64,000 nucleotides of DNA from contig JAFZEI010000028.1 of assembly GCA_017560765.1 (NCBI GenBank), forward strand, positions 66,690-130,689, in the 5' to 3' direction. This document shows, piece by piece, positions 1 through 64,000 of the stretch. The translations under genes were made by a program, and so were the position numbers. Below the pieces are notes generated by a model. The model ran no database searches and had not been told where the DNA came from. It was given only the letters and a program-made list of their open reading frames with translations. Numbering within the stretch: the stretch's first letter is position 1; each line of letters begins with the position of its first letter. This DNA comes from Clostridia bacterium. Lineage in GTDB: Bacteria; Bacillota; Clostridia; UBA1212; UBA1255.

Positions 1-459
1 AGCCGATGCAATGGATACACTCTGTGCATCGCCGTGAGTTATGGAAATTTGCGGTATTTCTACTTGCGGAATATGCACATGGTCCACCAAAAGTATTCCG
101 GGCATTTTATCATCTGCCATTTTTATTGCTTCTTCCAATGCGTTTCGCATCGCCTCGTATGTAGCCTGCAAGATATTTATCTCATCAATTCTATGATTAT
201 CCACCAAGCTTATGCCGTAAGCAAAACTTTTTTCCTTAATTTCTTCAAATAATGACTCACGACGTTTTTCGCTTAGCTTTTTAGAGTCATCAGCCCCCTT
301 AACAAACGGACCTTCTGATTTAAATATAACACAAGCTGCCGCCACCGGACCGGCCAAAGGTCCTCTGCCGGCTTCATCTATACCTGCAATTAAAGAATAT
401 CCTTCGGCTGCAAGCTGCCTTTCATATTTGCATAACTCAAAAAATCTTTCATCAGTCAT
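1..459 (-). CDS. rnhB: Ribonuclease HII, partial: N-terminal ~153 aa, C-terminus runs off the window at position 1
   Basis: Minus-strand translation from ATG at 459 gives MTDERFFELCKYERQ...GIDEAGRGPLAGPVAAACVIF...DDSKKLSEKRRE, the RNase HII N-terminal catalytic motif. It lies immediately downstream of rbgA (conserved ylqF-rnhB order) and its start overlaps the rbgA stop by 8 nt. Confidence 0.8.
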   Translation of the reverse strand, partial: MTDERFFELCKYERQLAAEGYSLIAGIDEAGRGPLAGPVAAACVIFKSEGPFVKGADDSKKLSEKRRESLFEEIKEKSFAYGISLVDNHRIDEINILQATYEAMRNALEEAIKMADDKMPGILLVDHVHIPQVEIPQISITHGDAQSVSIASA

Positions 460-1345
460 TATTTACCTCAAGCATTTCTCTTCCATCAAGGGTGATTTTT
501 CCAAGCTTACCGCTACGAAAATCTTCCAAAGCTATACCGGCCGCTCTGTACATATCTACTTCCCCGCCTTTAACCAAGCAACCTCTGCGACGTCCGCAGG
601 CCTCAAGATAATCAGTTGGAAGCGTGATATCTTCTTTTTTTATGCCGTATTTTTCTGCTACGGATTCAGGATAATTTTCTGTTAAATATTCCAACAAAAA
701 TATGGCTATATCCTGTATATCAAGTACGTCGTTTTTTATTGCGCCTGTAGCGGCAAGACGATACGCGCATCTTTTATCCTCAAACTTAGGCCACAAAAGT
801 CCGGGCGTATCAAGGAGCATTATTTCCGGATGTATTCTTAACCATTGCTTATTTCTTGTTACACCGGGCTTGTCCCCCGTTACGGCAACATTTTTGCCAA
901 CAATCTTATTAATAAGAGAAGACTTGCCCACATTCGGAATGCCCACGGTCATTACTCGTATAACAGGCGGCTTTCTACCTGCCTCTTCATAACGTTTAAA
1001 TTTCTCAGCCTTAGCCTCTTTTACTGCTGCAATAACATCCTTTACACCATTGCCGTTTTTACAATCAGTGTAATAAACCTTTATACCTTTTGAAGCGTAA
1101 TAATTCTTCCAAAAGCCATTCATTTTAGGATCCGAAAGATCTTTTTTGTTGCCGATAATAACTCTGGGCTTTTGATTCAGCATTTTGTCTATCTCAGGAT
1201 TTCTGCTGGAAAACGGTATTCTGGCATCGACTATTTCAATCACAACATCAACAAGTTTAAGATTTTCGCTTAATATTCTTTTAGCTCTGGCCATGTGGCC
1301 CGGGAACCACTGAATTTGCTTTTCATTTATATTATCTGCGTTCAT
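452..1345 (-). CDS. rbgA: Ribosome biogenesis GTPase A (YlqF/RbgA)
   Basis: The 297-aa ORF has circularly permuted GTPase motifs (GNKKDL, then GIPNVGKSSLIN, then DTPG) typical of YlqF, with synteny to rnhB. Confidence 0.9.
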   Translation of the reverse strand: MNADNINEKQIQWFPGHMARAKRILSENLKLVDVVIEIVDARIPFSSRNPEIDKMLNQKPRVIIGNKKDLSDPKMNGFWKNYYASKGIKVYYTDCKNGNGVKDVIAAVKEAKAEKFKRYEEAGRKPPVIRVMTVGIPNVGKSSLINKIVGKNVAVTGDKPGVTRNKQWLRIHPEIMLLDTPGLLWPKFEDKRCAYRLAATGAIKNDVLDIQDIAIFLLEYLTENYPESVAEKYGIKKEDITLPTDYLEACGRRRGCLVKGGEVDMYRAAGIALEDFRSGKLGKITLDGREMLEVNND

Positions 1346-2424
1346 TCTTTCATCTCCTCAAATTTCTCTATAGGTCTGTAATCCTGAATATTGTTCTGTG
1401 ACCAATTCAGTGTTTCTAATGCACTCATAGTAAGAATAACATCAAAGTGAGTAATTAAATTTTGAGAAACATCCAAATTCTTAATAGTAGAATTATTTCT
1501 GAAACCCTCTATAGAAACAAGTGCATTATAATGAAGTATTACTGTTTCAAGCTTTTTAAGCTTATTAATATGAGATACTTCACTTATAAAATTCCCTGAC
1601 AAATCAATGTATGATAAGTTCTCCATAACTTCAATTCCCGATACATTTTCAATCAGATTATATCCTGCTATCAATGTTTCTATAGTAGAAATACTGTATA
1701 ATGGCGACAAATCGACAACCCCTTGTTCTGAATTATCAGAGTTAAGTCCGTAGTTGTATGATAAATCTACATAAGTAAGTGACGTGCATCCACTTAAGGC
1801 AGAAATATTTGAAATTCTATTGCCTTTTAATACAAGCTTTTTAAGTGCTGGCAGAGCTCCAATTCCCTCAAGATTTGTAATCATATTGTCTGATAAATCC
1901 AACTCTTCCAATAAAATAAGACCTTTAAGCGAACTTATGTCAAGGCCATTTGCCTTAGACGAGCCGGCTGTCAAAATATTGTAATTCTTACCTAAATTAA
2001 GTTTTTTTAAAGATGTGATGTTTGCAATAGGTGTGATATCAGAAATTCTATTGCCGTATAAATCAAGTTCCTCCAGTGATTTAAAATATTGCAAGCCATC
2101 AATATTTAAAATTCCCTCTACTCTGGCACTGAATTTAGTTATTTCGTCCACATCAGACATCATTATAGGACCTATGTTTTTACCTATTGTATCCCTTACT
2201 ATATTTTCAAGTCGTATATCTTTAAAATGTATTTCTTCCTCAGCATTTGGTGTTTGTACAGGAGGATTAACTCCTGTTGCCTGTGCAGTTTCTTTTACGG
2301 TAGGGACAACAGGTGTAGGCGCTGAAATTAAATTATCTCTTACACATCCCGAAAACAACAATACAATTGCCGCTCCAAATACAATAGCAAAAAACATCTT
2401 CTTATACTTGTAATATTTTTTCAT
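1342..2424 (-). CDS. Leucine-rich-repeat lipoprotein (internalin-like LRR surface protein)
   Basis: Lipoprotein signal (…LLFSGCVRD) is followed by many 22-residue LxxLxLxxNxIxxI repeats. Its stop overlaps the rbgA start by 4 nt. Confidence 0.6.
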   Translation of the reverse strand: MKKYYKYKKMFFAIVFGAAIVLLFSGCVRDNLISAPTPVVPTVKETAQATGVNPPVQTPNAEEEIHFKDIRLENIVRDTIGKNIGPIMMSDVDEITKFSARVEGILNIDGLQYFKSLEELDLYGNRISDITPIANITSLKKLNLGKNYNILTAGSSKANGLDISSLKGLILLEELDLSDNMITNLEGIGALPALKKLVLKGNRISNISALSGCTSLTYVDLSYNYGLNSDNSEQGVVDLSPLYSISTIETLIAGYNLIENVSGIEVMENLSYIDLSGNFISEVSHINKLKKLETVILHYNALVSIEGFRNNSTIKNLDVSQNLITHFDVILTMSALETLNWSQNNIQDYRPIEKFEEMKE

Positions 2425-3950
2425 ATTATATCCACCGCTTTTACAGCCTCATAATCTCCTATACAAATAATTTCCCCGTTATGCCATATATACATTTTAC
2501 TGTTTTCATTATAAACTGCATATTCAAGATCTCTGTCAAAATAAATATTTAAACCCACATTGTTTGCAATACGAGTAAGTCTGTCCTCGAAAACGTAATC
2601 CAAAGTCATAAGTCCATTTGAATTCTGACGGCAAAGCAAATATGTTTCATGACTTCTGCCATATAGTCTTATATCGTAATCAGCATCTGTCCTTTCAATT
2701 TTATCCTTTAGAATAAGGTACACATGTTGCTGCTCTTTATCAGTATACGCAACGAAAGGCTTATTATAATAATCATAAATATTACTTGTATCCTCCGCAA
2801 GCTTTACTGTTTTATGCTTAGTATCATATATATCGTATCTCCACAACATTCCCTCTGCATCTCTGTAATATAAATAGTTCGTTCTGTTGTCAAACAAAAA
2901 AATGTTATCTATATCACATGAAATGTGTTTTTTAGGGGTTCCTCCTTTAGATGTCATATAGACATCCATTTTATCACCGTTTAATACTGTATATAGTAAG
3001 AAGTTGTCTTCTTGTGAATAATAAATCACCTTATATATATCTGTGGCAATTTCTGTAAATTTATTACCGTTAAAGTATTGCAATACTCCGGTTTTATAAG
3101 TTCCTGATTTATTGCTGTTTGTGTCTACCTGTTCTATATTGCTCAAAAAATAATTGAATGGTACTCCGTCATTGTCTTTGAGCTCATTTGTTGTCGGGTA
3201 CATCAAAGCCGTTTCTTCTTGACAAAGTATCATCTGCCCATTTTCAAGCTTTTTTATTTGTTTTGCGTTACTCTTTGAAAGGATAAGCGTATTTTCTTCA
3301 TAGTAGCAAATATACTCATTGTCCGATGAAATATAAAATTTCTTTAATGTGTTAAGATTCTCTGTAATTACCTTACTTTCCCCAAAATAGTCACAATACT
3401 TTAAAGTCTGTCCGTCAGCAAAAACAACACCTTCATCAGAAACCACATAATAAGGCAACTCAGTGTTCCCCTCTGTACTCAGAAGCACGTTTTCCTCACC
3501 CTTAAATAAATACAAAAGCAATCTGTTTGATGTATCTGTATACACAATCCCACGCCTGTTGCCTAAAAGGCTAAACTCCTTTGCATTATCACATAGGGCC
3601 ACTCTGTCGTTCGTTTTTATTGAATACTCATATATCATTGTGTTTCTTATATAATAAACCTTCTCATAAGCAGAATCATGTAAAGAATACGATACATTAT
3701 TATCTACTGTTACAACGGAATTATCTTCTTTCATTATAAAGAGTTGATCATGACCATCAGTAAAAACAAATGGATACATAAAAGACCTTCCCAAACCGTT
3801 TTGTTCGGAATATCCTAATTCAGGAACATCACCCGGCAATAATTCAATTACCGCAATTACCATACCTACAACCACAAGTGTTATAAGCGTGATCAAAAAG
3901 CTTAATTTTTTTTCTTTTTTTATATAGGTCTTTCCAATTTTCCGTGTCAC
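2421..3950 (-). CDS. Membrane-anchored extracytoplasmic protein, Tyr/Asn/Asp-rich, unknown function (possible beta-propeller)
   Basis: The 509-aa protein has a single N-terminal TM helix (LSFLITLITLVVVGMVIAVI), no catalytic motifs, and a 4-nt overlap with the downstream LRR gene. Confidence 0.4.
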   Translation of the reverse strand: MTRKIGKTYIKKEKKLSFLITLITLVVVGMVIAVIELLPGDVPELGYSEQNGLGRSFMYPFVFTDGHDQLFIMKEDNSVVTVDNNVSYSLHDSAYEKVYYIRNTMIYEYSIKTNDRVALCDNAKEFSLLGNRRGIVYTDTSNRLLLYLFKGEENVLLSTEGNTELPYYVVSDEGVVFADGQTLKYCDYFGESKVITENLNTLKKFYISSDNEYICYYEENTLILSKSNAKQIKKLENGQMILCQEETALMYPTTNELKDNDGVPFNYFLSNIEQVDTNSNKSGTYKTGVLQYFNGNKFTEIATDIYKVIYYSQEDNFLLYTVLNGDKMDVYMTSKGGTPKKHISCDIDNIFLFDNRTNYLYYRDAEGMLWRYDIYDTKHKTVKLAEDTSNIYDYYNKPFVAYTDKEQQHVYLILKDKIERTDADYDIRLYGRSHETYLLCRQNSNGLMTLDYVFEDRLTRIANNVGLNIYFDRDLEYAVYNENSKMYIWHNGEIICIGDYEAVKAVDII

Positions 3951-3970
3951 AGTATCCCCTCCGAAACACT

Positions 3971-4921
3971 TTATTCCTCATGCCCAACAGGCGGCTTAAA
4001 CTCCATATTAATATCACTCAAATTATACGGTGTCGCCTGATACACGTAATAATTAAGCCAATTAGCATATAACAGATATGCATGACTTTTCCATTTAAAA
4101 TATGGTTTTGCCGTAGGATCATCATTAGGAAAATAATTTTGCGGAACATCAATTTCAAGTCCTTTTTCTTTATCCCTCTGATATTCTATTTTTAACGTAT
4201 CTCTATCATACTCAAGATGTCCCAACATAAAAATCTGTCGTCTGTCATGTGAAGCACAAATACATAATCCGGCTTCTTCTGAAGTGGCCAAAATGTCTAA
4301 TTCTGGATGTTTCTCAACATCTTCCATTTTTACACCCGTATAACGTGAATGAGGTACATAAAAGCAGTCGTCAAATCCTCGTAATAGCCTTGCAACTCTA
4401 TTGTGAGATTTATGCTCAAAAATGCCAAATAGCTTTTTATCCATTTGATATTTATCTATACCATAATGATAATACAATCCTGCCTGAGCACCCCAACAAA
4501 TATGAAATGTTGTTGTTACGTTTTTACGAGACCATTCCATGAGTCGGCAAAGCTCCTCCCAATAGCCTACTTCCTCAAAAGGCATTTGTTCGACAGGAGC
4601 TCCTGTGATTATGAGTCCGTCAAATTTTTGATCCTTAACATCATCCAAAGTAAGATAAAAAGCATTAAGATGACTCAATGATGTGTTTTTAGATACATGC
4701 GTAGCAGGATGAAGCAAAGTAGGCTCTACCTGCAGCGGAGTGTTACTAAGCAAGCGTAAAAGCTGTGTCTCCGTAACAATTTTTGTAGGCATCAAATTCA
4801 TTATTGCTATTTTTAAAGGTCTTATATCTTGATGAAAAGCCATGTTCTCATTCATTACAAACACATGTTCTTTTAAAAGTGTCTCTGCCGCCGGCAAATC
4901 ATTGGGTATCTTAATAGGCAT
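3971..4921 (-). CDS. metA: Homoserine O-acyltransferase MetA
   Basis: The 316-aa protein carries the [11 protein letters not shown]…IMNLMPTKI…ITGAPVE…ICWGAQA signature of MetA/HTS. Confidence 0.9.
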
Positions 4922-5042
4922 AACATTTCCCTTTCTGAATAATATGTTATCTCTTCTATTTTACACTTCTGTGGGATAATTGTCCATATCCGACATAAAT
5001 ATATTATGAACAAAAATTTGGAAATCGGAAAGGATAATAATT

Positions 5043-5981
5043 ATGATATTTTCCTGTTTAATAGGTATTTTCTCATTTATACTAATGATTTTATTTGTTA
5101 TTTTTAATTCAGATTGCATACCTGAAACACGCAATGCTCTCTATACTTTTTTAGATTCTGTTTTTCCTACAATGTTTCCCTTTTATGTATTGTCTTCCAT
5201 TCTTACTGCATGCTCCCCTTTTCAAAAAATGCTCCGCCCGTTAAAACCTATATCTCGCTTTTACAAACTGCCCAATGAATCAATTTCGGCAATCCTCTTA
5301 GGTTTACTGTGCGGTTTTCCTATAGGTGCAAAAGTCACCAGTGATTTATACAGTAAAAATTTAATTACGGAAAAAGAGGGCGCTTTACTTGCTTCCTTCA
5401 CAAATAACGCCGGGCCAATTTATACAATTACAATTATAGGAGGCATATTTCTTCAAAATAAAATGTATGGTTTTCTTATATGGATTTGTATAGCTTTATC
5501 CTCCTTAATTACAGGATTAATACTTTGCAAGCTTTGTCTAAATAAAGAAGAAAAGCCTATTGTAAATCACTATAATACCGAAACAAATGTTGACATAACA
5601 AAAGCTATTATGACAGGACTAAATACTGCACTTTACGTTGGTGCCGTTATAATATTCTTTGCTTCTGTAACATCCCTTTTAAAACAAATACCGTTTTTTT
5701 CTGATTCTGTTTATGTTTCCCTTTATTCCTTTTTGGAATTAACAGGCGGTCTAAAGGCAATGACTGCTCATATAACAAATACATTTCCGCAATTACCATC
5801 ATATCTTTATTGTGCTATTATTTCTGCCACAGCAGCATGGTCAGGAATTTGTATACACTTGCAAGTCTGTGGCATATTAAAAGCTTCAGGTATCAGTTTA
5901 AGATATTATCTTATCGGAAAAATACTTTCTTCATTTATATCATTTTTTACAACGATAATATTGTTTGCTGTAATAATATAA
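5043..5981 (+). CDS. Polytopic membrane protein, YlbJ-like sporulation integral membrane protein (nucleoside-recognition/Gate domain)
   Basis: The 312-aa protein has ~8 predicted TM segments, and motif LGLLCGFPIGAKVTSDLY…FTNNAGPIY resembles the YlbJ family. Confidence 0.45.
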   Translation: MIFSCLIGIFSFILMILFVIFNSDCIPETRNALYTFLDSVFPTMFPFYVLSSILTACSPFQKMLRPLKPISRFYKLPNESISAILLGLLCGFPIGAKVTSDLYSKNLITEKEGALLASFTNNAGPIYTITIIGGIFLQNKMYGFLIWICIALSSLITGLILCKLCLNKEEKPIVNHYNTETNVDITKAIMTGLNTALYVGAVIIFFASVTSLLKQIPFFSDSVYVSLYSFLELTGGLKAMTAHITNTFPQLPSYLYCAIISATAAWSGICIHLQVCGILKASGISLRYYLIGKILSSFISFFTTIILFAVII

Positions 5982-6013
5982 AAAGGACACAACCTTTCGA
6001 TTGTGTCCTTTTG
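5980..6013. terminator. Bidirectional rho-independent terminator between convergent genes
   Basis: Stem aggacacaa(5984-5992), loop cctttcga, stem ttgtgtcct(6001-6009), flanked by an A-run upstream and a T-run downstream. Confidence 0.6.
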
Positions 6014-6033
6014 AAAAACTTTTTAAATTCCTA

Positions 6034-7383
6034 TTATACTGTAAGGAGTTCCCAAATTTCGTTACATTTTTGTTCAAGTGCTGCAAAACCGTCTGAGTAG
6101 CTTGCAGAACCGGAAAGATCGTTTCTTAAAATGTTAATAACTCCTTCATCTATTGCCTCAGCAACCTCAATAGGCATACGGCAGTTAACCTGACCAGGTG
6201 TAGATGCTGTATCTGCTTTGTAAACAAATGCATCCCAGTTCTTTGTGCTCCAATTAGGATCATCAGGATACTTCCAAGCATCAAAGCCTTCTTCATCAAC
6301 AGATTTAAGAAGCGGTACTGAACCACCATTTCCTGCATTGAAGGATTTCTGTCCCTCAGGAGCGAAGAAGAATAATGCCAAAGCAGCAGCTGCTGTTACA
6401 TTCTGTGTTCTACTAAATACACCAACACCTGAAGCACCGCATCCAAAAGAAGGATTCTCAAACAAAGGCATATTTATAAGATCCCATTCAACACCCAAGT
6501 TATCATAGTTTTTACCTGCAGACTGAACTGAAGGATATACACAAGTCTTAAATACAGCTTCTTTACCTGCAAAGCCTTCTGCAGTATCGTTAACACCTGT
6601 AATCTTAGCGTAATCTTTCTTAGCTAAATCAAGTGCTTCTTTTACAGCTCTGAGAATCTTACCTTCTTCATCGATAAATGTAATCTTCTTATCTGTTGTG
6701 CTGCACCATGAATTTCTGTATGTATAAGCCTCAAAGAAAGCTGTATACACAGGTGAATAACCAAGGTTCAAGTCAATCGGATAATAATCATCACCATAAA
6801 GCTGCTCACAAAGAGCTTGGAACTCTGCCCATGTCCACTCCGGCTTAACTGATGCACTTGCACCTGCCTCAGTTACAGCTGTCTTGTTGTAAATCAAAGC
6901 CATGTGGTTATAGTCTCTGGGAACGAAATACAAACGTCCGTTAACAAGACCCAATGCATAAATACCACTGTATACATCGCTCAAATCGATATCGAACTTT
7001 TCAACAAAACCGTCAAGAGGAAGCAATGCTTTATCTGTAACTGCATATTTGTATGTATACAACTCTGCAAAATAGAATACATCACCGATATCAGCTGAAG
7101 CAATTCTTGTATCAGATGTAGCAGTGTAATCACGCTCAACCTTTACATCTTTATACTTCTTCTCAAAAGCAGAAATAAATCTCTCTGCTGCCTCCTTAGA
7201 AGCTGAGCTTGTAGCTGCAGGCTCGTATGTGAAAGTGATTTCACCCTCAGCAACACCACTCTTCTCGGCTTCTTCGAGTTGTTCCTGTGATACCATTTGC
7301 GGTTTGCCGCAAGCAACGATAGAAAATGTCATTACAAGAGCAAGCAGAATAACTGCTGCACTTTTGATATACTTTTTCATCAA
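6034..7383 (-). CDS. ABC transporter substrate-binding lipoprotein (family-1 extracellular solute-binding protein, CUT1-type)
   Basis: The 449-aa protein has a lipobox (LVMTFSIVACGKPQ) and the overall SBP_bac_1 pattern. It has its own promoter and terminator. Confidence 0.8.
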   Translation of the reverse strand: MMKKYIKSAAVILLALVMTFSIVACGKPQMVSQEQLEEAEKSGVAEGEITFTYEPAATSSASKEAAERFISAFEKKYKDVKVERDYTATSDTRIASADIGDVFYFAELYTYKYAVTDKALLPLDGFVEKFDIDLSDVYSGIYALGLVNGRLYFVPRDYNHMALIYNKTAVTEAGASASVKPEWTWAEFQALCEQLYGDDYYPIDLNLGYSPVYTAFFEAYTYRNSWCSTTDKKITFIDEEGKILRAVKEALDLAKKDYAKITGVNDTAEGFAGKEAVFKTCVYPSVQSAGKNYDNLGVEWDLINMPLFENPSFGCGASGVGVFSRTQNVTAAAALALFFFAPEGQKSFNAGNGGSVPLLKSVDEEGFDAWKYPDDPNWSTKNWDAFVYKADTASTPGQVNCRMPIEVAEAIDEGVINILRNDLSGSASYSDGFAALEQKCNEIWELLTV

Positions 7384-7436
7384 AATAACCTCCTAAAAAA
7401 ATATAATTTTATTTTCTATTGCATTAAAACAACTTT

Positions 7437-7464
7437 ATATTAACACAAGCAAACAATTTGTCAA
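7437..7464 (-). promoter_or_regulatory. Candidate sigma-A promoter for the 449-aa SBP gene
   Basis: On the minus strand: TTGACA(7464-7459), a 16-nt spacer, then TAATAT(7442-7437), located about 55 nt upstream of the RBS GGAGG. Confidence 0.4.
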
Positions 7465-7552
7465 TACGCGGTTTGGCAAAAAACACCTAAAAAACCACAA
7501 CTTAACAAAATATTAAAATCGCGTTAAATTTTATATGCATTTTTGATACTTA

Positions 7553-9088
7553 TTACCAATTTGCATTTGCCGCATCTTGAATCGTCTGTAACAATTCATC
7601 AATGTGTGTCATTGTACTGTCTTGAGTATAAGCATCAAATACATCAGCTATTGCATCTTTAACCTCTAAAGACGCATTCCATGACATGAAAGAAGTTAAA
7701 ACTGCAGGATAATCATTTTCTGAATAAAGTGAAAATACTGACGTATTCTTTCCTGACAATGGATATTCTCTCCAGAACTTCATACTGTTTGCTGATACTA
7801 CTGCCGGAACCTTGTAGCCAACATCTCCGGCATACGCTACTGCAGCCTCTTTTACCATTGCATACAATGCAAGGCTTTTTGAAAGCTTAATTGTATTTGC
7901 TATTTCTTTAGCTTCTTCCTCAAGTTCTTCATCGCTTTTATCAAAATCTGTTGTATAATCAGAAGACCTAACAACTTCACGATTAATAACAGCAAAACCA
8001 AGAGTTTTTACACCGATATTCTTATAAACAGTACCATCTTCTGATGCAAATCCCGGAAAATGAGCAAATTCCCAATCAAAAACAACTGCATCAGGATCAT
8101 CCTCTGTATCAACTGCCAAATAATTTTGCCATTTTACAACATCAGAGTGGTCTGCAACTATAATACCGTATTTTGACAAGTCCTCACCACGAACATCTTT
8201 TGTTTGTTTATTATCAACGTATCCTGTTCTTAAGAAATTGTCAGCAAAATACTTAAGTCCTTCAATTACATTAGGATCAGTAAGATTCAATTCTACTGTT
8301 TTGTCTGCAAAAGACACATCATTATATATACTGCCGCCAAAACTCTGTGCAAATGCACCCCAAATAGAATAGTCATTGTAATTCATAAGGATAGGTGTCT
8401 CTACACCACTTTCTCTAAGTGCACCAGCATAAGAAAGCAAGTCATCCCAAGTCCAAGAGTCTGACGGAACGGGGTTTTCTATTCCGGCTGCTTTTAATAA
8501 ATCCAAATTGAGAATTACAACTTGATTTAAATATTCAACAGGACACATATATAAACGACCATCATACATAGAAGCGTCGTATGCAGCCTGCATATATACC
8601 TTTGAAGGATAGAGCTTGCCAAAATTACTGTCAGTAAAATCGGTCACACCATTTGCTTCATTGCTGATATCAACAATCCAGCCTTTTTCAACATATTCAG
8701 GAAGCTTATCTGAACTGATGAGAACTACATCGCCTATATCTCCGCTCTCAATTCTTGAGTCAAGAGTGTTAAAATAATCCTCATAACCAAGTGTAGCGTC
8801 CAACTGAACATCCACACTGGGATATTGAAGTGCAAAAGACTGTGTGAACATAAACAAATCATTATCATTGTCGTTGTTCTCATCTTCGCCATACGGATCC
8901 TCTGCAGTATATTTTGCATTATATGAGGATATTATAATACTGCCTGCAAGATCCTCCGGAACAGGATTTGCCTTACCTGAGCTGCTGTCATCTTTGTCTT
9001 TGTCCTTACTACCGGAGCAACCGATAAAAGATACTGCCACAACAACAGCTAACATACATATTAAAGCAATACGCAATTTGTTAAACAT
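7553..9088 (-). CDS. ABC transporter substrate-binding lipoprotein (long family-1 SBP with acidic linker)
   Basis: The 511-aa protein has lipobox FIGCSGSKDKDKDD. It is the last gene of the long permease operon, with a 12-nt gap to the upstream permease. Confidence 0.75.
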   Translation of the reverse strand: MFNKLRIALICMLAVVVAVSFIGCSGSKDKDKDDSSSGKANPVPEDLAGSIIISSYNAKYTAEDPYGEDENNDNDNDLFMFTQSFALQYPSVDVQLDATLGYEDYFNTLDSRIESGDIGDVVLISSDKLPEYVEKGWIVDISNEANGVTDFTDSNFGKLYPSKVYMQAAYDASMYDGRLYMCPVEYLNQVVILNLDLLKAAGIENPVPSDSWTWDDLLSYAGALRESGVETPILMNYNDYSIWGAFAQSFGGSIYNDVSFADKTVELNLTDPNVIEGLKYFADNFLRTGYVDNKQTKDVRGEDLSKYGIIVADHSDVVKWQNYLAVDTEDDPDAVVFDWEFAHFPGFASEDGTVYKNIGVKTLGFAVINREVVRSSDYTTDFDKSDEELEEEAKEIANTIKLSKSLALYAMVKEAAVAYAGDVGYKVPAVVSANSMKFWREYPLSGKNTSVFSLYSENDYPAVLTSFMSWNASLEVKDAIADVFDAYTQDSTMTHIDELLQTIQDAANANW

Positions 9089-9100
9089 AAAAAACCTCCG

Positions 9101-10069
9101 TTACTCAATAACACCCAGTCGTTCAATACCTGATGCCAGTTTGTTCTGTCCGGCAATATAAACAATAAGTACAGGTATCATAACAAGCAAACATCCTGCA
9201 AAAAGCATTGGTTCGGTCATAGCCTTGTCAAAATCACTTGCTTCACCGGTGTAACCCATAATTTCCGCATAATATGTCTGAATTTTTTCAAGCTTAGGCT
9301 GAAGTGTCATCATATTTTGCTTAAACATATAGGTAGGAGCCTCATAGTTATCATTCCAGTGCCATACAAATGAGAAAATAAATACAATTGAAATGGCAGA
9401 TTTAACCAAGGGCAACATAATTTGAATAAATACTCTAAAAGGTCCTGCTCCGTCTATACGAGCCGCATCATCCATGGCATCCGGAATTCTCTGGAAGAAG
9501 TACATGTAAATCAATGCAAATAAAGCACCTCTTAAGCCAAGTCCAAATATACACGGTACAAGTATTGGTGCATACGTATTTGTTAAACCAAAAGTAGCCC
9601 ACATACCATAGGAAGACAAAATTGTTGTTTGAGGTGGTATCAACAATACCAAAATCAAGAATATAAACAAAAGATTTCTTCCTCTGAATTTAAATCTTCC
9701 TAATGCATATCCGATTATCGCACAGGAAACAGATTGCAATAACGCACTTCCCAAAGACAATATCAAAGAATTCAAGAATGAACGCGGATAAGAAAGACCT
9801 ATCCAAGCATCTACAAAGTTTTGATACTCAAATGACGTTGGAATCCATTCAACTGTTGGATCCATATAATCCTGATAAGACATCATAGATGTTGTCAAAA
9901 TATATATGAAAGGCAACAAAAACAAATATGCAAGTTCTATTAATACATAATACAGGAAAATACGTCCGATGATAAAGGTAATCTTTTTCTTTGCCTTATA
10001 TCCCAAATTTCTATATCTGTCAACAAGTCCACGTATAAAATCAGAAACTCTACCGAAAACCTTTGTCAC
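9101..10069 (-). CDS. Carbohydrate ABC transporter permease (MalG-like), GTG start overlapping the upstream stop (GTGA)
   Basis: The 6 TM segments include an EAA-type loop (IDGAGPFRVFIQIMLPL). The ATG-start ORF to 10138 overlaps the upstream gene by 73 nt. A GTG at 10069 with AGGAGG 8 nt upstream resolves the overlap. Confidence 0.8.
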   Translation of the reverse strand: MTKVFGRVSDFIRGLVDRYRNLGYKAKKKITFIIGRIFLYYVLIELAYLFLLPFIYILTTSMMSYQDYMDPTVEWIPTSFEYQNFVDAWIGLSYPRSFLNSLILSLGSALLQSVSCAIIGYALGRFKFRGRNLLFIFLILVLLIPPQTTILSSYGMWATFGLTNTYAPILVPCIFGLGLRGALFALIYMYFFQRIPDAMDDAARIDGAGPFRVFIQIMLPLVKSAISIVFIFSFVWHWNDNYEAPTYMFKQNMMTLQPKLEKIQTYYAEIMGYTGEASDFDKAMTEPMLFAGCLLVMIPVLIVYIAGQNKLASGIERLGVIE

Positions 10070-10953
10070 TTTAGCCACCTCCTTGTAAATAAGATGAATA
10101 TGAGAATTGTAACAAGAGCGAGAAGCATATACATCCAACTCAATGCAGATGCCATACCATACTCTGTTCCTTTTTCAGTCATTTCATTCATCATACTCAT
10201 TACCGGGTTATTATACTTTGTAAATGAGTCAACAAGAGCATATATACAATTCAAAATAACAAAAGGTGAAATATAAGGAAGTGTTACATGCCAGAAAGAT
10301 TCCCATGCTGTAGCTCCGTCAATTTCAACTACCTCATAAAGAATATCAGGAACGCTCTGCAAGGCAGCAAGGAATATCAAAATCTCAACACTACTGCTCC
10401 ACATGATATCTCCGATATACTGGGTAATTTTTCCTCCGAATGAAGAGAAAATACCTGAAGAAGAATTTACAAGAGAACCAAATACGCTGATACTTCCTAC
10501 TCCTTCGCCAAAGAGATAGCTCATTATTACTCCCGCAAGAATAACGGGGATAAAGAATATTACTCTAAAATAAACTCTTCCTGCAAACTTTTGTTTAAGA
10601 AGCACTGCAACAAACAATGCAAAGAAAACTATTATCGGAACTTGCCAAAGAGAATCTAAGAAGGAATTCAGCATAACCTCACCGACTTCCGGATCTTGAA
10701 CAATATCCACATAGTTCTGAATACCATTCCACTTACTCTGTCCTTCAAAACCATAAAGGTCTGTAAGCTGAGTAATATAAAAACTGATTCTGATTGAAAG
10801 CACTAACGGAACCATAATAAAGATTATGAAACCGATTACCCATGGTAATGAGAATCCCCATCCCTCAAGAGACTTTCTTCTTTCAAAGGAAATAACACTG
10901 CCTAAAGTACGCTTATGCGCTAATTTCTTTTTTGCTTTTATCTGTTTAGCCAT
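10066..10953 (-). CDS. Sugar ABC transporter permease (MalF-like)
   Basis: The 295-aa protein has 6 TM segments and an ABC-TM1 EAA-like motif (IDGATAWESFWHVTLPY). Confidence 0.85.
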   Translation of the reverse strand: MAKQIKAKKKLAHKRTLGSVISFERRKSLEGWGFSLPWVIGFIIFIMVPLVLSIRISFYITQLTDLYGFEGQSKWNGIQNYVDIVQDPEVGEVMLNSFLDSLWQVPIIVFFALFVAVLLKQKFAGRVYFRVIFFIPVILAGVIMSYLFGEGVGSISVFGSLVNSSSGIFSSFGGKITQYIGDIMWSSSVEILIFLAALQSVPDILYEVVEIDGATAWESFWHVTLPYISPFVILNCIYALVDSFTKYNNPVMSMMNEMTEKGTEYGMASALSWMYMLLALVTILIFILFTRRWLK

Positions 10954-10956
10954 GCA

Positions 10957-13446
10957 TTACTTCCCTCCCTTCTCTGAAATTTTATAGCTTTCTGCATTAA
11001 TTGTAATCTTTTCGCCATTAACATCCGTAACTGTTTGTTCAGCTGCCTCATAGTTTACATAAACTCTTGTACCGTCTGAATACTCTGTACAGAAAATATC
11101 AAGGCCGTCAACTACTCTAAAATGGTCTGAAATATCAAGTTTTGCAAAAGGTTTAACTGCCTCAGCAACAGCCTTATAACGCTCTACAATTTCATTTTTT
11201 AATGTTGAATATTCTGAACGATACAAACCATTGTAATAGGTATATCTCAATTCACTTGTCTTTTCTTCTGTAATCTCATAAGACATGAGAGAACCGTATT
11301 CTATAGAACGAAGAGTAAAGAATGCTTCATCGTCTTGATTGTTTACAGGAGCTGAATAATAGTCAACCAATCCATGATATACAATCTGCATAAAAGGAAT
11401 CTCTTCATCCAAAACAAGGTGAGATGACTTTTCAATAGGCATATCAACGATTATGTCTGCATACGGAATTGCGTATGAGTTTCCGCTATATACTGCAACA
11501 TCATCAAAGTTAGCACCGTATTTCTGAAGCCACTTTACATATAAGCTGATTGTCTGTACTCTAAACAAAGGATTTTCTTCGTTATAATCAGAAAATACAT
11601 TGTCACCCAACTGTTGTAAATCAACATTATTAGCACCAAAATCTTTGAGTCTTTCAATCAAATCATCAATAAGCTCTTGATCGAAATATTTAGGTCCCAT
11701 AACATAGAAGTCAGTTTTTCTGAACACACCTGATGTATCCTTTATATAGTAGTTAAGGTAAAAAGTATTCGCCTGTTTAACAATTGAGTTTCTAAATGTT
11801 GCACCATTAGTAGGGCTACCGTAAACAATTAAAAGGTTGTTATCAAGAGCAAGCGTAATATCTTTTCCTTTTGCCCAGCTGTACAAGTCTTTTAAATCAC
11901 TCTTTCCGCCGTAAGAACCATCAACCTTAAGCTTTGATGTGGCATTCCAGAAGTAACCGCCTTTCTGCCAGCCTAAAAGTGAAAGACGCAAATCAGAAGC
12001 ACCCATTGAATCAAGCTCATTATAAATAGAACGAACGTCCTCAAAATCAGTCATGACCTTAACTTGATCAAGGACACCACCTACTTCATTTTGAGCTCCC
12101 ATAAATAATTTTAAATTAAGTACTGGTGAATCACCTGAGTTTCCTGTAGCAAGTTCTACACCATAGCGTTCCTTCCATTGAGCAAGAAGATTAGAACGAA
12201 CTTCTTTTGCAACATCAACATAAGAATATTCTTCTGTTTCTGATGTTGTAATCTTAGTTCTTTGCTCAACATCACCTAATTGCTTATCCTTTACAACCAT
12301 GTCATACTGTGTACCACCGTTTGAAATCTGAAGTTTATAGAAATCACGGTAATTGTATTGGAAATAAATAGCATAGAAAGGAAGGTTTCTAATGCCGGGA
12401 TTTGAAATTTTAAGCTCAGCATTTGAATCTCCTTCTTTTATGAAAGAAGTCATTATAGAGTTTGCTGCGCTGTTAATATTCTCTCCATCATCATCAATAT
12501 TCTCAACGATACCATATGCGCCAATAGAAAGAAGCAAGTTGTTATAATCCGGTGCATCGCTTACATCGAATGTCAAATCATTACCATAAAGCTTCTTTGA
12601 ATACTCGTTGTAGTTTGTGATTCTTGCTGTGTCAAATTTTGTAAGAGCACCCGTACCATCCGGTGTTACAAAGTAACCCTCTTGACCGCTACGATGAGCA
12701 CCCATATAAGGAAGAACACTTAAAGACACCAAGAGAGGTCTTCTGTCTTGTTGCTCATTTTCAAGACCTTTTCTTTCGATTATACCATTTACAGGAATTC
12801 TGTAAACGAGCTCATCATTTTCGATAGTAATCTCAACAGAAAACTCTAATTCAAGTTCCTTCATCTCATAACGAAGACGAACACCGTTTTCTATGTAATA
12901 GGCAGTTTTAACATGTGCCATTTGATTTACACCAAGTGTGAATCCGCCGTCCATACCTGATTTTGTATAACCTACAAAAACAGGCGAAGTAATAAATTGA
13001 CCTGTTTCTGAATTTTCAGCATACAAATCCAAATCAGAAGTTTCGCCTTCTTCAAGTGTTGTTTCATGAATAGGCTCAGGATATGAGCGGAAAATCTCAC
13101 CCGTAACCAAATCCTCTAATATGAAAAGATTATCTCTGTTTGAGAAGCTTAGTTTCAATTTGTCATTCTCTGCTACAACTGTCATACCTTGATCAGTAAG
13201 CATTACACCGTTTATTCCCTTTGATTTATCAGGCGCAGCAACTTCTCTGATACCCTCTACACCATCTTTAGGGAAATTAACCTCATTTCCGTCGCCTGTG
13301 GCCACTGCAACGATGATAAAAGCAAGAATACAAACAAATACAAGAGCTACGCATCCCTTGATTATTTTTACTCTTTTTTCTCGTCTTGCTACTTGAAACA
13401 AAGGATCATTATTTTGTTTTTCTTCAACATTTTTCTTCTTAAACAA
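10957..13446 (-). CDS. Large membrane-anchored extracytoplasmic protein of unknown function (DUF5696-like by size and context; possible glycoside-hydrolase-like fold)
   Basis: The 829-aa protein has a cytoplasmic N-terminus, one TM helix (CVALVFVCILAFIIVAVA), and a large extracellular body. No recognisable catalytic motif. It is embedded between the permease pairs. Confidence 0.5.
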   Translation of the reverse strand: MFKKKNVEEKQNNDPLFQVARREKRVKIIKGCVALVFVCILAFIIVAVATGDGNEVNFPKDGVEGIREVAAPDKSKGINGVMLTDQGMTVVAENDKLKLSFSNRDNLFILEDLVTGEIFRSYPEPIHETTLEEGETSDLDLYAENSETGQFITSPVFVGYTKSGMDGGFTLGVNQMAHVKTAYYIENGVRLRYEMKELELEFSVEITIENDELVYRIPVNGIIERKGLENEQQDRRPLLVSLSVLPYMGAHRSGQEGYFVTPDGTGALTKFDTARITNYNEYSKKLYGNDLTFDVSDAPDYNNLLLSIGAYGIVENIDDDGENINSAANSIMTSFIKEGDSNAELKISNPGIRNLPFYAIYFQYNYRDFYKLQISNGGTQYDMVVKDKQLGDVEQRTKITTSETEEYSYVDVAKEVRSNLLAQWKERYGVELATGNSGDSPVLNLKLFMGAQNEVGGVLDQVKVMTDFEDVRSIYNELDSMGASDLRLSLLGWQKGGYFWNATSKLKVDGSYGGKSDLKDLYSWAKGKDITLALDNNLLIVYGSPTNGATFRNSIVKQANTFYLNYYIKDTSGVFRKTDFYVMGPKYFDQELIDDLIERLKDFGANNVDLQQLGDNVFSDYNEENPLFRVQTISLYVKWLQKYGANFDDVAVYSGNSYAIPYADIIVDMPIEKSSHLVLDEEIPFMQIVYHGLVDYYSAPVNNQDDEAFFTLRSIEYGSLMSYEITEEKTSELRYTYYNGLYRSEYSTLKNEIVERYKAVAEAVKPFAKLDISDHFRVVDGLDIFCTEYSDGTRVYVNYEAAEQTVTDVNGEKITINAESYKISEKGGK

Positions 13447-15535
13447 GATAAATCATCTCCTTACCAAATTGAATAATAAAGTCAAACATTTGGGCTGCAA
13501 GACCGTATACTATAAGGAACAGTAACACTACCGCAACTACGCCGACAGCGGTCAGCATAAATACAACAAATGCCTTTACAGGATGGAAACCATGTATACC
13601 TTTTATACAGAAGTACACAAGAGCAATCGTGTAAATCGTAAGTAATGTGCCAAGAATTCCGTAAATACCGGACTCATTTAATGTAAGCAAATGTGTAAGT
13701 GCTGCATACGGTAATGAAAGAAGCATCAAAGGACCATGACAGTATGCACCGCCTATAACAACGTCTCTGAATCTACCTTCACCGTACATAATCGTTGTAA
13801 CACCATAATTTACTATACAAACAACACCCCAAGGTAAAAACGCAAAGAAGAAAGTCAATACCGGTTCTATTGTATCGAGTGATGCTCCACCTCTGTAAAT
13901 AAAGCTTGTAGCGTATGCAGAAATAACAGAAACAATCGCATACAAAATCATTATAGCTATCATATCTAAATATGAACCCTGGTTTTCATATCTGATTTCT
14001 TCAAAGCCGTCTACAGGATGACGCATTATGTTAGTAACGCGACCAAAGAAATGCTTAATTGCAGTAAAGAAATTTTTCCTTTCCACAGGCACTCCGTATT
14101 TCTTTCTTCTGAATTTCTTAATAGTAACAACGGCAACCCAAAGAGCTAACAACACAACAATTGTAATTACTATCCATGAGAAATAATCTCTTAAGAAATC
14201 CGCTCTCATTTCTTCATAAGCTTCTGATGCATATGTTGCATTTTCAGCTTCATAGAAGAAATCGTAAGCTTCACTGTTAAATTCTTCTCTTAATTTAATG
14301 TTACCTATATTAACAAGTGCGAGAGAATAATAATTACTCTTCTCAACAACTTTCTCCCATTCTTTAAGGGATTCCTCGTACTTACCATCGCTGTAATATG
14401 CGTTTGCAACATGTACTAGATTTGCAAATTCTGTAGGTTTAAATACTGTTATATTACCTGTTGTTTTATTAAGTACATAAACTCTTCCATTTCCGTCAGT
14501 TTCTATACTAACCGGATACGAAAGCTGACCGTAACCATTACCCTTTGTGCCAAAAGCAAATAAGTTATTGCCTCTTTCATCATACTCATAAATTCTGCCA
14601 TACTGTCTGTCTACAATAAGCATGTTATTGTATTTATCAACTGTAACATCACAGAATATCTGATTTATTGTTGAAAAGCTTGACATGATACTGTTGTCAC
14701 GGAAATCATACGCTCCATAAAGTACATCCGAACCGCCAATGTTGATTTTACGAACTTGCGGAGGAGTTTCCGTTGTTGTTGTAGCATACATATAACCGTC
14801 TGCACTGGAGTAAATGTTAGTAAATGTATAAGGAAGTGTAACGACTGAACCCTTTCTGTCCTCACGGCTCCAAAGAAGCTTTGCTAATGATTCCCAAAAT
14901 GAGAGGTTAACTTTATTCGTACCATAATAACTTATAAACTCACCATTTGAGCTAAGCTGCATAATACCGTTACTGTCACCTTTGTTAGTTACATACATAA
15001 AACCTCTTGAATCTTTTGTTATCTTCTCCGGCTGATAGGAGAAATCCTTTGAAAGAAGGTCACTTTCAGGTTTTGAGTACGAATAACGAAGGTTTCCGTA
15101 TTTTGTAAATTCAACAATACGACCGTTTCCTGAGTCTGCAACAATAATTGCTCCGTCATCAGGGTCTACATATACACCTGTAGGATCTTTTAAAGCAGAC
15201 AAATCACCATCTACATATGTTCCGTCACTGCTGATTTCGAAAAGGAATTTATAGTCAGCACCATATACAACAATTCTGTTGTTACCTGTGTCTGCAACAT
15301 AAATCTTTCCTTCATCATCAATAAACATATCCTCCGGATTTTTGAGCTTTCCTGTTTCTGTTGAAAGAAAGTCGATAACCGTACTTGTTTCATAAGCTGC
15401 AGGAATAGGTTTTGCGGTCTTCTCTTTTTCCTGAATATAGTAGTTTGCATAAGGTGTTCTTGCACTTGCAGTTATACCTGTTGAAAGTACTAAGGAAGTT
15501 AATATAAGAAGACATATAAATTTTTTAAACTTCAT
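13439..15535 (-). CDS. NHL-repeat beta-propeller fused to a C-terminal Yip1-domain membrane module (YIP1 family protein)
   Basis: Signal peptide, then about five NHL-like blades (IYVADTGNNRIVVY, IIVADSGNGRIVEF, MLIVDRQYGRIYEY, VYVLNKTTGNITVF), a TM segment, then 5 further TMs typical of Yip1. Confidence 0.7.
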   Translation of the reverse strand: MKFKKFICLLILTSLVLSTGITASARTPYANYYIQEKEKTAKPIPAAYETSTVIDFLSTETGKLKNPEDMFIDDEGKIYVADTGNNRIVVYGADYKFLFEISSDGTYVDGDLSALKDPTGVYVDPDDGAIIVADSGNGRIVEFTKYGNLRYSYSKPESDLLSKDFSYQPEKITKDSRGFMYVTNKGDSNGIMQLSSNGEFISYYGTNKVNLSFWESLAKLLWSREDRKGSVVTLPYTFTNIYSSADGYMYATTTTETPPQVRKINIGGSDVLYGAYDFRDNSIMSSFSTINQIFCDVTVDKYNNMLIVDRQYGRIYEYDERGNNLFAFGTKGNGYGQLSYPVSIETDGNGRVYVLNKTTGNITVFKPTEFANLVHVANAYYSDGKYEESLKEWEKVVEKSNYYSLALVNIGNIKLREEFNSEAYDFFYEAENATYASEAYEEMRADFLRDYFSWIVITIVVLLALWVAVVTIKKFRRKKYGVPVERKNFFTAIKHFFGRVTNIMRHPVDGFEEIRYENQGSYLDMIAIMILYAIVSVISAYATSFIYRGGASLDTIEPVLTFFFAFLPWGVVCIVNYGVTTIMYGEGRFRDVVIGGAYCHGPLMLLSLPYAALTHLLTLNESGIYGILGTLLTIYTIALVYFCIKGIHGFHPVKAFVVFMLTAVGVVAVVLLFLIVYGLAAQMFDFIIQFGKEMIYLV

Positions 15536-15551
15536 TGCCCTTAAACCTCCG

Positions 15552-16421
15552 TTATTTAATTCCTGAGTGTGCCATTGTGTCTTGAACTCTGCTCTGGTTA
15601 ATGATGAAGATTATGATACTCGGAAGAGTCATAATTAAACCAGATGCAGCTCCGGCACCTGTTCTGGCAATACCGCCGCCAATAGTTGACATGAAAAATC
15701 CTAATGTTCTTAACTGCTCTTTGTAAATATACGTTGTAGATGTACCTGTCTCGCCCCAAATACCACCAAACGTAAGAATAATAACAGTTGCTTGAGCGTT
15801 TTTAAGAAGTGGGATTGCTATCTTTTGATAAAGTTGCCATTCAGAAGCACCGTCAATCTTACCGGCTTCGAAAATATCATTCGGAACCGTATCAAGGAAC
15901 TGCTTCATAAGGAACAAACACGTTGTATTGGCAAGAGCCGGTATTATATAAACCAAATAGGTATTATCAATTCCAATTGATGTAATAATCAAATATGCCG
16001 GAATACCTGCCGCTGATGCAATAAACATCATTGATGTTGTTACAAGGCTCATCAAACCTTTTTTGCCTGGGAACTTGTGTTTTGACAAAGGATAAGATGT
16101 CATTGTCAAAAGCCATACCAAACAGAAAATATAACATACTGTTATCAAAATTGTATTAAAGAGATACCTTGTAAACGGTACTGCACTATTAGCTGTTATA
16201 GCCGTCAAATCCTTAAAGTTTTGAATCGTCGGATTCTTAACAAAGAATGTAGGCGGATAGAGGAACAACTCCTCCGGTGGCTTAAATGCTGTACACACAA
16301 GGTATATCAACGGAAGCAAAGATACTGCGCCGGCTAAAGTAAGGAATACTAATATGACGACTTTACCGTGATCTTTACGTTTTTTAGCTTTCTTTAAATA
16401 ATCAACGTCTACCTGAAACAT
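15552..16421 (-). CDS. Carbohydrate ABC transporter permease (MalG-like)
   Basis: The 289-aa protein has 6 TM segments and an EAA loop (IDGASEWQLYQKIAIPLL). Confidence 0.85.
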   Translation of the reverse strand: MFQVDVDYLKKAKKRKDHGKVVILVFLTLAGAVSLLPLIYLVCTAFKPPEELFLYPPTFFVKNPTIQNFKDLTAITANSAVPFTRYLFNTILITVCYIFCLVWLLTMTSYPLSKHKFPGKKGLMSLVTTSMMFIASAAGIPAYLIITSIGIDNTYLVYIIPALANTTCLFLMKQFLDTVPNDIFEAGKIDGASEWQLYQKIAIPLLKNAQATVIILTFGGIWGETGTSTTYIYKEQLRTLGFFMSTIGGGIARTGAGAASGLIMTLPSIIIFIINQSRVQDTMAHSGIK

Positions 16422-16425
16422 ATTA

Positions 16426-17403
16426 TCACTCCTTCTCGCCTAAAACTTTAAATGCAACACGACCGATACCGAGAATCATAACAGAAAGAACCACGGCAAT
16501 AGCAGATGCGTAACCTACCTCAAATCGTGTACCTGAATAGTCACTAAGATGCAACATAATTGTAAGAGCAGCGTCCTCAGGGCTCGGGTGTCCGGCAATC
16601 GTTCCGCCTACAGAGAATGAACCTGTAATTGTAATAACAGCGGCAAACAACAATTGCGGCATTGTTTGAGGAACGTCTACATACAAAAGCTTTTGAAATC
16701 TTGACGTAACACCGTCAACCGAAGCTGCATCGTAAAGTTCTCTGTCAACACCACGGAAACCGGCAACGAATGAAAGGAACTGTGTACTCAAACTTGACCA
16801 CAACGCAACAATGATAACGACAGGCATAATATAATTAACATCCTGTAGCCATTGAATAGGTTCATAAATTAAACCTAAATTTAAAAGCAAGGAGTTAAGG
16901 TAACCTGTACTATCGTTTGAAAACATTACCGCCCAAACAACAGCCATGGCAACACCGCTTGTAAGAGCAGGTGCATAGAACGCCAAAACGTAAATAGGTC
17001 TTACCTTATCCGGAACCTGGTTAATAAACCACGCAAAGAAATATGACGCAATATAAGAAACAGGTCCAACAATTACTGCGTATGTCAAAGTATTTGTAAA
17101 TGCCTTTAAGAAAAGAGCATCATCAACAAACAAATAAACATAGTTTTCAAGTCCGTTAAAAACCGGATCTTCGAAAATGTTCCAATATGTAAAACTGAGA
17201 CCTAATGATGCCAACAAAGGTAACAACGAAAAAGTAATAAAGATAATGAAGAATGGAGCTACCATCGCATAAGACATCTTATGTGTCCACATTTCGTGGA
17301 GTGTGTATCCAAGTCTCTTCTCTACATTGAAAAATCTCTTTTTCGGTGCAACGGGCTTATTTGCTTCAGCTTTTTTTAATTTTTTCTCTTCTTTCTTACT
17401 CAC
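16426..17403 (-). CDS. Sugar ABC transporter permease (MalF-like)
   Basis: The 325-aa protein has 6 TM segments and an EAA loop (VDGVTSRFQKLLYVDVP). Confidence 0.85.
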   Translation of the reverse strand: MSKKEEKKLKKAEANKPVAPKKRFFNVEKRLGYTLHEMWTHKMSYAMVAPFFIIFITFSLLPLLASLGLSFTYWNIFEDPVFNGLENYVYLFVDDALFLKAFTNTLTYAVIVGPVSYIASYFFAWFINQVPDKVRPIYVLAFYAPALTSGVAMAVVWAVMFSNDSTGYLNSLLLNLGLIYEPIQWLQDVNYIMPVVIIVALWSSLSTQFLSFVAGFRGVDRELYDAASVDGVTSRFQKLLYVDVPQTMPQLLFAAVITITGSFSVGGTIAGHPSPEDAALTIMLHLSDYSGTRFEVGYASAIAVVLSVMILGIGRVAFKVLGEKE

Positions 17404-17418
17404 AAATTATCCCTCCAA

Positions 17419-20400
17419 TCACTTTGCAGCAGCACGATCAATATAAATCGCACCATCTTTGGGGATGCCAAACTCTGCTTGCTTACGACGCATCTCTTTA
17501 TTGATTTCTTTTACAGCATCTTCAAGAGCAATTCTACCGCTAAGTCCCTGCATAACAGTTTGGTTCAACGCTGTAACCAAATATCTTGATGTATAGTAAT
17601 CACCCATAGTTCCCGGCGTTTCATCCAAATGCTCCCATTGAGCATTAATAACATCAAGCTCCTCCTGTGAATAAGGAAGTGATTGAAGTGCTACCTTGTT
17701 TGCAGGATTCCAACGAGAAGCAACGCCAAATGTAGCCTCTACCTCTCTACCGTATTCTGCCTGAACAGCATTAGAAAGCCACCATTGAATAAACGTCCAT
17801 GACTCAGCATAATGTTGTTTTTCTTCGTTGTCCTGTTTTATGATGATACAACAAGAAGCAACACCACTTATGGATCTGTCAATAAACTCTTCGCCTGTCT
17901 CCTCATCAACATGAGCCTTACCGGGAAGTAATGTCATTGCCCACTTACCATTAAGCTCAGGAGCGGAATAATAAAGTTGTTGATAGAATGTTAAGTCAGC
18001 AATACCTATAGGCATCTCACCTGACTTAAATCTCATGTAGAAGTTTGCCGCATATACGAAATTATACTGGAGATATAAGTTTGAATATTCCATAAAAGCA
18101 TCGTATGCGAGCTCAGTATTCAATGCTGATTGCATTGCATCAGGAGTGTAGAAATCTCCACCATACTGATAAAGCATAGGCGTGTAACCTCCTACTCCAT
18201 AGTTAAAACAGAAGTCATAACCTGAGTTTGTCAAAGTAGGAAGAATATCATATACCTCATCCCAAGTCTCCGGAGGCTCTACTCCTAAAGTATCAAAAAT
18301 ATCAGTTCTGTAGAACAAAGCGTTCCAGTTTTGAGTCTCAGGGAAAGCGTAGTAGTCACCCAAATAGTTAAAAGGAACAAACGCCTCATCATGGTATGAT
18401 TGTATACCATACGGATTATCTGTATTTTTCCAGAGCTCATCAAATGTCATTACATCTATGCCATTATATTCGTCAACGCATACCTCATTAAGAGGGGCAA
18501 GAGCACCTCTGATGGCAAATTCAAAAACAGAACCTTTACCAATTGAAATAGCGAGGTCAGGAGCAGTTCCTGCAACATAACGTGGCATAATCAATCCCTC
18601 AGAAGATCCGGCTACCATGTTGATGTTTACTTTGATACCATACTCTGGTGTAAACTGCTCACTTACCATATTACGCATAATATCTACGTGTTCACGACCT
18701 CTGGCAACATAAACCTCAATCTCCGGCATACCTTCTGTATCGAGACCCTCACGAGCACCGGCGTTCTCATATTTTTCATTGTCAAATGAATTTAAAAATC
18801 TTACAGCACCAACATATAAGCTCTGCCAAGCATTGCTTCTTGCATCAGGATAATCATAATCCTTGGGAGCTGCAACCATGTAGTCAATAGCAATAGGTTG
18901 TTCCTTAATAGAAACCATTGTATTACTCAAACCGGTCTGTGCATTTGTAATATCGTTAAGAGAAATAGCAACTTTTTCTAAATCTTCATCGAAATCCTCA
19001 AACAATTCGCTGGCTACTTTAACAGCAGAAGCATAAGAAGTAACCTTACCGCCATTTAAGTAAATGATATCTTCATAACACTTGTTGAAAACATCAATGT
19101 ATGTCTTAATATCCTCTTGAATTGTAGGGATATAAAGCTGTAAATCATAGTCTCTGTTTTTATCTATTGTATATCCACCTGATGATGTACGCGCCGAAGC
19201 AGTAATTTTAACAATTTTATTTACAAGTGTTGATATTGAGTCCATAGATTCTTCTATTCTCTGGAGAGAATGACGAAGCGGACCAACTTTATTAACTAAA
19301 GAAATTGTATGATCGCCTTCTTCTAAGTAAAAGAGATATGGATTTTGATCTGCATCAAGCAAAGAGACAGCCGTCCAACCATCTGCATAAGGGAAACAAT
19401 ATTCTTCCATTTCTGCAAAAGGAATAGAACCGTCAATCTTTATCTCTTTAAAAGATGAAACGTATGTAAATTGAGATTTATAACGGAATCCCAATTCATA
19501 CCAACCTGTCTCAGGTACATTAAATGTCCATTCTACCTTATCTCCGCCTACAGACCATCTGTCACCACCGAATATATTAAACAGAGTAGCTTTATAAGAC
19601 GGAAGTGTTGCGTTTGAAGTTGTATAATAGTCATTGTCTGTTTCCATTCTGACACTTATACTTGTTGTCCAATCCGGAACCTCCATTTCCTTCTTTACAG
19701 ATGTTCCTGTATAAATGGCAGAATCTGAAAAACCTTTTTGTGTTTTATATTCTGCATAGGAAGGATTTACAACAGGAGCAATGAATTTAATATTGCGTAC
19801 CGCGCCGCTCTCTTTTGAGAACGTAAGAGCGATTTTGTGTGATCCTTTTTGCAAATAGAAACGATACGGATTTCTGTAAAGTCCGTCAGGGTTTGACATA
19901 ACAGTATTTTGCCAATCATAAATTTCTTGTGATTTCGGACGAATTTGATTGCCTACAACATCTTTATTTGAAGCATAATCATAATCATAAAAACCGTACA
20001 TTCTCTTTAATGCCATATTGGAAGCATCTTCAAAAGGAAGTTTACCATCTATAGTGAAATTCACCAGCATATCCGTATCACGGCCTGCAAGCATAAGATA
20101 CTCAATATAAAGTGAATATAAGCCGGCTTCATCAACTGTAATATCAAATTCCAGCTTTGTACCTTCATTGGAAACATAGAGCGCTCCTGCAATGTCTTCT
20201 AAAGAAAGAGACTTTTCGGAATTATCACTTTTATCAGTATACTTTACTCCGTTTTTATACTCTTCAATCTCATTAAGAAGAAAAACTTCTGACTCAGTAA
20301 GTTCCTTGTATTGAGAAAGGAAATCTCTAAGCCTTGAATCGGTAAGGTAGTCTTTAAGACCTTCTGCTGTATAGTCTTTTTCATCTACCCCTGATACACC

Positions 20401-20736
20401 ATATTTTTCCTTTAACGCAGCAATCTTGTTAGCCGTATCTGTATGCGACTTTGCAATAAGAGCCGCTACATCCACACTAATAGGATCTCCGGAATAATAC
20501 TTGTACCCCTTGGACGCATACTTCGTCAGAACCTTGCCGTATTCCAAAAAGCTGTTATCCAAACGTTCTTCATTTGCAACGAACGGATCAAAATCCATCT
20601 CGTCATAGTTCTCATAATTGTACTGAACTGTTTCAGCATCTCTGTTGCCATAAACGACAAAGACAACTGCAGCCACAAGAACAAGTGCGACTATGACAAT
20701 CGTTAAACGAATCATCTTCTTTTTTTTCTTAGTCAT
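17419..20736 (-). CDS. Giant membrane-anchored extracellular protein: N-terminal TM anchor, two internally duplicated beta-sandwich (CBM-like) modules, and a C-terminal family-1 solute-binding-protein domain
   Basis: The 1105-aa protein starts with TM helix LTIVIVALVLVAAVVFVVY. A tandem duplication is visible (GLYSLYIEY…IDGKLPFED…NPYRFYLQKGSHKIAL versus GWYELGFRY…IDGSIPFAE…NPYLFYLEEGDHTISL). The C-terminal ~450 aa resemble an ABC SBP. Confidence 0.7.
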   Translation of the reverse strand: MTKKKKKMIRLTIVIVALVLVAAVVFVVYGNRDAETVQYNYENYDEMDFDPFVANEERLDNSFLEYGKVLTKYASKGYKYYSGDPISVDVAALIAKSHTDTANKIAALKEKYGVSGVDEKDYTAEGLKDYLTDSRLRDFLSQYKELTESEVFLLNEIEEYKNGVKYTDKSDNSEKSLSLEDIAGALYVSNEGTKLEFDITVDEAGLYSLYIEYLMLAGRDTDMLVNFTIDGKLPFEDASNMALKRMYGFYDYDYASNKDVVGNQIRPKSQEIYDWQNTVMSNPDGLYRNPYRFYLQKGSHKIALTFSKESGAVRNIKFIAPVVNPSYAEYKTQKGFSDSAIYTGTSVKKEMEVPDWTTSISVRMETDNDYYTTSNATLPSYKATLFNIFGGDRWSVGGDKVEWTFNVPETGWYELGFRYKSQFTYVSSFKEIKIDGSIPFAEMEEYCFPYADGWTAVSLLDADQNPYLFYLEEGDHTISLVNKVGPLRHSLQRIEESMDSISTLVNKIVKITASARTSSGGYTIDKNRDYDLQLYIPTIQEDIKTYIDVFNKCYEDIIYLNGGKVTSYASAVKVASELFEDFDEDLEKVAISLNDITNAQTGLSNTMVSIKEQPIAIDYMVAAPKDYDYPDARSNAWQSLYVGAVRFLNSFDNEKYENAGAREGLDTEGMPEIEVYVARGREHVDIMRNMVSEQFTPEYGIKVNINMVAGSSEGLIMPRYVAGTAPDLAISIGKGSVFEFAIRGALAPLNEVCVDEYNGIDVMTFDELWKNTDNPYGIQSYHDEAFVPFNYLGDYYAFPETQNWNALFYRTDIFDTLGVEPPETWDEVYDILPTLTNSGYDFCFNYGVGGYTPMLYQYGGDFYTPDAMQSALNTELAYDAFMEYSNLYLQYNFVYAANFYMRFKSGEMPIGIADLTFYQQLYYSAPELNGKWAMTLLPGKAHVDEETGEEFIDRSISGVASCCIIIKQDNEEKQHYAESWTFIQWWLSNAVQAEYGREVEATFGVASRWNPANKVALQSLPYSQEELDVINAQWEHLDETPGTMGDYYTSRYLVTALNQTVMQGLSGRIALEDAVKEINKEMRRKQAEFGIPKDGAIYIDRAAAK

Positions 20737-20818
20737 ACGATCAACCTTCCGTGATATTTTGGTTATTAAAAACGATAATAATTATCACTATGCCTTTTTG
20801 GGCAATCTAAACAAAAGA

Positions 20819-20847
20819 ATTATATATATTTCGTGCAACTGTGTCAA
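20819..20847 (-). promoter_or_regulatory. Consensus sigma-A promoter driving the 8-gene ABC/YIP1 operon
   Basis: On the minus strand: TTGACA(20847-20842), a 17-nt spacer, then TATAAT(20824-20819). An ~85-nt leader ends in RBS GGAAGG 8 nt before the ATG at 20736. Confidence 0.55.
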
Positions 20848-20898
20848 TAACAAAATGCCAAAAATACTTTAGTTATTTTGTGTGCAAATTGTAAATAA

Positions 20899-22353
20899 TT
20901 ATAATTCGAGGACAAGTTCTTTAAATGTATTTCCCCGCTCTTCAAAGTTTCTGAAAAGGTCGAAGCTGGTACTTGCGGGAGAAAGCAGAACGCAATCTCC
21001 TGATTTCGCATTTTCACATGCATATTTTACAGCTTCTTTATAATTATTCGGATGTAATATCTTTAAAATTTTCTCGTCAAACTTATTACAGGCTTTAACT
21101 GCTGCCTCAATTTTTTCTGCCGTAGGTCCAATCAAAATCAAAGCCTTTACTTTTTCACAAATTACAGGTCCAATATCATCATACGGTATATTTTTATCCT
21201 TACCACCTGCAATCATTACCACATTGCCGTCAAAGACTGAAAGTGTTTGTATTGTTCTGTTCGGACTGCTGTCTATTGAACTGTTGTAATATTTTACACC
21301 GTCAAGCTCTCTGACAAGCTCGCATCTATGGGAAACACCTGTAAATTCCGTTGCCACTGCCTCAACATCAGCTTGAGTAATTGTATCGGCACAAGCTGCA
21401 ATAGCCGTCAAGAGATTTTCTCCATTAAAAATCCCGGGCACTTTGAGTTCAGAACGCGCTATACTGTACTTTATTATATTATTTAAGGAAGAAACATATT
21501 TTAAATTTCCTTCATTTAAAAATCCGTAACCCTCTGCTCCTTTTGTGAATTCTGAAATTGCACTTTTATAAGCAGAAAACATACGTACCCTTTTACCCTT
21601 AGATATGCACTCTGCTGCAATACCGGCTGTAATTTCATTCTTATCATTCAGAACAATCACACCGTTTGCGCCTTGATTCTCAAGAATATTTTTCTTTGCC
21701 TCTATGTATTCATTGTAATCTTTATGAACATCAAGATGATTAGGTGTAATATTTGTAATAACAGATACATCGGGACTTTTTTTCATTGTCATAAGCTGAA
21801 AACTCGAAAGCTCCAAAACAGCAACATCCTCTGCTTTTATCTCAGGTAAAATATCTATAAGCGGTCTGCCGATATTTCCTCCAAGCCAAACTTTTGTTTC
21901 TGTACCCTTATAATGAGCAGATAGAAGTTTATATGTGAGCGTCGTTGTGGTTGTTTTGCCGTCACTTCCGGTAATTCCATAAGTTTTACACGGACAAAGC
22001 TCAAAAAAAAGCTCCATTTCAGATGTCAATAACGCTCCTTGCTCTACTGCTTTAACAAGAGAAGGAACATCAGGTCTGATAATAGGAGATTTAAAAATAA
22101 TATCATACTTCTCCGACGGAATATCATTTAAATAATCTTCTCCCGTCACAGCACTTTTTATCATGCCATTATTTTTCAGCATTTCTATATTTGCCAATAC
22201 CTGCGGACTTGCAAACTTGTCGTATGCCGTAATATTACGCGCACCGGATTCATATAAAAAACGAATTAACGGTACATTACTGATACCCAAACCCAATACG
22301 GCAATTTTTGCCGCAGCAATATTTTTTTTAAAACTTTCAAATTCATTTGTCAT
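20899..22353 (-). CDS. murD: UDP-N-acetylmuramoyl-L-alanine--D-glutamate ligase MurD
   Basis: Mur-ligase motifs GITGSDGKTTTTTL and a MurD-like N-terminal Rossmann fold (KIAVLGLGISN). Start set at the ATG (MTNEFESF) with GGAGG 9 nt upstream. The longer ORF to 22404 lacks an RBS. Confidence 0.9.
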   Translation of the reverse strand: MTNEFESFKKNIAAAKIAVLGLGISNVPLIRFLYESGARNITAYDKFASPQVLANIEMLKNNGMIKSAVTGEDYLNDIPSEKYDIIFKSPIIRPDVPSLVKAVEQGALLTSEMELFFELCPCKTYGITGSDGKTTTTTLTYKLLSAHYKGTETKVWLGGNIGRPLIDILPEIKAEDVAVLELSSFQLMTMKKSPDVSVITNITPNHLDVHKDYNEYIEAKKNILENQGANGVIVLNDKNEITAGIAAECISKGKRVRMFSAYKSAISEFTKGAEGYGFLNEGNLKYVSSLNNIIKYSIARSELKVPGIFNGENLLTAIAACADTITQADVEAVATEFTGVSHRCELVRELDGVKYYNSSIDSSPNRTIQTLSVFDGNVVMIAGGKDKNIPYDDIGPVICEKVKALILIGPTAEKIEAAVKACNKFDEKILKILHPNNYKEAVKYACENAKSGDCVLLSPASTSFDLFRNFEERGNTFKELVLEL

Positions 22354-22409
22354 GCCCAACGCCTCCGAAAAGATTATACTATTATAATTATGAAAAGTAC
22401 ACAAATTTC

Positions 22410-22438
22410 TTGACTTTTTTTCGTTGTCTGTTTATTAT
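22410..22438 (+). promoter_or_regulatory. Sigma-A promoter of the thrC-hom-ask operon
   Basis: TTGACT(22410-22415), a 17-nt spacer, then TATTAT(22433-22438). Confidence 0.5.
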
Positions 22439-22497
22439 AGCCTGTGTGTCTTTATGCACAAAGGAAAGATTTTTTCAAAATTTTGGAGTGATATAAA

Positions 22498-23991
22498 ATG
22501 ATGTATAAAAGTACAAGGGGTTATCCCGAAAAATACAGCTTTTCAGATGCTGTTCTTACCGGCATAGCACCAGACGGAGGACTGTTTGTTCCCGTAGAAT
22601 TTCCTGAATTTAATTCACAGGATATGGATAGACTTTCCAAAATGAATTACTGTCAATTAGCAAGTGAGATTTTTTCTCGATTTGCAGACGACTTCACTAA
22701 AGAAGAACTTGAAACATGCGTTAAAAATGCGTATGCTGACGGTAGCTTTCCGGAAGAGCCAACACCTCTTTCCGTTCTCAGTAATACCTTAAGTATACTT
22801 GAATTGTGGCATGGTCCTACTTCAGCTTTTAAAGATATGGCTCTTCAAATTTTACCTGAGTTTATGTCTGTTGCTATAAAGAAAAGTAAAAAACACAACA
22901 AGATTGCGATTTTAACTGCCACATCAGGTGATACCGGAAAGGCTGCTCTTGCAGGCTTTAAAGATGCAGAAAATGTAAAAATAATGGTTTTCTACCCTGC
23001 AGAAGGCGTTAGCGAAATGCAAAAAACGCAAATGATCACTCAAGAAGGTGAAAATCTTTCTGTTATTGCTGTTCGCGGCAATTTCGATGATGCACAAACA
23101 GGTGTTAAGAACATCTTTGGAGACAAGGAGTTTGCGCAGACTTTGAAAGAAAGAGGATATACGCTTTCTTCTGCAAATTCAATCAACATCGGCAGATTGC
23201 TTCCTCAAGTGGTTTACTATTATTACGCATATTTTGCACTTGTCAGAAACGGCAATCTTAAATTAGGTGACAAAATTAACTTTGCTGTACCGACAGGCAA
23301 CTTCGGTAATATTTTAGCTTGTTACTATGCCGCAAAAACAGGACTTCCTGTTAACAAAATTGTTTGTGCCACAAATGACAACAATGTGGTTTCCGATTTC
23401 CTCAATACAGGAGTTTATAATAGTAAGCGTCCTTTTATTCTTACTATTTCCCCTGCAATGGATATTTTGATTTCATCAAATTTGGAGCGCTTGCTTTATG
23501 ATGTTTCCGGAGAAAATTCCGAAGCAGTTTCAGGCATTCAGCAAGACCTCAAGGCAAACGGTGTGTATTCCGTAGACAAAGAATTGTCTGACGCAATCGG
23601 CTCGTACTTCTGGTCATCCTCATCAAATCAAACGGAATGTCGCAAAACCATCCAAAGTATCCACCGTGAGTTTAACTATCTTGTCGATCCTCATACTGCT
23701 GTGGGTATTGATGTATATGATAAATATGTTATTTCAGCAGGAGATACTACTCCGGCAGTGGCAGTTTCTACTGCAAGTCCTTTTAAGTTTAATAAAACAG
23801 TTGCAGAGTCCATTTTTGGCGAAGATTCTATTAAAGACAAAAATGAATTTGATATTCTTAAAGAACTTTCAGATAAAACTGGCTGGGAAATTCCCGTTCC
23901 GCTTCGTGACTTAGACAAAAAGCCTATTCTGCACAAGAGAATATGCAATGTTGCGGACATGAAAAACGAAGTGGATAATTTTTTGCAGTAA
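22498..23991 (+). CDS. thrC: Threonine synthase
   Basis: The 497-aa protein has the PLP-lysine motif (…FKDMALQ…) and a long-form ThrC N-terminus (STRGYPEKYSFSDAVLTGIAPDGGLFVP). Confidence 0.9.
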   Translation: MMYKSTRGYPEKYSFSDAVLTGIAPDGGLFVPVEFPEFNSQDMDRLSKMNYCQLASEIFSRFADDFTKEELETCVKNAYADGSFPEEPTPLSVLSNTLSILELWHGPTSAFKDMALQILPEFMSVAIKKSKKHNKIAILTATSGDTGKAALAGFKDAENVKIMVFYPAEGVSEMQKTQMITQEGENLSVIAVRGNFDDAQTGVKNIFGDKEFAQTLKERGYTLSSANSINIGRLLPQVVYYYYAYFALVRNGNLKLGDKINFAVPTGNFGNILACYYAAKTGLPVNKIVCATNDNNVVSDFLNTGVYNSKRPFILTISPAMDILISSNLERLLYDVSGENSEAVSGIQQDLKANGVYSVDKELSDAIGSYFWSSSSNQTECRKTIQSIHREFNYLVDPHTAVGIDVYDKYVISAGDTTPAVAVSTASPFKFNKTVAESIFGEDSIKDKNEFDILKELSDKTGWEIPVPLRDLDKKPILHKRICNVADMKNEVDNFLQ

Positions 23992-24013
23992 TATAATATT
24001 TAGGAGGATAAAA

Positions 24014-25270
24014 ATGTTTAATATAGCTATTTTGGGATGCGGCGTTGTTGGTTCAGGCGTTGCTGATATTCTTTTTGATAAACAGGCAGAATTGAGTAAA
24101 CGCTTTAATCAAGAGGTTAAGCTTTCAAAAATTCTTGACATAAAAAACATGGACGGTACGCCATACGCGCCGTATCTTGTCACAGAGCCTGCAGAAGTTT
24201 TTGACGATCCTTCAATTAAATTGGTAGTTGTGACAATAGGAGGCCTTGATTTAGCTGCTGACAGATGTTTTGCTGCTTTAAGAGCAGGTAAGCATGTTGT
24301 TACTTCAAATAAAGCTGTTGTGGCTGCTTACGGACGTGAACTTACAAAGCTTGCTTATGAGAATAATGTACGTTTTCTCTATGAAGCAAGTGTTGGCGGT
24401 GGTATTCCGATTATACGTCCTATGAATATCTGCCTTTCCGCAAATGATATTTACGAAATTCAGGGAATACTTAACGGTACAACAAACTACATGCTTACAG
24501 GCATGTATAAAGATAAAATGTCTTTTGACGATATATTAAAAGATGCTCAAGCAAAAGGTTATGCTGAGGCAGATCCTACTGCTGATGTTGACGGCTTTGA
24601 TGCCGCGCGCAAGATAGCAATTCTTTCTTCAATTGCATATAATGGTTTTGTAGATTTTGAAGATGTTAAATGCATTGGTATAAGAAATGTTATTTATGCA
24701 GATCATGAGCTTGCGGCTACAGGCGGCTTTGCTATTAAGCTTATTGCAGGCAGTAAAATTACGGAAAATGGTGTTCGCATAAGCGTTGAGCCTAAACTCG
24801 TTTCAAAAAGCAGTATGTTGGCAGCCGTTAACTCAGTTTATAATGCTGTTCTTGTAAGAGGTTCTTACACAGGAGATTCACTCTTCTACGGACAGGGCGC
24901 CGGAAAATTGGCTACAGCAAGTGCTATCCTCGGAGATATCATTGAGATACTTGAAGCACCCGAAAGACAAAATCTTCCTGCTTTTGTGGACAAAACAGCT
25001 ACTATCGTGAAAGATTCACAAGAAAAAGAACGTTTCTATGTTCGTGTTAAGGCAGAATTCAAAGAAACAGAAAGCGAAGAGCTTAAAGCGTGCATAAATT
25101 CTGTATTTGGTAAAGATGCTGTTTATCTTGGTTATGCACTTTCCGACAACTCAACAGCAGCATTTATTACTGACTACTGTTCAGAGGCGGAGCTTAACAA
25201 CAAGTGTAATGAGCTTTCAAACTGCAGCTACGTTGATGCTGTTACATACACAATGCGTGTTGCGGAATAA
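24014..25270 (+). CDS. hom: Homoserine dehydrogenase
   Basis: N-terminal NAD-binding motif ILGCGVVGSG, a homoserine-DH catalytic domain, and a C-terminal ACT domain. Confidence 0.9.
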   Translation: MFNIAILGCGVVGSGVADILFDKQAELSKRFNQEVKLSKILDIKNMDGTPYAPYLVTEPAEVFDDPSIKLVVVTIGGLDLAADRCFAALRAGKHVVTSNKAVVAAYGRELTKLAYENNVRFLYEASVGGGIPIIRPMNICLSANDIYEIQGILNGTTNYMLTGMYKDKMSFDDILKDAQAKGYAEADPTADVDGFDAARKIAILSSIAYNGFVDFEDVKCIGIRNVIYADHELAATGGFAIKLIAGSKITENGVRISVEPKLVSKSSMLAAVNSVYNAVLVRGSYTGDSLFYGQGAGKLATASAILGDIIEILEAPERQNLPAFVDKTATIVKDSQEKERFYVRVKAEFKETESEELKACINSVFGKDAVYLGYALSDNSTAAFITDYCSEAELNNKCNELSNCSYVDAVTYTMRVAE

Positions 25271-25288
25271 TTTATTCAGAGGTGTTAT

Positions 25289-26644
25289 ATGAAAGTTATA
25301 AAATTCGGTGGCAGCTCACTTGCTGACGCCAAACAAATAAAAAAAGTTTGCAGTATTGTATTGTCTGACAGACAAAGAAGAATCGTAGTTGTTTCTGCTC
25401 CCGGAAAACGTGACGGCAACGACACAAAAGTTACTGATTTGCTTATTAATCTTGCACAAACATGTCACGACGGCGGTGACAAAGAAGCAGCATTAGATGC
25501 AGTTATCGAGCGATATGCAAGTATTGCAAAGGATTTACATTTAGGCAAAGAAATAATTGACACAATCAAGAAAGATTTAACCGGCAGAATCGCAAAGATG
25601 TCTGATAATTATGGTATGTTCGAGGATTTGCTTAAGGCTGCCGGAGAAGACAACTCAGCAAAGTTAGTTGCTTGCTATTTGCAAAGCATAGGTGAAAAAG
25701 CAGAATACATTGATCCCAAAGAGGCAGGAATGATTCTTAGCAACGAATTCGGCAATGCACAAGTACTTCCCCACTCTTATGAGCTTCTTTCTAAGCTCGC
25801 GGAGCGTGATACAATTATGATTTTCCCCGGATTTTTCGGATATTCGGAAAATGGCGATGTTGTTACATTCTCTCGCGGCGGTTCAGACGTCACAGGCGGA
25901 ATTCTTGCTGCTGCTGTTAATGCAGATGTATACGAAAACTTCACAGACGTTGACTTTGTATATGCAGCAAACCCAAAACTTATTGAAAATCCGTTCCCAA
26001 TCCCACTGTTCACTTACGAAGAAATGAGAGAACTTTCTTATGCAGGTTTCAGCGTATTGCATGAAGAAGCTTTAGCTCCCGTATACAAAAAAGGTATTCC
26101 TGTTAATATTCGCAATACGAATAATCCGGATGCCCCGGGAACTTTTATCGTTCCGGACAAAACTGCTCCAAAGCCTACATTGCCTGTTGCCGGCATTGCA
26201 GCTGACACCGGCTTTATGACAATTCATGTATACAAATACATGATGAACCGTTTAATTGGTTACGGTCGCAGTTTATTATCTGTTTTAGAAGAAGAAGGCG
26301 TTTCTTTTGAACATATGCCTTCAGGAATCGACAGTATATCTCTTATTATCCGTGAGAAAAATTGTCCCCCTGAGAAATTAGAAAAAATTGTAAAAAAATA
26401 CAAAGAAGATTTGGCCGCTGACTCTGTTATAGTTGATAAAGATCAAGCAATCGTAATGCTTGTCGGTCGCGGAATGACAAAGAATGTCGGTGTATCAACA
26501 CGCGCCACAGCAGCTTTTGCCAAAGCAAAAATTAATATACGTATGATAAACCAAGGTTCATCTGAGGTTAGCATAATGTTTGGAGTTGAAGCAAAAGATG
26601 CCAAAGGCTCTGTAATTGCTTTATATAACGAGTTCTTTAATTAA
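25289..26644 (+). CDS. Aspartate kinase
   Basis: MKVIKFGGSSLADAK… amino-acid-kinase fold with C-terminal ACT domains. Co-operonic with thrC and hom. Confidence 0.9.
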   Translation: MKVIKFGGSSLADAKQIKKVCSIVLSDRQRRIVVVSAPGKRDGNDTKVTDLLINLAQTCHDGGDKEAALDAVIERYASIAKDLHLGKEIIDTIKKDLTGRIAKMSDNYGMFEDLLKAAGEDNSAKLVACYLQSIGEKAEYIDPKEAGMILSNEFGNAQVLPHSYELLSKLAERDTIMIFPGFFGYSENGDVVTFSRGGSDVTGGILAAAVNADVYENFTDVDFVYAANPKLIENPFPIPLFTYEEMRELSYAGFSVLHEEALAPVYKKGIPVNIRNTNNPDAPGTFIVPDKTAPKPTLPVAGIAADTGFMTIHVYKYMMNRLIGYGRSLLSVLEEEGVSFEHMPSGIDSISLIIREKNCPPEKLEKIVKKYKEDLAADSVIVDKDQAIVMLVGRGMTKNVGVSTRATAAFAKAKINIRMINQGSSEVSIMFGVEAKDAKGSVIALYNEFFN

Positions 26645-26660
26645 AATAATATAGTCTGAC

Positions 26661-28127
26661 TTATTTCAGCACGTCTTGTTCTGTTTGATCAGCTTCTTCT
26701 AATTTAGAAAGCTTATACATGTATCCGCAGTATATCCAGAACAGCGTGCTGAATATGCATACTTTGTACAAAATTCTTGATTCTACAAATTCTGTTGCGT
26801 ACATCATCAAACACATAATAAATGAGGATAAAAACCAAATATTAATTTTCTTATACGTTTTTGCTACATATTTAGCCGATTTTCCCGCTGTAATCACAGC
26901 AAATGAACCTAATATCAAAAATCCAACAATGCCCGAAGAAACAAGCACACAAAGATATATATTGTGCGTATTTCCAAATTTAAAGTGATAACTCCACTTC
27001 TTGTCTTTGAGATTTTCTGTAGCTCTATTTACAACATTTTCACGACCTACGCCAAATATAGGCGCCTCACAAAATTCTTTGAAGCTTGCTTGCCAAATAT
27101 CCAAACGATTCGCAAATGCAGTACTCTCAGGTGCATTAGGATCCTCAAAACGATCTAAATCAACTTTATCTATTCTCTCTTTTTGTTCTGTTTTAGCTTC
27201 TTCAACAACCTCTTCCGGTTTAGATAGTACGTATGTAGTTAAACCCGGAACGTAGGCCAAACCTTCTCTCAACACGGCTCCTACGACAAAGAAAATAAGC
27301 AAACTGACTGTCGCAGACAAAATGGCGATGCCTGCATTTTTCACCGTGAAATTTTTAAATACATACACCATGCCAAAAAATACTCCAAAAGCAGTAGCTC
27401 CCGCTAACACGTAATAACCGGCTCTTGAGCCTGTCAGCAGCAAAACAGAAAATTGGATAAAAATATTAATTATCAATGGAATTATTACTCTCTTTTTTCT
27501 TTTTGCTAAAATAAATGATATTGAAAGTAATATAGAAATAATTGTTAGGGTCGCACTTGTGTTTGGATTATATAAACCCCAAAGGCGAAACTCAAACATT
27601 CCGTAGTAGGCCTGATATATACCGTTGCCTGTTGTGTATGTGCCGGATATGGAAAAAACATACAGTATAAGAGATATTGTGCTTAATATAGAAGTAATAA
27701 CAACAATTACCGCTGAAACAATTTTTATTTCTTTTGTTATCTGCTCTTTTGTTGTGCCTTGCGGGAACAGAAAAAACAGAACAAAAAACAAGACCATAAA
27801 TGCCAACGTTTTAAAACCATTAAAAACTTGCATTTGGTTGATTAATATGGTTATAGCGTACGAAAGGGCAAAGCCTCCCAAAAAGAAAGCCGTTTTGGTA
27901 GAGCGCAAGACACCCAAAAGTTTCCCCCTTAAGAGTTCGTACCCAATTATTACAAAACCATATATCATCAATATATCAATAAAAAATTCTATCTTTTCTC
28001 TTATATACGGAATTGTTATTAACGCCGTTGTTAATAAAAATAATATTTTATAAGTGCACCTACTAAATATGTATTCATCAGCTGCTACGTATAATTTCTT
28101 CATTTGTTTGTTTATTTGATTACTCAT
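26661..28127 (-). CDS. O-antigen ligase (Wzy_C) family polytopic membrane protein
   Basis: The 488-aa protein has ≥10 TM segments and a large extracytoplasmic loop with motif RLDIWQASFKEFCEAPIFGVGREN, typical of O-antigen ligase/WaaL-like proteins. Confidence 0.55.
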   Translation of the reverse strand: MSNQINKQMKKLYVAADEYIFSRCTYKILFLLTTALITIPYIREKIEFFIDILMIYGFVIIGYELLRGKLLGVLRSTKTAFFLGGFALSYAITILINQMQVFNGFKTLAFMVLFFVLFFLFPQGTTKEQITKEIKIVSAVIVVITSILSTISLILYVFSISGTYTTGNGIYQAYYGMFEFRLWGLYNPNTSATLTIISILLSISFILAKRKKRVIIPLIINIFIQFSVLLLTGSRAGYYVLAGATAFGVFFGMVYVFKNFTVKNAGIAILSATVSLLIFFVVGAVLREGLAYVPGLTTYVLSKPEEVVEEAKTEQKERIDKVDLDRFEDPNAPESTAFANRLDIWQASFKEFCEAPIFGVGRENVVNRATENLKDKKWSYHFKFGNTHNIYLCVLVSSGIVGFLILGSFAVITAGKSAKYVAKTYKKINIWFLSSFIMCLMMYATEFVESRILYKVCIFSTLFWIYCGYMYKLSKLEEADQTEQDVLK

Positions 28128-28224
28128 TAGTTACTTCCTTCGTTAGAATACTAAGTCAGTGACAGTATATCAATAATATCAAATAAAGTCAAAACATGAA
28201 TATTTTTGACGATGCAAAGTTATA

Positions 28225-28842
28225 TCATTTCGGCTTTTTGAGAATTGTTTTTGAGAGCGGTTTGTATGTTAAAACAGTCAATACAGAAATAACAAGCCAT
28301 TTAAATAAGTTAAAAGGCAATGTTCCCAGCACGATAACGCCTTTAACATCTTTTATATATTTGCATGCTGACTGCGCCATTTTAAGAACTACATCCAGTC
28401 CGAAAAACTTTGAATATGTAGGAATTAAAAACCAATAATTAAATGCGCAGGAAAATATTGCCGTAATTACCAAGGAAACACTCAGAGAAACAACAGCACC
28501 CTTTTTGGTATGCATTTTCCTGTAAATCAATCCGGCCGGCAAAATAAAGGAAAGTCCTATAAGTGTATCGGCAATGGCACCTATTCCGGCACTGTCCGTA
28601 AATGTACCTGCCAATAAAAAGGCAATTAAATTTTTAAGCACTGTGATAATAACGCCTGCCACAGGTCCCATTGAAAAAGTGCCTATTACAACAGGGAAAT
28701 AGCTTAAATCAAATTTGTAAAAACCGGGAAAAATAGGAATCGGGAAATCAAACATCATAAGCGGCGTTGCCACAGCTGCAAGCATCGCGATTCGCGTAAC
28801 ATAGAATGTCATCTTCGATGACTGTAAAGAATTCTGGGACAT
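28225..28842 (-). CDS. ribU: ECF-transporter S component for riboflavin (RibU-like)
   Basis: Small 6-TM protein of ECF S-component architecture, directly downstream of an FMN riboswitch. Start chosen at ATG 28842 (MSQNS…), with GAGAGGAG 8 nt upstream. Confidence 0.75.
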   Translation of the reverse strand: MSQNSLQSSKMTFYVTRIAMLAAVATPLMMFDFPIPIFPGFYKFDLSYFPVVIGTFSMGPVAGVIITVLKNLIAFLLAGTFTDSAGIGAIADTLIGLSFILPAGLIYRKMHTKKGAVVSLSVSLVITAIFSCAFNYWFLIPTYSKFFGLDVVLKMAQSACKYIKDVKGVIVLGTLPFNLFKWLVISVLTVLTYKPLSKTILKKPK

Positions 28843-28845
28843 AAT

Positions 28846-29030
28846 ATCTACTCCTCTCATCCGGACTTAAACTTTGCTGCTTTTGCTAACATCGTCTTAC
28901 CGTCGGCTACGGAATCTCACCGTATCAGTCCAATCATCGCTACAAAATATTTGATCGAACTCGCAGGCTTTACTGCCGGTTGGGAATTTCACCCTACCCC
29001 GAAGTACGGTGTGTATTCTACCACCGTAAT
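28846..29030 (-). promoter_or_regulatory. FMN riboswitch (RFN element) controlling ribU
   Basis: Minus-strand sequence CTTCGGGGTAGGGTGAAATTCCCAACCGGCAGTAAAGCCTGCGAG…GGTGAGATTCCGTAGCCGACGGT…AAGTCCGGATGAGAGGAG matches the RFN consensus (GGGGCAGGGTGAAATTCCCGACCGGCGGTAGTAAAGC…GCCGACAGTGAAAGTCTGGATGGGAGAAGGA). The 3' conserved strand contains the SD. Confidence 0.8.
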
Positions 29031-29062
29031 ACATAATATGTCAATAAATTAAATAATGTTAA

Positions 29063-29091
29063 TTGACATAAATATTTAGCAGTTGTATGAT
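29063..29091 (+). promoter_or_regulatory. Sigma-A promoter for the MBL-fold hydrolase gene
   Basis: TTGACA(29063-29068), a 17-nt spacer, then TATGAT(29086-29091). Confidence 0.45.
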
Positions 29092-29107
29092 TCTTTGGGT
29101 GAATAAT

Positions 29108-29887
29108 ATGAAAATAACTGTACTTACGGAGAATATAAGCAATTCAAACAAATTTGGGGCAGAACATGGCTTGTCTTTATATGTAGAAACGACAAAACAC
29201 AATATACTTTTCGATATGGGGCAAAGCGCTGTTTTTGCTCAAAATGCTCTTTCTGCCGGTATTGACCTTTCCTGTGTTGATTTTGCTGTCCTTTCCCACG
29301 GACATTACGACCACGGCGGCGGAATGAAGCATTTTCTTCAACTTAACCATACTGCGCCTGTTTATGTCAGCAAAAATGCCTTTGGCGATTATTTCAACGC
29401 ATCTTTTAAGTATATTGGTCTTGATAAAGAACTCAGCAAAAGCAGCCGCTTGATTTCCGTAGATGGAGAAAAAACAATTGCAGAGGGCATTACTTTGTTT
29501 TCTTGTAATGAAAAGCCTCGCCCGAATGACAAAGGCAGTTTTGGGCTTAGTGAGCTAATTGGTGATAAATATATACCGGACAAGTTTTTACATGAACAAT
29601 ATCTGTTAATTGAAGAAAATGGCAAAAAAATTCTTATAAGCGGTTGCTCTCACAAAGGTATTCTCGACATAGTTTCTTGGTTTAAGCCTGATATTTTGGT
29701 TGGCGGTTTTCACTATTCTAAAATAGAAGATAATAAAGAACTTGAAGATGCAGCCAAGATTTTAAATTCCTACAATACGACATATTATACTTGTCATTGC
29801 ACCGGCATAAGGCAATATGAATTGATGAAAAAATTCATATCGAAATTAAATTATATTTCTTGTGGTGATATAATAAACATAAAATAA
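29108..29887 (+). CDS. MBL-fold metallo-hydrolase
   Basis: Motif LSHGHYDHGGG (HxHxDH) in a ~260-aa protein. Start moved to the MKITVL ATG downstream of the promoter. Confidence 0.7.
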   Translation: MKITVLTENISNSNKFGAEHGLSLYVETTKHNILFDMGQSAVFAQNALSAGIDLSCVDFAVLSHGHYDHGGGMKHFLQLNHTAPVYVSKNAFGDYFNASFKYIGLDKELSKSSRLISVDGEKTIAEGITLFSCNEKPRPNDKGSFGLSELIGDKYIPDKFLHEQYLLIEENGKKILISGCSHKGILDIVSWFKPDILVGGFHYSKIEDNKELEDAAKILNSYNTTYYTCHCTGIRQYELMKKFISKLNYISCGDIINIK

Positions 29888-29918
29888 AAAGGCATCCCAA
29901 AGGATGCCTTAACTTTTT
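29886..29918. terminator. Bidirectional rho-independent terminator (MBL hydrolase / rhaA convergent pair)
   Basis: aaggcatcc(29889-29897), loop caaa, ggatgcctt(29902-29910), with A-run upstream and T-rich tail downstream. Confidence 0.7.
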
Positions 29919-29935
29919 GATTATATGCGAAGCAA

Positions 29936-31189
29936 TTATCTCTTAAGGAGAACCTCTTCTTCATATTTTCTAACTTCTTTAAGCCACTCGCCACCAACAG
30001 GAACGTTGTTAATCTCACAGAAGTAATCCCAAACTGCACCGAAGGGCAATGTTTTGATTTCTTCAAGAGTAGCAAGACGTGTTGTGAAATCAAATTTCTG
30101 CTCAGCAGCAACCAAGTCAGCTGTAGGTTCAAGAAGAGCGATAAGCAATGCTTTTTGCATATTACGCATACCGATAACCCAAGCAGCGATACGGTTAATA
30201 CTTGCATCGAAGAAGTCAAGACCGATGTGTGTTCTGTCAACAAAGCCATTGCGAACAAGCTCTGCAGCGATGTTTTTAAGCTCATCATCAAGAACGATTA
30301 CATGGTCACTATCCCATCTGATAGGACGGCTAACATGGAGAAGAACCTCGTCAGCATAGCAGAATACAGCAGAAAGCTTATCGGAAATAACCTCTGTAGG
30401 ATGATAGTGTCCTGCATCAAGGCAAACCAACTTGCCTCTTGAAACTGCATATCCAACGCAGAACTCGTTAGAACCTACTGTATAAGCCTCAGCACCGATA
30501 CCGAAAACTTTGCTCTCGAATGCATCAAGAGTGTACTCCTTCGGATACTCTACGCTAAATATCTCATCAAGTCCCTCCATCATACGTTTTCTGGGACCGT
30601 ATTTATCAACTGTGATATCCTTCATACCATCTGGGAACCAGAAGTTAGTAACAGCAGGTGTTCCCAACTCTTTACCAAAATATGCAGCGATTTCACGGCT
30701 TGCCTTACAGTGGCGAATCCAGAAATCACGAACTTCTTTATCAGGATGGCTGATTGTCATACCGTCAGCAGACATAGGATGTGAGAAACATGTAGGGTTA
30801 AAATCAAGACCAACATTGTTCTTCTTTGCCCACTCAACCCACTTAGCAAAATGCTTGGGCTCAATTTTATCTCTCTCAACATTACCCTCAAAATCACCGT
30901 AAATAGCGTGAAGGTTGATTCTGTGCTTACCGGGAATCAAAGAAAAAGCTTTCTCAATATCAGCTCTTAACTGCTCCGGAGTTGTTGCCTTACCGGGATA
31001 ATTACCTGTTGTCTGGATACCGCCTGTAAGCTCTCCGTCAGGATTTTCAAAACCGATAACGTCATCGCCTTGCCAGCAATGCATTGAAATCGGGATATTC
31101 TTAAGCGTTTCAAGAACTTTATCTGTGTCTATGCCATACTCAGCATAACGCTTTTTTGCCAATTCATAACTTTCTTTAACATAACTCAT
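29936..31189 (-). CDS. rhaA: L-rhamnose isomerase
   Basis: The 417-aa protein with [23 protein letters not shown]…[11 protein letters not shown]…GFEN matches the RhaA N-terminus and length. Confidence 0.85.
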
Positions 31190-31279
31190 TATGTATCTAC
31201 ACTCCTTATATAAAATTTCATAAATATCATTAACAAACCATATTCATATGGCAAAGTTTACAATAAAACACTACTTATG

Positions 31280-31639
31280 TCAATAAGCCATTACAGCCAT
31301 AAAAGCAAGTTCTGATTGAGTAGTATCGCACCGGCTGTATTGCACCACAACAGGAACATTACTCTTAACAAAAACCGCATACGGAACGCCTCTGGGCACC
31401 GTTTCGCCGTTTTTAGACTTAATGCGATCCATTCTCACATGATGTGTTCTTCTCGCCCCACAAGGCGCGCTAAAGCCATCCATCGGCTCTCTGTCTTCAA
31501 AATACAAAGTAAAGTCAACAACAGCATCTTCATCTCCCGTATTTAATATACAAATTGCCTCGTGACTTACATAATCTCCGTTATCCTTTACCGGGAAGAA
31601 AGCATCCGGTATTAACCACTCACATTTGCCTGTACTCAT
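31280..31639 (-). CDS. Sensory-rhodopsin-transducer (ASRT) family small beta-sandwich protein
   Basis: The 119-aa protein has motifs SHEAICILNTGDEDAVVDFTLYFEDREP and VKSNVPVVVQYSRCD, which match my recollection of the ASRT/TM1070 family (ILNxGDEDA…SNVPIVVQ). Confidence 0.5.
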   Translation of the reverse strand: MSTGKCEWLIPDAFFPVKDNGDYVSHEAICILNTGDEDAVVDFTLYFEDREPMDGFSAPCGARRTHHVRMDRIKSKNGETVPRGVPYAVFVKSNVPVVVQYSRCDTTQSELAFMAVMAY

Positions 31640-32196
31640 ACGTCCTCCTTATTTTTTATAACATCATAAAAAGTTTTCATAAGCTGCATATAAATTCCTG
31701 ATGTATTATTTTTCCAAGCCTCACAAACTGCTGCTCCGTCCTTGCGGTCAGCCACCGGCAATTTAATATCAACAATACAATTCGTACCTTCTCTTACATA
31801 ACAACGTACATAAACATTACCGCTTGCATCCTCAAAACAATCAGCATTAACATACATGTCACGCTCCAAGGCATCGCGGTTTTCTTCTATATATGCCTCG
31901 TATCTTGCTCCCAAACCACCCGAGAGCATGTATCGCATTTGATTTAATCTTTCTCTGCCCTTTTCCGTTACGGAAAAAAGCACACTGCCGTTACTGTCCT
32001 GCTCCCTTTTAACGCAACCTTTTGCGATAAGATCCTCCCTACACTCCTGTATAGAAAAATAATTCACAAGACCGGGACCGAGAAGCACTGCACTCAGCGC
32101 ATTATCTGTCATTCTTATACCCAATTTATCAAGTACAAATAATATCAATATTTTATTTGCTGTGTACTGCTCACTATTCTCAAACATAATAATCAA
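31636..32196 (-). CDS. DUF4364-like protein (putative winged-helix regulator) co-transcribed with obg
   Basis: The 186-aa protein overlaps the obg stop by 17 nt and the downstream gene by 4 nt. This family is commonly found after obg in Clostridia. Confidence 0.45.
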   Translation of the reverse strand: MIIMFENSEQYTANKILILFVLDKLGIRMTDNALSAVLLGPGLVNYFSIQECREDLIAKGCVKREQDSNGSVLFSVTEKGRERLNQMRYMLSGGLGARYEAYIEENRDALERDMYVNADCFEDASGNVYVRCYVREGTNCIVDIKLPVADRKDGAAVCEAWKNNTSGIYMQLMKTFYDVIKNKEDV

Positions 32197-33502
32197 ACTC
32201 TATTTCATAAATTCTAACTGTATCATTTTCTTTTATGCCCATTTCTTCCAGCTTGCGTATAAGACCTTTTTTCTTTATTACTCGTTGGAAATACTGAGAA
32301 GATTCATAGTCATCAAGATTAACAGAATCCACAATATTTTTTATCCATGGTCCCTCAACAACATAGACACCTTCCTCCACACGGACAGTAAAAGGTTCTT
32401 CTTCTCCATCAAGACTGTAAACTGTTTCCGCATCCTCTGCAACAAACACGCTTCCGGGAGGCATTTTATCAAGGATACTTCCGCAATATGCCATAAGTTC
32501 CCTCGTACCTTGCGCCGTTATAGCAGACAATTCAAAGATTCTCCACGCTCCGTTTTCACGCTCCGTCATTATTTCTTCACCACGAGCATCAAGCCACTTA
32601 TCGAATTTTTGCCTGAAAATTCCGGCATTATCAGCAGCATTTTCTCCATCCATTTTATTAAGCGCAATAATTTGCGGGCGTTTTGCCAAGTCAATATTAT
32701 ACTGTTCCAGCTCTTTGTTAATAAGCAGAAAATCTTCGAACGGATCTCTGCCTTCACGACCCGAAATATCAATAACATGAATCAAAAGTCTCGTTCTTTC
32801 TATATGCCTTAAAAACTCATGTCCCAAACCTTGTCCTTCGGATGCACCTTCAATAAGCCCCGGTATATCCGCAAGGCAAAAACTTCTTTCGCCATTATTG
32901 AAAACAATACCTAAATTCGGTTTAATCGTAGTAAAATGATAGTCGGCAATTTCCGGTTTGGCTCCTGTAGTAACAGACAGTATTGTAGACTTACCAACAT
33001 TCGGAAAACCTGCCAATCCCACATCAGCAAGCAACTTCAACTCAAGCTGGATCTCCAACTCTTTGCCTTCTTCGCCCGCTCTTGCGAAATTAGGAATCTG
33101 TCTTGTACTTGTGGCAAAATGCATATTTCCTTGACCGCCTTTACCACCCTTTAAAATTATTTTTCTTTCTCCCGGTGTAACCATATCGGCTAAAATCCGA
33201 CCTGTTGCAGCATCCTTAACAAGTGTTCCCTGCGGAACCTTAACAATCTCGTCAGCACCGCTTTTTCCCGTCATTTTATTTTTAGCTCCGTTTGCTCCGC
33301 CCTCTGCCTTAAATTTTCTCTTATACTTAAAGTCAGCAAGAGTAGAAGCCCCCTCATCAACTACGAAAACGATGTCTCCGCCTTTGCCACCGTCTCCGCC
33401 ATCAGGACCGCCTGCATTTACGTATTTTTCTCTATGAAATGATACTGCCCCGTTACCTCCCTTGCCGGAAGCAACAAAAATTTTTGTTCTGTCAATAAAC
33501 AT
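32180..33502 (-). CDS. obg: GTPase ObgE/CgtA
   Basis: Obg fold N-terminus (MFIDRTKIFVASGKGGNGAVSFHREKY…GGDGG), G-domain GFPNVGKST, and a C-terminal OCT/TGS-like extension. Confidence 0.9.
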   Translation of the reverse strand: MFIDRTKIFVASGKGGNGAVSFHREKYVNAGGPDGGDGGKGGDIVFVVDEGASTLADFKYKRKFKAEGGANGAKNKMTGKSGADEIVKVPQGTLVKDAATGRILADMVTPGERKIILKGGKGGQGNMHFATSTRQIPNFARAGEEGKELEIQLELKLLADVGLAGFPNVGKSTILSVTTGAKPEIADYHFTTIKPNLGIVFNNGERSFCLADIPGLIEGASEGQGLGHEFLRHIERTRLLIHVIDISGREGRDPFEDFLLINKELEQYNIDLAKRPQIIALNKMDGENAADNAGIFRQKFDKWLDARGEEIMTERENGAWRIFELSAITAQGTRELMAYCGSILDKMPPGSVFVAEDAETVYSLDGEEEPFTVRVEEGVYVVEGPWIKNIVDSVNLDDYESSQYFQRVIKKKGLIRKLEEMGIKENDTVRIYEIEFDYYV

Positions 33503-33600
33503 TATTTTTCTCCATCGTAATATAACGAAAAAAGACTGCTATACACAATATATATTCTATAAGTGCATCGCAGTCCTTCAATATCGCCTGTTGAAAACTA

Positions 33601-33882
33601 TTAATCTTCAGCAATGATTACGGCTTGTTTCTTATCTCTGCCAAGTCTGCGGAAAGAAACCTTACCATCCTTCAAAGCGTAAAGCGTATAGTCTGTACCC
33701 ATACCAACGTTCTCGCCGGGGTAAATCTTAGTACCTCTTTGTCTTACAAGGATATTTCCCGCAAGTACAAACTGTCCGTCTGCTCTTTTAACACCAAGAC
33801 GCTTTGACTCTGAATCTCTACCGTTCTTTGAGCTTCCAAGTCCTTTCTTATGAGCGAACAACTGTAAGTTAATTCTTAACAT
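33601..33882 (-). CDS. rpmA: 50S ribosomal protein L27 (with N-terminal propeptide)
   Basis: [30 protein letters not shown]… is the classic Firmicutes L27 with a Prp-cleaved extension. Confidence 0.9.
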
Positions 33883-33904
33883 GACTTCACACCTCCTATG
33901 TTAG

Positions 33905-34237
33905 TCAATCAAATGATTTATCAATCACTTTAATGTATTCGTCACCGTAGGAATATTCAATCTGCTTTAATCCGATAAATGCCGCCTCCATAACTGCATA
34001 AGCAGACTCTGTATTGTTAGCATCAATCTCAAATTTCATATATCCGTCTTTTATCGAATACCGCGGCACCCTGCCGCCTATCTTTTTTTCATCAAAATAA
34101 CCAATTGCCGTATACGCTATAGCCGATACAGCCGCACAAATAATATCGCTGCCTTCTTCTGCATATCCCGCATGTCCCGAAATCTCAAATCCGGTAACTT
34201 TCTTTTGATTATCTCTGAAAATTCTTGCTGTTATCAT
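33905..34237 (-). CDS. prp: Ribosomal-processing cysteine protease Prp
   Basis: The 110-aa protein has GHAGYAEEGSDIICAAVSA (Cys/His dyad) and sits between rplU and rpmA. Confidence 0.85.
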   Translation of the reverse strand: MITARIFRDNQKKVTGFEISGHAGYAEEGSDIICAAVSAIAYTAIGYFDEKKIGGRVPRYSIKDGYMKFEIDANNTESAYAVMEAAFIGLKQIEYSYGDEYIKVIDKSFD

Positions 34238-34246
34238 GCTGTAAAA

Positions 34247-34561
34247 TTAAGCATTGATTTTCTCAATTGTAAGCTTTGTATAGGGCTGTCTGTGACCTTG
34301 TCTTTTTCTGTAACCCTTTTTAGCTTTGTGCTTAATGATGCGGATTTTCTCGCCTTTGCCTTGTTTAACAACTGTTGCAACAACTGTTGCACCGTCAACA
34401 TAAGGAGCTCCGAACTTAACATCATCCTCGCTTACAGATACTGCAAGTACTTTATCAAATGTAACTGAAGACTCAACTTCTGCATCAAGCTTTTCAACGA
34501 AAAGTGTGCCGCCTTCTTCTACTTTGTACTGCTTTCCTCCTGTAACTATAATAGCATACAT
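34247..34561 (-). CDS. rplU: 50S ribosomal protein L21
   Basis: [17 protein letters not shown]…, with GGAGGTG 7 nt upstream of the ATG at 34561. The longer ORF to 34618 reads through the leader. Confidence 0.9.
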
Positions 34562-34684
34562 ATTTCTGCACCTCCATAACAATCTCGCCTGTATATGACA
34601 TCCGTGCGAAGATGTCACTCACGTAAGGCACCGCAAAAATAATTTTTCGCGAATTTGCAAGCCCCGTCAGAGCGGTAACTGCTG
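34562..34684 (-). promoter_or_regulatory. Ribosomal protein L21 leader (structured 5' UTR of rplU-prp-rpmA)
   Basis: The ~120-nt transcribed leader contains a hairpin (GACATCttcgcacgGATGTC). Its position and length match the conserved Firmicutes L21-leader element. Confidence 0.45.
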
Positions 34685-34713
34685 TATTGTATCACGTTAA
34701 ATCTTATGCGTCA
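34685..34713 (-). promoter_or_regulatory. Sigma-A promoter of the rplU operon
   Basis: On the minus strand: TTGACG(34713-34708), a 17-nt spacer, then TACAAT(34690-34685). Confidence 0.6.
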
Positions 34714-34717
34714 ATCC

Positions 34718-35644
34718 CTAATTTTTTATCAATTCAGCTATTTCTTCTTCTGTAAATTGATACTTTTTATTACAGAAATGGCAGCAAAGCTCTGCGCCAT
34801 GATCTTCCTCAAGTATTTTTTTAATTTCTTCTTTACCAATACTGAGAAGAGCTTCCTCCATGCGTTCTTTTGAGCAATCGCATTCAAATTTACACTCCAC
34901 TCTGTCAGAGATATCTAAGTTATATCCTCTCGTTATATCTTCTAATATGTTTTCTATTGTTGCTCCGGCATTAAGAAGAGTTGTGACAGACGGCATATAT
35001 GAAATATTCCTCTCAATATCATCAATGAGCTTGTCCGGAGCTCCGGGCAAAAGCTGAATCATAAATCCTCCGGCCTTCATTACATCCAACTGCTCTCCTA
35101 TCAGCACTCCCAAAGATACTGCCGCAGGCACTTGTTTGGACAATGCGTAATAATACGAAAAGTCCTCTGCTATTTCGCCCGAACGAAGGGGAACACTGCC
35201 GGAATACGGTTCCTTTAAACCCAAATCCATCATAACATTCATGAAACCCTTACCAACAAGGCCTCCAACATCCAGTTTGCCATCTGATTCACGTATCGGA
35301 AGGTCTGCATACGGGTGATCTGCATAACCCTTTACAAAAACCTTATCCAAAGCACCGGCTGCGCCGTTCTTCGTTTTTATTCTGCAAACAGTTGCCATTC
35401 CGCCAATCGGACCCTTGCCTTTGAGCTGTATAGTCAGCTTGTCTGTCTCATTTTTCATTTCTTTAGCCATTAAAACCGTACCCGTAAGCATACGTCCCAA
35501 TGCCGCTGTTGCAGTTGCAGACATGTTATGTGTTTTGCGTGCTTCTTCAACCAACTGCGTAGTTTCCGCACCTATTACGCGTAAATAACCATCAGCTGCC
35601 AAGCCTGAAATCAATATATCATTATTCTCACAGAATGTTTCCAT
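34718..35644 (-). CDS. hslO: Redox-regulated chaperone Hsp33
   Basis: The 308-aa protein has a C-terminal zinc centre CKFECDC…CCHFC and an Hsp33 N-domain. Confidence 0.85.
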   Translation of the reverse strand: METFCENNDILISGLAADGYLRVIGAETTQLVEEARKTHNMSATATAALGRMLTGTVLMAKEMKNETDKLTIQLKGKGPIGGMATVCRIKTKNGAAGALDKVFVKGYADHPYADLPIRESDGKLDVGGLVGKGFMNVMMDLGLKEPYSGSVPLRSGEIAEDFSYYYALSKQVPAAVSLGVLIGEQLDVMKAGGFMIQLLPGAPDKLIDDIERNISYMPSVTTLLNAGATIENILEDITRGYNLDISDRVECKFECDCSKERMEEALLSIGKEEIKKILEEDHGAELCCHFCNKKYQFTEEEIAELIKN

Positions 35645-35674
35645 TTCTACTCCTCTTTCTGCTTTTTATTTTTG

Positions 35675-36469
35675 TTATGGTTTTTCACAAATAAAATATA
35701 ATCTGTCATAGTCATCAAGCGCTTTTTCCGGATAAAGATACGCAAATTCAAAAGGATGTCGCAAGTCATCATAAATCGTAAAATTAAAGAAGCCGGCTTT
35801 TGTAAGTCCTTCTCTGAGCACGCTTGTGCTCCATATTCTTTCAGAAACCTCTTCGTCATAGCGTTTGTACAATTCTTCTTTATCATTGCACCTCTCAAAG
35901 GCTGTAATGTTATATGTGACTTTTCCGGACCTTTCTAAAAATTCACACGTCCAAAAGAAGCTGCCCCAATCAAAATCCTCAAAAGAACATTCTCCTCTGC
36001 TGTAGTTATTCTTAAAAAAGCTGGGCATAACTACATCAAAGAACAAAAAGCCGCCACTTTCCAAAGTATCATAAGCTCTTTTAAAAAACGCAAACAGTTT
36101 GTTTTTATTCGTAATATGATTTAATGTATCTGTAGTAGCAAAGATTGCCGCAGCGCTGCTTCCTATTTCCATTTTTGAAATATCCTGACATACCCATGTT
36201 ATATTATTTTCGGGATGCTTCTCCACTGCTTGCGCAAGCATATCTGAAGATATATCGATACCAATAACGTCATAGTAAGTAGCTAAAATAGCTGCTAACT
36301 CCCCACTTCCGCAGCCTGCGTCCACAACAAGCGTCTTTTCCTTTCTTTCTTTAAAAGCCTGAATTGCTCTGCTTTTTTGTATAATCGGTCTGGCAAAGCA
36401 TTTCCATTCTACATAAACTTCGTGAGGAAAAAGCATATCATAATAATTTGAAATAAAATTATACATCAA
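35675..36469 (-). CDS. Class I SAM-dependent methyltransferase
   Basis: Motif I VVDAGCGSGELA, in a 264-aa protein. Confidence 0.7.
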   Translation of the reverse strand: MMYNFISNYYDMLFPHEVYVEWKCFARPIIQKSRAIQAFKERKEKTLVVDAGCGSGELAAILATYYDVIGIDISSDMLAQAVEKHPENNITWVCQDISKMEIGSSAAAIFATTDTLNHITNKNKLFAFFKRAYDTLESGGFLFFDVVMPSFFKNNYSRGECSFEDFDWGSFFWTCEFLERSGKVTYNITAFERCNDKEELYKRYDEEVSERIWSTSVLREGLTKAGFFNFTIYDDLRHPFEFAYLYPEKALDDYDRLYFICEKP

Positions 36470-36477
36470 TTCACCCT

Positions 36478-37698
36478 TTAACCCTTTAAAATTTCAAAAG
36501 CCTTTTGGAGCTGCGTATCCTCTTCACTGCCTTCTGTCAGGGCAATCTCTATGTCCGGAGAAATACCTACACCGTGTATGCACTCTCCCGAGGGGGTAAA
36601 ATATCTGGCTATTGTTAATATTATTCCGCTACCGTCTTCGGAATAATCTCTTCTCGTCTGACCTAAAGCCTTACCATAAGTCTTTTGGCCCACAAGAGTT
36701 CCCTTTTTATGGTCTCTTATAGCGCCTACCACTAATTCGGAAGCGCTGGCAGTATTTTCGTTGATTAGTACAACTAAAGGAACGTCAATGCATTCTGCAT
36801 CCGACTTTATTTCACTTATTCTCTCGCCTTTTTTATTTTCGGAATAAGCAATCAAGCCTTCAGGCAAAATTCTGTCCGCTACAATATCTGCCTGTACCTC
36901 ATAACCACCGCCGTTATTACGCAAATCCAATATAATGCCTGTGCAATCAAGTGTATCTATTTTCTTCATTGCTGCAAGGAATTCCTCGCCTGTATCTTCG
37001 TCAAATTGCGTAATTTTTATATACATTACACCTTCATAGTCGTTAACAAAAACGGATTGTTTGCTTACTCGTGATATGGTTACTTCTGCCTCTATGGAAG
37101 TACCATCCGCTCTTTCTGCCTTTATCTTAATTAAATTTCCTTCTTTGACAAAGAGTGAATCCAAATCAGCCTCAGCATAATCACTGACTGCTTTGCCGTT
37201 TACAAATGTTATAACGTCACCTGCAAGAATGCCTGCCTTTTCCGTAGGAGAACCGCTCTCAACGCTGAGCACCTCCAGCCCCTTATCAGTATTTTTGTAA
37301 ACAAAGCCGGCACCAATATATGTGCCTGTTATTAAGTCTACATATTCATCTAACAAGCCCGGTTCAATATATGAGGAATAAGGATCCCCCAATGCTTCTA
37401 CAGCCCCCGAAATAGCTCCTTCTATTACGTCATTTACATCATAGTCCAAACAATAATACTCATCTATAAAACGTAATAAATCCTGAAATTTATCTACCTT
37501 ATATTCTTCAAGATTATCTCCGGAAAAGGTAACGCTTTCTGATTTTCTGAAAAGTGCTCCGTTATAATAAATTCTGTCTGCTACTAAAAAAGTAACAAAC
37601 ACTGTAACGATAATCAAAATTATCGCACCTGCAAACAAAACATTTCCATTTATGCGAAAGGACTTGCCATTATCGCATTGATTTGTATCTTCATTCAT
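36478..37698 (-). CDS. S41 family C-terminal processing peptidase (Ctp), N-terminal TM plus PDZ
   Basis: PDZ region (GSPTEKAGILAGDVITFVNG), a catalytic S41 domain (…NENTASASELVVGA…), and a TM anchor. Confidence 0.8.
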   Translation of the reverse strand: MNEDTNQCDNGKSFRINGNVLFAGAIILIIVTVFVTFLVADRIYYNGALFRKSESVTFSGDNLEEYKVDKFQDLLRFIDEYYCLDYDVNDVIEGAISGAVEALGDPYSSYIEPGLLDEYVDLITGTYIGAGFVYKNTDKGLEVLSVESGSPTEKAGILAGDVITFVNGKAVSDYAEADLDSLFVKEGNLIKIKAERADGTSIEAEVTISRVSKQSVFVNDYEGVMYIKITQFDEDTGEEFLAAMKKIDTLDCTGIILDLRNNGGGYEVQADIVADRILPEGLIAYSENKKGERISEIKSDAECIDVPLVVLINENTASASELVVGAIRDHKKGTLVGQKTYGKALGQTRRDYSEDGSGIILTIARYFTPSGECIHGVGISPDIEIALTEGSEEDTQLQKAFEILKG

Positions 37699-37710
37699 TT
37701 TTTCACCTGC

Positions 37711-38613
37711 TTAAATTTTAACATAGCGACGTACTGCAATCACACCGGAAACTACGCCAACAAATATTCCGGCTGCAAGAAACATAAAGAAAACACTCAC
37801 CGAGAACTCTGAAAATTCCGCCAAACCTAAAATATTACGAAGATCTTCAGATGCTTTTTCAACAAGTTTATATACGTATGCATACGTGACTCTCAAGGCA
37901 AAATATGAAATAGTTGCACTGATTATTCCAATAATAATGCCTTCAACCACAAAAGGACCTCTCATGTATGCCTTCGAGGCACCAATGTTCTTCATAATAA
38001 TTAATTCTTTATTACGAGCAAATACTGTCAACCTGATTGTATTTGCAGACAGAAGCACAGACAAAACGCCGTAAACTATTACTGCTACAATGCTTCCTAT
38101 TCGCACTCGTTTATTAATCGACGAAAAATACTTATATACCGGAGTATTGTCTGTCACTTCTTCTATCCCCGGAACTTTTTTCATATCCTCAGAGAATTGC
38201 TGAACATTTTTTACAGATTTCAGCTGAACTCTGAATGAAACATACATATAGTCAGAATCATAATTTTCAAATAAATCTTGTTCTTCTTCAAACATTTCTA
38301 TAGCATTTTTAAGATTTTCTTCTTTTGAAATCCTATCTACTTTATTAACTCTAGAGTCATTTACAATGATATCTGCTATGGAAAGGCTGGCTGCGTCACT
38401 AATTTCCGGAGAACAATCTATCAGAACTTCTTTTTGCTGTTCACTAATATCCGTTAAGATTCTTTGCAAATTAACGGAAAGCATCACTAAACATTCCATA
38501 ATAAACAGCGAAACAAAAATTACAAAAATCGACGAGAAAAGCATATGCCAATTTTTGAACGAATTCGCCACGCCTTGACGCAAAATATAATAAAAAATTC
38601 TGATTTTACGCAT
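37711..38613 (-). CDS. ftsX: Cell-division ABC transporter permease FtsX
   Basis: MRKIRIFYYILRQGVANSF… FtsX N-terminus, a large extracellular loop, and 4 TM segments. Start set at ATG 38613 with GGAGG 9 nt upstream; it overlaps the ftsE stop by 8 nt. Confidence 0.8.
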   Translation of the reverse strand: MRKIRIFYYILRQGVANSFKNWHMLFSSIFVIFVSLFIMECLVMLSVNLQRILTDISEQQKEVLIDCSPEISDAASLSIADIIVNDSRVNKVDRISKEENLKNAIEMFEEEQDLFENYDSDYMYVSFRVQLKSVKNVQQFSEDMKKVPGIEEVTDNTPVYKYFSSINKRVRIGSIVAVIVYGVLSVLLSANTIRLTVFARNKELIIMKNIGASKAYMRGPFVVEGIIIGIISATISYFALRVTYAYVYKLVEKASEDLRNILGLAEFSEFSVSVFFMFLAAGIFVGVVSGVIAVRRYVKI

Positions 38614-39538
38614 TTTTGTCAACCTCCGTTTCACTATCCGTAACAATTTGATTCTTGTCGTCCGCAACAGAAGAAGCATTAAAATTGATTGCGGAAACGG
38701 GCACTTCTACTTGAACAGGCTCATTTGATGCATCGGGCGAATCGATTTGTGTCGTCTGCTCTTGATTCTCGGTTACTTCCTCTTTGCGTGTAACATTTTC
38801 TTCTATTTTTTCTTTTGAAATATCATGCCCATGATTAAGCATAATAACTCTCATTCCCATTTCCTCTGCCATTTGTTGTTCATGTGTTGCAACTAAAACG
38901 GTAGTGCCGTACGCATTAATCATCTTTAAAAGAGACATAATTTCGGCTGAGTTCTCAGGATCAAGATTTCCCGTAGGCTCATCAGCTATTAAAATATCAG
39001 GTCCGTTAACAATAGCTCTTGCCAAGGCAACTCTTTGCTGTTCACCACCGGAAAGCTGTCCGGGGTAATCGTTTTTCTTACCGCTAAGGCCCATTAATGA
39101 AAGCGTAATATTAACTTTCTCTGTGATTTCTTTTTTTGACGCGCCTGTAATTTCCATTGCAAAAGCAACATTTTGGAAAACAGTTTTTTTCTCCAAGAGC
39201 CTAAAGTCTTGAAAAAACACACCAATGCTTCTTCTATATCTTTGAACTTGTGTTTTTTTAATTTTTGACACATTATGAGCATTAACATAAATTTTTCCCG
39301 AAGTAGGTGTTTCTTCCAATAAAATCAATTTTATCAAAGTGGATTTACCTGCTCCACTGGAACCCATCAAAAATACAAATTCGCCCTCTTCTATCTGAAA
39401 GCTAAGATTTTTAATGGCCTTTACACCATTGTGGTATTTTTTCTCAACATTATCAAAAACAATAATCGGAAGATTTCTCTTCTCATTATTATATAAACTC
39501 TTCTTCTCGCTTTGTTTTTCTTTTGTATATTGTCCCAT
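38606..39538 (-). CDS. ftsE: Cell-division ATP-binding protein FtsE with ~85-aa acidic C-terminal extension
   Basis: Walker A GSSGAGKST, signature LSGGEQQR, Walker B ILIADEP. The core is ~225 aa, with an extra Glu/Thr/Gln-rich tail. Confidence 0.85.
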   Translation of the reverse strand: MGQYTKEKQSEKKSLYNNEKRNLPIIVFDNVEKKYHNGVKAIKNLSFQIEEGEFVFLMGSSGAGKSTLIKLILLEETPTSGKIYVNAHNVSKIKKTQVQRYRRSIGVFFQDFRLLEKKTVFQNVAFAMEITGASKKEITEKVNITLSLMGLSGKKNDYPGQLSGGEQQRVALARAIVNGPDILIADEPTGNLDPENSAEIMSLLKMINAYGTTVLVATHEQQMAEEMGMRVIMLNHGHDISKEKIEENVTRKEEVTENQEQTTQIDSPDASNEPVQVEVPVSAINFNASSVADDKNQIVTDSETEVDKNA

Positions 39539-39572
39539 CTTAAATATTTCTTCCTTTATAACAAATTCTTTA

Positions 39573-40760
39573 TTATATCTTATTAAGCAATGCCGGCTCT
39601 TTATTCTCTATATATTGCAAAATCAAAAGGGCTATGCCGATTCGCATGCCTACATCAAATTTAGAGCAATCCAGACCTGTCATTTTATTAAACTTCTCTA
39701 ATCTGTACATCAAAGTATTTCTGTGAATATACAATACGCGAGAAGCCTCACTGATGTTAAGATTGTTTTCTAAATAAACTTTGACCGTATTAAGTAATTC
39801 TTTTGCCGATCTGTCTTTTATAAAGCCTTCTCCGAAAGTCTCAGTGATATACCTAAGACAAGCATCCATAGGTATTGAATAAATTAACTTCTCCAAACCA
39901 AGTCTTGAATACTCTAAACAATTATCTGTCATTTCAAAAATCATACCTATATTTTTTGCTTTGTCTGCCTCAATATACGCATCGTTTAGATTCATAATCG
40001 ATGATGTTTCAGAACTGACAGAAACACACGTTTCAACCATCGCCTCCAAAAGCAATGTATTTTTTATCATATTGGCATATTCAACAATATAATCGTATGT
40101 GATTTCTTCTTTTATAGGACAAACCACAGCAGTTCTCGCATAATCTATGGGAATAATCAAGAAACCATGCTCCGTCCCGAAAATTTCTTGCAGTGTGCGG
40201 CAAATAAGTTCACTATCGCCTGCCGGTGCCCCCGAAACAATATTCAGTGTTACAAGTACAACTGCAAAACCGCCTGCATTTGCCATAAAGTCACCATATA
40301 CTGCTTCTAATTGCTCCTCAGTAACATTTCTACGACCTTCTATAAGAAGCTTTTTAAATATATTTATAAGATCCTTGCTACTTTGAGACTCTCTGTATTT
40401 AAAACCATGTGCCGCAAGCGCCAAAATATTTTTATATGTTCCTATATTATTCTCAACATCGTCATTAGCATAAGTATTTAAATTTATAAACATAAAAATC
40501 AACTCATCATTATCCACAGTGACATTTTCAAACAAAAATTTGCCACGGGAAAATTTTGATGTTTCATATAAATTATAGGCATCATCATTTTGCAATTCTG
40601 AGAAAATCACTAAGAGTTCTTTGCTTATATCACTCTCGCTCTGCTTTCCGCTATAAAACAGCACGTGTCCGAGCTCATCAACAATACCAAAATCAGCACC
40701 TATATACTCAGCTATTTCTGATAACTGTTTTTTATTTGCACTACTTAGCACTACGGACAC
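39573..40760 (-). CDS. PucR/CdaR-family transcriptional regulator
   Basis: C-terminal HTH (ISEASRVLYIHRNTLMYRLEKFNKMTG) typical of PucR_C. The 395-aa protein has a GGDEF-like/PucR sensor N-domain. Confidence 0.6.
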   Translation of the reverse strand: MSVVLSSANKKQLSEIAEYIGADFGIVDELGHVLFYSGKQSESDISKELLVIFSELQNDDAYNLYETSKFSRGKFLFENVTVDNDELIFMFINLNTYANDDVENNIGTYKNILALAAHGFKYRESQSSKDLINIFKKLLIEGRRNVTEEQLEAVYGDFMANAGGFAVVLVTLNIVSGAPAGDSELICRTLQEIFGTEHGFLIIPIDYARTAVVCPIKEEITYDYIVEYANMIKNTLLLEAMVETCVSVSSETSSIMNLNDAYIEADKAKNIGMIFEMTDNCLEYSRLGLEKLIYSIPMDACLRYITETFGEGFIKDRSAKELLNTVKVYLENNLNISEASRVLYIHRNTLMYRLEKFNKMTGLDCSKFDVGMRIGIALLILQYIENKEPALLNKI

Positions 40761-40869
40761 CTCCTATTTCACATACACAACATTATATACTAAATCCGCT
40801 CAAAAGCAAACACAAAAATCCCAATAAAAAATTGTCATTTTCTTTTTATATATTTTTTTAAAAAAGGGG

Positions 40870-40899
40870 TTGACAAGCTACTACAATTTTTAGTATAAT
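40870..40899 (+). promoter_or_regulatory. Sigma-A promoter for the tRNA-Met/tRNA-Glu transcript
   Basis: TTGACA(40870-40875), an 18-nt spacer, then TATAAT(40894-40899). Confidence 0.6.
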
Positions 40900-40951
40900 A
40901 GCCGAGCGTTCTCGCCGAACGTACATTTTGAGTCGTTTGGTGAGTTCATAC

Positions 40952-41028
40952 GGCGGCGTAGCTCAGCTGGCCAGAGCATCCGGTTCATACCCGGCAGGTC
41001 ATAGGTTCAAATCCCATCGCCGCTACCA
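40952..41028 (+). tRNA. tRNA-Met (elongator, anticodon CAT)
   Basis: GGCGGCGTAGCTCAGCTGG…anticodon loop TTCATAC…CGCCGCTACCA, near-identical in pattern to Bacillus elongator tRNA-Met. CCA is encoded. Confidence 0.8.
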
Positions 41029-41031
41029 TAC

Positions 41032-41106
41032 GGCCCCTTGGTCAAGTGGTTAAGACATCGCCCTTTCACGGCGGCGACACGAGTTCGAATCTCGTAGGGG
41101 TCACCA
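41032..41106 (+). tRNA. tRNA-Glu (anticodon TTC)
   Basis: Acceptor GGCCCCT/AGGGGTC, D-arm GTCAAGTGGTTAAGAC, anticodon stem TCGCC/GGCGG with loop CTTTCAC, T-arm ACGAG TTCGAAT CTCGT. CCA is encoded. Confidence 0.85.
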
Positions 41107-41107
41107 C

Positions 41108-41147
41108 AAAAACTCTCTTATCTGCAAAGATAGGAGAGTTTTTTCTT
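41108..41147 (+). terminator. Rho-independent terminator after the tRNA pair
   Basis: aactctcttatc(41111-41122), loop tgcaaa, gataggagagtt(41129-41140), then TTTTTCTT. Confidence 0.8.
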
Positions 41148-41361
41148 AACTAAAATTGTATTCCCAAAAAGAAAATTCCGTCATAAAACACCCCTCTAAA
41201 GTACAAAATCACTTTTTGTTACAACTCCGTTACGGCTCTGCAAAAATTTTTATTGCCCAATATTCCCTTATGAGTTATAATTCATTGAAATTGTTTGGTA
41301 TTATTTGTAAAGTACCAAGGCATCACAGCATAAAAGGAGCAAAAGGCATTAAGCCACAAAA

Positions 41362-41910
41362 ATGAAAAAAAATATTACAATTCCAAATTGCATAACTTTT
41401 TCAAGAATTTTAGGAGCATTTATTTTAATATTTACTCCGAGTTTTTCTCTGTCTTTTTATGTTGTTTACACTATATGCGGTTTCAGCGATGCTGTTGATG
41501 GTTTGATTGCAAGAGCAATGAAAAAAGAAACAGAATTCGGTGCTAAACTTGACAGCGTAGCAGACTTGATTTTTAATGCTGTTTTATTAATTAAGATTTT
41601 TCCTTTTTTATGGAAAAATCTCCCAAAAACAATTTGGATTGCAGTAACAATGATTATTTTAATTCGCTTATCCGCATACCTTGTTGCTTGCAAAAAATAC
41701 AGAAAATTCGCATCGATTCACACATACGCAAACAAGCTCACTGGATTGTCTCTTTATCTTGTCCCTTATCTTGCCAAGCTGTGGACAGTTCCCGTTTGCT
41801 CAACAGTTTGTGTAATTGCAGGTTTTGCATCTTTAGAAGAACTTATTATTCATTCTTTATCAAAAGAATACAATCCATCACACAAATCAATTCTAATGTT
41901 AAAAAAGTAA
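41362..41910 (+). CDS. CDP-alcohol phosphatidyltransferase (PgsA-like)
   Basis: Motif DAVDGLIARAMKKETEFGAKLDSVADL (D-G-x2-A-R-x8-G-x3-D-x3-D), in a 182-aa protein with 4-5 TM segments. Confidence 0.7.
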   Translation: MKKNITIPNCITFSRILGAFILIFTPSFSLSFYVVYTICGFSDAVDGLIARAMKKETEFGAKLDSVADLIFNAVLLIKIFPFLWKNLPKTIWIAVTMIILIRLSAYLVACKKYRKFASIHTYANKLTGLSLYLVPYLAKLWTVPVCSTVCVIAGFASLEELIIHSLSKEYNPSHKSILMLKK

Positions 41911-43086
41911 TTACGGTTTTACATATTTGAGAGGATCTGTATGTGATCCGTTAACTCTCACTTCAAAATGTATATGAGGTCCTGTAGATGCTCCTGTACT
42001 GCCAACAAGAGCTATTACCTGACCGCGTTTTACCGATTGACCTACTTTGGCTATTACTTTGCTGCAGTGAGCGTAAAGCGTTGATATTCCGTCTCCATGA
42101 TATACGACTATGTACCAACCATAACCGCCCTCGTTATATGTTACCGAAGTAACAACACCATCAGCAGAAGAAATAATATCTGTGCCATAAGAGGCGCCAA
42201 TATCTATGCCGGTGTGCATTTTCCAATATCCGTAAATCGGATGTAATCTCATACCATAATATGAAGAGATTTTTTTTGTGCTTCTGGAAGGCCAAATGAG
42301 TCCGGAATAACTCTGTGTCTGTTGATTATAAAGTTCTTGAAGCTTTTTAATTTCTGATTCTATTTTATATGACTCTGCTTCTATTTTAGATTCTTGAGCT
42401 TCTAAAATTGCAAGAGAGCCTCTGCTCGCATCTAATTTTTCTGCCACTATCTTTTCATTTTTCTCAATAGCTTCAATTATCTCTTGTTTTTCAAGCAATA
42501 AAGCCTCAGCATCAACCTTTAATTGCTCTTGAATTTGTTTTTTACTTTCAAGATCTTGCTTCATTACAAGAAGCCCACGAATAGCTTCTCTGTCATTCTC
42601 CATCATACGGGAAAACAATTTATCCCTGTTGGCATAATCAAATATATCCTCTGCCTCCACAAAAAGGCGCAGAGAATCATATTGTGTATATCTGTACATA
42701 ATGCGTGCTCTTGTATAGAACTTTTTTAACGCTTCGTTATATTCTTCTTCTGCTTGTTGAATTGAGTTATAATACCCCTCGATTTGTTCATATATGTAGT
42801 CCAAATCATCCAACATCTGTTCTACAATCGTGGCTTGTTCTTGTTTTTGCGCAAGGATTGCTGCCATTTCCGCAGTGATTTTAGCATCTTCTTTTTTTTG
42901 TGCCTCAATTTCTGCACGTAAACCTGCAAGTTCGTTTTTAAGCTCATTTTTATTTGCTTGTTGGTGAGTTATTTGACTTTGTATATCTTCCAGACTTGCT
43001 GCCAAAGAGGCAACAGCCATGTTTATAAAAAGTGTCAATATTATAGTAAAAATTACAACCAATTTATACGATCGTTTGTTTATCAT
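41911..43086 (-). CDS. M23 family metallopeptidase with N-terminal coiled coil (EnvC/murein hydrolase activator-like)
   Basis: C-terminal HTGIDIGASYGTDI…GYGWYIVVYHGDGISTLYAHCS…GPHIHFEV (HxxxD…HxH) and a long coiled coil. Start set at ATG 43086, with GGAGGCG 6 nt upstream. Confidence 0.8.
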   Translation of the reverse strand: MINKRSYKLVVIFTIILTLFINMAVASLAASLEDIQSQITHQQANKNELKNELAGLRAEIEAQKKEDAKITAEMAAILAQKQEQATIVEQMLDDLDYIYEQIEGYYNSIQQAEEEYNEALKKFYTRARIMYRYTQYDSLRLFVEAEDIFDYANRDKLFSRMMENDREAIRGLLVMKQDLESKKQIQEQLKVDAEALLLEKQEIIEAIEKNEKIVAEKLDASRGSLAILEAQESKIEAESYKIESEIKKLQELYNQQTQSYSGLIWPSRSTKKISSYYGMRLHPIYGYWKMHTGIDIGASYGTDIISSADGVVTSVTYNEGGYGWYIVVYHGDGISTLYAHCSKVIAKVGQSVKRGQVIALVGSTGASTGPHIHFEVRVNGSHTDPLKYVKP

Positions 43087-43224
43087 TTGTTTCGCCTCCG
43101 AAAGAGTGAGAAAGTAAAATTGCATATTAACTTTCGTTGCTTATAACCTTTTAGATGATACCATAACATATAGCGTCACGCAACTTTTTTTAAAACAAAA
43201 ATAAAAATCAGCAAGCCGTTCAAA

Positions 43225-43968
43225 TCACTTTGGAGTCACAGGTCTGTATGCAAACATAAAGTTGTTAATCGGCTCACTGGACGGCTGTACCGACTGTATC
43301 CTATGGTCAGAGCCACAATCGTATCTGAAGTGATTTGCCCCGGAATCGTGTCCTGCATACAAAAATGTATGGGCAGGATACATAACACCCGTAACTGATT
43401 TTGTAGGGTTAACAAAAACATAATCGCCTGCTTGTAAATCTTCAACATTATCTATTCTTATAAAATTTTGTTTCTCAGACCACGTCTCGAAATCATGATC
43501 ATTTCTTCTGGCGTCAAATACATAAATACCGTTTTCTTCCGGTTGATCCGTAAAACCCGCTTCATAAAGAGCCCACCCAACAAATCTGTCGCAGCTTACA
43601 ATCTTTGCCTCGCAATCCATAGCAGGATTCATAGGTGCATGACCATACTTAAAACCGGATTCACGAACAAAATCCGTTATTTTTTTGCCGGCACTTAAAA
43701 TATCAGCAACAAGCTCAGAGTAAGTGGTATAAACAACCTTTCCGAAAGAGTTATATACTTGATATCCGTAATGAGCAAATTTATCTGCACAAGCTTTCGC
43801 TTCATCTATGTTATCAAAATAATATGCGTCCATCTCAGCTTGTGCTGTTTTCACGCAATACTTACCACTGCAACCTGTTCCGAAACTCACCATAACAAAA
43901 ATCACTCCCAAAGCTATAATTCTTAGTATGGTCTGAACAGCCATACTCTTTTTACTTTTTGCCTTCAT
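43225..43968 (-). CDS. Lipoprotein, putative papain-like (NlpC/P60- or CHAP-like) hydrolase
   Basis: Lipobox FGTGCSG after MKAKSKKS. A conserved Cys (IVSCDRFVGWALY) and a later His (AHTFLYAGH) are arranged as in papain-like amidases. Start moved to the ATG with AGGAG upstream. Confidence 0.4.
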   Translation of the reverse strand: MKAKSKKSMAVQTILRIIALGVIFVMVSFGTGCSGKYCVKTAQAEMDAYYFDNIDEAKACADKFAHYGYQVYNSFGKVVYTTYSELVADILSAGKKITDFVRESGFKYGHAPMNPAMDCEAKIVSCDRFVGWALYEAGFTDQPEENGIYVFDARRNDHDFETWSEKQNFIRIDNVEDLQAGDYVFVNPTKSVTGVMYPAHTFLYAGHDSGANHFRYDCGSDHRIQSVQPSSEPINNFMFAYRPVTPK

Positions 43969-44106
43969 TTTTATACTTGCTCCTGTCATTTTTTTAATAA
44001 TATCAACTGATGATATATTAGAATAAAAAGGAAGAAATGTCAACAAAACGCAAAAAGCCGGTTGCCATTTCGCAACCGGCCGTAATGCTATGTTTTTGTA
44101 CAATAA

Positions 44107-44307
44107 TTATATCGCTCTTGTAACCTTTCCTGATTTCAAGCAGGAAGTACATACGTAAGCGTAACGGGGAGTGCCATTAACCATAATTTTAACTCTCCTT
44201 ACATTCGGCTTCCAATTTCTCTTTGCACGTCTACTCACCTGAGAACGTGTAATGCTGATGTGGCGTCCGAACATCATATCCTTTGAACAAAATTCACATC
44301 TTGCCAT
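44107..44307 (-). CDS. rpmB: 50S ribosomal protein L28
   Basis: MARCEFCSKDMMFGRHISITRSQVSRRAKRNWKPNVRRV…, a 66-aa zinc-ribbon L28. Confidence 0.85.
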   Translation of the reverse strand: MARCEFCSKDMMFGRHISITRSQVSRRAKRNWKPNVRRVKIMVNGTPRYAYVCTSCLKSGKVTRAI

Positions 44308-44346
44308 TTAAACACACCTCCCTTGAAAATCTTCAAACAGCGTTTG

Positions 44347-45384
44347 CTATTGTAACATATCTTTTTCTGCAATGCAAATACTTTTTTTCTTTATTAATAC
44401 AAAAATAGCAACAAAAAACAAACCCGCAATTCCCGGTATAAATAAAACGTAAAAAATATCGTTGTCCTCACCTGTATTTACATGATTTTCTTTTTCTTGA
44501 GAAACCACCTCTATTTCATATATTCCGTCCGCTTCTTCTCCTCCATTGTAATAACTTACCTCTAATGTGGTTACACCTTCCTTCAATGCAGTCAACTTTG
44601 CAACATCACCACTACATTTGTCTGTATTGTTTTCTCTATCACCTAAGGCAGCCACATTTCTGTCCGCAACAGACCACTTTATCTCAAAAAACGAGGGATG
44701 TTCAAATGATTCTAAATCAACACTGTAATAATTTCCTTCACCAGAAAGAGCATCTACAGCCTTAATCGCATTCCAAAAGCCGGGTTCTTGCAGATACAGT
44801 TCAAATCGGCCGTTTCCCTTATGCTTTACCTTAGAAAGTATAACTTCCGGAAAGTCTTTCGGCTCATATATATGTGTATCATCGTATTCATCAAGGCATA
44901 CAACCACATAAGAAAAAGCAAATGGCATTGTATATCCTTTAGCACCTAAAAACCTTAAATCCAAAGACTCCCCTACTTCAAGTTTAATCTTTTTATCTTC
45001 GGGCATATTCAATTTTACCGTTCCTTCAAAAGGCTCTGTATACCCCATATAAGCCGTTTCAACATAAGGATTGCTTTTCGCGAAATTTTTCATTTCTTCA
45101 ATCGATATAGCTGTTTTTAACACAAAATAGTAGCAAACTTCGCGATAATGTATGTCGGCAATTTCATAATTACAGTCACTTATTATATATAATGATTCTA
45201 AATCAAGCTCGGGAAAATCTTCTGCTGTAAATTTCCCATGTTCGTAATATTCTTTTGCTATTCTTACATTTAATGCTTTAACTTTTTCAACACCATCGGC
45301 CGCAACAGATAAGGTAGGCATCGAATTTACTAATAAAATCACAGCCAATATAAATAACACCATATTTTTTTTCATAACTGACAC
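44347..45384 (-). CDS. Secreted/surface protein with C-terminal TM anchor, unknown function
   Basis: Signal peptide MKKNMVLFILAVILLVNSMPTLSVAA, a C-terminal hydrophobic helix IFYVLFIPGIAGLFFVAIFVLIKKK, and no catalytic motifs. Confidence 0.4.
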   Translation of the reverse strand: MSVMKKNMVLFILAVILLVNSMPTLSVAADGVEKVKALNVRIAKEYYEHGKFTAEDFPELDLESLYIISDCNYEIADIHYREVCYYFVLKTAISIEEMKNFAKSNPYVETAYMGYTEPFEGTVKLNMPEDKKIKLEVGESLDLRFLGAKGYTMPFAFSYVVVCLDEYDDTHIYEPKDFPEVILSKVKHKGNGRFELYLQEPGFWNAIKAVDALSGEGNYYSVDLESFEHPSFFEIKWSVADRNVAALGDRENNTDKCSGDVAKLTALKEGVTTLEVSYYNGGEEADGIYEIEVVSQEKENHVNTGEDNDIFYVLFIPGIAGLFFVAIFVLIKKKSICIAEKDMLQ

Positions 45385-45394
45385 CCTTTCATTT

Positions 45395-45946
45395 TTATAT
45401 TCCCAACATATTTTTTAGCATCGTTAATTGTGAATCATCAATTTTTACTTTAAAATTGTCATTAACCCTGCACAAGATATCCCCTTCCAATGTAAAGGCA
45501 ACCTCAGTTTTGTCATCTTCACAAAAAGTTATGATAAAACCGGTAAATTCGATTATCCCAGCCGGAGTATCTACAGAATCGGGCGAAAGAAAGTCACTCT
45601 TTGTCGGAGTTGCTGCCTCCTCTTTCACATTTACATAAATACTGCTTATGGCGGAAAAGATTTTATCAATATCAGCCGTATCAGTAATTCTTTGCATATC
45701 TGATCCAACACCATTTTTATGTTCAATTTTAACTGTCGTATATGAGCACACACGATTTTCATGGTTTTTATTTTTATCTTTCCTATCAGGCATTATATCC
45801 ATAAAAAACATTACTAAAAATACTGTAAAACATATCGCAAGGGAAATGCTTACCATTAACATACGACTACGTTTTTTTCTGCGTTCCTTTTTTCTGTCTT
45901 CTACACGGCGAAATATTTCTGCTTTGCACTCGTCTAAACTTCTCAT
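45395..45946 (-). CDS. Putative anti-sigma factor (single-pass membrane protein)
   Basis: The 183-aa protein has a basic N-terminal cytoplasmic segment, one TM helix, and an extracellular C-domain. It overlaps the upstream ECF sigma gene by 4 nt. Confidence 0.4.
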   Translation of the reverse strand: MRSLDECKAEIFRRVEDRKKERRKKRSRMLMVSISLAICFTVFLVMFFMDIMPDRKDKNKNHENRVCSYTTVKIEHKNGVGSDMQRITDTADIDKIFSAISSIYVNVKEEAATPTKSDFLSPDSVDTPAGIIEFTGFIITFCEDDKTEVAFTLEGDILCRVNDNFKVKIDDSQLTMLKNMLGI

Positions 45947-46491
45947 AACAATCCACCATCTCCTCCCAAAATGACACGAAGCTCCTTTTTAGCTCTAAAC
46001 AAGAGATTATCTATCTGCTTGCGATTTTTCTTCATAACTTTCGCAGCCTCTTCATAAGTCATTTCTTCAAAAAATACAAGATGCACAGCAGCACGCATAT
46101 CCTCAGGAAGTTTTTTCATTGCGTCATTCACTCTGATTTTACGTTCATCAGCAAGTACGGTTTCAATCAGTTTTTCTTCATCATCTTTCATATTTTGAGC
46201 TTCTGACAGATCTACAAAATCTATAATCTTACCACGCTTTATGTAGTCCAAAGCACGGCTTTTGCCTATCATAAAAAGATAAGTTTTAAGCGTAACCTTA
46301 AAATTATATCTTTTTTTATTTATAATCAGATCAGAAAAAGCATCCATCGCAATATCTTCTGCAATGTGAACATTATGCACATAGCCATTTACAAAAAATA
46401 CAAGACTTTGGAATAACTCTTTCATCAAATCATCAAAAGCACATTCATCTCCATCAAGGAATCGACGATAATAAATCGCGCAATTATCCAT
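45943..46491 (-). CDS. ECF-type RNA polymerase sigma-70 factor
   Basis: The 182-aa protein has region 2 (…VHIAEDIAMDAFSDLI…) and a region 4 HTH (MTYEEAAKVMKKNRKQIDNLLFRAKKEL). Confidence 0.75.
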   Translation of the reverse strand: MDNCAIYYRRFLDGDECAFDDLMKELFQSLVFFVNGYVHNVHIAEDIAMDAFSDLIINKKRYNFKVTLKTYLFMIGKSRALDYIKRGKIIDFVDLSEAQNMKDDEEKLIETVLADERKIRVNDAMKKLPEDMRAAVHLVFFEEMTYEEAAKVMKKNRKQIDNLLFRAKKELRVILGGDGGLL

Positions 46492-46583
46492 AAACTCCCT
46501 CCTTTCAATTTCTTGTATAAACTATTCGTATATTATACGATTATATAGCTCAAAATTCCTTATACAATTTTAGGATTTATTAA

Positions 46584-46619
46584 ATAAAAAAACTACAGAC
46601 AAGAAATCCTATCTGTAGC
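46584..46619 (-). terminator. Rho-independent terminator downstream of ispH-rpsA
   Basis: Minus-strand hairpin ctacaga…tctgtag (46593-46618) followed by a U-tract (plus-strand A-run 46585-46592). Confidence 0.5.
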
Positions 46620-46669
46620 CTTTATAAAAAGTGAAATCAGTCTTCAAATACTGTAATCTTTAAAAATTA

Positions 46670-48940
46670 TTAGTTTGTCTCAGACTCTTCTGAATCTGTG
46701 TTCACTTCAATTGCAGGTTGGAGTTTAGCTGCAAGGATATCACCAATTGATGTACCCATAGGAGCAGCTTTATCTGCAATAATTTCATCTTCAGCGTCTT
46801 TCTTTACGCGTTTTTCTTTTGCGGGACGCTCGCCACGATCTTTCTTACGCGGTCTTTCTTTCTTCTCAGGAACAATCGGATTGCCTTCTTCGTCAAGCTC
46901 TACAGGCTTCGGCTCAGGATCGTATGCCTGAACATCACGAATACTGAGATTAATTTTCTTCTCAGCAATGTTTGTATCAATAATTTTAGCCATAACTTTT
47001 TGACCAATTTTGAGACAATCAGCCGCACTTGAAATTCTCTGATTTGAAATCTGAGAAATATGTACTAAGCCGTCAATACCGGATGCAATATTTACAAATA
47101 CACCGAAAGCAGCAAAACGTACAACTGTAACCTCAAGAATATCTCCTACTTGATAAAGGTTCTCTGCATCGAACCAAGGATTATCTTCTTGCTTTCTATA
47201 TCCAAGAGAAATTCTCTTTTTCTTTCTATCGAATTCGAGAATCTTAACTTCTACTTCTTGGCCTACCTTGAGAACCTCAGAAGGATGTTTGATTCTGTTC
47301 CATGAAAGCTCTGACATATGGATAAGTCCGTCATATCCGCCGATATCTACAAAAGCACCGAAAGGAGTAAGGCTCTTAACTACACCTGTAACTACCTTAT
47401 CAACTTCGATTTTGCCCCAGAATGCTTCTTCTTTTTCTTCTCTGTCAGCTACAAGAATTACTTTTCTTGAACCAACGATTCTGTTGTGACCCTTTTGGCC
47501 TTTTTCAAATGCTGTAATGATAACTTCAACAGTTTGACCAACAAAAGCACTCAAATCTTTAGCATATCTCTCAGTGAGCTGAGATGCAGGGATAAAGATA
47601 CGTACAGAACCGAGATATGCAACAACACCACCGTTTACTGCTTCTTTAATACGCACTAAAACAGGTGTTTTGCTCTCAAAAGACTGCTCAATAAGAATCA
47701 TATTTTTCTTATTATCAACACGTCTCTTAGAAAGAATAGCTTCTCCGTCTTTGTCGCTTACTTTAACAACCATAGCTTCTACCTCGTCACCAATATTCAA
47801 TTGGTCAGGCTCAAAACCCGGAATCTCTGCAAATTCATCAATAGCAATAAAGCCTTCGAATTTGAATCCGAGATCAACATATACGCCTTTGTTGTCAATT
47901 TTGTTGATTGTACCTTTTACAATCTGTCCGCTTGTGATTGTTGTCAATGACTTGTCCAACAAAGTCTCAAAAGACTCATTCTCACAAGTTGCATTTGCAT
48001 CATCAGCTGTTGCAATTTCCTCTACAACCTCGTTTGCGCTGATTTCTGCATTTTCGATTTCCTGATTGATTTCACTCATTTTACCAATAACCTCCCCGAT
48101 GATCCAGTCCGGAACTGATGCTCCTGCTGTCACACCAACTTTCTTATATTTGTCAATACGCGATACATCTAACTCTGCTGCATTTTCAACAAACAAAACA
48201 TTCTCACAAAGCCGAGAACTCAAATCAAACAGTTTGCAAGTGTTAGAACTCTTTCTATCACCCACAACTATCATTAAGTCCGTTTGTGATGCAATTTTCT
48301 CTGTCTCCTCTTGCCTGAGAGATGTCGCACTGCATATTGTATCAAAAAAATTCACATTGTCAAAGGATTTTTTTAAAATTTCGCATATTTCATCAAAAAT
48401 CTTTTTTGAAAAGGTAGTTTGCGCTACCACACTATACAATATATTGATTTCGCTAGATAAAACAAAGCTTTCTGCCTCAGATACACTTGATAAAATAACT
48501 GCATCTTCATCACACCATCCATTTGTACCAATCACTTCCGGATGGGCCGCATCGCCTATAATGATAATTTTTCTGCCCTCTTTATATTGCCTGCTTACAA
48601 GCTTATGTATTTTAGCCACAAAAGGACATGTTGCATCAATTACAGTGCACCCGGAACTTTCTATTTCTCTTTGCTTTTCCGGTGATATTCCATGAGCTCT
48701 AATAATCACTGTAGCTTTCTCAGGATGACCATTTGTTTCGGTAAAAATCTCTTCTACAGTATGAACAACTCTCATGCCTTTTTGAGCAAGTTTATTGATA
48801 ACATGATCATTATGTATCAGTTCGCCGTACGAAAAAACAAACATATCATCTCTTTTATTATCAAGTATTTCAAAAGTCTTATCTACAGCATTGGCAACAC
48901 CAAAACAAAAGCCAGCCTTTTCTGCCTTAATTATCTCCAC
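46670..48940 (-). CDS. ispH: Bifunctional 4-hydroxy-3-methylbut-2-enyl diphosphate reductase (IspH) / ribosomal protein S1 fusion
   Basis: The N-terminal ~285 aa form an IspH/LytB fold (MEIIKAEKAGFCFGV…, with Cys residues for the 4Fe-4S cluster), followed by four S1 domains (e.g. GQIVKGTINKID…, GTVVKGVV-like repeats). This fusion is known in Clostridia. Confidence 0.85.
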   Translation of the reverse strand: MEIIKAEKAGFCFGVANAVDKTFEILDNKRDDMFVFSYGELIHNDHVINKLAQKGMRVVHTVEEIFTETNGHPEKATVIIRAHGISPEKQREIESSGCTVIDATCPFVAKIHKLVSRQYKEGRKIIIIGDAAHPEVIGTNGWCDEDAVILSSVSEAESFVLSSEINILYSVVAQTTFSKKIFDEICEILKKSFDNVNFFDTICSATSLRQEETEKIASQTDLMIVVGDRKSSNTCKLFDLSSRLCENVLFVENAAELDVSRIDKYKKVGVTAGASVPDWIIGEVIGKMSEINQEIENAEISANEVVEEIATADDANATCENESFETLLDKSLTTITSGQIVKGTINKIDNKGVYVDLGFKFEGFIAIDEFAEIPGFEPDQLNIGDEVEAMVVKVSDKDGEAILSKRRVDNKKNMILIEQSFESKTPVLVRIKEAVNGGVVAYLGSVRIFIPASQLTERYAKDLSAFVGQTVEVIITAFEKGQKGHNRIVGSRKVILVADREEKEEAFWGKIEVDKVVTGVVKSLTPFGAFVDIGGYDGLIHMSELSWNRIKHPSEVLKVGQEVEVKILEFDRKKKRISLGYRKQEDNPWFDAENLYQVGDILEVTVVRFAAFGVFVNIASGIDGLVHISQISNQRISSAADCLKIGQKVMAKIIDTNIAEKKINLSIRDVQAYDPEPKPVELDEEGNPIVPEKKERPRKKDRGERPAKEKRVKKDAEDEIIADKAAPMGTSIGDILAAKLQPAIEVNTDSEESETN

Positions 48941-49538
48941 CCTCAGGTACCTCCATTAATGAATATATACCATCAAGTATATCCTGTGCCATTCTCGTAT
49001 AATCCTCTTTTGTATATTTTTGGCCTTCCGGAGCTTTCGGCAATACTACAGGATCACCAAATCTAACGTATACACGTCCAAACAAACGTATTTTACCCCA
49101 TATCGCCACCGGTTGCACAGGAACTCCCGCCTCAATTGCAAATTTTGCCACACCATGTTTAGCTTTGTTATTTCTACCATTTCCTTTTGATCTGGTTCCC
49201 TGAGGAAAAATACCCACAGCCTCTCCCTTTTCCAAAAGTTCAAACGTAGTTCTTGCCGCCGCAACGTCCCTTGAATTTCTTCTGACAGGATAAGCACCGC
49301 AAGCAGAAAATATTTTACCCAAAATTTTATTTTTAAAAATCTCCTCTTTTGCCATCCATTTTAAATAGCGCGGTAATTTGTACCCTATCATGAACATATC
49401 GAGCATACTTTCGTGATTTGCCGCTACAACCAAGCCACCACTTTCAGGAACCTTTTCCTCATCATATACTTTAACACGTATAAAGAAGAAAAATATAAAT
49501 TTGCAAATAAATCTTAAAACTTCCATTATCCTCACCAA
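48927..49538 (-). CDS. plsC: 1-acyl-sn-glycerol-3-phosphate acyltransferase
   Basis: HX4D motif (AANHESMLD) plus FPQGTRS, in a 203-aa protein. Confidence 0.8.
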   Translation of the reverse strand: MVRIMEVLRFICKFIFFFFIRVKVYDEEKVPESGGLVVAANHESMLDMFMIGYKLPRYLKWMAKEEIFKNKILGKIFSACGAYPVRRNSRDVAAARTTFELLEKGEAVGIFPQGTRSKGNGRNNKAKHGVAKFAIEAGVPVQPVAIWGKIRLFGRVYVRFGDPVVLPKAPEGQKYTKEDYTRMAQDILDGIYSLMEVPEGGDN

Positions 49539-49541
49539 AAA

Positions 49542-50231
49542 TTATTCTTCAATTCTGCTCTTAACAATCTCCATCAAAGCTGTTTCACTTTCATCTTCTG
49601 TCATATCAGAAGTATCGAGCAGCACAGCATCCGCAGCTTGTTTTAACGGAGCAAACTCTCTTGAGCTATCATTTGCATCACGGAATTTCATGTCGCTAAG
49701 CACTTCATTATACGTCACTTGCGCATTTCCTTTTTCACGAAGCTCTTCATATCTTCTCTGCGCTCTCACTTCAACGGAAGCCGTCAAAAAAACTTTTACT
49801 GCCGCGTCCGGCAACACATAAGAACCAATATCGCGACCATCCATTACTACATTATTCTTAGATGCAATGTTTCTCTGAATCTCAACCAATTTAAGTCTTA
49901 CCTTGGGAATAACTGCCACTTTTGATGCAGCAATCGAAACTTCCGGTGTACGAATAAGACCGGTCACGTTTTTTCCGTTGGCATACACCTGCTGATTTCC
50001 GTCCTCATATATAACATCAAGGGTGAAATTATCCGTCAAAGCCTCCAAGACTTTTTTATTATCTTCGACAGGCAATGTAAAATCCACACCATTTTCTATA
50101 GCAAACAAACCAAAAGCCCTGTACATCGCTCCTGTGTCAAGGTATATATATCCAAACTTCTTTGCAATCTTCTTTGCTAAAGTGCTTTTGCCTGCCCCCG
50201 AAGGACCGTCTATTGCAATATTACGATTCAT
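49542..50231 (-). CDS. cmk: Cytidylate kinase
   Basis: IAIDGPSGAGKSTLAK… P-loop in a 229-aa protein of Cmk architecture. Confidence 0.9.
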   Translation of the reverse strand: MNRNIAIDGPSGAGKSTLAKKIAKKFGYIYLDTGAMYRAFGLFAIENGVDFTLPVEDNKKVLEALTDNFTLDVIYEDGNQQVYANGKNVTGLIRTPEVSIAASKVAVIPKVRLKLVEIQRNIASKNNVVMDGRDIGSYVLPDAAVKVFLTASVEVRAQRRYEELREKGNAQVTYNEVLSDMKFRDANDSSREFAPLKQAADAVLLDTSDMTEDESETALMEIVKSRIEE

Positions 50232-50676
50232 AATCGTCCTCCTCTTCAGTCATACTGTTGTAAATTACTCTATGTCCTAATCCTATCGCCATTTCATTAA
50301 GGTGCAAAAGGCCTATTCCGAAGAATATTGCTACACTTATATGTTCTCCGCAGCGTGCAATAGCAATTTTACCTCCAATATTAAGACCAATAGCCTTATT
50401 TACAATTTGCGAAACTGCCTCTCTTGCGGCACCTGCCACGGCACCCTCCTCGGCGTGAAAATCCGCAATCAAATTTTCTCTTTTAGCAGCAACAACAGCT
50501 CTTTCGATTACTTTTGTTACTGAGGCGATAAACTCTCCTCCAAAATCCACAGCCGCCGTCTTAATGCCCTCGCTTTTAAGTCTTAACTGTTCAGCTTTTT
50601 CTGCCATCCTGTCTTTTGTTATTGCTACGGAAATTGCCGCAGTAACGGCATCTCTGCTTCCTGTTTCACTAAACAT
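50221..50676 (-). CDS. HutP-family protein (putative RNA-binding antiterminator-like), overlapping cmk start
   Basis: The 151-aa protein has a C-terminal segment LNIGGKIAIARCGEHISVAIFFGIGLLHLNEMAIGLGH resembling the HutP family. It overlaps cmk by 11 nt. Confidence 0.4.
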   Translation of the reverse strand: MFSETGSRDAVTAAISVAITKDRMAEKAEQLRLKSEGIKTAAVDFGGEFIASVTKVIERAVVAAKRENLIADFHAEEGAVAGAAREAVSQIVNKAIGLNIGGKIAIARCGEHISVAIFFGIGLLHLNEMAIGLGHRVIYNSMTEEEDDYES

Positions 50677-50700
50677 AATTCAACGCTCCTTTTGCATGGT

Positions 50701-51813
50701 TTATTTTAAACTACCCATTACATCTTCTTCAAACCGGTTTGCAATCTGCGCCCCCGCACCACCATCATAATGGGAATTTCTCAAATATACGGCAGTTATT
50801 TTATTCTCCGGATCTATCCAAAAATGCGTACCGTAAGCACCGCTCCAACCAAAACTGTTTTTGGGCAGTATATACTCATTATTGTTTATAACTCTTACTC
50901 CTAAGCCCCACCACTGTGAATCTGCCGGGTTCCACGAAATCGGCACATAAGCTTTTTTCATAAGTGATACTGACTCAGGTTTTAAAATATTGCCTCCATC
51001 ATTTAAAAGCATTTCCGCAAAAGCAGAATAAGCCTCTGCCGTTCCGCCTAAAGAGGCCGCACCGCTATAGAAAGTAAGTGGTATACCTTCAAACATTGTT
51101 TTGCCTATATCAATGTACCACGACTTCTCACCATCATATTTATGCACAGAAACCATACGTGCCCACTGTTCTTCATTAGGCACAAAAGTCATATCTTTTA
51201 TGCCCAGCGGTTTTACAATATTTTCCTGTATATATTCTTCGAAAGGTAATCCGGATACTATTTCTACGAGCCTTGCTGCTACGGAATGTGCCGCTCCCCC
51301 ACTGTAATATGCGTACTCACCCGGTTGAAAAGAAAGCAGCGAACGCTCTATTTTGTATGCATAAGAAGCAAGATTTTGTCTGTCAGCCTTTGTAAAAAGC
51401 GAACTTTGATATACTCCGACACCATCAGAATCCGAAAACAAGCCGTTTGTGTGGTTAAGAAGCTGCTCAACGGTTATCTCATTTTTTACAGGTTCTTTCG
51501 GCACAGCCTTGCCATTTTCATCCAGCATTCCTACATACATATTCGAAAAACCGCTTAGATACTTTGACACCTTATCGTCTAAGGATAAATTTCCCCTTTC
51601 CGCTTCTATCAAAACGGCAACCGTGGTAACAGGCTTTGACATAGAGGCTAACCTGTACATACTGTTTAATTCATTGATAAAAGCTTTGTGAAAAACAGCT
51701 TTACCATTTTGTTTTATAAGTATTTCACAACCGCCAAGTTTACCGCTTTTAATCAAAGCGTTTTGTCTTTCTGTTAATTTTTCGCACAATAGAGAAGTGT
51801 CCAATAATTTCAT
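50701..51813 (-). CDS. Serine hydrolase, beta-lactamase/PBP4*-like family
   Basis: SxxK motif (ASMSKP) near the N-terminus, in a 370-aa protein. Confidence 0.7.
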   Translation of the reverse strand: MKLLDTSLLCEKLTERQNALIKSGKLGGCEILIKQNGKAVFHKAFINELNSMYRLASMSKPVTTVAVLIEAERGNLSLDDKVSKYLSGFSNMYVGMLDENGKAVPKEPVKNEITVEQLLNHTNGLFSDSDGVGVYQSSLFTKADRQNLASYAYKIERSLLSFQPGEYAYYSGGAAHSVAARLVEIVSGLPFEEYIQENIVKPLGIKDMTFVPNEEQWARMVSVHKYDGEKSWYIDIGKTMFEGIPLTFYSGAASLGGTAEAYSAFAEMLLNDGGNILKPESVSLMKKAYVPISWNPADSQWWGLGVRVINNNEYILPKNSFGWSGAYGTHFWIDPENKITAVYLRNSHYDGGAGAQIANRFEEDVMGSLK

Positions 51814-51839
51814 AATACTGTCTCCGTAATGTATTCACG

Positions 51840-51884
51840 TAAAAAAGCCGGAGAAAGCTGAAATCACCACAACCTCTCCGGCGG
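51840..51884 (-). terminator. Rho-independent terminator after the Gfo/Idh/MocA gene
   Basis: Minus-strand hairpin gccggagag…tctccggc (plus-strand 51847-51854 / 51875-51882) followed by TTTTTT (plus-strand A-run 51841-51846). Confidence 0.6.
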
Positions 51885-51897
51885 ATTATTAAATAAA

Positions 51898-53055
51898 TCA
51901 GATTTCGGGAATCTGAATTTCTATTTCGTGACCAAGCTCTGCCGAAGTTGCAATTCCGGAAAGAATAGCCTGGTTATAAAGAATCTGTGAAGTAGGAACG
52001 GGAGCCGGTGCACCTGATTTGATAGCATCAAGGAAAGAACGAATTTTCATTTCAAATACACTGCCGTTAGTTGACCTAACGGGAATTTTTGTTTCTACTT
52101 GGTCGCCTGCAACTTCATGATAAATTGTCATGGGGCCGCCGATGGAACCATTCCAGCATTCCGTAGAAGGAATACGCAAACCGCCCTTTGTACCCAGAAT
52201 AACAGTGTCTCCGGGAGTGTCAATGTTCATTGCCCATGCAATACGGAAATCTATAACAATACCGCCCTCAAGTCTTATAAAGCCTGCCGCAAAATCGTCC
52301 ACGCCAAACTTTTCAGCGTATTCCGGATGTCCCGGATAATAATCAGGACGTTTACCGAAGAAATCGGATTTATAACCTGTTACCGTAAGTGGCTTAGGAT
52401 ATCCGATGGCATTCATTACCATATCAAGAGAATAACAACCAATATCGCCCAAAGCACCTATACCGCCTGTTTCTTTCTCAATGAATGTTGTGCCAAAAGG
52501 TGTAGGAATACCTCGTCTTCTGCCACCGCCCGTCTGTATATAATAAATTTGTCCCAATTCGCCCGATTCCACAATTCTCTTAAGCATTTTCATATTCTCG
52601 TCAAATCTTGGTTGGAATCCAACGGAAACAATTTTACCGCTTTCTTTCTCCGCTTTGCAAATTGCAATAGCTTCTTCCATTGTAACGCACATAGGTTTTT
52701 CAAGCATTACGTTAACACCTTTTTTTAACGCATAAGTTGTACAAGGCTCATGCTGGCAATTGTACGTACAAACGCTTACAGCATCAAGATTCAAAGACTC
52801 ATCGTCGAGCATCTCTTTATGACTGCCGTAAAATTTCACCCCAGATATACCGAGACGTGCGGCAAACGCTTCTGCTTTGCCCGGAATCAAATCGGCTAAA
52901 CCAACAATTTCAACATCAGGCATCTTCATATAAGAAGTTGCGTGGGGCTCCGCAATCCAACCCGTACCTATAATACCTACACGAAGCTTTTTGCTCGTAT
53001 CTATTTCTTTTTTTTCTTCTTGTACCTCTTTAAATTTATCTAAAATATTACCCAT
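51898..53055 (-). CDS. Gfo/Idh/MocA family NAD(P)-dependent oxidoreductase
   Basis: N-terminal Rossmann motif RVGIIGTGWIAEPH, in a 385-aa protein. Confidence 0.8.
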   Translation of the reverse strand: MGNILDKFKEVQEEKKEIDTSKKLRVGIIGTGWIAEPHATSYMKMPDVEIVGLADLIPGKAEAFAARLGISGVKFYGSHKEMLDDESLNLDAVSVCTYNCQHEPCTTYALKKGVNVMLEKPMCVTMEEAIAICKAEKESGKIVSVGFQPRFDENMKMLKRIVESGELGQIYYIQTGGGRRRGIPTPFGTTFIEKETGGIGALGDIGCYSLDMVMNAIGYPKPLTVTGYKSDFFGKRPDYYPGHPEYAEKFGVDDFAAGFIRLEGGIVIDFRIAWAMNIDTPGDTVILGTKGGLRIPSTECWNGSIGGPMTIYHEVAGDQVETKIPVRSTNGSVFEMKIRSFLDAIKSGAPAPVPTSQILYNQAILSGIATSAELGHEIEIQIPEI

Positions 53056-53076
53056 AATAACACCTCATTTTTTATA

Positions 53077-53889
53077 TTATAATAATGTTTTTAAATAATT
53101 AATGCTAAATTCTGCGCATTCAAGTTCACTCTTATTCATACTCGGAGAGTCTTGCTCTACAACGAGCCATTTTGTACCGGCTTCTTCTGCAGCTTCAAGA
53201 ATCGTAGGAATATCTTGTCTGCCGTATCCTATAGGACGGAATTCGAACGCTTTACTTTGTATTGCTTTTTCGCCTTTTAAGCCGATTTGTTCATACATAT
53301 TTTCTGTTTTGCTGCCCGCAAAATCTTTAAGATGCAATATATTGGCTCTTCCGGTGTATTTTTTAACAAAAGACGAAGGATCTACTCCTGCCACTTTTAC
53401 CCAACAAAGGTCAAGCTCTGTTTCGAGTAAATCTGCAGGAATCCTGTTATAAAGTTCATCAATTGCATACTTGCCATCAATTATCTTGAACTCGTAATCA
53501 TGATTATGATACATAAGTTGCAAACCTTTTGATTTTGCTACCGCAGCTATCTTTTTGATGTCTTCTAAAGTTTGTTCCCATAAAGCTTCACCGGGGCGTC
53601 GCTGAGCAGCTAAATTGGGAATGGCCGCGTATTTACATCCTATAGCGATATATTTATCTACAACTCCTTCTATATCACCTAAAAACTCATCAATCGTAAT
53701 ATGAGCTGAAACTGCTTCCAATCCGATATCTTCCAACAAATTTCTTATTGTTTCTGCATCGTACCCGTAAAGACCTGCAAACTCTACACCTTGAAAGCCT
53801 AATTCTTTTACTTTTTTTAGTGTTCCCACGAAATCCTTTTCCAAATGATTTCTTACAGAATACAACTGCAATGCTACAGGAAATGACAT
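53077..53889 (-). CDS. Sugar phosphate isomerase/epimerase (xylose-isomerase-like TIM barrel)
   Basis: ~270-aa protein of the AP-endonuclease-2/TIM-barrel family, adjacent to the Gfo/Idh/MocA gene. The ORF-track start is a TTG; ATG 53889 (MSFPVALQLYSV) is preferred. Confidence 0.7.
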   Translation of the reverse strand: MSFPVALQLYSVRNHLEKDFVGTLKKVKELGFQGVEFAGLYGYDAETIRNLLEDIGLEAVSAHITIDEFLGDIEGVVDKYIAIGCKYAAIPNLAAQRRPGEALWEQTLEDIKKIAAVAKSKGLQLMYHNHDYEFKIIDGKYAIDELYNRIPADLLETELDLCWVKVAGVDPSSFVKKYTGRANILHLKDFAGSKTENMYEQIGLKGEKAIQSKAFEFRPIGYGRQDIPTILEAAEEAGTKWLVVEQDSPSMNKSELECAEFSINYLKTLL

Positions 53890-54052
53890 ATTTAAACACA
53901 ACCTTTCTATTAAAACTTACGATTTAAAACTTGTTGTAATTCTATAACAATCAATATTGTTTGTCAAACAAAACAGGGCATAAATTAAACAGTTGATATT
54001 TTCCCTATTGCGTGGCAAAATATAATAACTACTTAAATAAAGGGGTATTTCT

Positions 54053-55282
54053 TTGAGCGATAAACTTTTAACATCAAAAGAAAAATATGCGTATTATGAA
54101 TACATCTACAAGCGTAAACTCCATCGTTCTGCTACATGGGCTTCACTTAGCTCTTTTGCAGGGGTTTTTGCTTTGTCAATATATTTACTCTGTCATTTAT
54201 GTTTTAGTGACAAAGCAGTGTCATCAGTATATACAGATAAAATTTTTTATTTTATTAATTACCCTTTGGCAAAGCTTTTCGGATACATTCCTTTCTCTGT
54301 TGCCGAATTGTTATTATATGTTTTTATTATCTGCACTGTTGTTTTCTTATTTAAAACCATATATGCCACAATTGAAGCCATAATACTTTTTTTTCGTATG
54401 AAAAAGCAAGGTTATTACCCGGAAAGACGCTCCATGCTTCGTCCCGCAGGCAATCTGGGTTTACGCTTTGTTTCTGTTTTCTGCATAATTGTTACAGTTT
54501 TCATTTTCTTTGGCGGCATAAATTATACGGGCATGACATTTTCCGAAAAAGCAGAATATACTGCAAATAATTATACAGTGGAACAATTACGCCAATTCTG
54601 TTATATAATGGGTAAAAATGTTTCTGAAACGAGACAAGCACTCGAAACAAAAATTGATGGTTCAATAGACGAAACATATTCAGAATACAATCCATATAAA
54701 TTGGCAGAAGAAGCAACGAAGGCATATAATCTTTTACCTCAGAAATACAATTCTTCTTACACAGACTACCCTACAGTTAAATTTGCTTACAGTTCCATCG
54801 TAATGTCAAATATTCACATTACAGGAATTTATCCGTATATTTTACCTGAGGCCATTGTGAATATTCATACGCCTATCATGAGCCTACCTCATACAATTTG
54901 CCATGAAATGGCACATCAAAGAGGTTTTGCAAGAGAAGATGAGGCTAATTTTATTGCATATATGGCTTGTCTTCAAAGCGACAATCCGATTTTTGCGTAT
55001 TCCGCATATTATACAGCCTTTTCTTACGCAATGGATGAATTACGATATTATGACACAAAAACATGGACAGCTATAATGGATTCCGTCGATAAAAACGTAA
55101 AAAAAGATATTTCTCGCGAAAATGCTTATTGGAGTCAGTTTGAAACTTTGAGCCATGAATTTACATCCGGAGTAAACGATACATATTTATCCGTTATGAA
55201 TGTAGAAGATGGTGTTAAAAACTATGGTAAAGTAGTAGAGCTTCTTTTAGCTGAAGCAATACAGTCAGGAGTTATAAAATAA
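54053..55282 (+). CDS. Membrane protein with HExxH zinc-metallopeptidase-like motif (DUF3810-like)
   Basis: N-terminal TM helices, HEMAHQRGFAREDEANF motif, 409 aa. Confidence 0.5.
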   Translation: MSDKLLTSKEKYAYYEYIYKRKLHRSATWASLSSFAGVFALSIYLLCHLCFSDKAVSSVYTDKIFYFINYPLAKLFGYIPFSVAELLLYVFIICTVVFLFKTIYATIEAIILFFRMKKQGYYPERRSMLRPAGNLGLRFVSVFCIIVTVFIFFGGINYTGMTFSEKAEYTANNYTVEQLRQFCYIMGKNVSETRQALETKIDGSIDETYSEYNPYKLAEEATKAYNLLPQKYNSSYTDYPTVKFAYSSIVMSNIHITGIYPYILPEAIVNIHTPIMSLPHTICHEMAHQRGFAREDEANFIAYMACLQSDNPIFAYSAYYTAFSYAMDELRYYDTKTWTAIMDSVDKNVKKDISRENAYWSQFETLSHEFTSGVNDTYLSVMNVEDGVKNYGKVVELLLAEAIQSGVIK

Positions 55283-55284
55283 AC

Positions 55285-56580
55285 TTATATACCTCCGGTA
55301 GGAGCTGCTGTATTTTCTCCGGGGTTACCGGTAGGTGCAATGTATTCAGCAATTTTCACTGAGCATACGTACTCTCCTATCACAGTAAATTTATTACTGT
55401 CTATATCTGCAAACTCAAGAGGCAAAATATATTCTCCGACTCCCCGGTCTGTCAAATCAATAGTCGGACCCAAAGAAGACACTGACAAGTTTGCCAAATC
55501 GGCAGCCTTTCCTTTTATGGCAACAGTGAATTTTTCAACAGAAAATTCATACGTAAATTCTCTGGGATTCTTTCCCGGTGTACTTACGGAATTTGATATG
55601 TCTACTTCAAAATTTTTAATTTGATATTTTAAGATTTCTGCAGAAACAGAAACATCTGTTGTTTGATATGCTGTAATTCCTGCCGGCAGATATCCTGTAA
55701 TATCGAAATTTTTTATTACATTTGCAGAAGCGCCTGAAATATCAATTGTACCCAATTCAATTTTGTTTATATTTCTCAAATCCGATGCAGCACCGCAAAG
55801 CAATACAGCATCAGAAGTAATTCCGGTTTTACTTAAATAATAATCGTTATGCGGTATACCCGAAACTGAATAAGTTACGGGAACTTTTTTTGCGACCTCG
55901 ATTTTAACGGTAATTTTTTCTTTTTCGTAATCTGCCGTTACTTCTTCTCCGCTCTTTAAATAATAATGACCCAAAAAGGATCCGCTTTTATCCGAATCAA
56001 TAGAACCTGCTGTGAGACTTTCATTAAGTTTTACTTTAATACAATCTATATTTGCGATTTCTGATTCAAAGCCTGAAATTTGAACTGTCCCGGGCTCTGC
56101 TGTAACTGATAGAATTTCAAAGTTTTCAGCAAGTAAACTATCATCATATTCAACAACAACATCTACATTTGCATGCGATATTTTGTCATATACTACATCT
56201 ATTGTTTTAGGGTAGTAATCCTCAATTTTTATACCCAATCTGTTGCATTCCGGTTCTTTTATTTTAAGCGTAGTCTTGCCGGAAGCCGTAATTTTCGCAA
56301 AATCAACAGCCGCATATAAATCAGAGGCCGTTAGATTTCCTATTATATCAGCTCGCCCCGATGCTTTAACCGTTATTGTATTCGGAACAGAAGAGTCTCT
56401 GTCACTCAAACCCAAAGTAGCCGGTGTATTTACATTCAGTATATTAAGCGGAATATCCAAAGAGCGATTTTCTGTAGGATTCGTATAATTTAACACGAGA
56501 AGCCACGTCATAATACCAAGGAGCGCAGAAATAATAATATAAAAAGTTTTGCTTTTTAGAAAATTTTTTATTTTAATCAT
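55285..56580 (-). CDS. cdaR: YbbR-domain protein CdaR (regulator of diadenylate cyclase)
   Basis: N-terminal TM plus repeated YbbR-like domains, immediately downstream of cdaA and overlapping it by 4 nt. Confidence 0.7.
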   Translation of the reverse strand: MIKIKNFLKSKTFYIIISALLGIMTWLLVLNYTNPTENRSLDIPLNILNVNTPATLGLSDRDSSVPNTITVKASGRADIIGNLTASDLYAAVDFAKITASGKTTLKIKEPECNRLGIKIEDYYPKTIDVVYDKISHANVDVVVEYDDSLLAENFEILSVTAEPGTVQISGFESEIANIDCIKVKLNESLTAGSIDSDKSGSFLGHYYLKSGEEVTADYEKEKITVKIEVAKKVPVTYSVSGIPHNDYYLSKTGITSDAVLLCGAASDLRNINKIELGTIDISGASANVIKNFDITGYLPAGITAYQTTDVSVSAEILKYQIKNFEVDISNSVSTPGKNPREFTYEFSVEKFTVAIKGKAADLANLSVSSLGPTIDLTDRGVGEYILPLEFADIDSNKFTVIGEYVCSVKIAEYIAPTGNPGENTAAPTGGI

Positions 56581-57464
56581 TTTTGTTTGCCTCCCCTTCT
56601 GAATATGTTCGCTCTTTTGCCTGTTGCTTTATCATTTTCTGTTTTGGGCGCCAATGACTCAATCAAAAAGCTCCTTAACGCATCCTCTTTCACGTTTCTT
56701 TTCAACTGACCGTTTTCTGCCACAGAAACATACCCTGTTTCTTCTGAAACAATAATTGATATACAATCAGTATTCTCGCTTATGCCTATTCCGGCGCGAT
56801 GACGAGTTCCCAAGTCTTTGTTTAATTGCAAATTTGCAGAAAGAGGCAAATAACACGCTGCCGCTGCAATCCTGTTCTTCTTAATTATAACTGCTCCGTC
56901 ATGAAGTGGTGTGTTTTTTATAAAAAGCTGTCTCAAAAATTGCGCGGTAACTGCAGAATCCACTATTGTTCCTGTGCGTATTACCTCGCTTAAATTTGTT
57001 TTTCTTTCAAAAATTATAAGGGCACCTGTCTTCTCGTCAGCCATTGCATAAGTAGCTTTTACAATTTCGCTTACCATAAAACTTAAATCTGCCGTTTTTT
57101 GTGTGCCGCTTTTAAACATTTCCATAAAAGAGGTCTGTCCCAAGCCCTCAAGAATGCGTCGTAATTCAGGATGAAAGAGAACTATTAGCATTACCGGCAA
57201 CACTTCAATTACCAATTTAAGCACAAAGGACAATGTTGAAAGCTGTAACAATTCAGCTAAAAAAGCTACAAATAAAATCAGTATCACACTTTTTATAAGC
57301 TGAAAAGCTCTTGAGTCACGCAAAAGCGTCAGCAAAAGATAAAACACATATGAGATAATCAGAATATCAAAAACAATTCTAAAAATATCCCATACGCTGT
57401 TTATGCCAAGATATTCACCTAAAAAAGTAGCAAATCTACCAAAGTCCGATGCTGATAAGCACAT
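56577..57464 (-). CDS. cdaA: Diadenylate cyclase CdaA
   Basis: Three N-terminal TM segments plus DAC domain motifs (…DGAVIIKKNRIAAAACYLPLS…TRHRAGIGISE…). Confidence 0.85.
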   Translation of the reverse strand: MCLSASDFGRFATFLGEYLGINSVWDIFRIVFDILIISYVFYLLLTLLRDSRAFQLIKSVILILFVAFLAELLQLSTLSFVLKLVIEVLPVMLIVLFHPELRRILEGLGQTSFMEMFKSGTQKTADLSFMVSEIVKATYAMADEKTGALIIFERKTNLSEVIRTGTIVDSAVTAQFLRQLFIKNTPLHDGAVIIKKNRIAAAACYLPLSANLQLNKDLGTRHRAGIGISENTDCISIIVSEETGYVSVAENGQLKRNVKEDALRSFLIESLAPKTENDKATGKRANIFRRGGKQK

Positions 57465-57480
57465 AGTATATTCCCCTCTT

Positions 57481-57606
57481 TTATAAATACATCAAATACT
57501 GAATCAACATAAACAAGGTTGTAGCAATCATTAAAAACGCAAGCAAAAGGCAAACAATCCTTACTATAAACTTAGATGTTTTCCCCTTATTTTTTTGCTT
57601 ACTCAT
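57481..57606 (-). CDS. Small (41-aa) basic-N-terminus single-TM membrane protein, unannotated sORF
   Basis: Minus-strand ORF MSKQKNKGKTSKFIVRIVCLLLAFLMIATTLFMLIQYLMYL, with RBS GAGGTG 7 nt upstream. It sits between the divIVA-like gene and cdaA and is below the ORF-track size cutoff. Confidence 0.35.
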   Translation of the reverse strand: MSKQKNKGKTSKFIVRIVCLLLAFLMIATTLFMLIQYLMYL

Positions 57607-58222
57607 TATTTGTCACCTCATCACTGCTGTATTTTCCCTCTACACAAGATACATTATTGTTAAATGTATTAATCTCCTCGTCCATTTTGTCTGTAATAGC
57701 TTTAAGCGCAGCCTCCATTTGTGCTTTAACACCATTACACATTTGAGTAACCTCAATACGCATATCGCGAAGTCTTTTATTCTTATCCACGATATTAACA
57801 CGCAAATTTTCTGACTTAATCTCCAATTGACGACGTTCAAATTCAGCCTGCTCTTGGGCACAGCTAATAATTTCTTTTGCAGTATTTTCTGCCTTAATCA
57901 AGGCATCTGCCACCTTCGACTTTTCTGCCTGCAAAACAATATATGAAGCAGAAAGCTGATTATGCTGTGCAAGCAAGCCATTATACATATCAGCAAGTTC
58001 ACTGTAAGCTTCACCCAGCTTTATTATTTCATTTGTGTTAGCTTCTATAATCTCCATATAATGCTTATTGAGTGCATCAACATACTCATTAACATATTTT
58101 TTTCTGTATTTTTTTAAAGGTACATCAAAAGTCTTCGGCTCGCACTTACCCTCTGCAAGAATTTCATTTTTATCAAAGGGTTGTATAGGTTCCAACATTT
58201 TATTCTGCGTCTGTGTTTCCAA
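57599..58222 (-). CDS. DivIVA-domain coiled-coil protein
   Basis: N-terminal FDVPLKKYRKKYVNEYVDAL (DivIVA N-motif), then coiled coil. Start placed at TTG 58222, with AGGAGG 7 nt upstream; the alternative ATG is at 58198. Confidence 0.55.
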   Translation of the reverse strand: METQTQNKMLEPIQPFDKNEILAEGKCEPKTFDVPLKKYRKKYVNEYVDALNKHYMEIIEANTNEIIKLGEAYSELADMYNGLLAQHNQLSASYIVLQAEKSKVADALIKAENTAKEIISCAQEQAEFERRQLEIKSENLRVNIVDKNKRLRDMRIEVTQMCNGVKAQMEAALKAITDKMDEEINTFNNNVSCVEGKYSSDEVTNNE

Positions 58223-58562
58223 TTGTATTCCTCCTAACGTACTTTTCAATTACAGATTTAATTTCATCTGCAGACTTTAAACCGATTATCCTCTGTTCAG
58301 TTATACCATTTACTATAAATGCCAAGGTAGGCACACTTGCAATACGGAATGCCTTTACTGTCTGCGGACACTCTTCTACATTTACAAAACCAATTTTTAA
58401 AAGTCCCTCATACGTTTCTGCAAGTTCGTCTAAAATCGGTGCCAATGTTCTGCAAGGGCCGCAATTTTGCGCCCAAAAATTCACCATAATGGGAATTTTG
58501 CTTTTTATAATGTATCTGTCAAAAATTTCATCGCTAAAGTGTATTATTTTATCCGATGGCAT
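58200..58562 (-). CDS. trxA: Thioredoxin
   Basis: The 120-aa protein has the active site WAQNCGPC and a thioredoxin fold. Confidence 0.8.
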   Translation of the reverse strand: MPSDKIIHFSDEIFDRYIIKSKIPIMVNFWAQNCGPCRTLAPILDELAETYEGLLKIGFVNVEECPQTVKAFRIASVPTLAFIVNGITEQRIIGLKSADEIKSVIEKYVRRNTIGNTDAE

Positions 58563-58634
58563 TATTTTATCACCTATTTTTCTTAAAGTTAACAGTTGTT
58601 TAAAGTATAAAACAACCTGAAATTTTCGTCAACA

Positions 58635-60314
58635 TCAAAACAGCCCACTAATGTTGCCGTTCTCATCTATGTCAATCTTCTCTGCAGCAGGAATTTTAGG
58701 CAATCCGGGCATTGTCATAATAGAACCTGTAAGTGCCACAACGAATCCTGCTCCTGCAGAAACCTTTAAATTTCTTACAGTAATGTCAAAATTCTCCGGC
58801 GCACCGATTTTTGTCATATCATCTGAAAAACTGTATTGTGTCTTTGCCACACACACAGGAAGCTTGCCAAAGCCCATTGCCTCTAACTGCTTTTTCTGTT
58901 TCAAAGCCTCTGCAGTATAAATAACGCTGTTTCCTCTGTAAACCTTTTGTGTTACAGCTGTTAATTTTTCATCTATTGTGCTGTCATCTTCGTAGGAAAA
59001 TCTGAAATTGTTGTTTTCTTCTTTTTCACAAAGCCTTACAACTTCTTGTGCAAGCTCTATAGCGCCTTCTCCACCTTTTGCCCATACGTCGGAAAGTGCC
59101 ACGTTCACCCCAAGCTCCTTGCATTTCTTCTCTATCAATGCAAGCTCCGCATCGCTGTCTTGAACAAATCTGTTAATAGCAACAACACAAGGCAAACCGT
59201 AAACTTCACGTATATTGGATACGTGTCTTAAAAGATTCGGCAAGCCTTTCTCAAGCGCTTCGATATTTTCTGATGCCAATTCAGACTTCGGTACACCTCC
59301 ATGCATTTTCAAGGCTTTTACTGTAGCAACCACAACAACAGCAGAAGGACGAAGTCCTGCCACTCTGCACTTGATGTCAAGGAACTTTTCCGCACCTAAA
59401 TCTGCACCGAAACCTGCCTCTGTAACAGTATACTCACCAAGCTCCATAGCTGTTTTTGTAGCTATAACGGAGTTACAACCGTGTGCAATGTTTGCAAAAG
59501 GACCACCATGAACAAGAGCGGGCGTACCCTCTAATGTTTGTACAAGATTAGGCTTTAATGCTTCTTTAAGAAGTGCCGCCATAGCTCCTTCTGCCTTAAG
59601 CATAGAAGCCGTAACAGGCTTCTCATCGTATGTATAACCAACTATAATTCTGCCAAGACGCTCCTTTAAATCAGTCAAAGACGATGCTAAACAAAGCACT
59701 GCCATAACTTCAGAGGCAACTGTTATATCATAACCGTCTTCTCTCGGGACTCCGTTAACTCTGCCTCCGAGACCATCTGTTATATTTCTCAACTGACGAT
59801 CATTCATATCTACACATCTGCGCCATGTTATGCGTCTGGGATCAATATTAAGCTGATTTCCTTGATATATATGATTGTCAAGCATTGCAGCCAGCAAATT
59901 GTTTGCCGCACCTATTGCATGGAAATCTCCCGTAAAATGAAGATTTATATCCTCCATCGGAATTACCTGAGCATAGCCGCCTCCTGCAGCGCCTCCCTTA
60001 ACACCGAAAACAGGTCCTAAAGAGGGCTCACGAAGAGCTACAATAGATTCTTTGCCAATTTTCCGAAGTCCGTCAGCAAGACCTATTGTCGTAGTAGTCT
60101 TGCCTTCTCCCGCCGGAGTCGGCGTAATAGCTGTAACAAGTACCAACTTTGCCTTTGCGTCTTTATGAGGCATTTTCCAAGTGTCTATTTTGGCCTTATA
60201 CTTACCGTAGTACTCAACATATTCCATGTCGATACCTGCTTTTTCAGCAATTTCACCTATCGGTTTGATTTCTGCGCTTTGCGCAATTTCAATATCACTT
60301 TTGTACGAGCTCAT
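58635..60314 (-). CDS. fhs: Formate--tetrahydrofolate ligase
   Basis: The 559-aa protein has [12 protein letters not shown]… and the P-loop-like motif ([15 protein letters not shown]) characteristic of FTHFS. Confidence 0.9.
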
Positions 60315-60356
60315 GGTTTATCCCTTCTCTTAAATATTAAAATTTATATATTTATT

Positions 60357-61436
60357 TTAGCGGTTTGCCTTTAATTTAGCAAACAATTTAACATTCTTTG
60401 TTTTAATCCTTGAAATTAAAGTACCCTCAAGATAACATAAAGTTACATTCTTCCATTTTACGGGCAAAAGCATAATTTTCATGTATTTGGAATTAGGTTT
60501 TGCGATTTTTAGTGCTTCGGACACATTTGGATTGTTGAGAATGCGTTTAATCTCTGCTTTGCGTTCCTTTTTACTTAAAGTGCAATTGGGATTTGTAACG
60601 TTCTCTATGCAGCCCACTACCCTTTCTATATATCTACGGAATACCATTTCTCTCGCCGCCGCTTTTTTTGCATCGTCTTTAATATCCCAATATTTATATA
60701 AATCAAGCATCCATTGATGTTCTTCTTCTCTCTTTTCATATAAAGTGCTTTTATATTTTGCCGTTTCACTCTCTGCTCTTGCTCTCATAAAACGATAATA
60801 AGGCTTTGGATTAAAAACTACTTTTTTAACATCTCTTATAAACGAAAGTACAAACGGGAAGTCATCCATCCATGTTTGCGGGAATTTTAAATTGTTATCC
60901 ATCATATATTTAGCTGAATATAATTTATTCCACGGTGAATATAAAAGATTTTTATCAAAAAGCTTATATGCATTTTCTCTGAAAGACTGCTGTGTCAGAA
61001 AATCCATTGGCTCTTCTGTTTGTATTTGAGTATACTTTTCGTCATCGCTGTAATACGTTTCAATATAGAAACCTGTTACAACAAGCTCTGCCTCATTCTT
61101 CTCTGCCAAATCATACATTTCTTGCAGCATTTCAGGCTCTGCCCAGTCATCAGAATCCATGAAGTACAAATACTTACCTTTTGCTATGTCTATAGCTCTG
61201 TTACGAGCAGCCGGTGCACCTGCATTTTCTTGGTGAATGACTTGTATACGGCTGTCTTTTTGTGCATATTCATCACATATTTTACCGCTGTTATCAGGCG
61301 TACCGTCATCAACTATTATAAATTCAAAATCCTTGAATGTTTGATTTAGTATACATTCAATTGCTTTTGATACATATTTTTCTACTTTGTATACGGGCAT
61401 TATTACTGTAATGCCTACTTCATAATTATTATTCAT
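60357..61436 (-). CDS. Family-2 glycosyltransferase
   Basis: ITVIMPVYKVEKYVSKAIECILNQTFKDFEFIIVDDGTPD, a GT-A N-terminal motif with DxD. Confidence 0.8.
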   Translation of the reverse strand: MNNNYEVGITVIMPVYKVEKYVSKAIECILNQTFKDFEFIIVDDGTPDNSGKICDEYAQKDSRIQVIHQENAGAPAARNRAIDIAKGKYLYFMDSDDWAEPEMLQEMYDLAEKNEAELVVTGFYIETYYSDDEKYTQIQTEEPMDFLTQQSFRENAYKLFDKNLLYSPWNKLYSAKYMMDNNLKFPQTWMDDFPFVLSFIRDVKKVVFNPKPYYRFMRARAESETAKYKSTLYEKREEEHQWMLDLYKYWDIKDDAKKAAAREMVFRRYIERVVGCIENVTNPNCTLSKKERKAEIKRILNNPNVSEALKIAKPNSKYMKIMLLPVKWKNVTLCYLEGTLISRIKTKNVKLFAKLKANR

Positions 61437-62547
61437 TTAACAACCCCTCTGCCTCTGCTGTTTTAAGGGCAGAAGCTATAACTTTATCCATATCGTAATA
61501 TTTATACTCGGCAAGACGTCCTCCGAAAATTACATTTTTATGCATATCGGCTTCGTCTGAATATTTCTTATATTTTTCTTGGTTCACCGCATCATTTACG
61601 GGATAATACGGTTCTTTGTCTAAAGTCCAAGATTCTGAGTATTCTTTTGAGATTACAGTACCCTTTTGTGTACCAAACTCAAAATGCTTGTGTTCTATAA
61701 TTCTTGTATACGGCGTCTCTTTATCTGTAAAATTCATTACCGCTACGCCTTGATAATTGTCAGTTTCGAGACATTCTGTCTCAAATCTTACTGTTCTATA
61801 CTCCAGCGTACCGTACTTGTAATCAAAAAAGGAGTCAATCGTGCCCGTATAAACCACTTTATCTGCGAGCTGCATGTATTCCGTACGCTTTTCTTGACTT
61901 TCGTTAAAGTCTGCACCGAAGCGAACTTCAACACCTTCTAAGAGCTTGTCTATTATTTTATTATAACCGCCGATTGGTATGCCTTGATATGCGTCATTAA
62001 AATAATTATTATCATACGTAAATCTTACAGGCAATCTTTTTATTATAAATGCAGGTAATTCATTGCAAGGTCTGCCCCATTGCTTCTGCGTATAATCTTT
62101 GACGAGCTTTTCGTAAATGTCCGTGCCTACGAGTTTGATTGCTTGCTCTTCAAGATTTGACGGTTCGTCCTTTGCTTCTGCTTGCTGACTTGCTATTTTA
62201 GCTGCCGCTTCTTGAGGAGTGACAACTCCCCATAATTTATTAAAAGTATTCATATTAAAGGGCAGATTATAAAGCTCACCTTTGTAATTTGCCACAGGAG
62301 AGTTTGTATATCTGTTAAATTCACAAAGGTTATTTACGTATTCCCAAACTCTCTTATCGTTTGTATGAAAAATATGAGCTCCGTATTTGTGAACGGTTAT
62401 ACCGTTTATTTCTTCACAATAAATGTTGCCGCCTATATGGTTTCTTTTTTCTATAACAAGGCATGTCTTGCCTTTTTTTGTAGCCTCATGTGCAAAGACG
62501 GCTCCAAAAAGTCCGCTTCCTACAATAAGATAGTCGTATTTTTTCAT
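61429..62547 (-). CDS. glf: UDP-galactopyranose mutase
   Basis: MKKYDYLIVGSGLFGAVFA… FAD-binding GxGxxG and ~370 aa of Glf architecture. Start at ATG 62547, with AAAGGAGA upstream. Confidence 0.85.
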   Translation of the reverse strand: MKKYDYLIVGSGLFGAVFAHEATKKGKTCLVIEKRNHIGGNIYCEEINGITVHKYGAHIFHTNDKRVWEYVNNLCEFNRYTNSPVANYKGELYNLPFNMNTFNKLWGVVTPQEAAAKIASQQAEAKDEPSNLEEQAIKLVGTDIYEKLVKDYTQKQWGRPCNELPAFIIKRLPVRFTYDNNYFNDAYQGIPIGGYNKIIDKLLEGVEVRFGADFNESQEKRTEYMQLADKVVYTGTIDSFFDYKYGTLEYRTVRFETECLETDNYQGVAVMNFTDKETPYTRIIEHKHFEFGTQKGTVISKEYSESWTLDKEPYYPVNDAVNQEKYKKYSDEADMHKNVIFGGRLAEYKYYDMDKVIASALKTAEAEGLLNE

Positions 62548-62771
62548 AAAGAACAAATTCTCCTTTCGGCTCTGCCTTGTATACATACGAATTTAATTTT
62601 ACCACACATACAGAAAAAATGAAACGCAAAATTTTTTACAAAGACAAAAAGCATTACTATTTGTGTAGAAAAGGCATTCTTTTGATTTCTTCCAAATTTT
62701 TTCTTGTATTTAATTTTCATGTTTTCATAAAATACATGTGAAAAATTTTATTGAAATTCGAGGTGTTTTTT

Positions 62772-63536
62772 TTGAGAAACAAATCCATATTTTCCAAAAG
62801 CAAAAGAGACCTTTCATATATTGTTGTTATGGTAATCACAGTGCTTGTTTTATCCTGCATAGCTGCACTTCTTTATAATTATGGCACAAAACATGAGCAA
62901 GAAACCAATATTCCGTCGGCCCATGTGCAAGAAGTTTTGTCAAAGCGCGGCTCATACGGCAGCGAAGTTACCGCAATACAAAAGAAGCTGAAAAATTGGG
63001 GTTACTACACAGGCTCCGTCGACGGAATCTACGGCAGTCGTACAGAGGCTGCAGTTCGTTATTTCCAACGAAAAAACGGGTTGGTAGTTGACGGAATTGC
63101 CGGCAAAAACACGCTTGCCGCAATGGGTATACAAAGCTCGTCGTCATCAACTGCAAGCAGTTCCGTAGGCGGATATTCTTCCAGTGATTTAAATTTAATC
63201 GCAAGAGCTGTTTACGGAGAGGCTCGCGGAGAACCATATACAGGACAAGTTGCAGTAGCGGCAGTTATTTTAAACAGAGTGAGAGATTCACGCTTTCCCA
63301 AAACCGTAGCCGGCGTTGTTTATCAGGCGGGTGCATTTGATGTAGTTGCGGATGGCCAAATAAACCTTACTCCCAACGACACTGCCTATAAAGCTGTTCG
63401 CGATGCTGTAAACGGTTGGGATCCCACCTATGGTTGTTTGTATTATTACAATCCTCGCACTGCAACCAACAAGTGGATTCGCTCGCTCCCAATATCTACC
63501 ACAATTGGCAGCCATGTGTTCTGCAGAGCAAAGTAA
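62772..63536 (+). CDS. sleB: Spore cortex-lytic enzyme SleB-like (PG-binding domain plus Hydrolase_2 domain)
   Basis: Signal anchor, PG_binding_1 (GSEVTAIQKKLKNWGYYTGSVDGIYG…TEAAVRYFQRKNGLVVDGIAG), and a SleB/CwlJ catalytic domain (AVYGEARGEPYTGQVAVAAVILNRV…). A TTG start with GGTG upstream is preferred over the TTG at 62751. Confidence 0.7.
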   Translation: MRNKSIFSKSKRDLSYIVVMVITVLVLSCIAALLYNYGTKHEQETNIPSAHVQEVLSKRGSYGSEVTAIQKKLKNWGYYTGSVDGIYGSRTEAAVRYFQRKNGLVVDGIAGKNTLAAMGIQSSSSSTASSSVGGYSSSDLNLIARAVYGEARGEPYTGQVAVAAVILNRVRDSRFPKTVAGVVYQAGAFDVVADGQINLTPNDTAYKAVRDAVNGWDPTYGCLYYYNPRTATNKWIRSLPISTTIGSHVFCRAK

Positions 63537-63559
63537 AGAATACTAAATTATTTTTTATA

Positions 63560-63592
63560 GAAAAGCGGTGCGACCATCAGCCACACCGCTTA
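63560..63592 (-). terminator. Rho-independent terminator downstream of purH
   Basis: Minus-strand hairpin aagcggtg…caccgctt (63563-63570 / 63584-63591) followed by a U-tract (plus-strand TTTTTT 63551-63556). Confidence 0.5.
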
Positions 63593-63625
63593 AGCAAACA
63601 AAATATCATATTAACTTTATCCGCA

Positions 63626-64000
63626 TCAATGATGGAAAAGTCTTATTCCCGTAAAGCTCATTACCATTCCGTACTTGTTGCATGTATCGATAACATGATC
63701 ATCACGGATAGAGCCACCCGGTTCAGCAACGTATTTAACGCCGCTTTTATGAGCTCTTTCAATATTATCACCAAAGGGGAAGAAAGCATCAGAGCCTAAA
63801 GCAACATCAGTATTTTTATCAAGCCAAGCGCGCTTTTCTTCTGCTGTGAATACATCAGGCTTAACCTTAAAAATACGTTGCCACTCACCCTCGGCAAGAA
63901 CATCCATATAATCCTCACCGATATATAAATCAATTGCATTATCACGATCAGCACGCTTAATACCATCAACAAATTGAAGTCCCAAAACTTGAGGAGATTG
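63626..64000 (-). CDS. purH: Bifunctional AICAR transformylase/IMP cyclohydrolase PurH, C-terminal fragment (N-terminus beyond window)
   Basis: C-terminal peptide …GVKYVAEPGGSIRDDHVIDTCNKYGMVMSFTGIRLFHH matches the PurH C-terminus (…QPGGSIRD…FTG.RHFKH). The ORF stays open to the window edge. Confidence 0.8.
   Translation of the reverse strand, partial: QSPQVLGLQFVDGIKRADRDNAIDLYIGEDYMDVLAEGEWQRIFKVKPDVFTAEEKRAWLDKNTDVALGSDAFFPFGDNIERAHKSGVKYVAEPGGSIRDDHVIDTCNKYGMVMSFTGIRLFHH

Follow-up and report, generated by a model that had tools for sequence, protein, structure and literature searches.

In Caldicellulosiruptor (Anaerocellum) bescii, the genes Athe_0174-0181 comprise xloEFG, an NHL protein (Athe_0177), a protein annotated as 'GH129' (Athe_0178) and axoFGE (Rodionov et al. 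2021, PMC8579813). This gene set heads a xylan degradation locus, is induced on xylan and on Avicel under XynR/AraR control, and relies on a common msmK ATPase encoded elsewhere (PMC8579813). The substrates of xlo and axo are transcriptomics-based predictions, not measurements, and the NHL and 'GH129' genes were given no role (PMC8579813). The counterparts in C. saccharolyticus, Csac_2412-2419, respond to xylan-rich biomass (PMC5658599).

Going by that published annotation, the operon analysed here has the same layout: an SBP, two permeases, an NHL protein, a GH129-like protein, two further permeases and an SBP, with the ATPase encoded elsewhere. The first-pass annotation had held that no function is assigned to such a gene combination, and in this it was mistaken, as the same order is annotated in the C. 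bescii xylan locus with a predicted assignment (PMC8579813). The link to C. bescii rests on the published annotation and on a homologous cassette from Caldicellulosiruptoraceae (L027), which we compared by sequence. In C. bescii GH10/GH43 xylanases then follow under XynR/AraR control, whereas here the 64-kb window (the whole stretch of DNA analysed) has neither GH10/GH43 genes nor a regulator, and the operon has a consensus promoter. Xylan as the substrate therefore cannot be assumed here.

Gram-positive PULs with CUT1 importers include the xylan, arabinoxylan and xyloglucan clusters of Roseburia, Ruminiclostridium and Bifidobacterium. Like these, the present operon would lead from capture and trimming at the surface to SBP-dependent ABC import with a common MsmK-type ATPase. 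Unlike it, they usually contain a single permease pair with a single lipoprotein SBP of ~400-500 aa, they are without a Yip1/NHL protein, DUF5696 and a CBM-fused SBP, and the order of their genes is not preserved from class to class. The likeness to Sus-like PULs of Bacteroidota is one of analogy only: the SusC/SusD pair is absent here, and neither a TonB-dependent transporter nor SusD was found among the window proteins scanned.

Nine ORFs occupy 6034-20736 of the minus strand, with the coordinates first annotated. In transcription order the features are:

20819..20847, minus strand: sigma-70-type promoter, TTGACA-17-TATAAT; sole 12/12 match in 5000-22600 (17.6 kb)
20737..20818, minus strand: 5' leader with a small conserved hairpin and a palindrome
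17419..20736, minus strand: giant SBP, 1105 aa; TM anchor, CBM-like modules and SBP
16426..17403, minus strand: permease A1, 325 aa, MalF/UgpA-like; BPD_transp_1, 6 predicted TM helices
15552..16421, minus strand: permease A2, 289 aa, MalG/UgpE-like; BPD_transp_1
13439..15535, minus strand: NHL-TPR-Yip1 membrane protein, 698 aa; Pfam NHL, Yip1 and weak TPR_11
10957..13446, minus strand: DUF5696 protein, 829 aa, membrane-anchored, extracellular; Pfam DUF5696, predicted GH129/GH101-type fold
10066..10953, minus strand: permease B1, 295 aa, MalF-like, divergent; BPD_transp_1
9101..10069, minus strand: permease B2, MalG/UgpE-like; BPD_transp_1, start corrected to GTG 10069
7553..9088, minus strand: lipoprotein SBP, 511 aa; SBP_bac_1, lipobox ...SFIGC
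7437..7464, minus strand: promoter-like site before the ninth gene, TTGACA-16-TAATAT with TG extension; 10/12 consensus match only
6034..7383, minus strand: lipoprotein SBP, 449 aa; SBP_bac_1, lipobox ...SIVAC
5981..6012, minus strand: intrinsic terminator after the ninth gene; 14-bp stem, 4-nt loop, T-rich tail

The intergenic spacings in transcription order are +15, +4, +16, -8, +3, -4, +12 and +169 nt. The longest ORF of permease B2 (9101-10138, 345 aa) would start at TTG 10138; this start was rejected, since GTG 10069 comes with a Shine-Dalgarno site (AAGGAGG) and overlaps the preceding stop codon in GTGA. Once the seventh gene begins at GTG 10069, the gaps and overlaps of -8 to +16 nt that had been reported are reproduced. 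The 449-aa SBP probably starts at the ATG at 7380.

The perfect promoter noticed earlier ahead of the operon is real as a 12/12 match and is kept in ten aligned syntenic upstream regions, from loci down to ~40-50% DUF5696 identity. Judged from its sequence it looks constitutive, which is unusual in a catabolic locus. The ninth gene had been credited with its own promoter. The TTGACA-16-TAATAT consensus match is indeed present; read-through from gene 8 may also occur, as the stretch separating genes 8 and 9 showed no terminator. The operon is flanked by murD, thrC, hom, aspartokinase and metA; these neighbours are housekeeping genes, and no CAZymes were found near the operon among the window proteins scanned.

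The operon represents one instance of a seven-gene cassette that is both ancient and widespread, with the order CBM-bearing giant SBP, permease pair A, NHL-TPR-Yip1 protein, DUF5696 and permease pair B. We examined 33 loci, 27 of them complete and six cut by a contig end with the same order in the part present. The seven core genes were orthologous position for position in all loci spanning the whole cassette (27/27), with identities down to ~20-30%; orthologues of A1, A2, B1 and B2 always stood at positions 2, 3, 6 and 7, DUF5696 lay within the same cassette in 33/33 loci, and stop/start overlaps were frequent. The hosts are Clostridia, Paenibacillus, Cohnella, Butyrivibrio, Caldicellulosiruptoraceae and a Spirochaete, so that the recurrence in Clostridia and Paenibacillus claimed beforehand is borne out by this gene-neighbourhood comparison (27/27 complete loci). 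In this lineage, two extra lipoprotein SBPs lie downstream of the cassette. In three loci (L030, L031 and L032) the cassette stops after permease B2, and an SBP was not found nearby.

The CAZymes beside the cassette vary: GH43 (L002), GH20 (L027), GH5 (L028), GH95 plus GH43 (L029) and GH16/XgeA (L033). Because the cassette stands beside CAZymes for chemically different glycans, a single fixed glycosidic specificity is hard to reconcile with it, and the role of DUF5696 may be more general or non-hydrolytic. The neighbours also bear on whether the operon serves to turn over or recycle an envelope glycopolymer made by the cell itself (wall polysaccharide, capsule or a teichoic-acid-like polymer) and not dietary glycans. 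For such recycling speak murD, which always adjoins the operon in the Egerieisoma-like clade, the consensus and apparently unregulated promoter, the lack of catabolic CAZymes nearby, and the Wzy-like, GT2 and UDP-galactopyranose mutase genes found elsewhere in the 64-kb window. However, the murD linkage is missing outside that clade, the neighbours in other hosts are sugar regulators and plant-glycan CAZymes, and the Caldicellulosiruptor version is xylan-induced, which makes this explanation very unlikely in our judgement.

All four permeases exceeded the Pfam BPD_transp_1 threshold and form two complete MalF/MalG-like pairs. Their best NCBIfam similarities were to UgpA/UgpE, GlcT/GlcU and MalF/MalG, A1 being UgpA/GlcT-like and A2 UgpE/MalG-like. 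Pair B has weak Pfam scores and shares 21-23% identity with pair A (B1 vs A1, 23%). The Pfam and SBP matches agree with the first description of two CUT1-type permease pairs wired to three large extracytoplasmic proteins, and all its domain calls (NHL plus Yip1, DUF5696, four CUT1 permeases and three SBPs) were confirmed by Pfam or SBP searches.

As had been stated, neither an ATPase nor a regulator lies within or adjoining the cluster. The sole ABC ATPase in the 64-kb window is FtsE (38606-39538), and no MalK/MsmX-type ATPase with a C-terminal regulatory (TOBE/OB) domain occurs in that window. The absence is not odd: in Paenibacillus and Cohnella a MalK/UgpC ATPase gene lies immediately upstream of the cassette, and Caldicellulosiruptor uses the common msmK. 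Firmicutes as a rule provide the ATPase in trans, so its absence here is ordinary and does not exclude function.

The 1105-aa protein combines a membrane anchor and two CBM35/CBM6-like modules with a helical bundle and, at its C-terminal end, a CUT1 SBP. An N-terminal TM helix (~11-29) is followed by a variable region, two CBM35/CBM6-like beta-sandwiches (~185-320 and ~395-485), the helical bundle (~485-660) and the CUT1 solute-binding domain (~680-1100), which matches sugar SBPs in PDB and NCBIfam. The AF2 model covers residues 170-680 (pLDDT 86.5) and gave a Foldseek probability of 1.0 to CBM35 of CITase, Xyn30D, CsxA and C. thermocellum and to CBM6. Pfam matches to CBM_35 / Golvesin_C were weak; the CBM_35 threshold was not reached (19.6 bits vs a cut-off of 28), and some homologues exceed it. 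More than 100 homologues of ~850-1150 aa were found.

The giant SBP and the DUF5696 protein have single N-terminal TM anchors, and the 511- and 449-aa SBPs have lipoboxes. By their matches, all three SBPs belong with the cluster-D/family-1 extracellular solute-binding proteins. The 511-aa SBP (SBP_bac_1, 5.3e-17; nearest solved relative Lmo0181, E = 4.9e-16) is a variable accessory that is missing in some cassettes. The nearest solved relative of the 449-aa SBP (SBP_bac_1, 1.8e-15) is the arabino-oligosaccharide-binding protein 6rjy (E = 8.9e-15), which counts in favour of glycan import.

The DUF5696 assignment of the 829-aa protein holds (PF18952; E = 5.8e-130, 435 bits vs a cut-off of 25.6, model positions 6-612 of 612). 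In a confident structure model the protein has a TM helix (~15-49), an N-terminal beta-sandwich (88-405), a (beta/alpha)8 barrel (~409-765) and a C-terminal beta-sandwich (772-824), the three-domain fold of GH129/GH101/GH36-type glycosidases. The same fold is seen in the GH129-type enzymes NagBb, an alpha-N-acetylgalactosaminidase (5wzn), and DagB/ZGAL_3152, an alpha-1,3-(3,6-anhydro)-D-galactosidase (5opq), with GH101 and GH36 more distant. Unlike GH129, with which it shares only 12-16% identity, DUF5696 is a separate Pfam family, and the protein is anchored in the membrane via its N-terminal TM helix. The DUF5696 profile matched DagB (E = 5e-7) and NagBb (E = 1.4e-3) over short segments only. 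A single-sequence search of the 829-aa protein for GH129 relatives found nothing, and the protein matches no Pfam GH family; one member of the DUF5696 family exceeds the Pfam GH101 threshold.

Residue conservation was assessed in 149 representatives, each of a different 50%-identity cluster. D263, R629, H691 and E716 were 100% conserved, D290 and N702 99%, and position 535 was acidic in 99%; D620 was kept in 93% (N in 5%) and D664 in 84%. D620 and D664 would fit the spacing of D435/E478 in NagBb, and D263 would fit D202 of DagB by linear offset. On this sequence comparison D664 is a candidate acid/base residue. The invariance of D263, R629, H691, E716, D290 and N702 fits an enzyme rather than a pseudoenzyme; what counts against catalysis is that the catalytic residues have no residue-by-residue match to GH129 and that D620 and D664 are variable. 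We infer glycosidase catalysis for DUF5696: as a distant GH129/GH101 relative, it would probably be of the retaining type, with an alpha-linked residue or side chain as its target. The large proteins had been described as having no catalytic signature, a view not supported, given the GH129/GH101/GH36-type fold with its invariant Asp/Glu/His/Arg and the CBM35/CBM6-like modules of the 1105-aa protein.

The family is large, with ~5,100 clusters at 50% identity in a profile search (E <= 1e-10), and many relatives carry insertions of 400-1700 aa. The name DUF5696 was found in no paper of the searched literature, and to our knowledge no DUF5696 protein has a known enzymatic activity and no member of the family has been characterised.

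The 698-aa protein consists of a signal peptide, an extracellular NHL beta-propeller, TPR, a TM helix and a Yip1 multi-TM domain. Its NHL/Yip1 assignment, set beforehand for profile checking, stands: NHL was matched at 3.7e-17 and Yip1 (PF04893) at 1.6e-13 (51.3 bits vs a cut-off of 28.6; residues 502-673, model positions 2-172 of 173), with four hydrophobic segments within the Yip1-matched region and a weak TPR_11 match. In PDB the NHL part matches the TRIM71, Pizza and PknD propellers (E ~1e-22, up to 6 stretches). NHL-TPR and Yip1 are separate genes in L002, L027 and L028. Yip1 had been called a eukaryotic-type vesicle-traffic module, whose fusion to an extracellular NHL propeller was said to lack a characterised bacterial precedent. 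A purely eukaryotic character of Yip1 is not supported: Bacillus has YknW, a protein of the Yip1 family that is accessory to the YknXYZ ABC transporter and is reported to modulate how the transporter complex assembles (PMC4887032). Like YknW, the present protein is a Yip1-family polytopic membrane protein encoded inside an ABC-transporter operon. YknWXYZ differs in being an exporter of the MacB type that includes a membrane-fusion protein, whereas the present protein is partnered with CUT1 importers of type I; its Yip1 domain, moreover, is fused with or lies next to an extracellular NHL propeller and TPR.

As a rule, NHL propellers and TPRs serve as interaction modules. Together with the unmapped catalytic residues of DUF5696 and the very different CAZyme sets that accompany the cassette, this would suit non-catalytic DUF5696 and NHL proteins, the cluster being a surface sensor or adhesion device on ordinary oligosaccharide importers. 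We regard this as highly improbable. No kinase, cyclase, HTH or anti-sigma domain was found by Pfam in any of the nine proteins, and D263, D290, R629, H691, N702 and E716 are strictly invariant over 149 relatives, as is typical of an active site. The surface sensing complex suggested in the first-pass annotation is without support because a signalling domain is absent from all nine proteins.

Its other suggestion, a glycan capture-and-import machine, is the best reading of the folds, the CBM-like modules and the conserved order, and we consider it likely that the operon is a Gram-positive module of polysaccharide-utilisation type for glycan capture, trimming and import, built on the seven-gene cassette. 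The membrane-anchored giant SBP would hold a complex glycan or large oligosaccharide at the surface via its two CBM35/6-like modules, and its C-terminal CUT1 binding domain would feed permease pair A. The DUF5696 ectoenzyme would trim the captured glycan beside the membrane, and pair B would import the products, which in this operon the lipoprotein SBPs of 511 and 449 aa would deliver to it. By analogy with YknW in YknWXYZ, the NHL-TPR ectodomain on Yip1 may be an assembly or scaffold factor that holds both translocators and the enzyme, and it is possibly glycan-binding too. A common MsmK/MalK-type ATPase encoded elsewhere in the genome would power both translocators. Domain content, folds, topology, gene order and conservation are as observed; the physical complex and the pairing of SBPs with permease pairs are our deductions. 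In this gut bacterium the imported substrate would probably be an oligosaccharide that stems from plant hemicellulose or pectin. Counted against the glycan module are the lack of a CAZyme, regulator or ATPase nearby, the constitutive-looking promoter, and the cassettes without an SBP for pair B.

These last cassettes (L030, L031 and L032, with no SBP after permease B2) would be explained by an obligate supercomplex in which DUF5696, translationally coupled to permease B1, takes the place of an SBP, docks on pair B and passes its product straight to it, Yip1 joins the translocators, and the lipoprotein SBPs are lineage-specific extras. The seven-gene order and stop/start overlaps, invariant across phyla, the strong divergence of pair B from pair A (21-23% identity, weak in Pfam) and YknW as a precedent point the same way. 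However, type I ABC importers characterised so far require an SBP to trigger ATP hydrolysis, and pair B could be served by an SBP encoded elsewhere or by the giant SBP; we think the supercomplex rather unlikely.

Returning to the capture, trimming and import module, a tentative and rather unlikely extension is that the cassette encodes one membrane super-assembly comparable, on the Gram-positive side, to the 'utilisome' of Bacteroidota, with a Yip1-anchored NHL/TPR scaffold joining two translocators, the CBM-bearing SBP and the GH129-like ectoenzyme. If so, glycan capture, cleavage and uptake of two product classes would be physically coupled, and the enzyme might gate the second translocator in lineages without a second SBP. 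The two signature proteins of the cassette, one with a glycosidase-like fold, are not known to have been the subject of biochemical work. Proof that DUF5696 is a GH129-type enzyme coupled to a pair of importers would give a handle on what is probably a new glycosidase activity or family, on a first functional assignment for NHL-Yip1 proteins in bacteria, and possibly on a general mode of glycan foraging in Firmicutes of gut, rumen and biomass-degrading communities, including Caldicellulosiruptor, whose main xylan locus begins with the cassette.

An Rfam search of the 5' leader gave zero matches. In the ten-locus alignment, the leader hairpin (TGCC-CAAAAA-GGCA, 20791-20804) is kept with other stem sequences in L014 and L022. 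The leader also carries a perfect 6-1-6 palindrome, GATAAT-T-ATTATC (20774-20786), a candidate operator, whose pattern is exact in L003 and L006.

The nine ORFs that the first-pass annotation had placed on the minus strand were recovered at the same positions, separated in transcription order by +15, +4, +16, -8, +3, -4, +12 and +169 nt. The first seven, which we call the cassette, encode a giant SBP (1105 aa), permeases A1 and A2, an NHL/Yip1 protein (698 aa), a DUF5696 protein (829 aa) and permeases B1 and B2. Genes 8 and 9 encode two further SBPs (SBP511 and SBP449). For gene 7 (permease B2) the start was set at GTG 10069, which has AAGGAGG in front of it and forms a GTGA overlap with the upstream stop, so the longest-ORF start (TTG, 10138) was dropped. 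The 73-nt overlap between B1 and B2 (10066-10138) is thus an artefact of longest-ORF calling. In relatives, tblastn still aligned the spurious N-terminal extension of B2, since the conserved 3' end of the upstream gene codes for it. The following signals accompany the operon:

20847..20819, minus strand: promoter TTGACA-17-TATAAT, the sole perfect match in the 17.6 kb scanned
20791-20804, minus strand: small hairpin in the leader, TGCC-CAAAAA-GGCA, kept by different stem sequences in two other cassette loci (L014 and L022)
20774-20786, minus strand: perfect 6-1-6 palindrome in the leader, GATAAT-T-ATTATC
6012..5981, minus strand: strong terminator, 3' of the ninth gene

The promoter hexamers are strictly kept in ten aligned syntenic upstream regions, from loci down to about 40-50% DUF5696 identity. 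The operon leader (20737-20818, minus strand) is conserved across syntenic loci, and its palindrome may serve as the operator of a regulator whose gene lies elsewhere. No Rfam family matched the operon, leader included. A promoter-like site (10/12, with a TG extension) lies upstream of the ninth gene and there is no terminator between this gene and gene 8, so transcription could both read through and start internally.

We examined 33 loci: 24 in genomes, found with an alignment of 21 closer DUF5696 sequences, 2 on plasmids and 7 on contigs. The genome loci are from gut and rumen Clostridia, the closest being Candidatus Egerieisoma and an Oscillospiraceae MAG with 81-82% DUF5696 identity. The two plasmids, from Paenibacillus cellulosilyticus and Butyrivibrio fibrisolvens, are large and non-mobilizable. 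In every locus the best match of each cassette protein lay at the same position, at identities dropping to about 20-30%. The cassette was complete in all 27 loci that span it; the other 6 are truncated by a contig end and show the same order as far as they extend. Two neighbouring genes encode NHL-TPR and Yip1 separately in Butyrivibrio, the Caldicellulosiruptoraceae genome PP1 and a Spirochaete, and the number of trailing SBPs varies between 0, 1 and 2.

Pfam and NCBIfam bore out the domain calls of the first-pass annotation. The four BPD_transp_1 permeases form two MalF/MalG-like pairs, which are just 21-23% identical to each other and are therefore ancient paralogues. An exporter was rejected, since each of the four membrane subunits is a type I importer protein of this family. 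The 511- and 449-aa proteins both contain SBP_bac_1 and a lipobox. The nearest solved relatives are Lmo0181 for SBP511 and the arabino-oligosaccharide binder 6rjy for SBP449 (E 8.9e-15); like 5ci5 and Lin1841, they were rejected as guides to substrate because they are too distant.

The 829-aa protein belongs to DUF5696 (5.8e-130, Pfam) and has a single N-terminal anchor by hydropathy. An AlphaFold2 model built with 45 homologues was confident (pLDDT 87, pTM 0.87). In it, a TM helix is followed by two beta-sandwiches, one N-terminal (88-405) and one C-terminal (772-824), with a (beta/alpha)8 barrel between them (about 409-765). Its top Foldseek matches in the PDB were the GH129-like DagB of Zobellia (5opq, E 2.7e-33) and the GH129 enzyme NagBb (5wzp, 3.3e-26), followed by GH101 endo-alpha-GalNAc-ases (about 1e-17), a Flavonifractor galactosaminidase and GH36 alpha-galactosidases. 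At the sequence level, the family profile matched DagB (E 5e-7) and NagBb (1.4e-3), and a single-sequence search against PDB sequences gave no match. One 562-aa member (P0176) clears the Pfam Glyco_hydro_101 gathering threshold (25.7 vs 25 bits) and so bridges DUF5696 and GH101 in sequence.

Conservation was assessed by aligning to the profile the window protein and 148 representatives of different 50%-identity clusters. D263, R629, H691 and E716 are 100% conserved, D290 and N702 99%, D620 93% and D664 84%, and position 535 is acidic in 99%. By linear offset from the aligned segments, D620 would fall at the place of the GH129 nucleophile, which is D435 in NagBb and D486 in DagB (PMC5698469). 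By the same reckoning, D664 appears to share the acid/base spacing of NagBb and D263 probably occupies the place of the essential D202 of DagB. The GH129-type fold, the profile matches and the invariant residues overturn, for this protein, the earlier statement that the large extracytoplasmic proteins lack a catalytic signature. The rival reading as a non-catalytic sensor or adhesin is disfavoured, because the invariant residues of DUF5696 are polar and no signalling domain occurs in the nine proteins; for want of such domains the sensing complex suggested as one possibility in the first-pass annotation was also rejected.

The DUF5696 family is large, with 5,120 clusters at E <= 1e-10 in a profile search of 1.84 billion representatives, and many members reach 1200-2500 aa through insertions. 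These long relatives (P0177-P0324; L030, 10001-13627; L031, 10001-15763) nevertheless align to all of the 800-position profile as one continuous stretch, so the insertions must be very large and internal or terminal. The two examined (L030 and L031) are located in the same cassette.

The 1105-aa protein has a single N-terminal anchor by hydropathy, a sugar-SBP domain (about 680-1100) and, at 380-438, CBM_35/Golvesin_C matches that are all sub-threshold in Pfam. A model of residues 170-680 (pLDDT 86.5) shows two beta-sandwiches and then a helical bundle. The sandwiches matched CBM35 modules (cycloisomaltooligosaccharide glucanotransferase, Xyn30D, CsxA and C. thermocellum) and CBM6 modules with a Foldseek probability of 1.0. 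The whole protein is thus a CBM-CBM-helical-SBP fusion with a membrane anchor. Its homologues of about 850-1150 aa number more than 100 and occur in Clostridia, Paenibacillaceae, Caldicellulosiruptoraceae and Spirochaetia; several of them pass Pfam CBM_35 outright. In the metagenomic cassette L033 (662-3475), two ORFs seem to take the place of the giant SBP, one for the CBM/helical part (521 aa) and one for the SBP (402 aa); the gene is either truly split or frameshifted.

The 698-aa protein matches NHL (3.7e-17), TPR (weakly) and the full-length Yip1 model (1.6e-13) in Pfam. Hydropathy indicates a signal peptide, one TM helix and four further hydrophobic segments in the Yip1 region. The Yip1-family protein YknW of Bacillus was reported to modulate assembly of the ABC transporter YknXYZ (PMC4887032), so a Yip1 protein as transporter accessory has a bacterial precedent. 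In the literature searched, "YIP1 family protein" did not occur together with "carbohydrate ABC transporter permease", and "DUF5696" was absent. NHL-Yip1 and DUF5696 are the two signature proteins of the cassette and are without prior experimental characterisation.

The same architecture is found in the xylan degradation locus of Caldicellulosiruptor bescii (Athe_0174-0181), as matched by the published annotation. The proximal part of that locus is xloEFG-X-GH129-axoFGE (Rodionov et al. 2021, PMC8579813). Its two CUT1 transporters are predicted to import xylo- and arabinoxylo-oligosaccharides, xylan and Avicel induce all the genes of this part under XynR/AraR, msmK is encoded elsewhere, and the NHL protein and "GH129" were given no role (PMC8579813). 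In C. saccharolyticus the counterparts are Csac_2412-2419, whose response to xylan-rich biomass has been described (PMC5658599). Homology of the cassette was verified in the Caldicellulosiruptoraceae genome locus (L027); a further profile search for DUF5696 relatives added almost no proteins and none from Caldicellulosiruptor. The gene set described in the first-pass annotation stands and its interpretation is partly right. The system is not categorically new, being a CUT1 ABC-importer glycan locus whose gene order lies, by annotation, within a known xylan regulon. The cassette is a distinct, deeply conserved and mechanistically unexplored variant of such loci.

The reading with the best support is that of a Gram-positive module for capture, trimming and import. 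Its domains, folds, topology and synteny are observed, and its catalysis, physical coupling, pairing of SBPs with permeases and substrate are inferred. The membrane-tethered, CBM-bearing SBP would hold a complex glycan and feed permease pair A, and the tethered GH129-like enzyme would trim the glycan at the surface. The products would enter through pair B, with lipoprotein SBPs where present. The NHL-TPR-Yip1 protein may scaffold or assemble the membrane components, and a shared MsmK-type ATPase would power both translocators. A MalK/UgpC ATPase gene lies immediately upstream of the cassette in Paenibacillus and Cohnella; the window has no MalK-type ATPase, its sole ABC ATPase being FtsE, adjoining FtsX. 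A rival reading, prompted by the occurrence of cassettes without a second SBP, is an obligate supercomplex with enzyme-gated uptake.

The cassette accompanies CAZymes for different glycans from host to host. Its neighbours are GH43 and a two-component system in Butyrivibrio, GH20, PIG-L and a GntR regulator in PP1, GH5 in the Spirochaete, and GH95, GH43 and AraC in Cohnella. At L033 GH16/XgeA-type genes follow the cassette, which hints at xyloglucan or beta-glucan. This variety suggests either that the SBPs and the enzyme are respecified rapidly or that DUF5696 has a more general role, and it is the chief difficulty for a simple "one glycosidase" model. In the window's clade the neighbours are housekeeping genes (murD, thrC, hom, aspartokinase and metA flank the window operon), and the rest of the window has no glycoside hydrolase. 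A further rival reading, recycling of envelope glycans, is prompted for this clade only, by the linkage to murD together with the consensus promoter.

Several other genes of the window were noted. At 1342-3950 (minus strand), downstream of a GTPase gene, a 360-aa leucine-rich-repeat protein (EndoS-type LRR match) adjoins a 509-aa ORF with no Pfam match. An L-rhamnose isomerase gene, RhaA (E 2.4e-219), lies at 29936-31189 (minus strand), about 9 kb from the operon, with no rhamnulokinase or aldolase among the neighbours scanned. Three consecutive ORFs of 292, 345 and 183 aa (43225-45946, minus strand) gave no Pfam match; they may be an anti-sigma or envelope module, since the gene immediately upstream of them (45943-46491) encodes an ECF-type sigma factor. 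Genes for the biosynthesis of surface glycans at 26661-28127 and 60357-62586 encode a Wzy_C/O-antigen-ligase-like membrane protein, a GT2 glycosyltransferase and a UDP-galactopyranose mutase, which imply a galactofuranose-containing envelope polymer.

Follow-up and report, generated by a model that had tools for sequence, protein, structure and literature searches.

A cassette similar to the one analysed here has been described in Caldicellulosiruptor bescii as xloEFG-X-GH129-axoFGE, where X is an "NHL repeat-containing protein" (Athe_0177; 2021, PMC8579813). These genes are transcribed together, and xylan and Avicel induce them jointly (PMC8579813); XynR binds the operator of the cassette (PMC12285236). 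The cassette was seen as two independent transporters and no role was given to X (PMC8579813); the C. bescii literature already contains the cassette, without a function for its NHL gene. A second precedent is YknW of Bacillus subtilis/amyloliquefaciens, a Yip1-family protein that modulates the assembly of the YknXYZ ABC transporter (PMC4887032).

In this study, we analysed a stretch of 64,000 nucleotides from a Clostridia bacterium (contig JAFZEI010000028.1), referred to below as the window. It carries a cassette of identical order to that of C. bescii, consisting of an SBP, two CUT1 permeases, an NHL protein, a GH129-annotated protein, two CUT1 permeases and an SBP. By gene order and annotation, Athe_0177 is a putative orthologue of the NHL protein of the window, and it may also carry a Yip1 module. 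All features described below lie on the minus strand. The open reading frame under study (13439..15535) has an ATG start with GGAGG 10 nt upstream and encodes 698 aa, at exactly the coordinates proposed in an earlier note on this DNA; an identical protein is labelled "YIP1 family protein" at NCBI. A Pfam scan, as suggested in that note, placed both NHL (E=3.7e-17, 61.8 bits, cut-off 20) and Yip1 (E=1.6e-13, 51.3 bits, cut-off 28.6) above their curated cut-offs, and residues 502-673 covered positions 2-172 of the 173 positions of the Yip1 profile. An AF2 model based on a 29-sequence alignment reached a mean pLDDT of 82.8 and revealed, in this order, six blades, four short TPR-like helices, a long helix with TM1 and the Yip1 bundle. 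Hydropathy, Pfam and the model together bear out the previously proposed signal peptide, TM segment, cytoplasmic linker and 5-TM Yip1 module. The four blade motifs listed earlier are all present in the translation (residues 78-91, 130-143, 305-318 and 352-365). The propeller itself was correctly recognised, but the "five or more" blades become exactly six in the model, and the TPR-like module had been left out of an otherwise correct architecture.

The signal peptide (residues 1-25, 15461..15535) combines an MKFKK n-region, a hydrophobic core and an ASA|R junction according to hydropathy, and A25, P28 and Y29 are almost invariant among homologues. It is followed by the six-bladed NHL beta-propeller (residues about 30-367, 14435..15448; Pfam, AF2 and Foldseek), which contains a conserved insertion at residues 207-234 modelled with low confidence. 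Foldseek searches with the propeller retrieved the NHL domains of TRIM71, Brat and TRIM2 as well as Pizza6 designs, with E-values down to 4e-18 and a TM-score to target of about 0.8. Conservation within the propeller falls mostly on structural residues of the NHL motif, and none of the enzyme-family profiles scored above threshold against the 698-aa protein. Two TPR-like helical hairpins (residues 369-429, 14249..14431) correspond to the four helices of the model; the TPR_11 profile stayed under its cut-off (E=0.0015), and homologues show TPR_1/2/12/16 matches. TM1 (residues 453-473, 14117..14179; hydropathy and AF2) lies inside a long stalk helix (433-480) and leads into a basic cytoplasmic linker (residues 474-501, 14033..14116), the point at which homologues are split into two genes. 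The Yip1 domain with five TM helices (residues 502-698, 13442..14032; Pfam and AF2) carries an HP-DGF juxtamembrane motif and, in a cytoplasmic loop, an invariant G585 and a near-invariant G587. Across 82 homologues, the region between TM1 and Yip1 has a median of 10 K+R per 47 residues and a net charge of +5, compared to -18 for the ectodomain, which places the propeller outside the cell. The signal peptide and the AF2 model agree with this positive-inside analysis in predicting the extracellular propeller of the earlier note. Neither of the two outcomes named there as contradicting its reading, missing profile support for NHL or Yip1 and a cytoplasmic propeller, was found.

The cassette is predicted to encode two ABC importers of the CUT1 type, one with permeases A/B and one with permeases C/D, together with a giant SBP, a lipoprotein SBP and a GH129-like protein. 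Upstream of its first gene lies a promoter-like site (TTGACA-17-TATAAT, 20819..20847), which is a consensus match alone (12/12) and the sole such match within 6000-23000. The giant membrane-anchored SBP (1105 aa, 17419..20736) comprises an N-terminal TM anchor, two tandem CBM6/35-like beta-sandwich repeats and a C-terminal SBP fold, with a TIGR03850 region at 689-869. Its homologues contain SBP_bac_1/8 as well as Golvesin_C (19/71), CBM_35 (12/71) and GH115_C (10/71) matches. Four BPD_transp_1 permeases were identified by Pfam or cross-locus comparison: permease A (16426..17403, EAA-like loop), which falls in an orthologous group across loci, permease B (15552..16421, EAA loop) and permease C (10066..10953, EAA-like loop), both in conserved gene order, and permease D (9101..10069). 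The start of the latter was revised to GTG 10069, which overlaps the stop of permease C in GTGA and has AGGAGG upstream. The second SBP (511 aa, SBP_bac_1, 7553..9088) carries a lipoprotein-type signal (...FIGC). The 829-aa DUF5696 protein (10957..13446) consists of an N-terminal TM anchor, a beta-sandwich, a (beta/alpha)8 barrel and a C-terminal beta-sandwich, and has a GH129-like glycosidase fold (5opq match, E=6e-32; profile against ZgGH129, E=5e-8). All extracytoplasmic components are membrane-tethered, and the operon is compact, with stop/start overlaps and one consensus promoter. No adjacent xylanases were found beside the window's cassette, and its substrate may therefore differ from that in C. 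bescii.

The 8-nt overlap reported for the gene pair is real (13439..13446, TTGTTTAA): the stop at the 3' end of the NHL/Yip1 gene meets the TTG from which the 829-aa gene starts. Since AAGGAG precedes this start and the same junction shows overlaps of 8-14 nt in two homologous loci (L001 and L003), it is plausible that translation of the DUF5696 gene downstream is coupled to that of the NHL/Yip1 gene. The two products had been described as orphans, which is wrong, since each is a member of a large family: the 829-aa protein scores E=5.8e-130 against DUF5696, and 431 cluster representatives at E<=1e-10 were obtained for the Yip1 module by itself.

Next, we examined 80 genome loci, of which 77 were counted and the rest were cut off or off-target. 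All 77/77 loci found through NHL-Yip1 show the fixed order giant CBM-bearing SBP, permA, permB, NHL/Yip1, DUF5696, permC and permD, usually followed by an SBP, which is the commonest downstream neighbour. This obligate linkage extends over Paenibacillus, Cohnella, Bacillus, Alkalibacterium, Ruminiclostridium, Lachnospiraceae, Oscillospiraceae and one Bellilinea. In the reverse direction, NHL and Yip1 lie directly upstream of DUF5696 in 56/56 metagenome loci, found independently by a DUF5696-specific motif and having at least 2.5 kb of upstream sequence; DUF5696 relatives at 21-25% identity likewise have NHL/Yip1 immediately upstream. A MalK-type ATPase is encoded immediately upstream of the cassette in 15/65 loci, and the flanking genes include GH26, GH43, GH51-C, GH10, GH16 and CBM65. 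In about 30-55% of loci (24/81 genome and 31/56 metagenome loci), the two halves are separate adjacent genes for a propeller-TM protein of about 490-505 aa and a Yip1 protein of about 205-225 aa. The cytoplasmic linker is exactly where they are split, and the two genes often overlap by 8 nt. The window protein is therefore a fusion of two partner subunits, and the interleaving of fused and split forms upon clustering shows that the change took place repeatedly.

Because the gene order is invariant and natural split and fused forms exist, we favour a scaffold that organises or assembles the transporters as the most likely role. More specifically, we see an even chance that the propeller-Yip1 protein is a dedicated accessory subunit, acting as a non-catalytic platform, of a conserved Gram-positive cell-surface glycan-uptake cassette. 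The 698-aa protein may then be a so far uncharacterised form of accessory protein for ABC transporters, one that would associate physically with its neighbours and bind rather than catalyse. Its 5-TM Yip1 module would dock against the permeases in the membrane, while the TPR stalk and the six-bladed propeller would project outside, level with the SBPs and the glycosidase domain. There, the propeller could hold the glycosidase and/or the incoming oligosaccharide beside both importers, trimmed products could pass straight to the SBPs, and energy might come from a MalK/MsmK-type ATPase encoded elsewhere. Conserved gene order and co-transcription are also possible without a stable complex.

Alternatively, the propeller could be a metal-dependent lactonase, esterase or lyase (SGL/PON/Vgb type) that modifies or debranches a surface glycan, with Yip1 as a mere anchor. 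The weak SGL match (PF08450, E=1.2e-4, 22.3 bits) lies just under the Pfam cut-off of 26.3 and ScyF and ScyE lie far under theirs, although many homologues carry precomputed PF08450 matches and 'sugar lactone lactonase YvrE' is the name of one homologue in one source. Virginiamycin B lyase is found among the fold matches at rank 39, whereas non-enzymatic NHL domains (TRIM71, Brat, Pizza6) head the structural matches. In three blades, the Gly expected from the NHL consensus at an inner-strand position (strand A) is replaced by D69, D296 (both >90% conserved) and N240 (72%), which could make up a site for metal binding or catalysis like that of SGL-type propeller enzymes; K171 and N240, however, are conserved in just 59-72%. 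A plain anchor would also have no need of a conserved 5-TM Yip1 with cytoplasmic motifs of its own, or of the stand-alone Yip1 gene present in many genomes. We consider an enzymatic propeller unlikely.

It is also doubtful that the protein is a sensor or gate in which the propeller binds extracellular glycan and a signal via TM1 and Yip1 switches the two importers on or informs a regulator. The strong fold matches to Pizza6 designs, which we take to derive from the propeller of PknD, and the conserved cytoplasmic elements H506-P507, G585 and G587 fit such a role, but neither profiles nor the AF2 model of the 698-aa protein revealed a kinase, HAMP, GGDEF or DNA-binding output domain, and its cytoplasmic part comprises a basic linker of 45 residues and short loops. 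In one locus (L005) the cassette has response regulators of the AraC type on its flanks, and AraC- or LacI-type regulators adjoin some others; they are not consistently adjacent, none lies in the window, and the linkage is with DUF5696 and the permeases instead. Finally, the protein might serve the DUF5696 glycosidase alone as partner, chaperone or anchor, forming a two-protein ecto-enzyme with merely co-transcribed importers. Its gene always directly precedes that of DUF5696, the stop codon of the one overlapping the start codon of the other, and the two co-occur when searched from either side. Yet the four permease genes are equally invariant in position, no NHL/Yip1-DUF5696 pair without flanking permeases occurred among the genome and metagenome loci examined, and the one studied bacterial Yip1 protein, YknW, acts on an ABC transporter, which makes this option improbable.

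Comparing the accessory subunit favoured here to other known systems, TRIM71/LIN-41, Brat and TRIM2 are the best structural matches to the propeller (E 4e-18 to 1e-13, 14-23% identity), a likeness of fold alone; TRIM-NHL proteins are cytoplasmic and RNA-binding. Eukaryotic Yip1p/YIPF Golgi proteins have the Pfam family and the five-helix topology with a cytoplasmic N-terminal segment in common with the window protein, whereas their cellular context is wholly different, the literal DLYGP motif is absent, and bacteria are not known to have Rab or Yif1 partners. A purely functional analogy is offered by the Sus-type 'utilisome' complexes of Bacteroidota, in which SusCD works with surface glycan-binding proteins and glycosidases: surface glycan capture, a surface glycosidase and an importer are co-encoded there too. 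Their proteins are unrelated and use outer-membrane TonB-dependent transport rather than ABC import over a single membrane. In Mycobacterium tuberculosis PknD, an extracellular NHL propeller is the sensor domain, coupled to a cytoplasmic Ser/Thr kinase. In both proteins a single TM helix carries a six-bladed NHL propeller on the outer side of a Gram-positive-type membrane (Pizza6 TM-score about 0.8), but in place of the kinase the window protein has an intracellular-side Yip1 bundle with no known signalling domain. YknW shares with the window protein the bacterial Pfam Yip1 family and the encoding together with an ABC transporter, in the four-component YknWXYZ, which requires YknW in order to assemble or work (PMC4887032). 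As a caution on this precedent, YknW partners a MacB-type exporter and a membrane fusion protein, whereas the genetic linkage of the window protein is with importers of type I (CUT1). To our knowledge, YknW has no propeller ectodomain, while the window protein adds an NHL propeller and TPR ectodomain to its Yip1 module.

The open reading frame of NHL-Yip1 (13439..15535, minus strand, 698 aa) is real, with an ATG start and a GGAGG motif 10 nt 5' of it. Pfam assignments were judged against curated gathering thresholds and NCBIfam assignments against family cut-offs. Based on this analysis, profile support did not fail for either of the two domains proposed in the earlier note: NHL (PF01436) reached 61.8 bits (threshold 20, E=3.7e-17), with two repeats individually significant, and Yip1 (PF04893) matched residues 502-673 with 51.3 bits (threshold 28.6, E=1.6e-13), spanning positions 2-172 of the 173-position profile. 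A sub-threshold TPR_11 match was located at residues 377-413 (18.6 vs. 26.8 bits), and matches to TPR_1, TPR_2, TPR_12 and TPR_16 are present in homologues. Further profiles were rejected as generic propeller noise, including SMP-30/gluconolactonase/LRE-like (PF08450; 22.3 vs. 26.3 bits, residues 73-157 alone), ScyF (NF035926; 74.3 vs. 350), ScyD-ScyE (NF033206; 27.9 vs. 80) as well as CIS12, DUF4073 and SSL_N, all of which remained under their cut-offs.

The AlphaFold2 model, computed from an alignment of 29 homologues (mean pLDDT 82.8), predicts a signal-peptide helix at the N-terminus, six four-stranded blades at residues ~30-367, four short TPR-like helices at 369-429, a long helix at 433-480 that includes the hydrophobic segment 453-473 (TM1), and a helical bundle representing the Yip1 part at 489-697. 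The propeller suggested earlier was thus recovered, and its "five or more blades" can be specified as six, followed by a TPR-like stalk. Hydropathy and the model both place the Yip1 helices at 522-697, which would form a five-helix multi-pass domain with a cytoplasmic segment before it. Foldseek searches against the PDB returned the NHL propellers of TRIM71, Lin41, Brat, TRIM2 and Pizza6 (E=4e-18 to 1e-11), with TM-scores to the target of 0.8-0.86 for TRIM71, Brat and Pizza6. The list consisted mostly of propellers, and a PDB sequence search with the Yip1 part gave a chance match alone (E=1.5). The literal DLYGP string is absent from NHL-Yip1, where RHPVDGFEEI represents the equivalent juxtamembrane segment; following the Pfam description, we take the DLYGP and GY motifs to be marks of the eukaryotic Yip1p/YIPF class. 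Members of that class bind Rab GTPases or a Yif1 partner, for which bacteria have no counterpart.

Hydropathy shows a typical signal peptide at the N-terminus (MKFKK, a hydrophobic core and ASA|R). The linker following TM1 contains 11 K+R per 48 residues (median of 10 and net charge of +5 across 82 homologues), whereas the ectodomain is net acidic (-18). Together, these features predict that the propeller is extracytoplasmic and that the chain enters the Yip1 module from the cytoplasm, in agreement with the orientation originally proposed; no indication of a cytoplasmic propeller was found.

In the window, NHL-Yip1 is part of a cassette located entirely on the minus strand, which encodes a 1105-aa membrane-anchored protein resembling solute-binding proteins (SBPs), two permeases, NHL-Yip1, a DUF5696 protein of 829 aa, two further permeases and a 511-aa lipoprotein SBP. 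A promoter-like site with a perfect sigma-70-type consensus is found at the cassette start (20847-20819), and the intergenic gaps range from -8 to +16 nt. The 8-nt overlap noted between NHL-Yip1 and the 829-aa gene is real (TTGTTTAA, 13439-13446), but it joins the stop and not the start of NHL-Yip1 to its neighbour, namely to the TTG start of the DUF5696 gene, which has AAGGAG 5' of it. Inspection of the translations by eye revealed EAA-type loops in all four permeases, which points to two complete type I importers. For the fourth permease (9101-10138, minus strand), the TTG start at 10138 given by the ORF caller is probably wrong; the alternative GTG at 10069, resulting in 322 aa, is preferred because of its GTGA overlap with the upstream stop and an AGGAGG motif 9 nt upstream. 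The giant SBP (17419-20736, minus strand) carries an N-terminal TM anchor and a duplicated CBM6/35-like beta-sandwich, which occupies the N-terminal 650 residues before the SBP fold. Its homologues show weak recurrent matches to Golvesin_C (19/71), CBM_35 (12/71) and GH115_C (10/71). An ABC solute-binding protein does not normally combine a TM anchor with such a duplicated, putatively CBM-like unit; the arrangement is conserved across ~70 homologous cassettes. As a separate observation, a third SBP gene (SBP_bac_1, 449 aa, 6034-7383, minus strand) lies 170 nt past the cassette behind its own promoter-like site (7464-7437), and the region 1342-3950 (minus strand) encodes a 360-aa LRR protein matching several LRR families, preceded with a 4-nt overlap by a 509-aa protein without a Pfam match.

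The two proteins had been regarded as orphans, a view that had to be abandoned: an identical NHL-Yip1 entry exists at NCBI ("YIP1 family protein [Clostridia bacterium]"), members of the family number in the hundreds, and the 829-aa neighbour belongs to DUF5696. The NHL+Yip1 architecture is shared by homologues down to ~30% identity in Paenibacillus and is also found in Halanaerobiales and Natronospora. At E<=1e-3, the Yip1 part alone retrieved 1123 cluster representatives, of which 431 remained at E<=1e-10; they fall into two main length classes of ~665-745 aa and ~195-240 aa. A count of 492 relatives was not taken as the size of the family, since the search used two patterns, one of them a generic NHL motif that picks up unrelated proteins, such as an NHL protein of Nitrospira (locus L087).

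Context look-ups showed the gene order of the window for homologues at 50% and 31% identity, and likewise for three DUF5696 relatives at just 21-25% identity. The NHL-Yip1 alignment was used to scan a single genome of each species (80 loci, genes annotated by phmmer). All loci not truncated by a contig end displayed the order large SBP-permA-permB-NHL/Yip1-DUF5696-permC-permD, and each permease had its own positional counterpart in the window as best match. The three exceptions among the 80 comprised two contig-end fragments (L084, L086) and the unrelated Nitrospira protein. The cassette occurs in Paenibacillus, Cohnella, Bacillus, Lederbergia, Alkalihalobacillus, Alkalibacterium, Ruminiclostridium, Lachnospiraceae, Oscillospiraceae, Ruminococcus and one Bellilinea (Chloroflexota) MAG. 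In the reverse test, metagenomes were scanned independently of NHL/Yip1 using a DUF5696-specific motif ([IV]PFx[QG][IM][VI][YL]HG) and a trimmed DUF5696 alignment (80 loci). With gene strings read by eye, NHL and Yip1 were positioned directly upstream of DUF5696 in 56/56 loci having at least 2.5 kb of upstream sequence, with permease pairs on either side. Since both search directions agree, the linkage of NHL/Yip1, DUF5696 and the permeases is obligate both ways within these samples. Overall, this gene order is common to gut and rumen Clostridia, soil Paenibacillus and Bacillus, Halanaerobiales and thermophilic Caldicellulosiruptor. Beyond the cassette itself, the genes flanking it in the window (20899-26644 and 3971-5981) are syntenic in a relative (L003/L004) whose NHL-Yip1 is 50% identical. 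These are housekeeping genes for a Mur ligase, threonine synthase, homoserine dehydrogenase and aspartokinase on one side and a Gate-domain protein and homoserine O-succinyltransferase on the other; their conservation despite 50% identity suggests that the cassette is stably chromosomal in this lineage.

In 24/81 genome loci and 31/56 metagenome loci, NHL-Yip1 is encoded by two adjacent genes. The first half (~490-505 aa) comprises propeller, TPR region and TM1 and ends in the basic linker, and the second half is a Yip1 protein of ~205-225 aa beginning at the HP-DGF motif; an 8-nt overlap between both genes is frequent. Frameshift artefacts were rejected as an explanation given the number of genome and metagenome loci, many of them with clean 8-nt overlaps, and the same linker position. 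Clustering mostly grouped the split forms together, yet they interleave with fused forms at ~40% identity, and in four nearest-neighbour pairs one member is split and the other fused. The arrangement has therefore changed more than once. Such natural fission and fusion represents Rosetta-stone evidence that both halves work as one unit, with the Yip1 part being more than a passive anchor.

The 829-aa protein (10957-13446, minus strand) matches Pfam DUF5696 with E=5.8e-130. Its AlphaFold2 model (pLDDT 79, pTM 0.84) predicts an N-terminal TM helix as membrane anchor, a beta-sandwich, a (beta/alpha)8 barrel and a C-terminal beta-sandwich. Foldseek identified ZgGH129 (5opq, E=6e-32) and NagBb (~1e-25; 5wzp, E=9e-26) as best matches, followed by GH101, GH36 and GH97, and the DUF5696 family profile detects ZgGH129 (E=5e-8) and NagBb (E=4e-4) by sequence. 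Conserved acidic residues are D263, D290, D620, D680 and E716. DUF5696 is officially of unknown function; judging from the model, its fold is that of a GH129-like glycosidase with three domains. Our literature search found no paper mentioning the family. Giant DUF5696 proteins of 1200-1958 aa are encoded at four loci of uncultured Oscillospiraceae/Eubacteriales MAGs (L006, L038, L047, L050), and their extra regions gave no Pfam match.

The neighbours of the cassette fit glycan uptake. A MalK-type ATPase (ABC_tran, OB_MalK and TOBE_2) is the upstream neighbour in 15/65 loci, the downstream neighbour is most often another SBP, and other flanks include GH26, GH43, GH51-C, CBM65, a GH144-like glucoamylase family and AraC- or LacI-type regulators, with GH10 and GH16 adjoining in single context look-ups. 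In the window, no glycosidase genes adjoin the cassette and no MalK-type ATPase was found; the sole ABC ATPase retrieved with a MalK query (38606-39607, minus strand) is without the C-terminal OB and TOBE domains, and therefore the powering ATPase is probably encoded beyond the window. One split-type locus (L005, 14522-18236) harbours two ABC_tran proteins of ~610-625 aa after permD, followed by GH10 and GH43.

Taken together, the best-supported reading is that NHL-Yip1 represents a dedicated accessory subunit of a unit formed by a dual importer and a glycosidase. The Yip1 bundle would dock onto the permeases within the membrane, with the TPR stalk and propeller reaching outward to hold the GH129-like enzyme and/or glycan beside the SBPs. 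The structural description in the earlier note was right, and its idea of a scaffold is reasonable. A less likely reading, the propeller as an enzyme, would be in line with D69, D296 and N240, which are conserved at positions where the NHL consensus has Gly. Indirect evidence from sequence and model suggests that it is non-catalytic, because the conserved residues mostly belong to the NHL structural motif (among them D82, N85, R87 and D134), enzyme profiles all stayed below threshold, and Foldseek ranked NHL domains of the binding type highest. D69, D296 and N240 could nevertheless be functional sites, as could an insertion between blades 3 and 4 (NKVNLSFWESLAKLLWSREDRKGSVVTLP, residues 207-234; 14834-14917, minus strand), which combines a highly conserved sequence with pLDDT <50 and is a candidate partner-binding element.

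A role as sensor or gate, comparable to that of the extracellular NHL propeller of PknD, is likewise a less likely reading; the output of PknD is a cytoplasmic Ser/Thr kinase, whereas the Pfam scan showed no kinase domain in NHL-Yip1. With similarly low probability, NHL-Yip1 could be a partner of the DUF5696 protein only, with which it shares overlapping genes; the permease pairs on either side belong to the same obligate linkage. Going further than the accessory-subunit reading, all seven core genes might form one obligate membrane supercomplex, a Gram-positive equivalent to the Sus "utilisome" of Bacteroidota, a scenario that we put forward tentatively and regard as rather unlikely. Here, two CUT1 importers would be bridged by NHL-Yip1 and the membrane-anchored GH129-like glycosidase and fed by the CBM-bearing SBP, trimming of bound glycan outside the cell would feed directly into the import of two different products, and the bacterial Yip1 fold would be a general in-membrane adaptor for ABC transporters.

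Both domain families were already known, and the protein family is catalogued, widespread and uncharacterised. Recognised here are NHL-Yip1 as an obligate component, split or fused, of a deeply conserved seven-gene core, the joining of two ABC importers with a GH129-like ecto-protein in this core, and the cassette as a variation of its own on the Yip1 accessory-subunit theme. Gram-positive bacteria are usually pictured as taking up oligosaccharides with free SBPs and a simple ABC importer. The cassette suggests a more elaborate unit of four permeases, two SBPs (one with CBMs), a GH129-like ecto-enzyme and a propeller/Yip1 subunit; to our knowledge, such a unit has not been studied as one, and no study has dealt with the role of the propeller/Yip1 protein. 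If the latter is an organising subunit, this would account for two importers being kept side by side and provide a marker to predict hemicellulose-utilisation loci in microbiome genomes. Caldicellulosiruptor bescii, the sole organism with the operon studied, is amenable to genetic manipulation and expresses the operon strongly on xylan, so the role is directly testable there.

In C. bescii, the xylan degradation locus described by Rodionov et al. 2021 contains the operon xloEFG-X-GH129-axoFGE (PMC8579813), in which gene X would be the putative counterpart of the propeller/Yip1 protein. Matched by order and annotation, it agrees with the window in placing an NHL and a GH129-like protein between two CUT1 systems; no Caldicellulosiruptor homologue was among the 120 matches listed per homologue search (including the query from locus L032). 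The two transport systems are predicted to import xylo-oligosaccharides and arabinoxylo-oligosaccharides, Athe_0177 (X) is listed in the supplement as "NHL repeat-containing protein" with its role unassigned, and all operon genes are up-regulated on xylan and Avicel (PMC8579813). Binding of XynR to an operator upstream of Athe_0174 was experimentally shown (PMC12285236). Searches of the literature for NHL combined with Yip1 and SBP gave no result, and neither did searches of main texts for Athe_0177 or Csac_2416.

The sole studied bacterial Yip1 member found in our literature search is YknW, which modulates assembly of the YknXYZ ABC transporter (PMC4887032). Like YknW, NHL-Yip1 is a Yip1-family protein encoded in an ABC-transporter operon, and it lies between two pairs of BPD_transp_1 permeases in every complete locus. 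YknW serves a MacB-type exporter with a membrane fusion protein, genes for which were found neither in the window Pfam scan nor in the genome loci, whereas NHL-Yip1 would partner CUT1 type I permeases and SBPs. As an organising subunit of such importers, it would represent a second functional context for bacterial Yip1 domains after YknW.

Follow-up and report, generated by a model that had tools for sequence, protein, structure and literature searches.

Gram-positive ABC sugar importers are usually described as a small lipoprotein receptor, tethered through a lipobox cysteine, together with its permeases, while polymers are captured by separate enzymes that bear carbohydrate-binding modules (CBMs), usually on flexible linkers. 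The logic of surface glycan-binding proteins (SGBPs) and of Gram-positive PULs, in which cell-attached, CBM-bearing enzymes are paired with ABC importers, provides a functional analogy for the locus described here. The closest solved receptors are the CUT1 oligosaccharide substrate-binding proteins (SBPs) Lin1841, a β-1,2-glucooligosaccharide SBP (5ysb), Tlet_1705 (5ci5) and C. thermocellum CbpB (7x0i). The relevant CBM35/CBM6 relatives are CBM35-1 of the Paenibacillus/Bacillus cycloisomaltooligosaccharide glucanotransferase (CITase; 5x7g, 3wnk), the CBM35 of CsxA (2vzp) and that of Xyn30D (4qaw).

In the window (the whole stretch of 64,000 nucleotides of Clostridia bacterium DNA that was analysed), an uninterrupted frame encodes a 1105-aa protein that joins CBM35-like modules to a receptor domain of the CUT1 type. 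A protein with 99% identity is present in public assemblies. Upstream of the start codon lies GGAAGG (20745–20750), and homologues begin at the same M-x-KKKKK. The domain organization, with module boundaries refined on AF2 models (pLDDT 87–88, pTM 0.78–0.80), is as follows.

17419..20736, minus strand: whole ORF, a TM-anchored multidomain ABC substrate-binding protein of 1105 aa (translation)
20635..20724, minus strand: aa 5–34, probable signal-anchor, a single N-terminal hydrophobic helix after a K-rich stretch (hydropathy; AF2 helix 3–30)
20257..20574, minus strand: aa 55–160, helical N-terminal region (AF2 helices 66–76, 90–112 and 133–149)
19780..20247, minus strand: aa 164–319, module 1, a degenerate CBM6/35-like β-jelly-roll with no ExE/D Ca-site motif (hhalign against module 2, AF2 strands, column counts)
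19912..19971, minus strand: aa 256–275, family-conserved loop inserted in module 1 (a gap in module 2 by hhalign; conservation, n=57)
19285..19698, minus strand: aa 347–484, main body of the CBM35-like module 2
18904..19284, minus strand: aa 485–611, predicted four-helix bundle inside module 2, with a conserved D525-x-N-R528-D-Y-D-L loop (AF2 helices, profile, splice test)
18865..18903, minus strand: aa 612–624, EQPIAIDYMVAAP, final β-strand of module 2 (AF2 strand 615–623; spliced-profile alignment)
17467..18774, minus strand: ~aa 655–1090, MalE-like domain (SBP_bac_1/8, CUT1-type; profile and Foldseek)

Judged by sequence, the two modules are a tandem duplication. An earlier note on this DNA had proposed an internal duplicated domain from six short motifs, located here at aa 205/411, 229/434 and 289/465, and the self-alignment that it suggested bears the proposal out: blastp of aa 151–345 against aa 346–540 gives 26% identity over 127 columns (E=2e-6). 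The segment pair reaches a Smith-Waterman score of 80, whereas shuffles average 30.7 (sd 5.3, max 57; z=9.3) and none of 1000 attained the observed value; hhalign of the two segments as profiles (57 homologues) reports a probability of 99.7% with E=4.8e-27 over 96 columns. Chance or compositional similarity might be argued from the low pairwise identity and a 30-residue gap, but it is ruled out by the profile-profile alignment and the shuffle test, both segments are β-jelly-rolls in the AF2 models, and we give it practically no weight. A windowed scan along the protein revealed no further internal repeat. The duplication is ancient and is a trait of the whole family, which numbers more than 1300 clusters (at least 1310 at 50% identity and E≤1e-30); the earlier note was right about the repeat itself, which is not confined to this protein. 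Its layout, likewise, had the duplicated modules in place but missed the ~125-aa helical bundle in module 2 and the ~100-aa helical N-terminal region. The latter is largely specific to close relatives in gut Clostridia; distant homologues are ~100–130 aa shorter, and most of the listed cluster representatives have ~950–1000 aa. The family is found in gut and rumen Clostridia, Paenibacillaceae, Caldicellulosiruptoraceae and Spirochaetia.

Scanned singly against Pfam and NCBIfam, the window protein matched only CBM_35 (19.6–24.2 bits, under the cutoff of 28), Golvesin_C and TIGR03850, all below threshold, and family profiles were needed to place the modules. The family profile matches CITase CBM35 at E=5.5e-11, and Pfam CBM_35 matches 16 of 28 family members at E<0.01 (best 1.8e-10); module 1 is tied to CBM35 solely via module 2, by hhalign. 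As read from the profiles and the predicted structures, both modules are β-sandwiches with the CBM6/CBM35-type fold, a β-jelly-roll, in keeping with the β-sandwich-like modules of the earlier note and with the comparison to CBM families that it had recommended. BcsB and Cry toxin domain III, also matched by Foldseek, were taken as cases of generic β-sandwich similarity.

The two modules differ in their site residues. Module 2 has the ‘ExE’ start (E350/E352) and conserved N387, W394 and region A W454. The pair E352 (first strand) and D618 (last strand) is invariant in 57 of 57 homologues, and would correspond to the structural Ca2+ site, with both residues as putative metal ligands; the Ca-site residues are absent from module 1. 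W454 aligns with W507 of PsCITase, and its position is aromatic in all 57 homologues (W in 52, F in four, Y in one). In PsCITase, W507 provides the stacking platform at the canonical site, and activity falls in the W507A mutant (PMC5408701). The module 1 counterpart of the region A tryptophan, W275, is kept in 47/57 homologues and ends the inserted loop, whose motif D-x-x-G-N-(E/Q)-I-R-P-x-Q-x-E-x-x-x-W is conserved across the same alignment (D259 in 47, G262 in 53, N263 in 45, R266 in 37, Q269 in 41 and E271 in 48). This polar and aromatic loop sits where CBM35 modules bind sugar. The strand EQPIAIDYMVAAP is equivalent to the ‘INLDSLTL’ strand of CBM35, and its region C position is A616, which precedes D618 by two residues and has column counts of A12, T12, D11, E9, L6 and S3; the region C asparagine is thus absent from 57/57 homologues. 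The region A tryptophan and the region C asparagine are the two most conserved binding signatures of CBM6/35 modules (PMC9843283). BT0996-C lacks both and still binds polysaccharide (PMC9843283); therefore, loss of the asparagine does not exclude binding.

According to the profiles and the AF2 models, module 2 is interrupted before its final strand by a four-helix bundle of ~125 aa, with predicted helices at 485–512, 539–560, 567–584 and 593–611. Here the profile matches designed antiparallel coiled coils. With the bundle spliced out, the profile aligns through the last strand to CITase CBM35 and to the CBM6 structure 2cdo, with E=2.7e-10 versus 5.5e-11 unspliced, which is no gain; ten single spliced module-2 sequences gave almost nothing against Pfam. 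Since the spliced E-value is no better, the topology of the insertion rests on how far the alignment reaches, on the motifs and on the AF2 strand.

The C-terminal ~450 aa, by profile and predicted structure, are a MalE-like, bilobed class II periplasmic-binding-protein fold. The family profile matches 5ysb at E=2e-34 and 5ci5 at E=5e-27; Foldseek of the full-length AF2 model (pLDDT 88) against the PDB finds 5ci5 at E=3e-19, and many sugar SBPs have TM-scores of 0.7–0.83, normalised to the targets. Solved SBPs have 12–19% identity to the domain. The window protein alone has no Pfam SBP match at E≤0.1 and scores 26.8 bits with TIGR03850 against a cutoff of 299; most homologues carry precomputed PF01547/PF13416. 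A recent copy of one of the other operon SBPs was considered as the source of the domain and rejected, as it has no significant similarity to either (449 and 511 aa). Substrate guesses from the best matches (α-1,6-glucan for CBM35; cyclic/β-1,2 glucans for the SBPs), or from neighbours in other genomes (GH5, GH20, DUF5060), were set aside as too weak and inconsistent.

At its N-terminus the protein starts with MTKKKKKMIR, followed by ~20–22 hydrophobic residues within the hydropathy segment aa 5–34. A cysteine or lipobox was searched for in this N-terminus, and none was found; lipoboxes are present in both other SBPs of the operon. By heuristics the helix is probably a signal-anchor that replaces the lipid anchor, leaving ~7 residues, without a signalling domain, in the cytoplasm. 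The absent lipobox is a variant form of tethering, not a disqualifier for SBP function.

The gene heads a cluster on the same strand.

20819..20847, minus strand: promoter-like TTGACA-17-TATAAT, 12/12, ~80 nt upstream of the ATG (consensus match only), likely the operon promoter
16426..17403, minus strand: permease A1, MalF-type (BPD_transp_1), 15 nt downstream of the SBP gene, same position in all loci
15552..16421, minus strand: permease A2, MalG-type (BPD_transp_1), same position in all loci
13439..15535, minus strand: 698-aa protein with signal peptide, NHL β-propeller, TPR and multi-TM Yip1 parts
10957..13446, minus strand: 829-aa DUF5696 protein (PF18952, E=5.8e-130), N-terminal TM anchor (aa 24–56), possibly distantly GH129-like
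9101..10953, minus strand: permease pair B, two genes (10066–10953 and 9101 to ~10069)
7553..9088, minus strand: lipoprotein SBP, 511 aa, lipobox FIGC, cognate of permease pair B
6034..7383, minus strand: second lipoprotein SBP, 449 aa, lipobox IVAC, last gene before the terminator
5981..6012, minus strand: terminator-like hairpin, 14-bp stem with T-rich tail, likely the operon end

The order (large SBP, two permeases, NHL-TPR-Yip1, DUF5696, two permeases, lipoprotein SBP) recurs as a nine-gene cassette, identical in every locus with enough flank (n=42). Loci with this order include Paenibacillus, Spirochaetia and Caldicellulosiruptoraceae, in which the NHL-TPR-Yip1 protein, a fusion here, is split over two genes. 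The genome scan is biased towards gut Clostridia because it was built on 9 closer sequences; the distant taxa come from separately examined loci. All cassette partners are predicted to be outward-facing and membrane-anchored. No ABC ATPase is encoded in the cassette across loci or in the window, and in the window the cassette is flanked neither by a glycoside hydrolase of a defined family nor by a regulator. LacI or GntR genes occur upstream of the cassette in loci L001 and L003, and an RsgI gene upstream of it in L001. The earlier note had read the protein as an SBP with adjacent permeases, its N-terminal helix standing in place of a lipobox. The profile and Foldseek matches and the two BPD_transp_1 genes agree with the former, and the K-rich start and Cys-free helix look like the latter. 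Two permeases do adjoin the gene; the wider cassette, with a second ABC importer, NHL-TPR-Yip1 and DUF5696, had gone unmentioned.

The closest candidate relatives of DUF5696 are GH129 enzymes, the α-N-acetylgalactosaminidase NagBb (5wzn) and the 3,6-anhydro-D-galactosidase ZgGH129 (5opq), by a weak profile likeness. A 17-sequence DUF5696 profile matches the GH129 structures 8rzg, 5opq and 5wzn weakly, at E=7e-5 to 4e-4; with 8rzg the match consists of three individually non-significant segments in the same order along both proteins. A 4-sequence profile reaches only E=0.004 against the PDB, and the single sequence has no match there. The profile similarity thus hints at a distant, GH129-like relationship. 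A Gram-positive PUL would combine a co-localised glycoside hydrolase, a transporter and a regulator; the locus has the transporter, twice, DUF5696 (E ~1e-4 to GH129) is the sole hydrolase candidate, and the window cassette contains no regulator. A literature search found nothing on the family, on DUF5696, on SBPs fused to CBM35 or other CBMs, or on the combination of Yip1, NHL and ABC components, and no experimental or expression evidence for any family member.

We favour, as somewhat probable, a signal-anchored CUT1-type importer receptor whose duplicated CBM6/35 modules bind glycan that is then handed off to the permeases. The 1105-aa protein would be the substrate-binding subunit of a CUT1-type (MalEFG-like) ABC sugar importer, held on the outward side of the membrane by its signal-anchor helix. 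Its ectodomain between anchor and MalE-like domain consists, by profile and model, of two CBM6/CBM35-superfamily jelly-rolls derived from the ancient tandem duplication, of which module 2 keeps the putative Ca-site pair E352/D618 and the presumed sugar-stacking W454 and has acquired the four-helix bundle, while module 1 has lost the Ca site and gained the loop GN(E/Q)IRPxQxE...W. By binding a glycan chain (a polymer or a long oligosaccharide), the modules would enrich it on the cell surface, where the membrane-anchored, distantly GH129-like DUF5696 protein may trim it. The C-terminal domain would take the resulting oligosaccharide and pass it to permease pair A, a second product would enter via the lipoprotein SBP and permease pair B, and ATP hydrolysis may be supplied by a shared ATPase of the MsmX/MsmK type encoded elsewhere. 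Glycan capture and hand-off to the transporter are plausible, and they are inferred, as is the putative activity of DUF5696. Several observations count against glycan capture: the region C asparagine is replaced family-wide by A, T, D, E or L, module 1 is without the Ca-site motif, the window protein falls under the CBM_35 and SBP_bac_1/8 gathering scores, the tie between DUF5696 and GH129 is weak, and the cassette has no defined GH or regulator beside it.

Because the nine-gene cassette is so strictly conserved, protein docking has to be weighed against polymer capture. The modules and the helical insertion might have lost sugar binding and act instead as a rigid pedestal or protein interface, fixing the SBP domain in a multi-protein complex at the surface together with NHL-TPR-Yip1 and/or DUF5696; only these partners and the SBP cleft would then recognise the glycan. 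The loss of the asparagine and of the module 1 Ca site suits such a role, as do the strict co-occurrence and gene order with NHL/Yip1 and DUF5696 in every locus examined, and conserved motifs outside the canonical sugar site such as that in the helical insertion. The pTM of 0.78 over the full 1105 aa indicates confident interdomain packing in the model and points to one rigid, compact unit more than to CBMs carried on flexible linkers. Several distant homologues appear, by heuristics only, to have cleavable-looking signal peptides and no lipobox, and could remain on a Gram-positive cell only through a protein partner. Non-classical roles of CBM35 folds have been described as well, in Ape1 and in BT0996-C, which is without both signatures (PMC9843283); the latter nonetheless binds polysaccharide, so loss of the asparagine is compatible with binding. 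The stacking tryptophan is moreover kept in both modules, and the Arg/Gln/Glu/Trp loop at the canonical site of module 1 has the pattern typical of sugar sites, and we consider docking without sugar binding unlikely. A third view would make the protein a surface polysaccharide reporter, like the CBM-bearing RsgI anti-sigma factors or SBP-like chemoreceptor domains, and not a transport subunit. RsgI-type biomass sensors do combine a TM anchor with extracellular CBM-like modules, as this protein does, and the RsgI gene near one cassette and the lack of a regulator within that of the window point the same way. We nevertheless find it very improbable: the short cytoplasmic part has no signalling domain, the similarity of the SBP domain to transport SBPs runs over its full length, a MalF/MalG-type permease pair always follows immediately, and, as pair B owns a separate SBP, pair A would be without one unless the 1105-aa protein serves it. 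A broader proposal, possible but doubtful as a whole, would combine capture with docking: the protein would be the glycan-capturing receptor of an undescribed, phylum-spanning nine-gene surface machine (two ABC importers, the TM-anchored GH129-like DUF5696 and the NHL-propeller/TPR/Yip1 membrane protein), in which the helix-interrupted CBM35 pair would bind polymer and also serve to dock the SBP to its partners. It would be a Gram-positive counterpart to Sus-like complexes, assembled from wholly different components.

The family joins two CBM35-like modules to the importer receptor itself, always together with DUF5696, NHL-TPR-Yip1 and a second importer. Should the modules bind glycan, the protein would be a one-polypeptide capture-and-deliver device and the cassette a widespread, uncharacterised glycan-foraging system of gut anaerobes; DUF5696 would gain a testable function, and module 2 would be a natural CBM fold that tolerates a large helical insertion. 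If they do not, the family would clearly exemplify how CBM folds can be taken over for a scaffolding role.

Compared with the described systems, the protein resembles CUT1 SBPs in its C-terminal ~450-aa bilobed MalE-like domain, in the MalF/MalG-type permeases downstream and in the lack of an ATPase in the operon. CUT1 SBPs, in contrast, are lipoprotein or periplasmic proteins of ~400–450 aa with no appended modules, whereas here ~650 extra N-terminal residues and a TM anchor are present. Unlike CBM35/CBM6 modules, those described here are carried by a transporter SBP and not an enzyme, and the region C asparagine is missing; a helical bundle of 125 aa splits module 2, and the degenerate module 1 contains a conserved loop of 20–30 aa. 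DUF5696 differs from GH129 in being TM-anchored and ~830 aa long, and is a candidate relative by profile only. To our knowledge, DUF5696, NHL-TPR-Yip1 and the two ABC permease pairs are not parts of any described PUL. The proposed capture at the surface with a hydrolase, followed by hand-off to a transporter, would by analogy resemble surface glycan-binding proteins (the SusD/E/F-like SGBPs of Bacteroidota) and Gram-positive PULs; unlike in those systems, capture module and transporter receptor would here be one polypeptide.

The open reading frame at 17419-20736 (minus strand) encodes, without interruption, the 1105-aa solute-binding protein (the big SBP), whose ATG is preceded at 9 nt by a GGAAGG ribosome-binding site. 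The earlier note had proposed an internal tandem duplication of a beta-sandwich-like segment, quoting paired motifs from the two copies. These pairs are present, at aa 205/411, 229/434 and 289/465, and self-alignment of the two segments (modules 1 and 2) confirms the duplication, with a similarity well above chance. By blastp the modules share 26% identity over 127 columns (E=2e-6), and their Smith-Waterman score of 80 compares with 30.7 +/- 5.3 for shuffled sequences (maximum 57; z=9.3), none of the 1000 shuffles equalling the observed score. Comparison of segment profiles built from 57 homologues gives a probability of 99.7% and E=4.8e-27 (hhalign). A search for further internal repeats across the big SBP returned none.

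The layout of the protein was taken from a full-length model (pLDDT 88.1, pTM 0.78), in which the main elements are:

aa 3-30: TM helix
aa 66-149: helical region
aa 164-319: module 1
aa 347-483: module 2
aa 485-611 (window 18904-19284, minus strand): four helices
aa 615-623: strand following the helices
about aa 1090: end of the SBP fold

The helical region at aa 66-149 is mostly lineage-specific, since the distant homologues are about 100-130 aa shorter. The assignment of an SBP-like domain beside permeases stands: against solved sugar SBPs the family profile matches Lin1841 (5ysb, E=2e-34) and 5ci5 (5e-27), many MalE-like oligosaccharide SBPs can be superposed on the full-length model at target-normalised TM-scores of 0.7-0.83, and two BPD_transp_1 permeases (permease pair A) lie directly downstream. 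At the N-terminus a K-rich start leads into a hydrophobic stretch of about 20-22 residues (aa 5-34 as the hydropathy segment) and there is no lipobox, which on heuristic grounds agrees with the TM helix, rather than a lipobox, that had been proposed as the anchor. The same K-rich/hydrophobic anchor is common to all close relatives; both other SBPs of the operon have classic lipoboxes. No convincing lipobox was found, heuristically, among the distant homologues of the big SBP. Several of these (e.g. the aligned sequences P0059, P0075 and P0057) carry, by a similarly heuristic reading, cleavable-looking signal peptides (A-x-A) without a long TM segment.

The comparison of the repeats with CBM families that the note suggested was made with a family profile of aa 165-545, which matches the CBM35 domain of cycloisomaltooligosaccharide glucanotransferases (CITase; 5x7g, E=5.5e-11). 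The same domain is matched in 3wnk, 3wnl and 3wnp (about 1e-6), and other CBM35 and CBM6 modules give weaker matches. Pfam CBM_35 is matched by 16 of 28 family members (best 1.8e-10) and Golvesin_C, a related beta-sandwich, by 21 of the 28; the big SBP sequence from the window scores under the Pfam gathering cut-offs.

Module 2 starts, family-wide, with the classic CBM6/35 first-strand pattern, which in distant members takes the form x-I-(Q/E)-x-E-(D/N) and in the big SBP K-E-M-E-V, with E352 invariant. The strand after the four helices, Q-P-L-x-x-D-Y-(I/M)-V with an invariant D618, corresponds to the C-terminal N-x-D strand of CBM35. When the helices were spliced out of 29 family sequences and the resulting profile was searched against the PDB, the alignment with the CITase CBM35 crossed the splice into the last strand ("kvikeqplelDyivl" versus "DAGNVGAINLDSLTL"), and the profile covered the CBM6 2cdo nearly end to end. 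From the sequence profiles and the predicted secondary structure, the four-helix bundle is best read as a putative insertion of about 125 aa within module 2. At the profile level the bundle resembles antiparallel coiled coils. A nearly invariant loop, D525-x-N-R528-D-(Y/W)-D-L, joins its helices 1 and 2 and reads P-D-x-(Y/F)-R-D-Y in distant homologues. Module 1 is without the ExE and D residues and carries an insertion of about 20-30 aa, with a strongly conserved D-x-x-G-N-(E/Q)-I-R-P-x-Q-x-E-x-x-x-W, at the position where module 2 has W454.

The two most conserved binding signatures of CBM6/35 are a sugar-stacking Trp in region A and an invariant Asn in region C (PMC9843283). Module 2 has the region A Trp: its W454 falls in the alignment on PsCITase W507, which forms the stacking platform at the canonical site (PMC5408701). 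All 57 homologues have an aromatic residue here, and the corresponding Trp of module 1, W275, is kept in 47/57. The region C Asn is found, at the position two residues before D618, in none of the 57, which have A, T, D, E, L or S instead. BT0996-C binds pectin though it has neither signature (PMC9843283), so one signature kept and one missing does not decide binding, and carbohydrate binding by the modules is plausible.

An exhaustive search with the tandem-module profile recovers at least 1310 clusters (50% identity) at E<=1e-30. Among the matches listed, nearly all representatives have the tandem beginning near residue 70-120, and roughly three quarters of those listed are about 935-1050 aa long, the shorter ones presumably being fragments. 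From these results, the duplication and the SBP fusion are ancient and family-wide traits. The homologues are publicly named only 'extracellular solute-binding protein', and the best genome matches (78-81% identity) come from Oscillospiraceae, 'Candidatus Egerieisoma' and unclassified Clostridia MAGs of animal guts.

The big SBP is the first gene of a likely operon of nine genes, running on the minus strand from 20847 (promoter) to 5981 (terminator):

20819-20847, minus strand: sigma-70 consensus TTGACA-17-TATAAT, 12/12 match, about 80 nt 5' of the big SBP ATG
genes 1-3: big SBP, permease A1, permease A2
gene 4, 13439-15535, minus strand: signal peptide, NHL propeller, TPR and Yip1 multi-TM protein, 698 aa
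gene 5, 10957-13446, minus strand: DUF5696 protein, 829 aa, N-terminal TM anchor
genes 6-7: permeases B1 and B2 (permease pair B)
gene 8: lipoprotein SBP, 511 aa
gene 9: lipoprotein SBP, 449 aa
5981-6012, minus strand: terminator with a 14-bp stem, just past the last SBP gene

Promoter and terminator thus likely bracket the cassette as a single transcription unit of about 14.9 kb. It is set among the housekeeping genes murD, thrC, hom and metA; downstream of metA, at 1342-3950 (minus strand), a pair of genes unrelated to the cassette encodes a leucine-rich-repeat lipoprotein (360 aa) and then a 509-aa TM-anchored protein. The mechanical ORF of permease B2 (9101-10138, minus strand) has 345 aa, a TTG start and a 73-nt overlap with permease B1; on near-identical contigs the gene is called at 322 aa (L004, 20668-21636), which probably places the true start about 69 nt downstream of this TTG. 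No regulator was found within the cassette, and no ABC ATPase in either the cassette or the window. The missing ATPase is as expected of a CUT1 system that relies on a shared ATPase of the MsmX/MsmK type.

At every gut or rumen Clostridia locus with enough flank (37 genome loci plus metagenome contigs), the full order is found and ends in the 511-aa SBP. The part of this order from the big SBP to permease pair B, with NHL, Yip1 and DUF5696 in between, is also kept in Paenibacillus cellulosilyticus (QGTQ01000002.1:451133-474069), a Spirochaetia MAG and a Caldicellulosiruptoraceae isolate; the Spirochaetia locus has a small SBP gene after permease pair B, whereas in the other two such a gene lies upstream of the big SBP instead. 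Cultured carriers include P. cellulosilyticus and Cohnella spp. NHL-TPR and Yip1 form one fused 698-aa gene in the window lineage and are separate adjacent genes in these three loci (Paenibacillus, L001, 14822-16892; Spirochaetia, L002, 9237-11302; Caldicellulosiruptoraceae, L003, 14727-16820), and the fusion suggests that the two parts act together. For DUF5696, a 17-sequence profile matches only GH129 structures (8rzg, 5opq and 5wzn), weakly, at whole-protein E=7e-5 to 4e-4; with 8rzg, three segments are collinear in both proteins, each individually non-significant. These matches hint at a surface glycosidase, and DUF5696 may represent a diverged glycoside hydrolase of the cell surface.

We lean towards the big SBP being a capture-and-deliver receptor in one polypeptide. 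A glycan held at the surface by the CBM35-like pair would be trimmed there by DUF5696, with the SBP domain loading permease pair A and the lipoprotein SBP serving permease pair B. The main rival takes the modules and helical bundle as a rigid docking scaffold, in a complex with NHL-Yip1 and DUF5696. The absent region C Asn, the compact model with its high pTM and the fact that the partner genes strictly co-occur with the big SBP all speak for such a scaffold, which we hold to be the less likely of the two readings. That the big SBP is a sensor is unlikely, given that it has no cytoplasmic domain and a dedicated permease pair is present.

A literature search on DUF5696, the nine-gene cassette and CBM35-bearing SBPs of this kind found no paper in the library searched. 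The big SBP is a member of a large, uncharacterised family. The conserved cassette deserves to be followed up by experiment. Compared with known SBPs, the big SBP is a new variant in architecture and not a new kind of system: it is TM-anchored, and a helical bundle interrupts one of its two CBM35-like modules.
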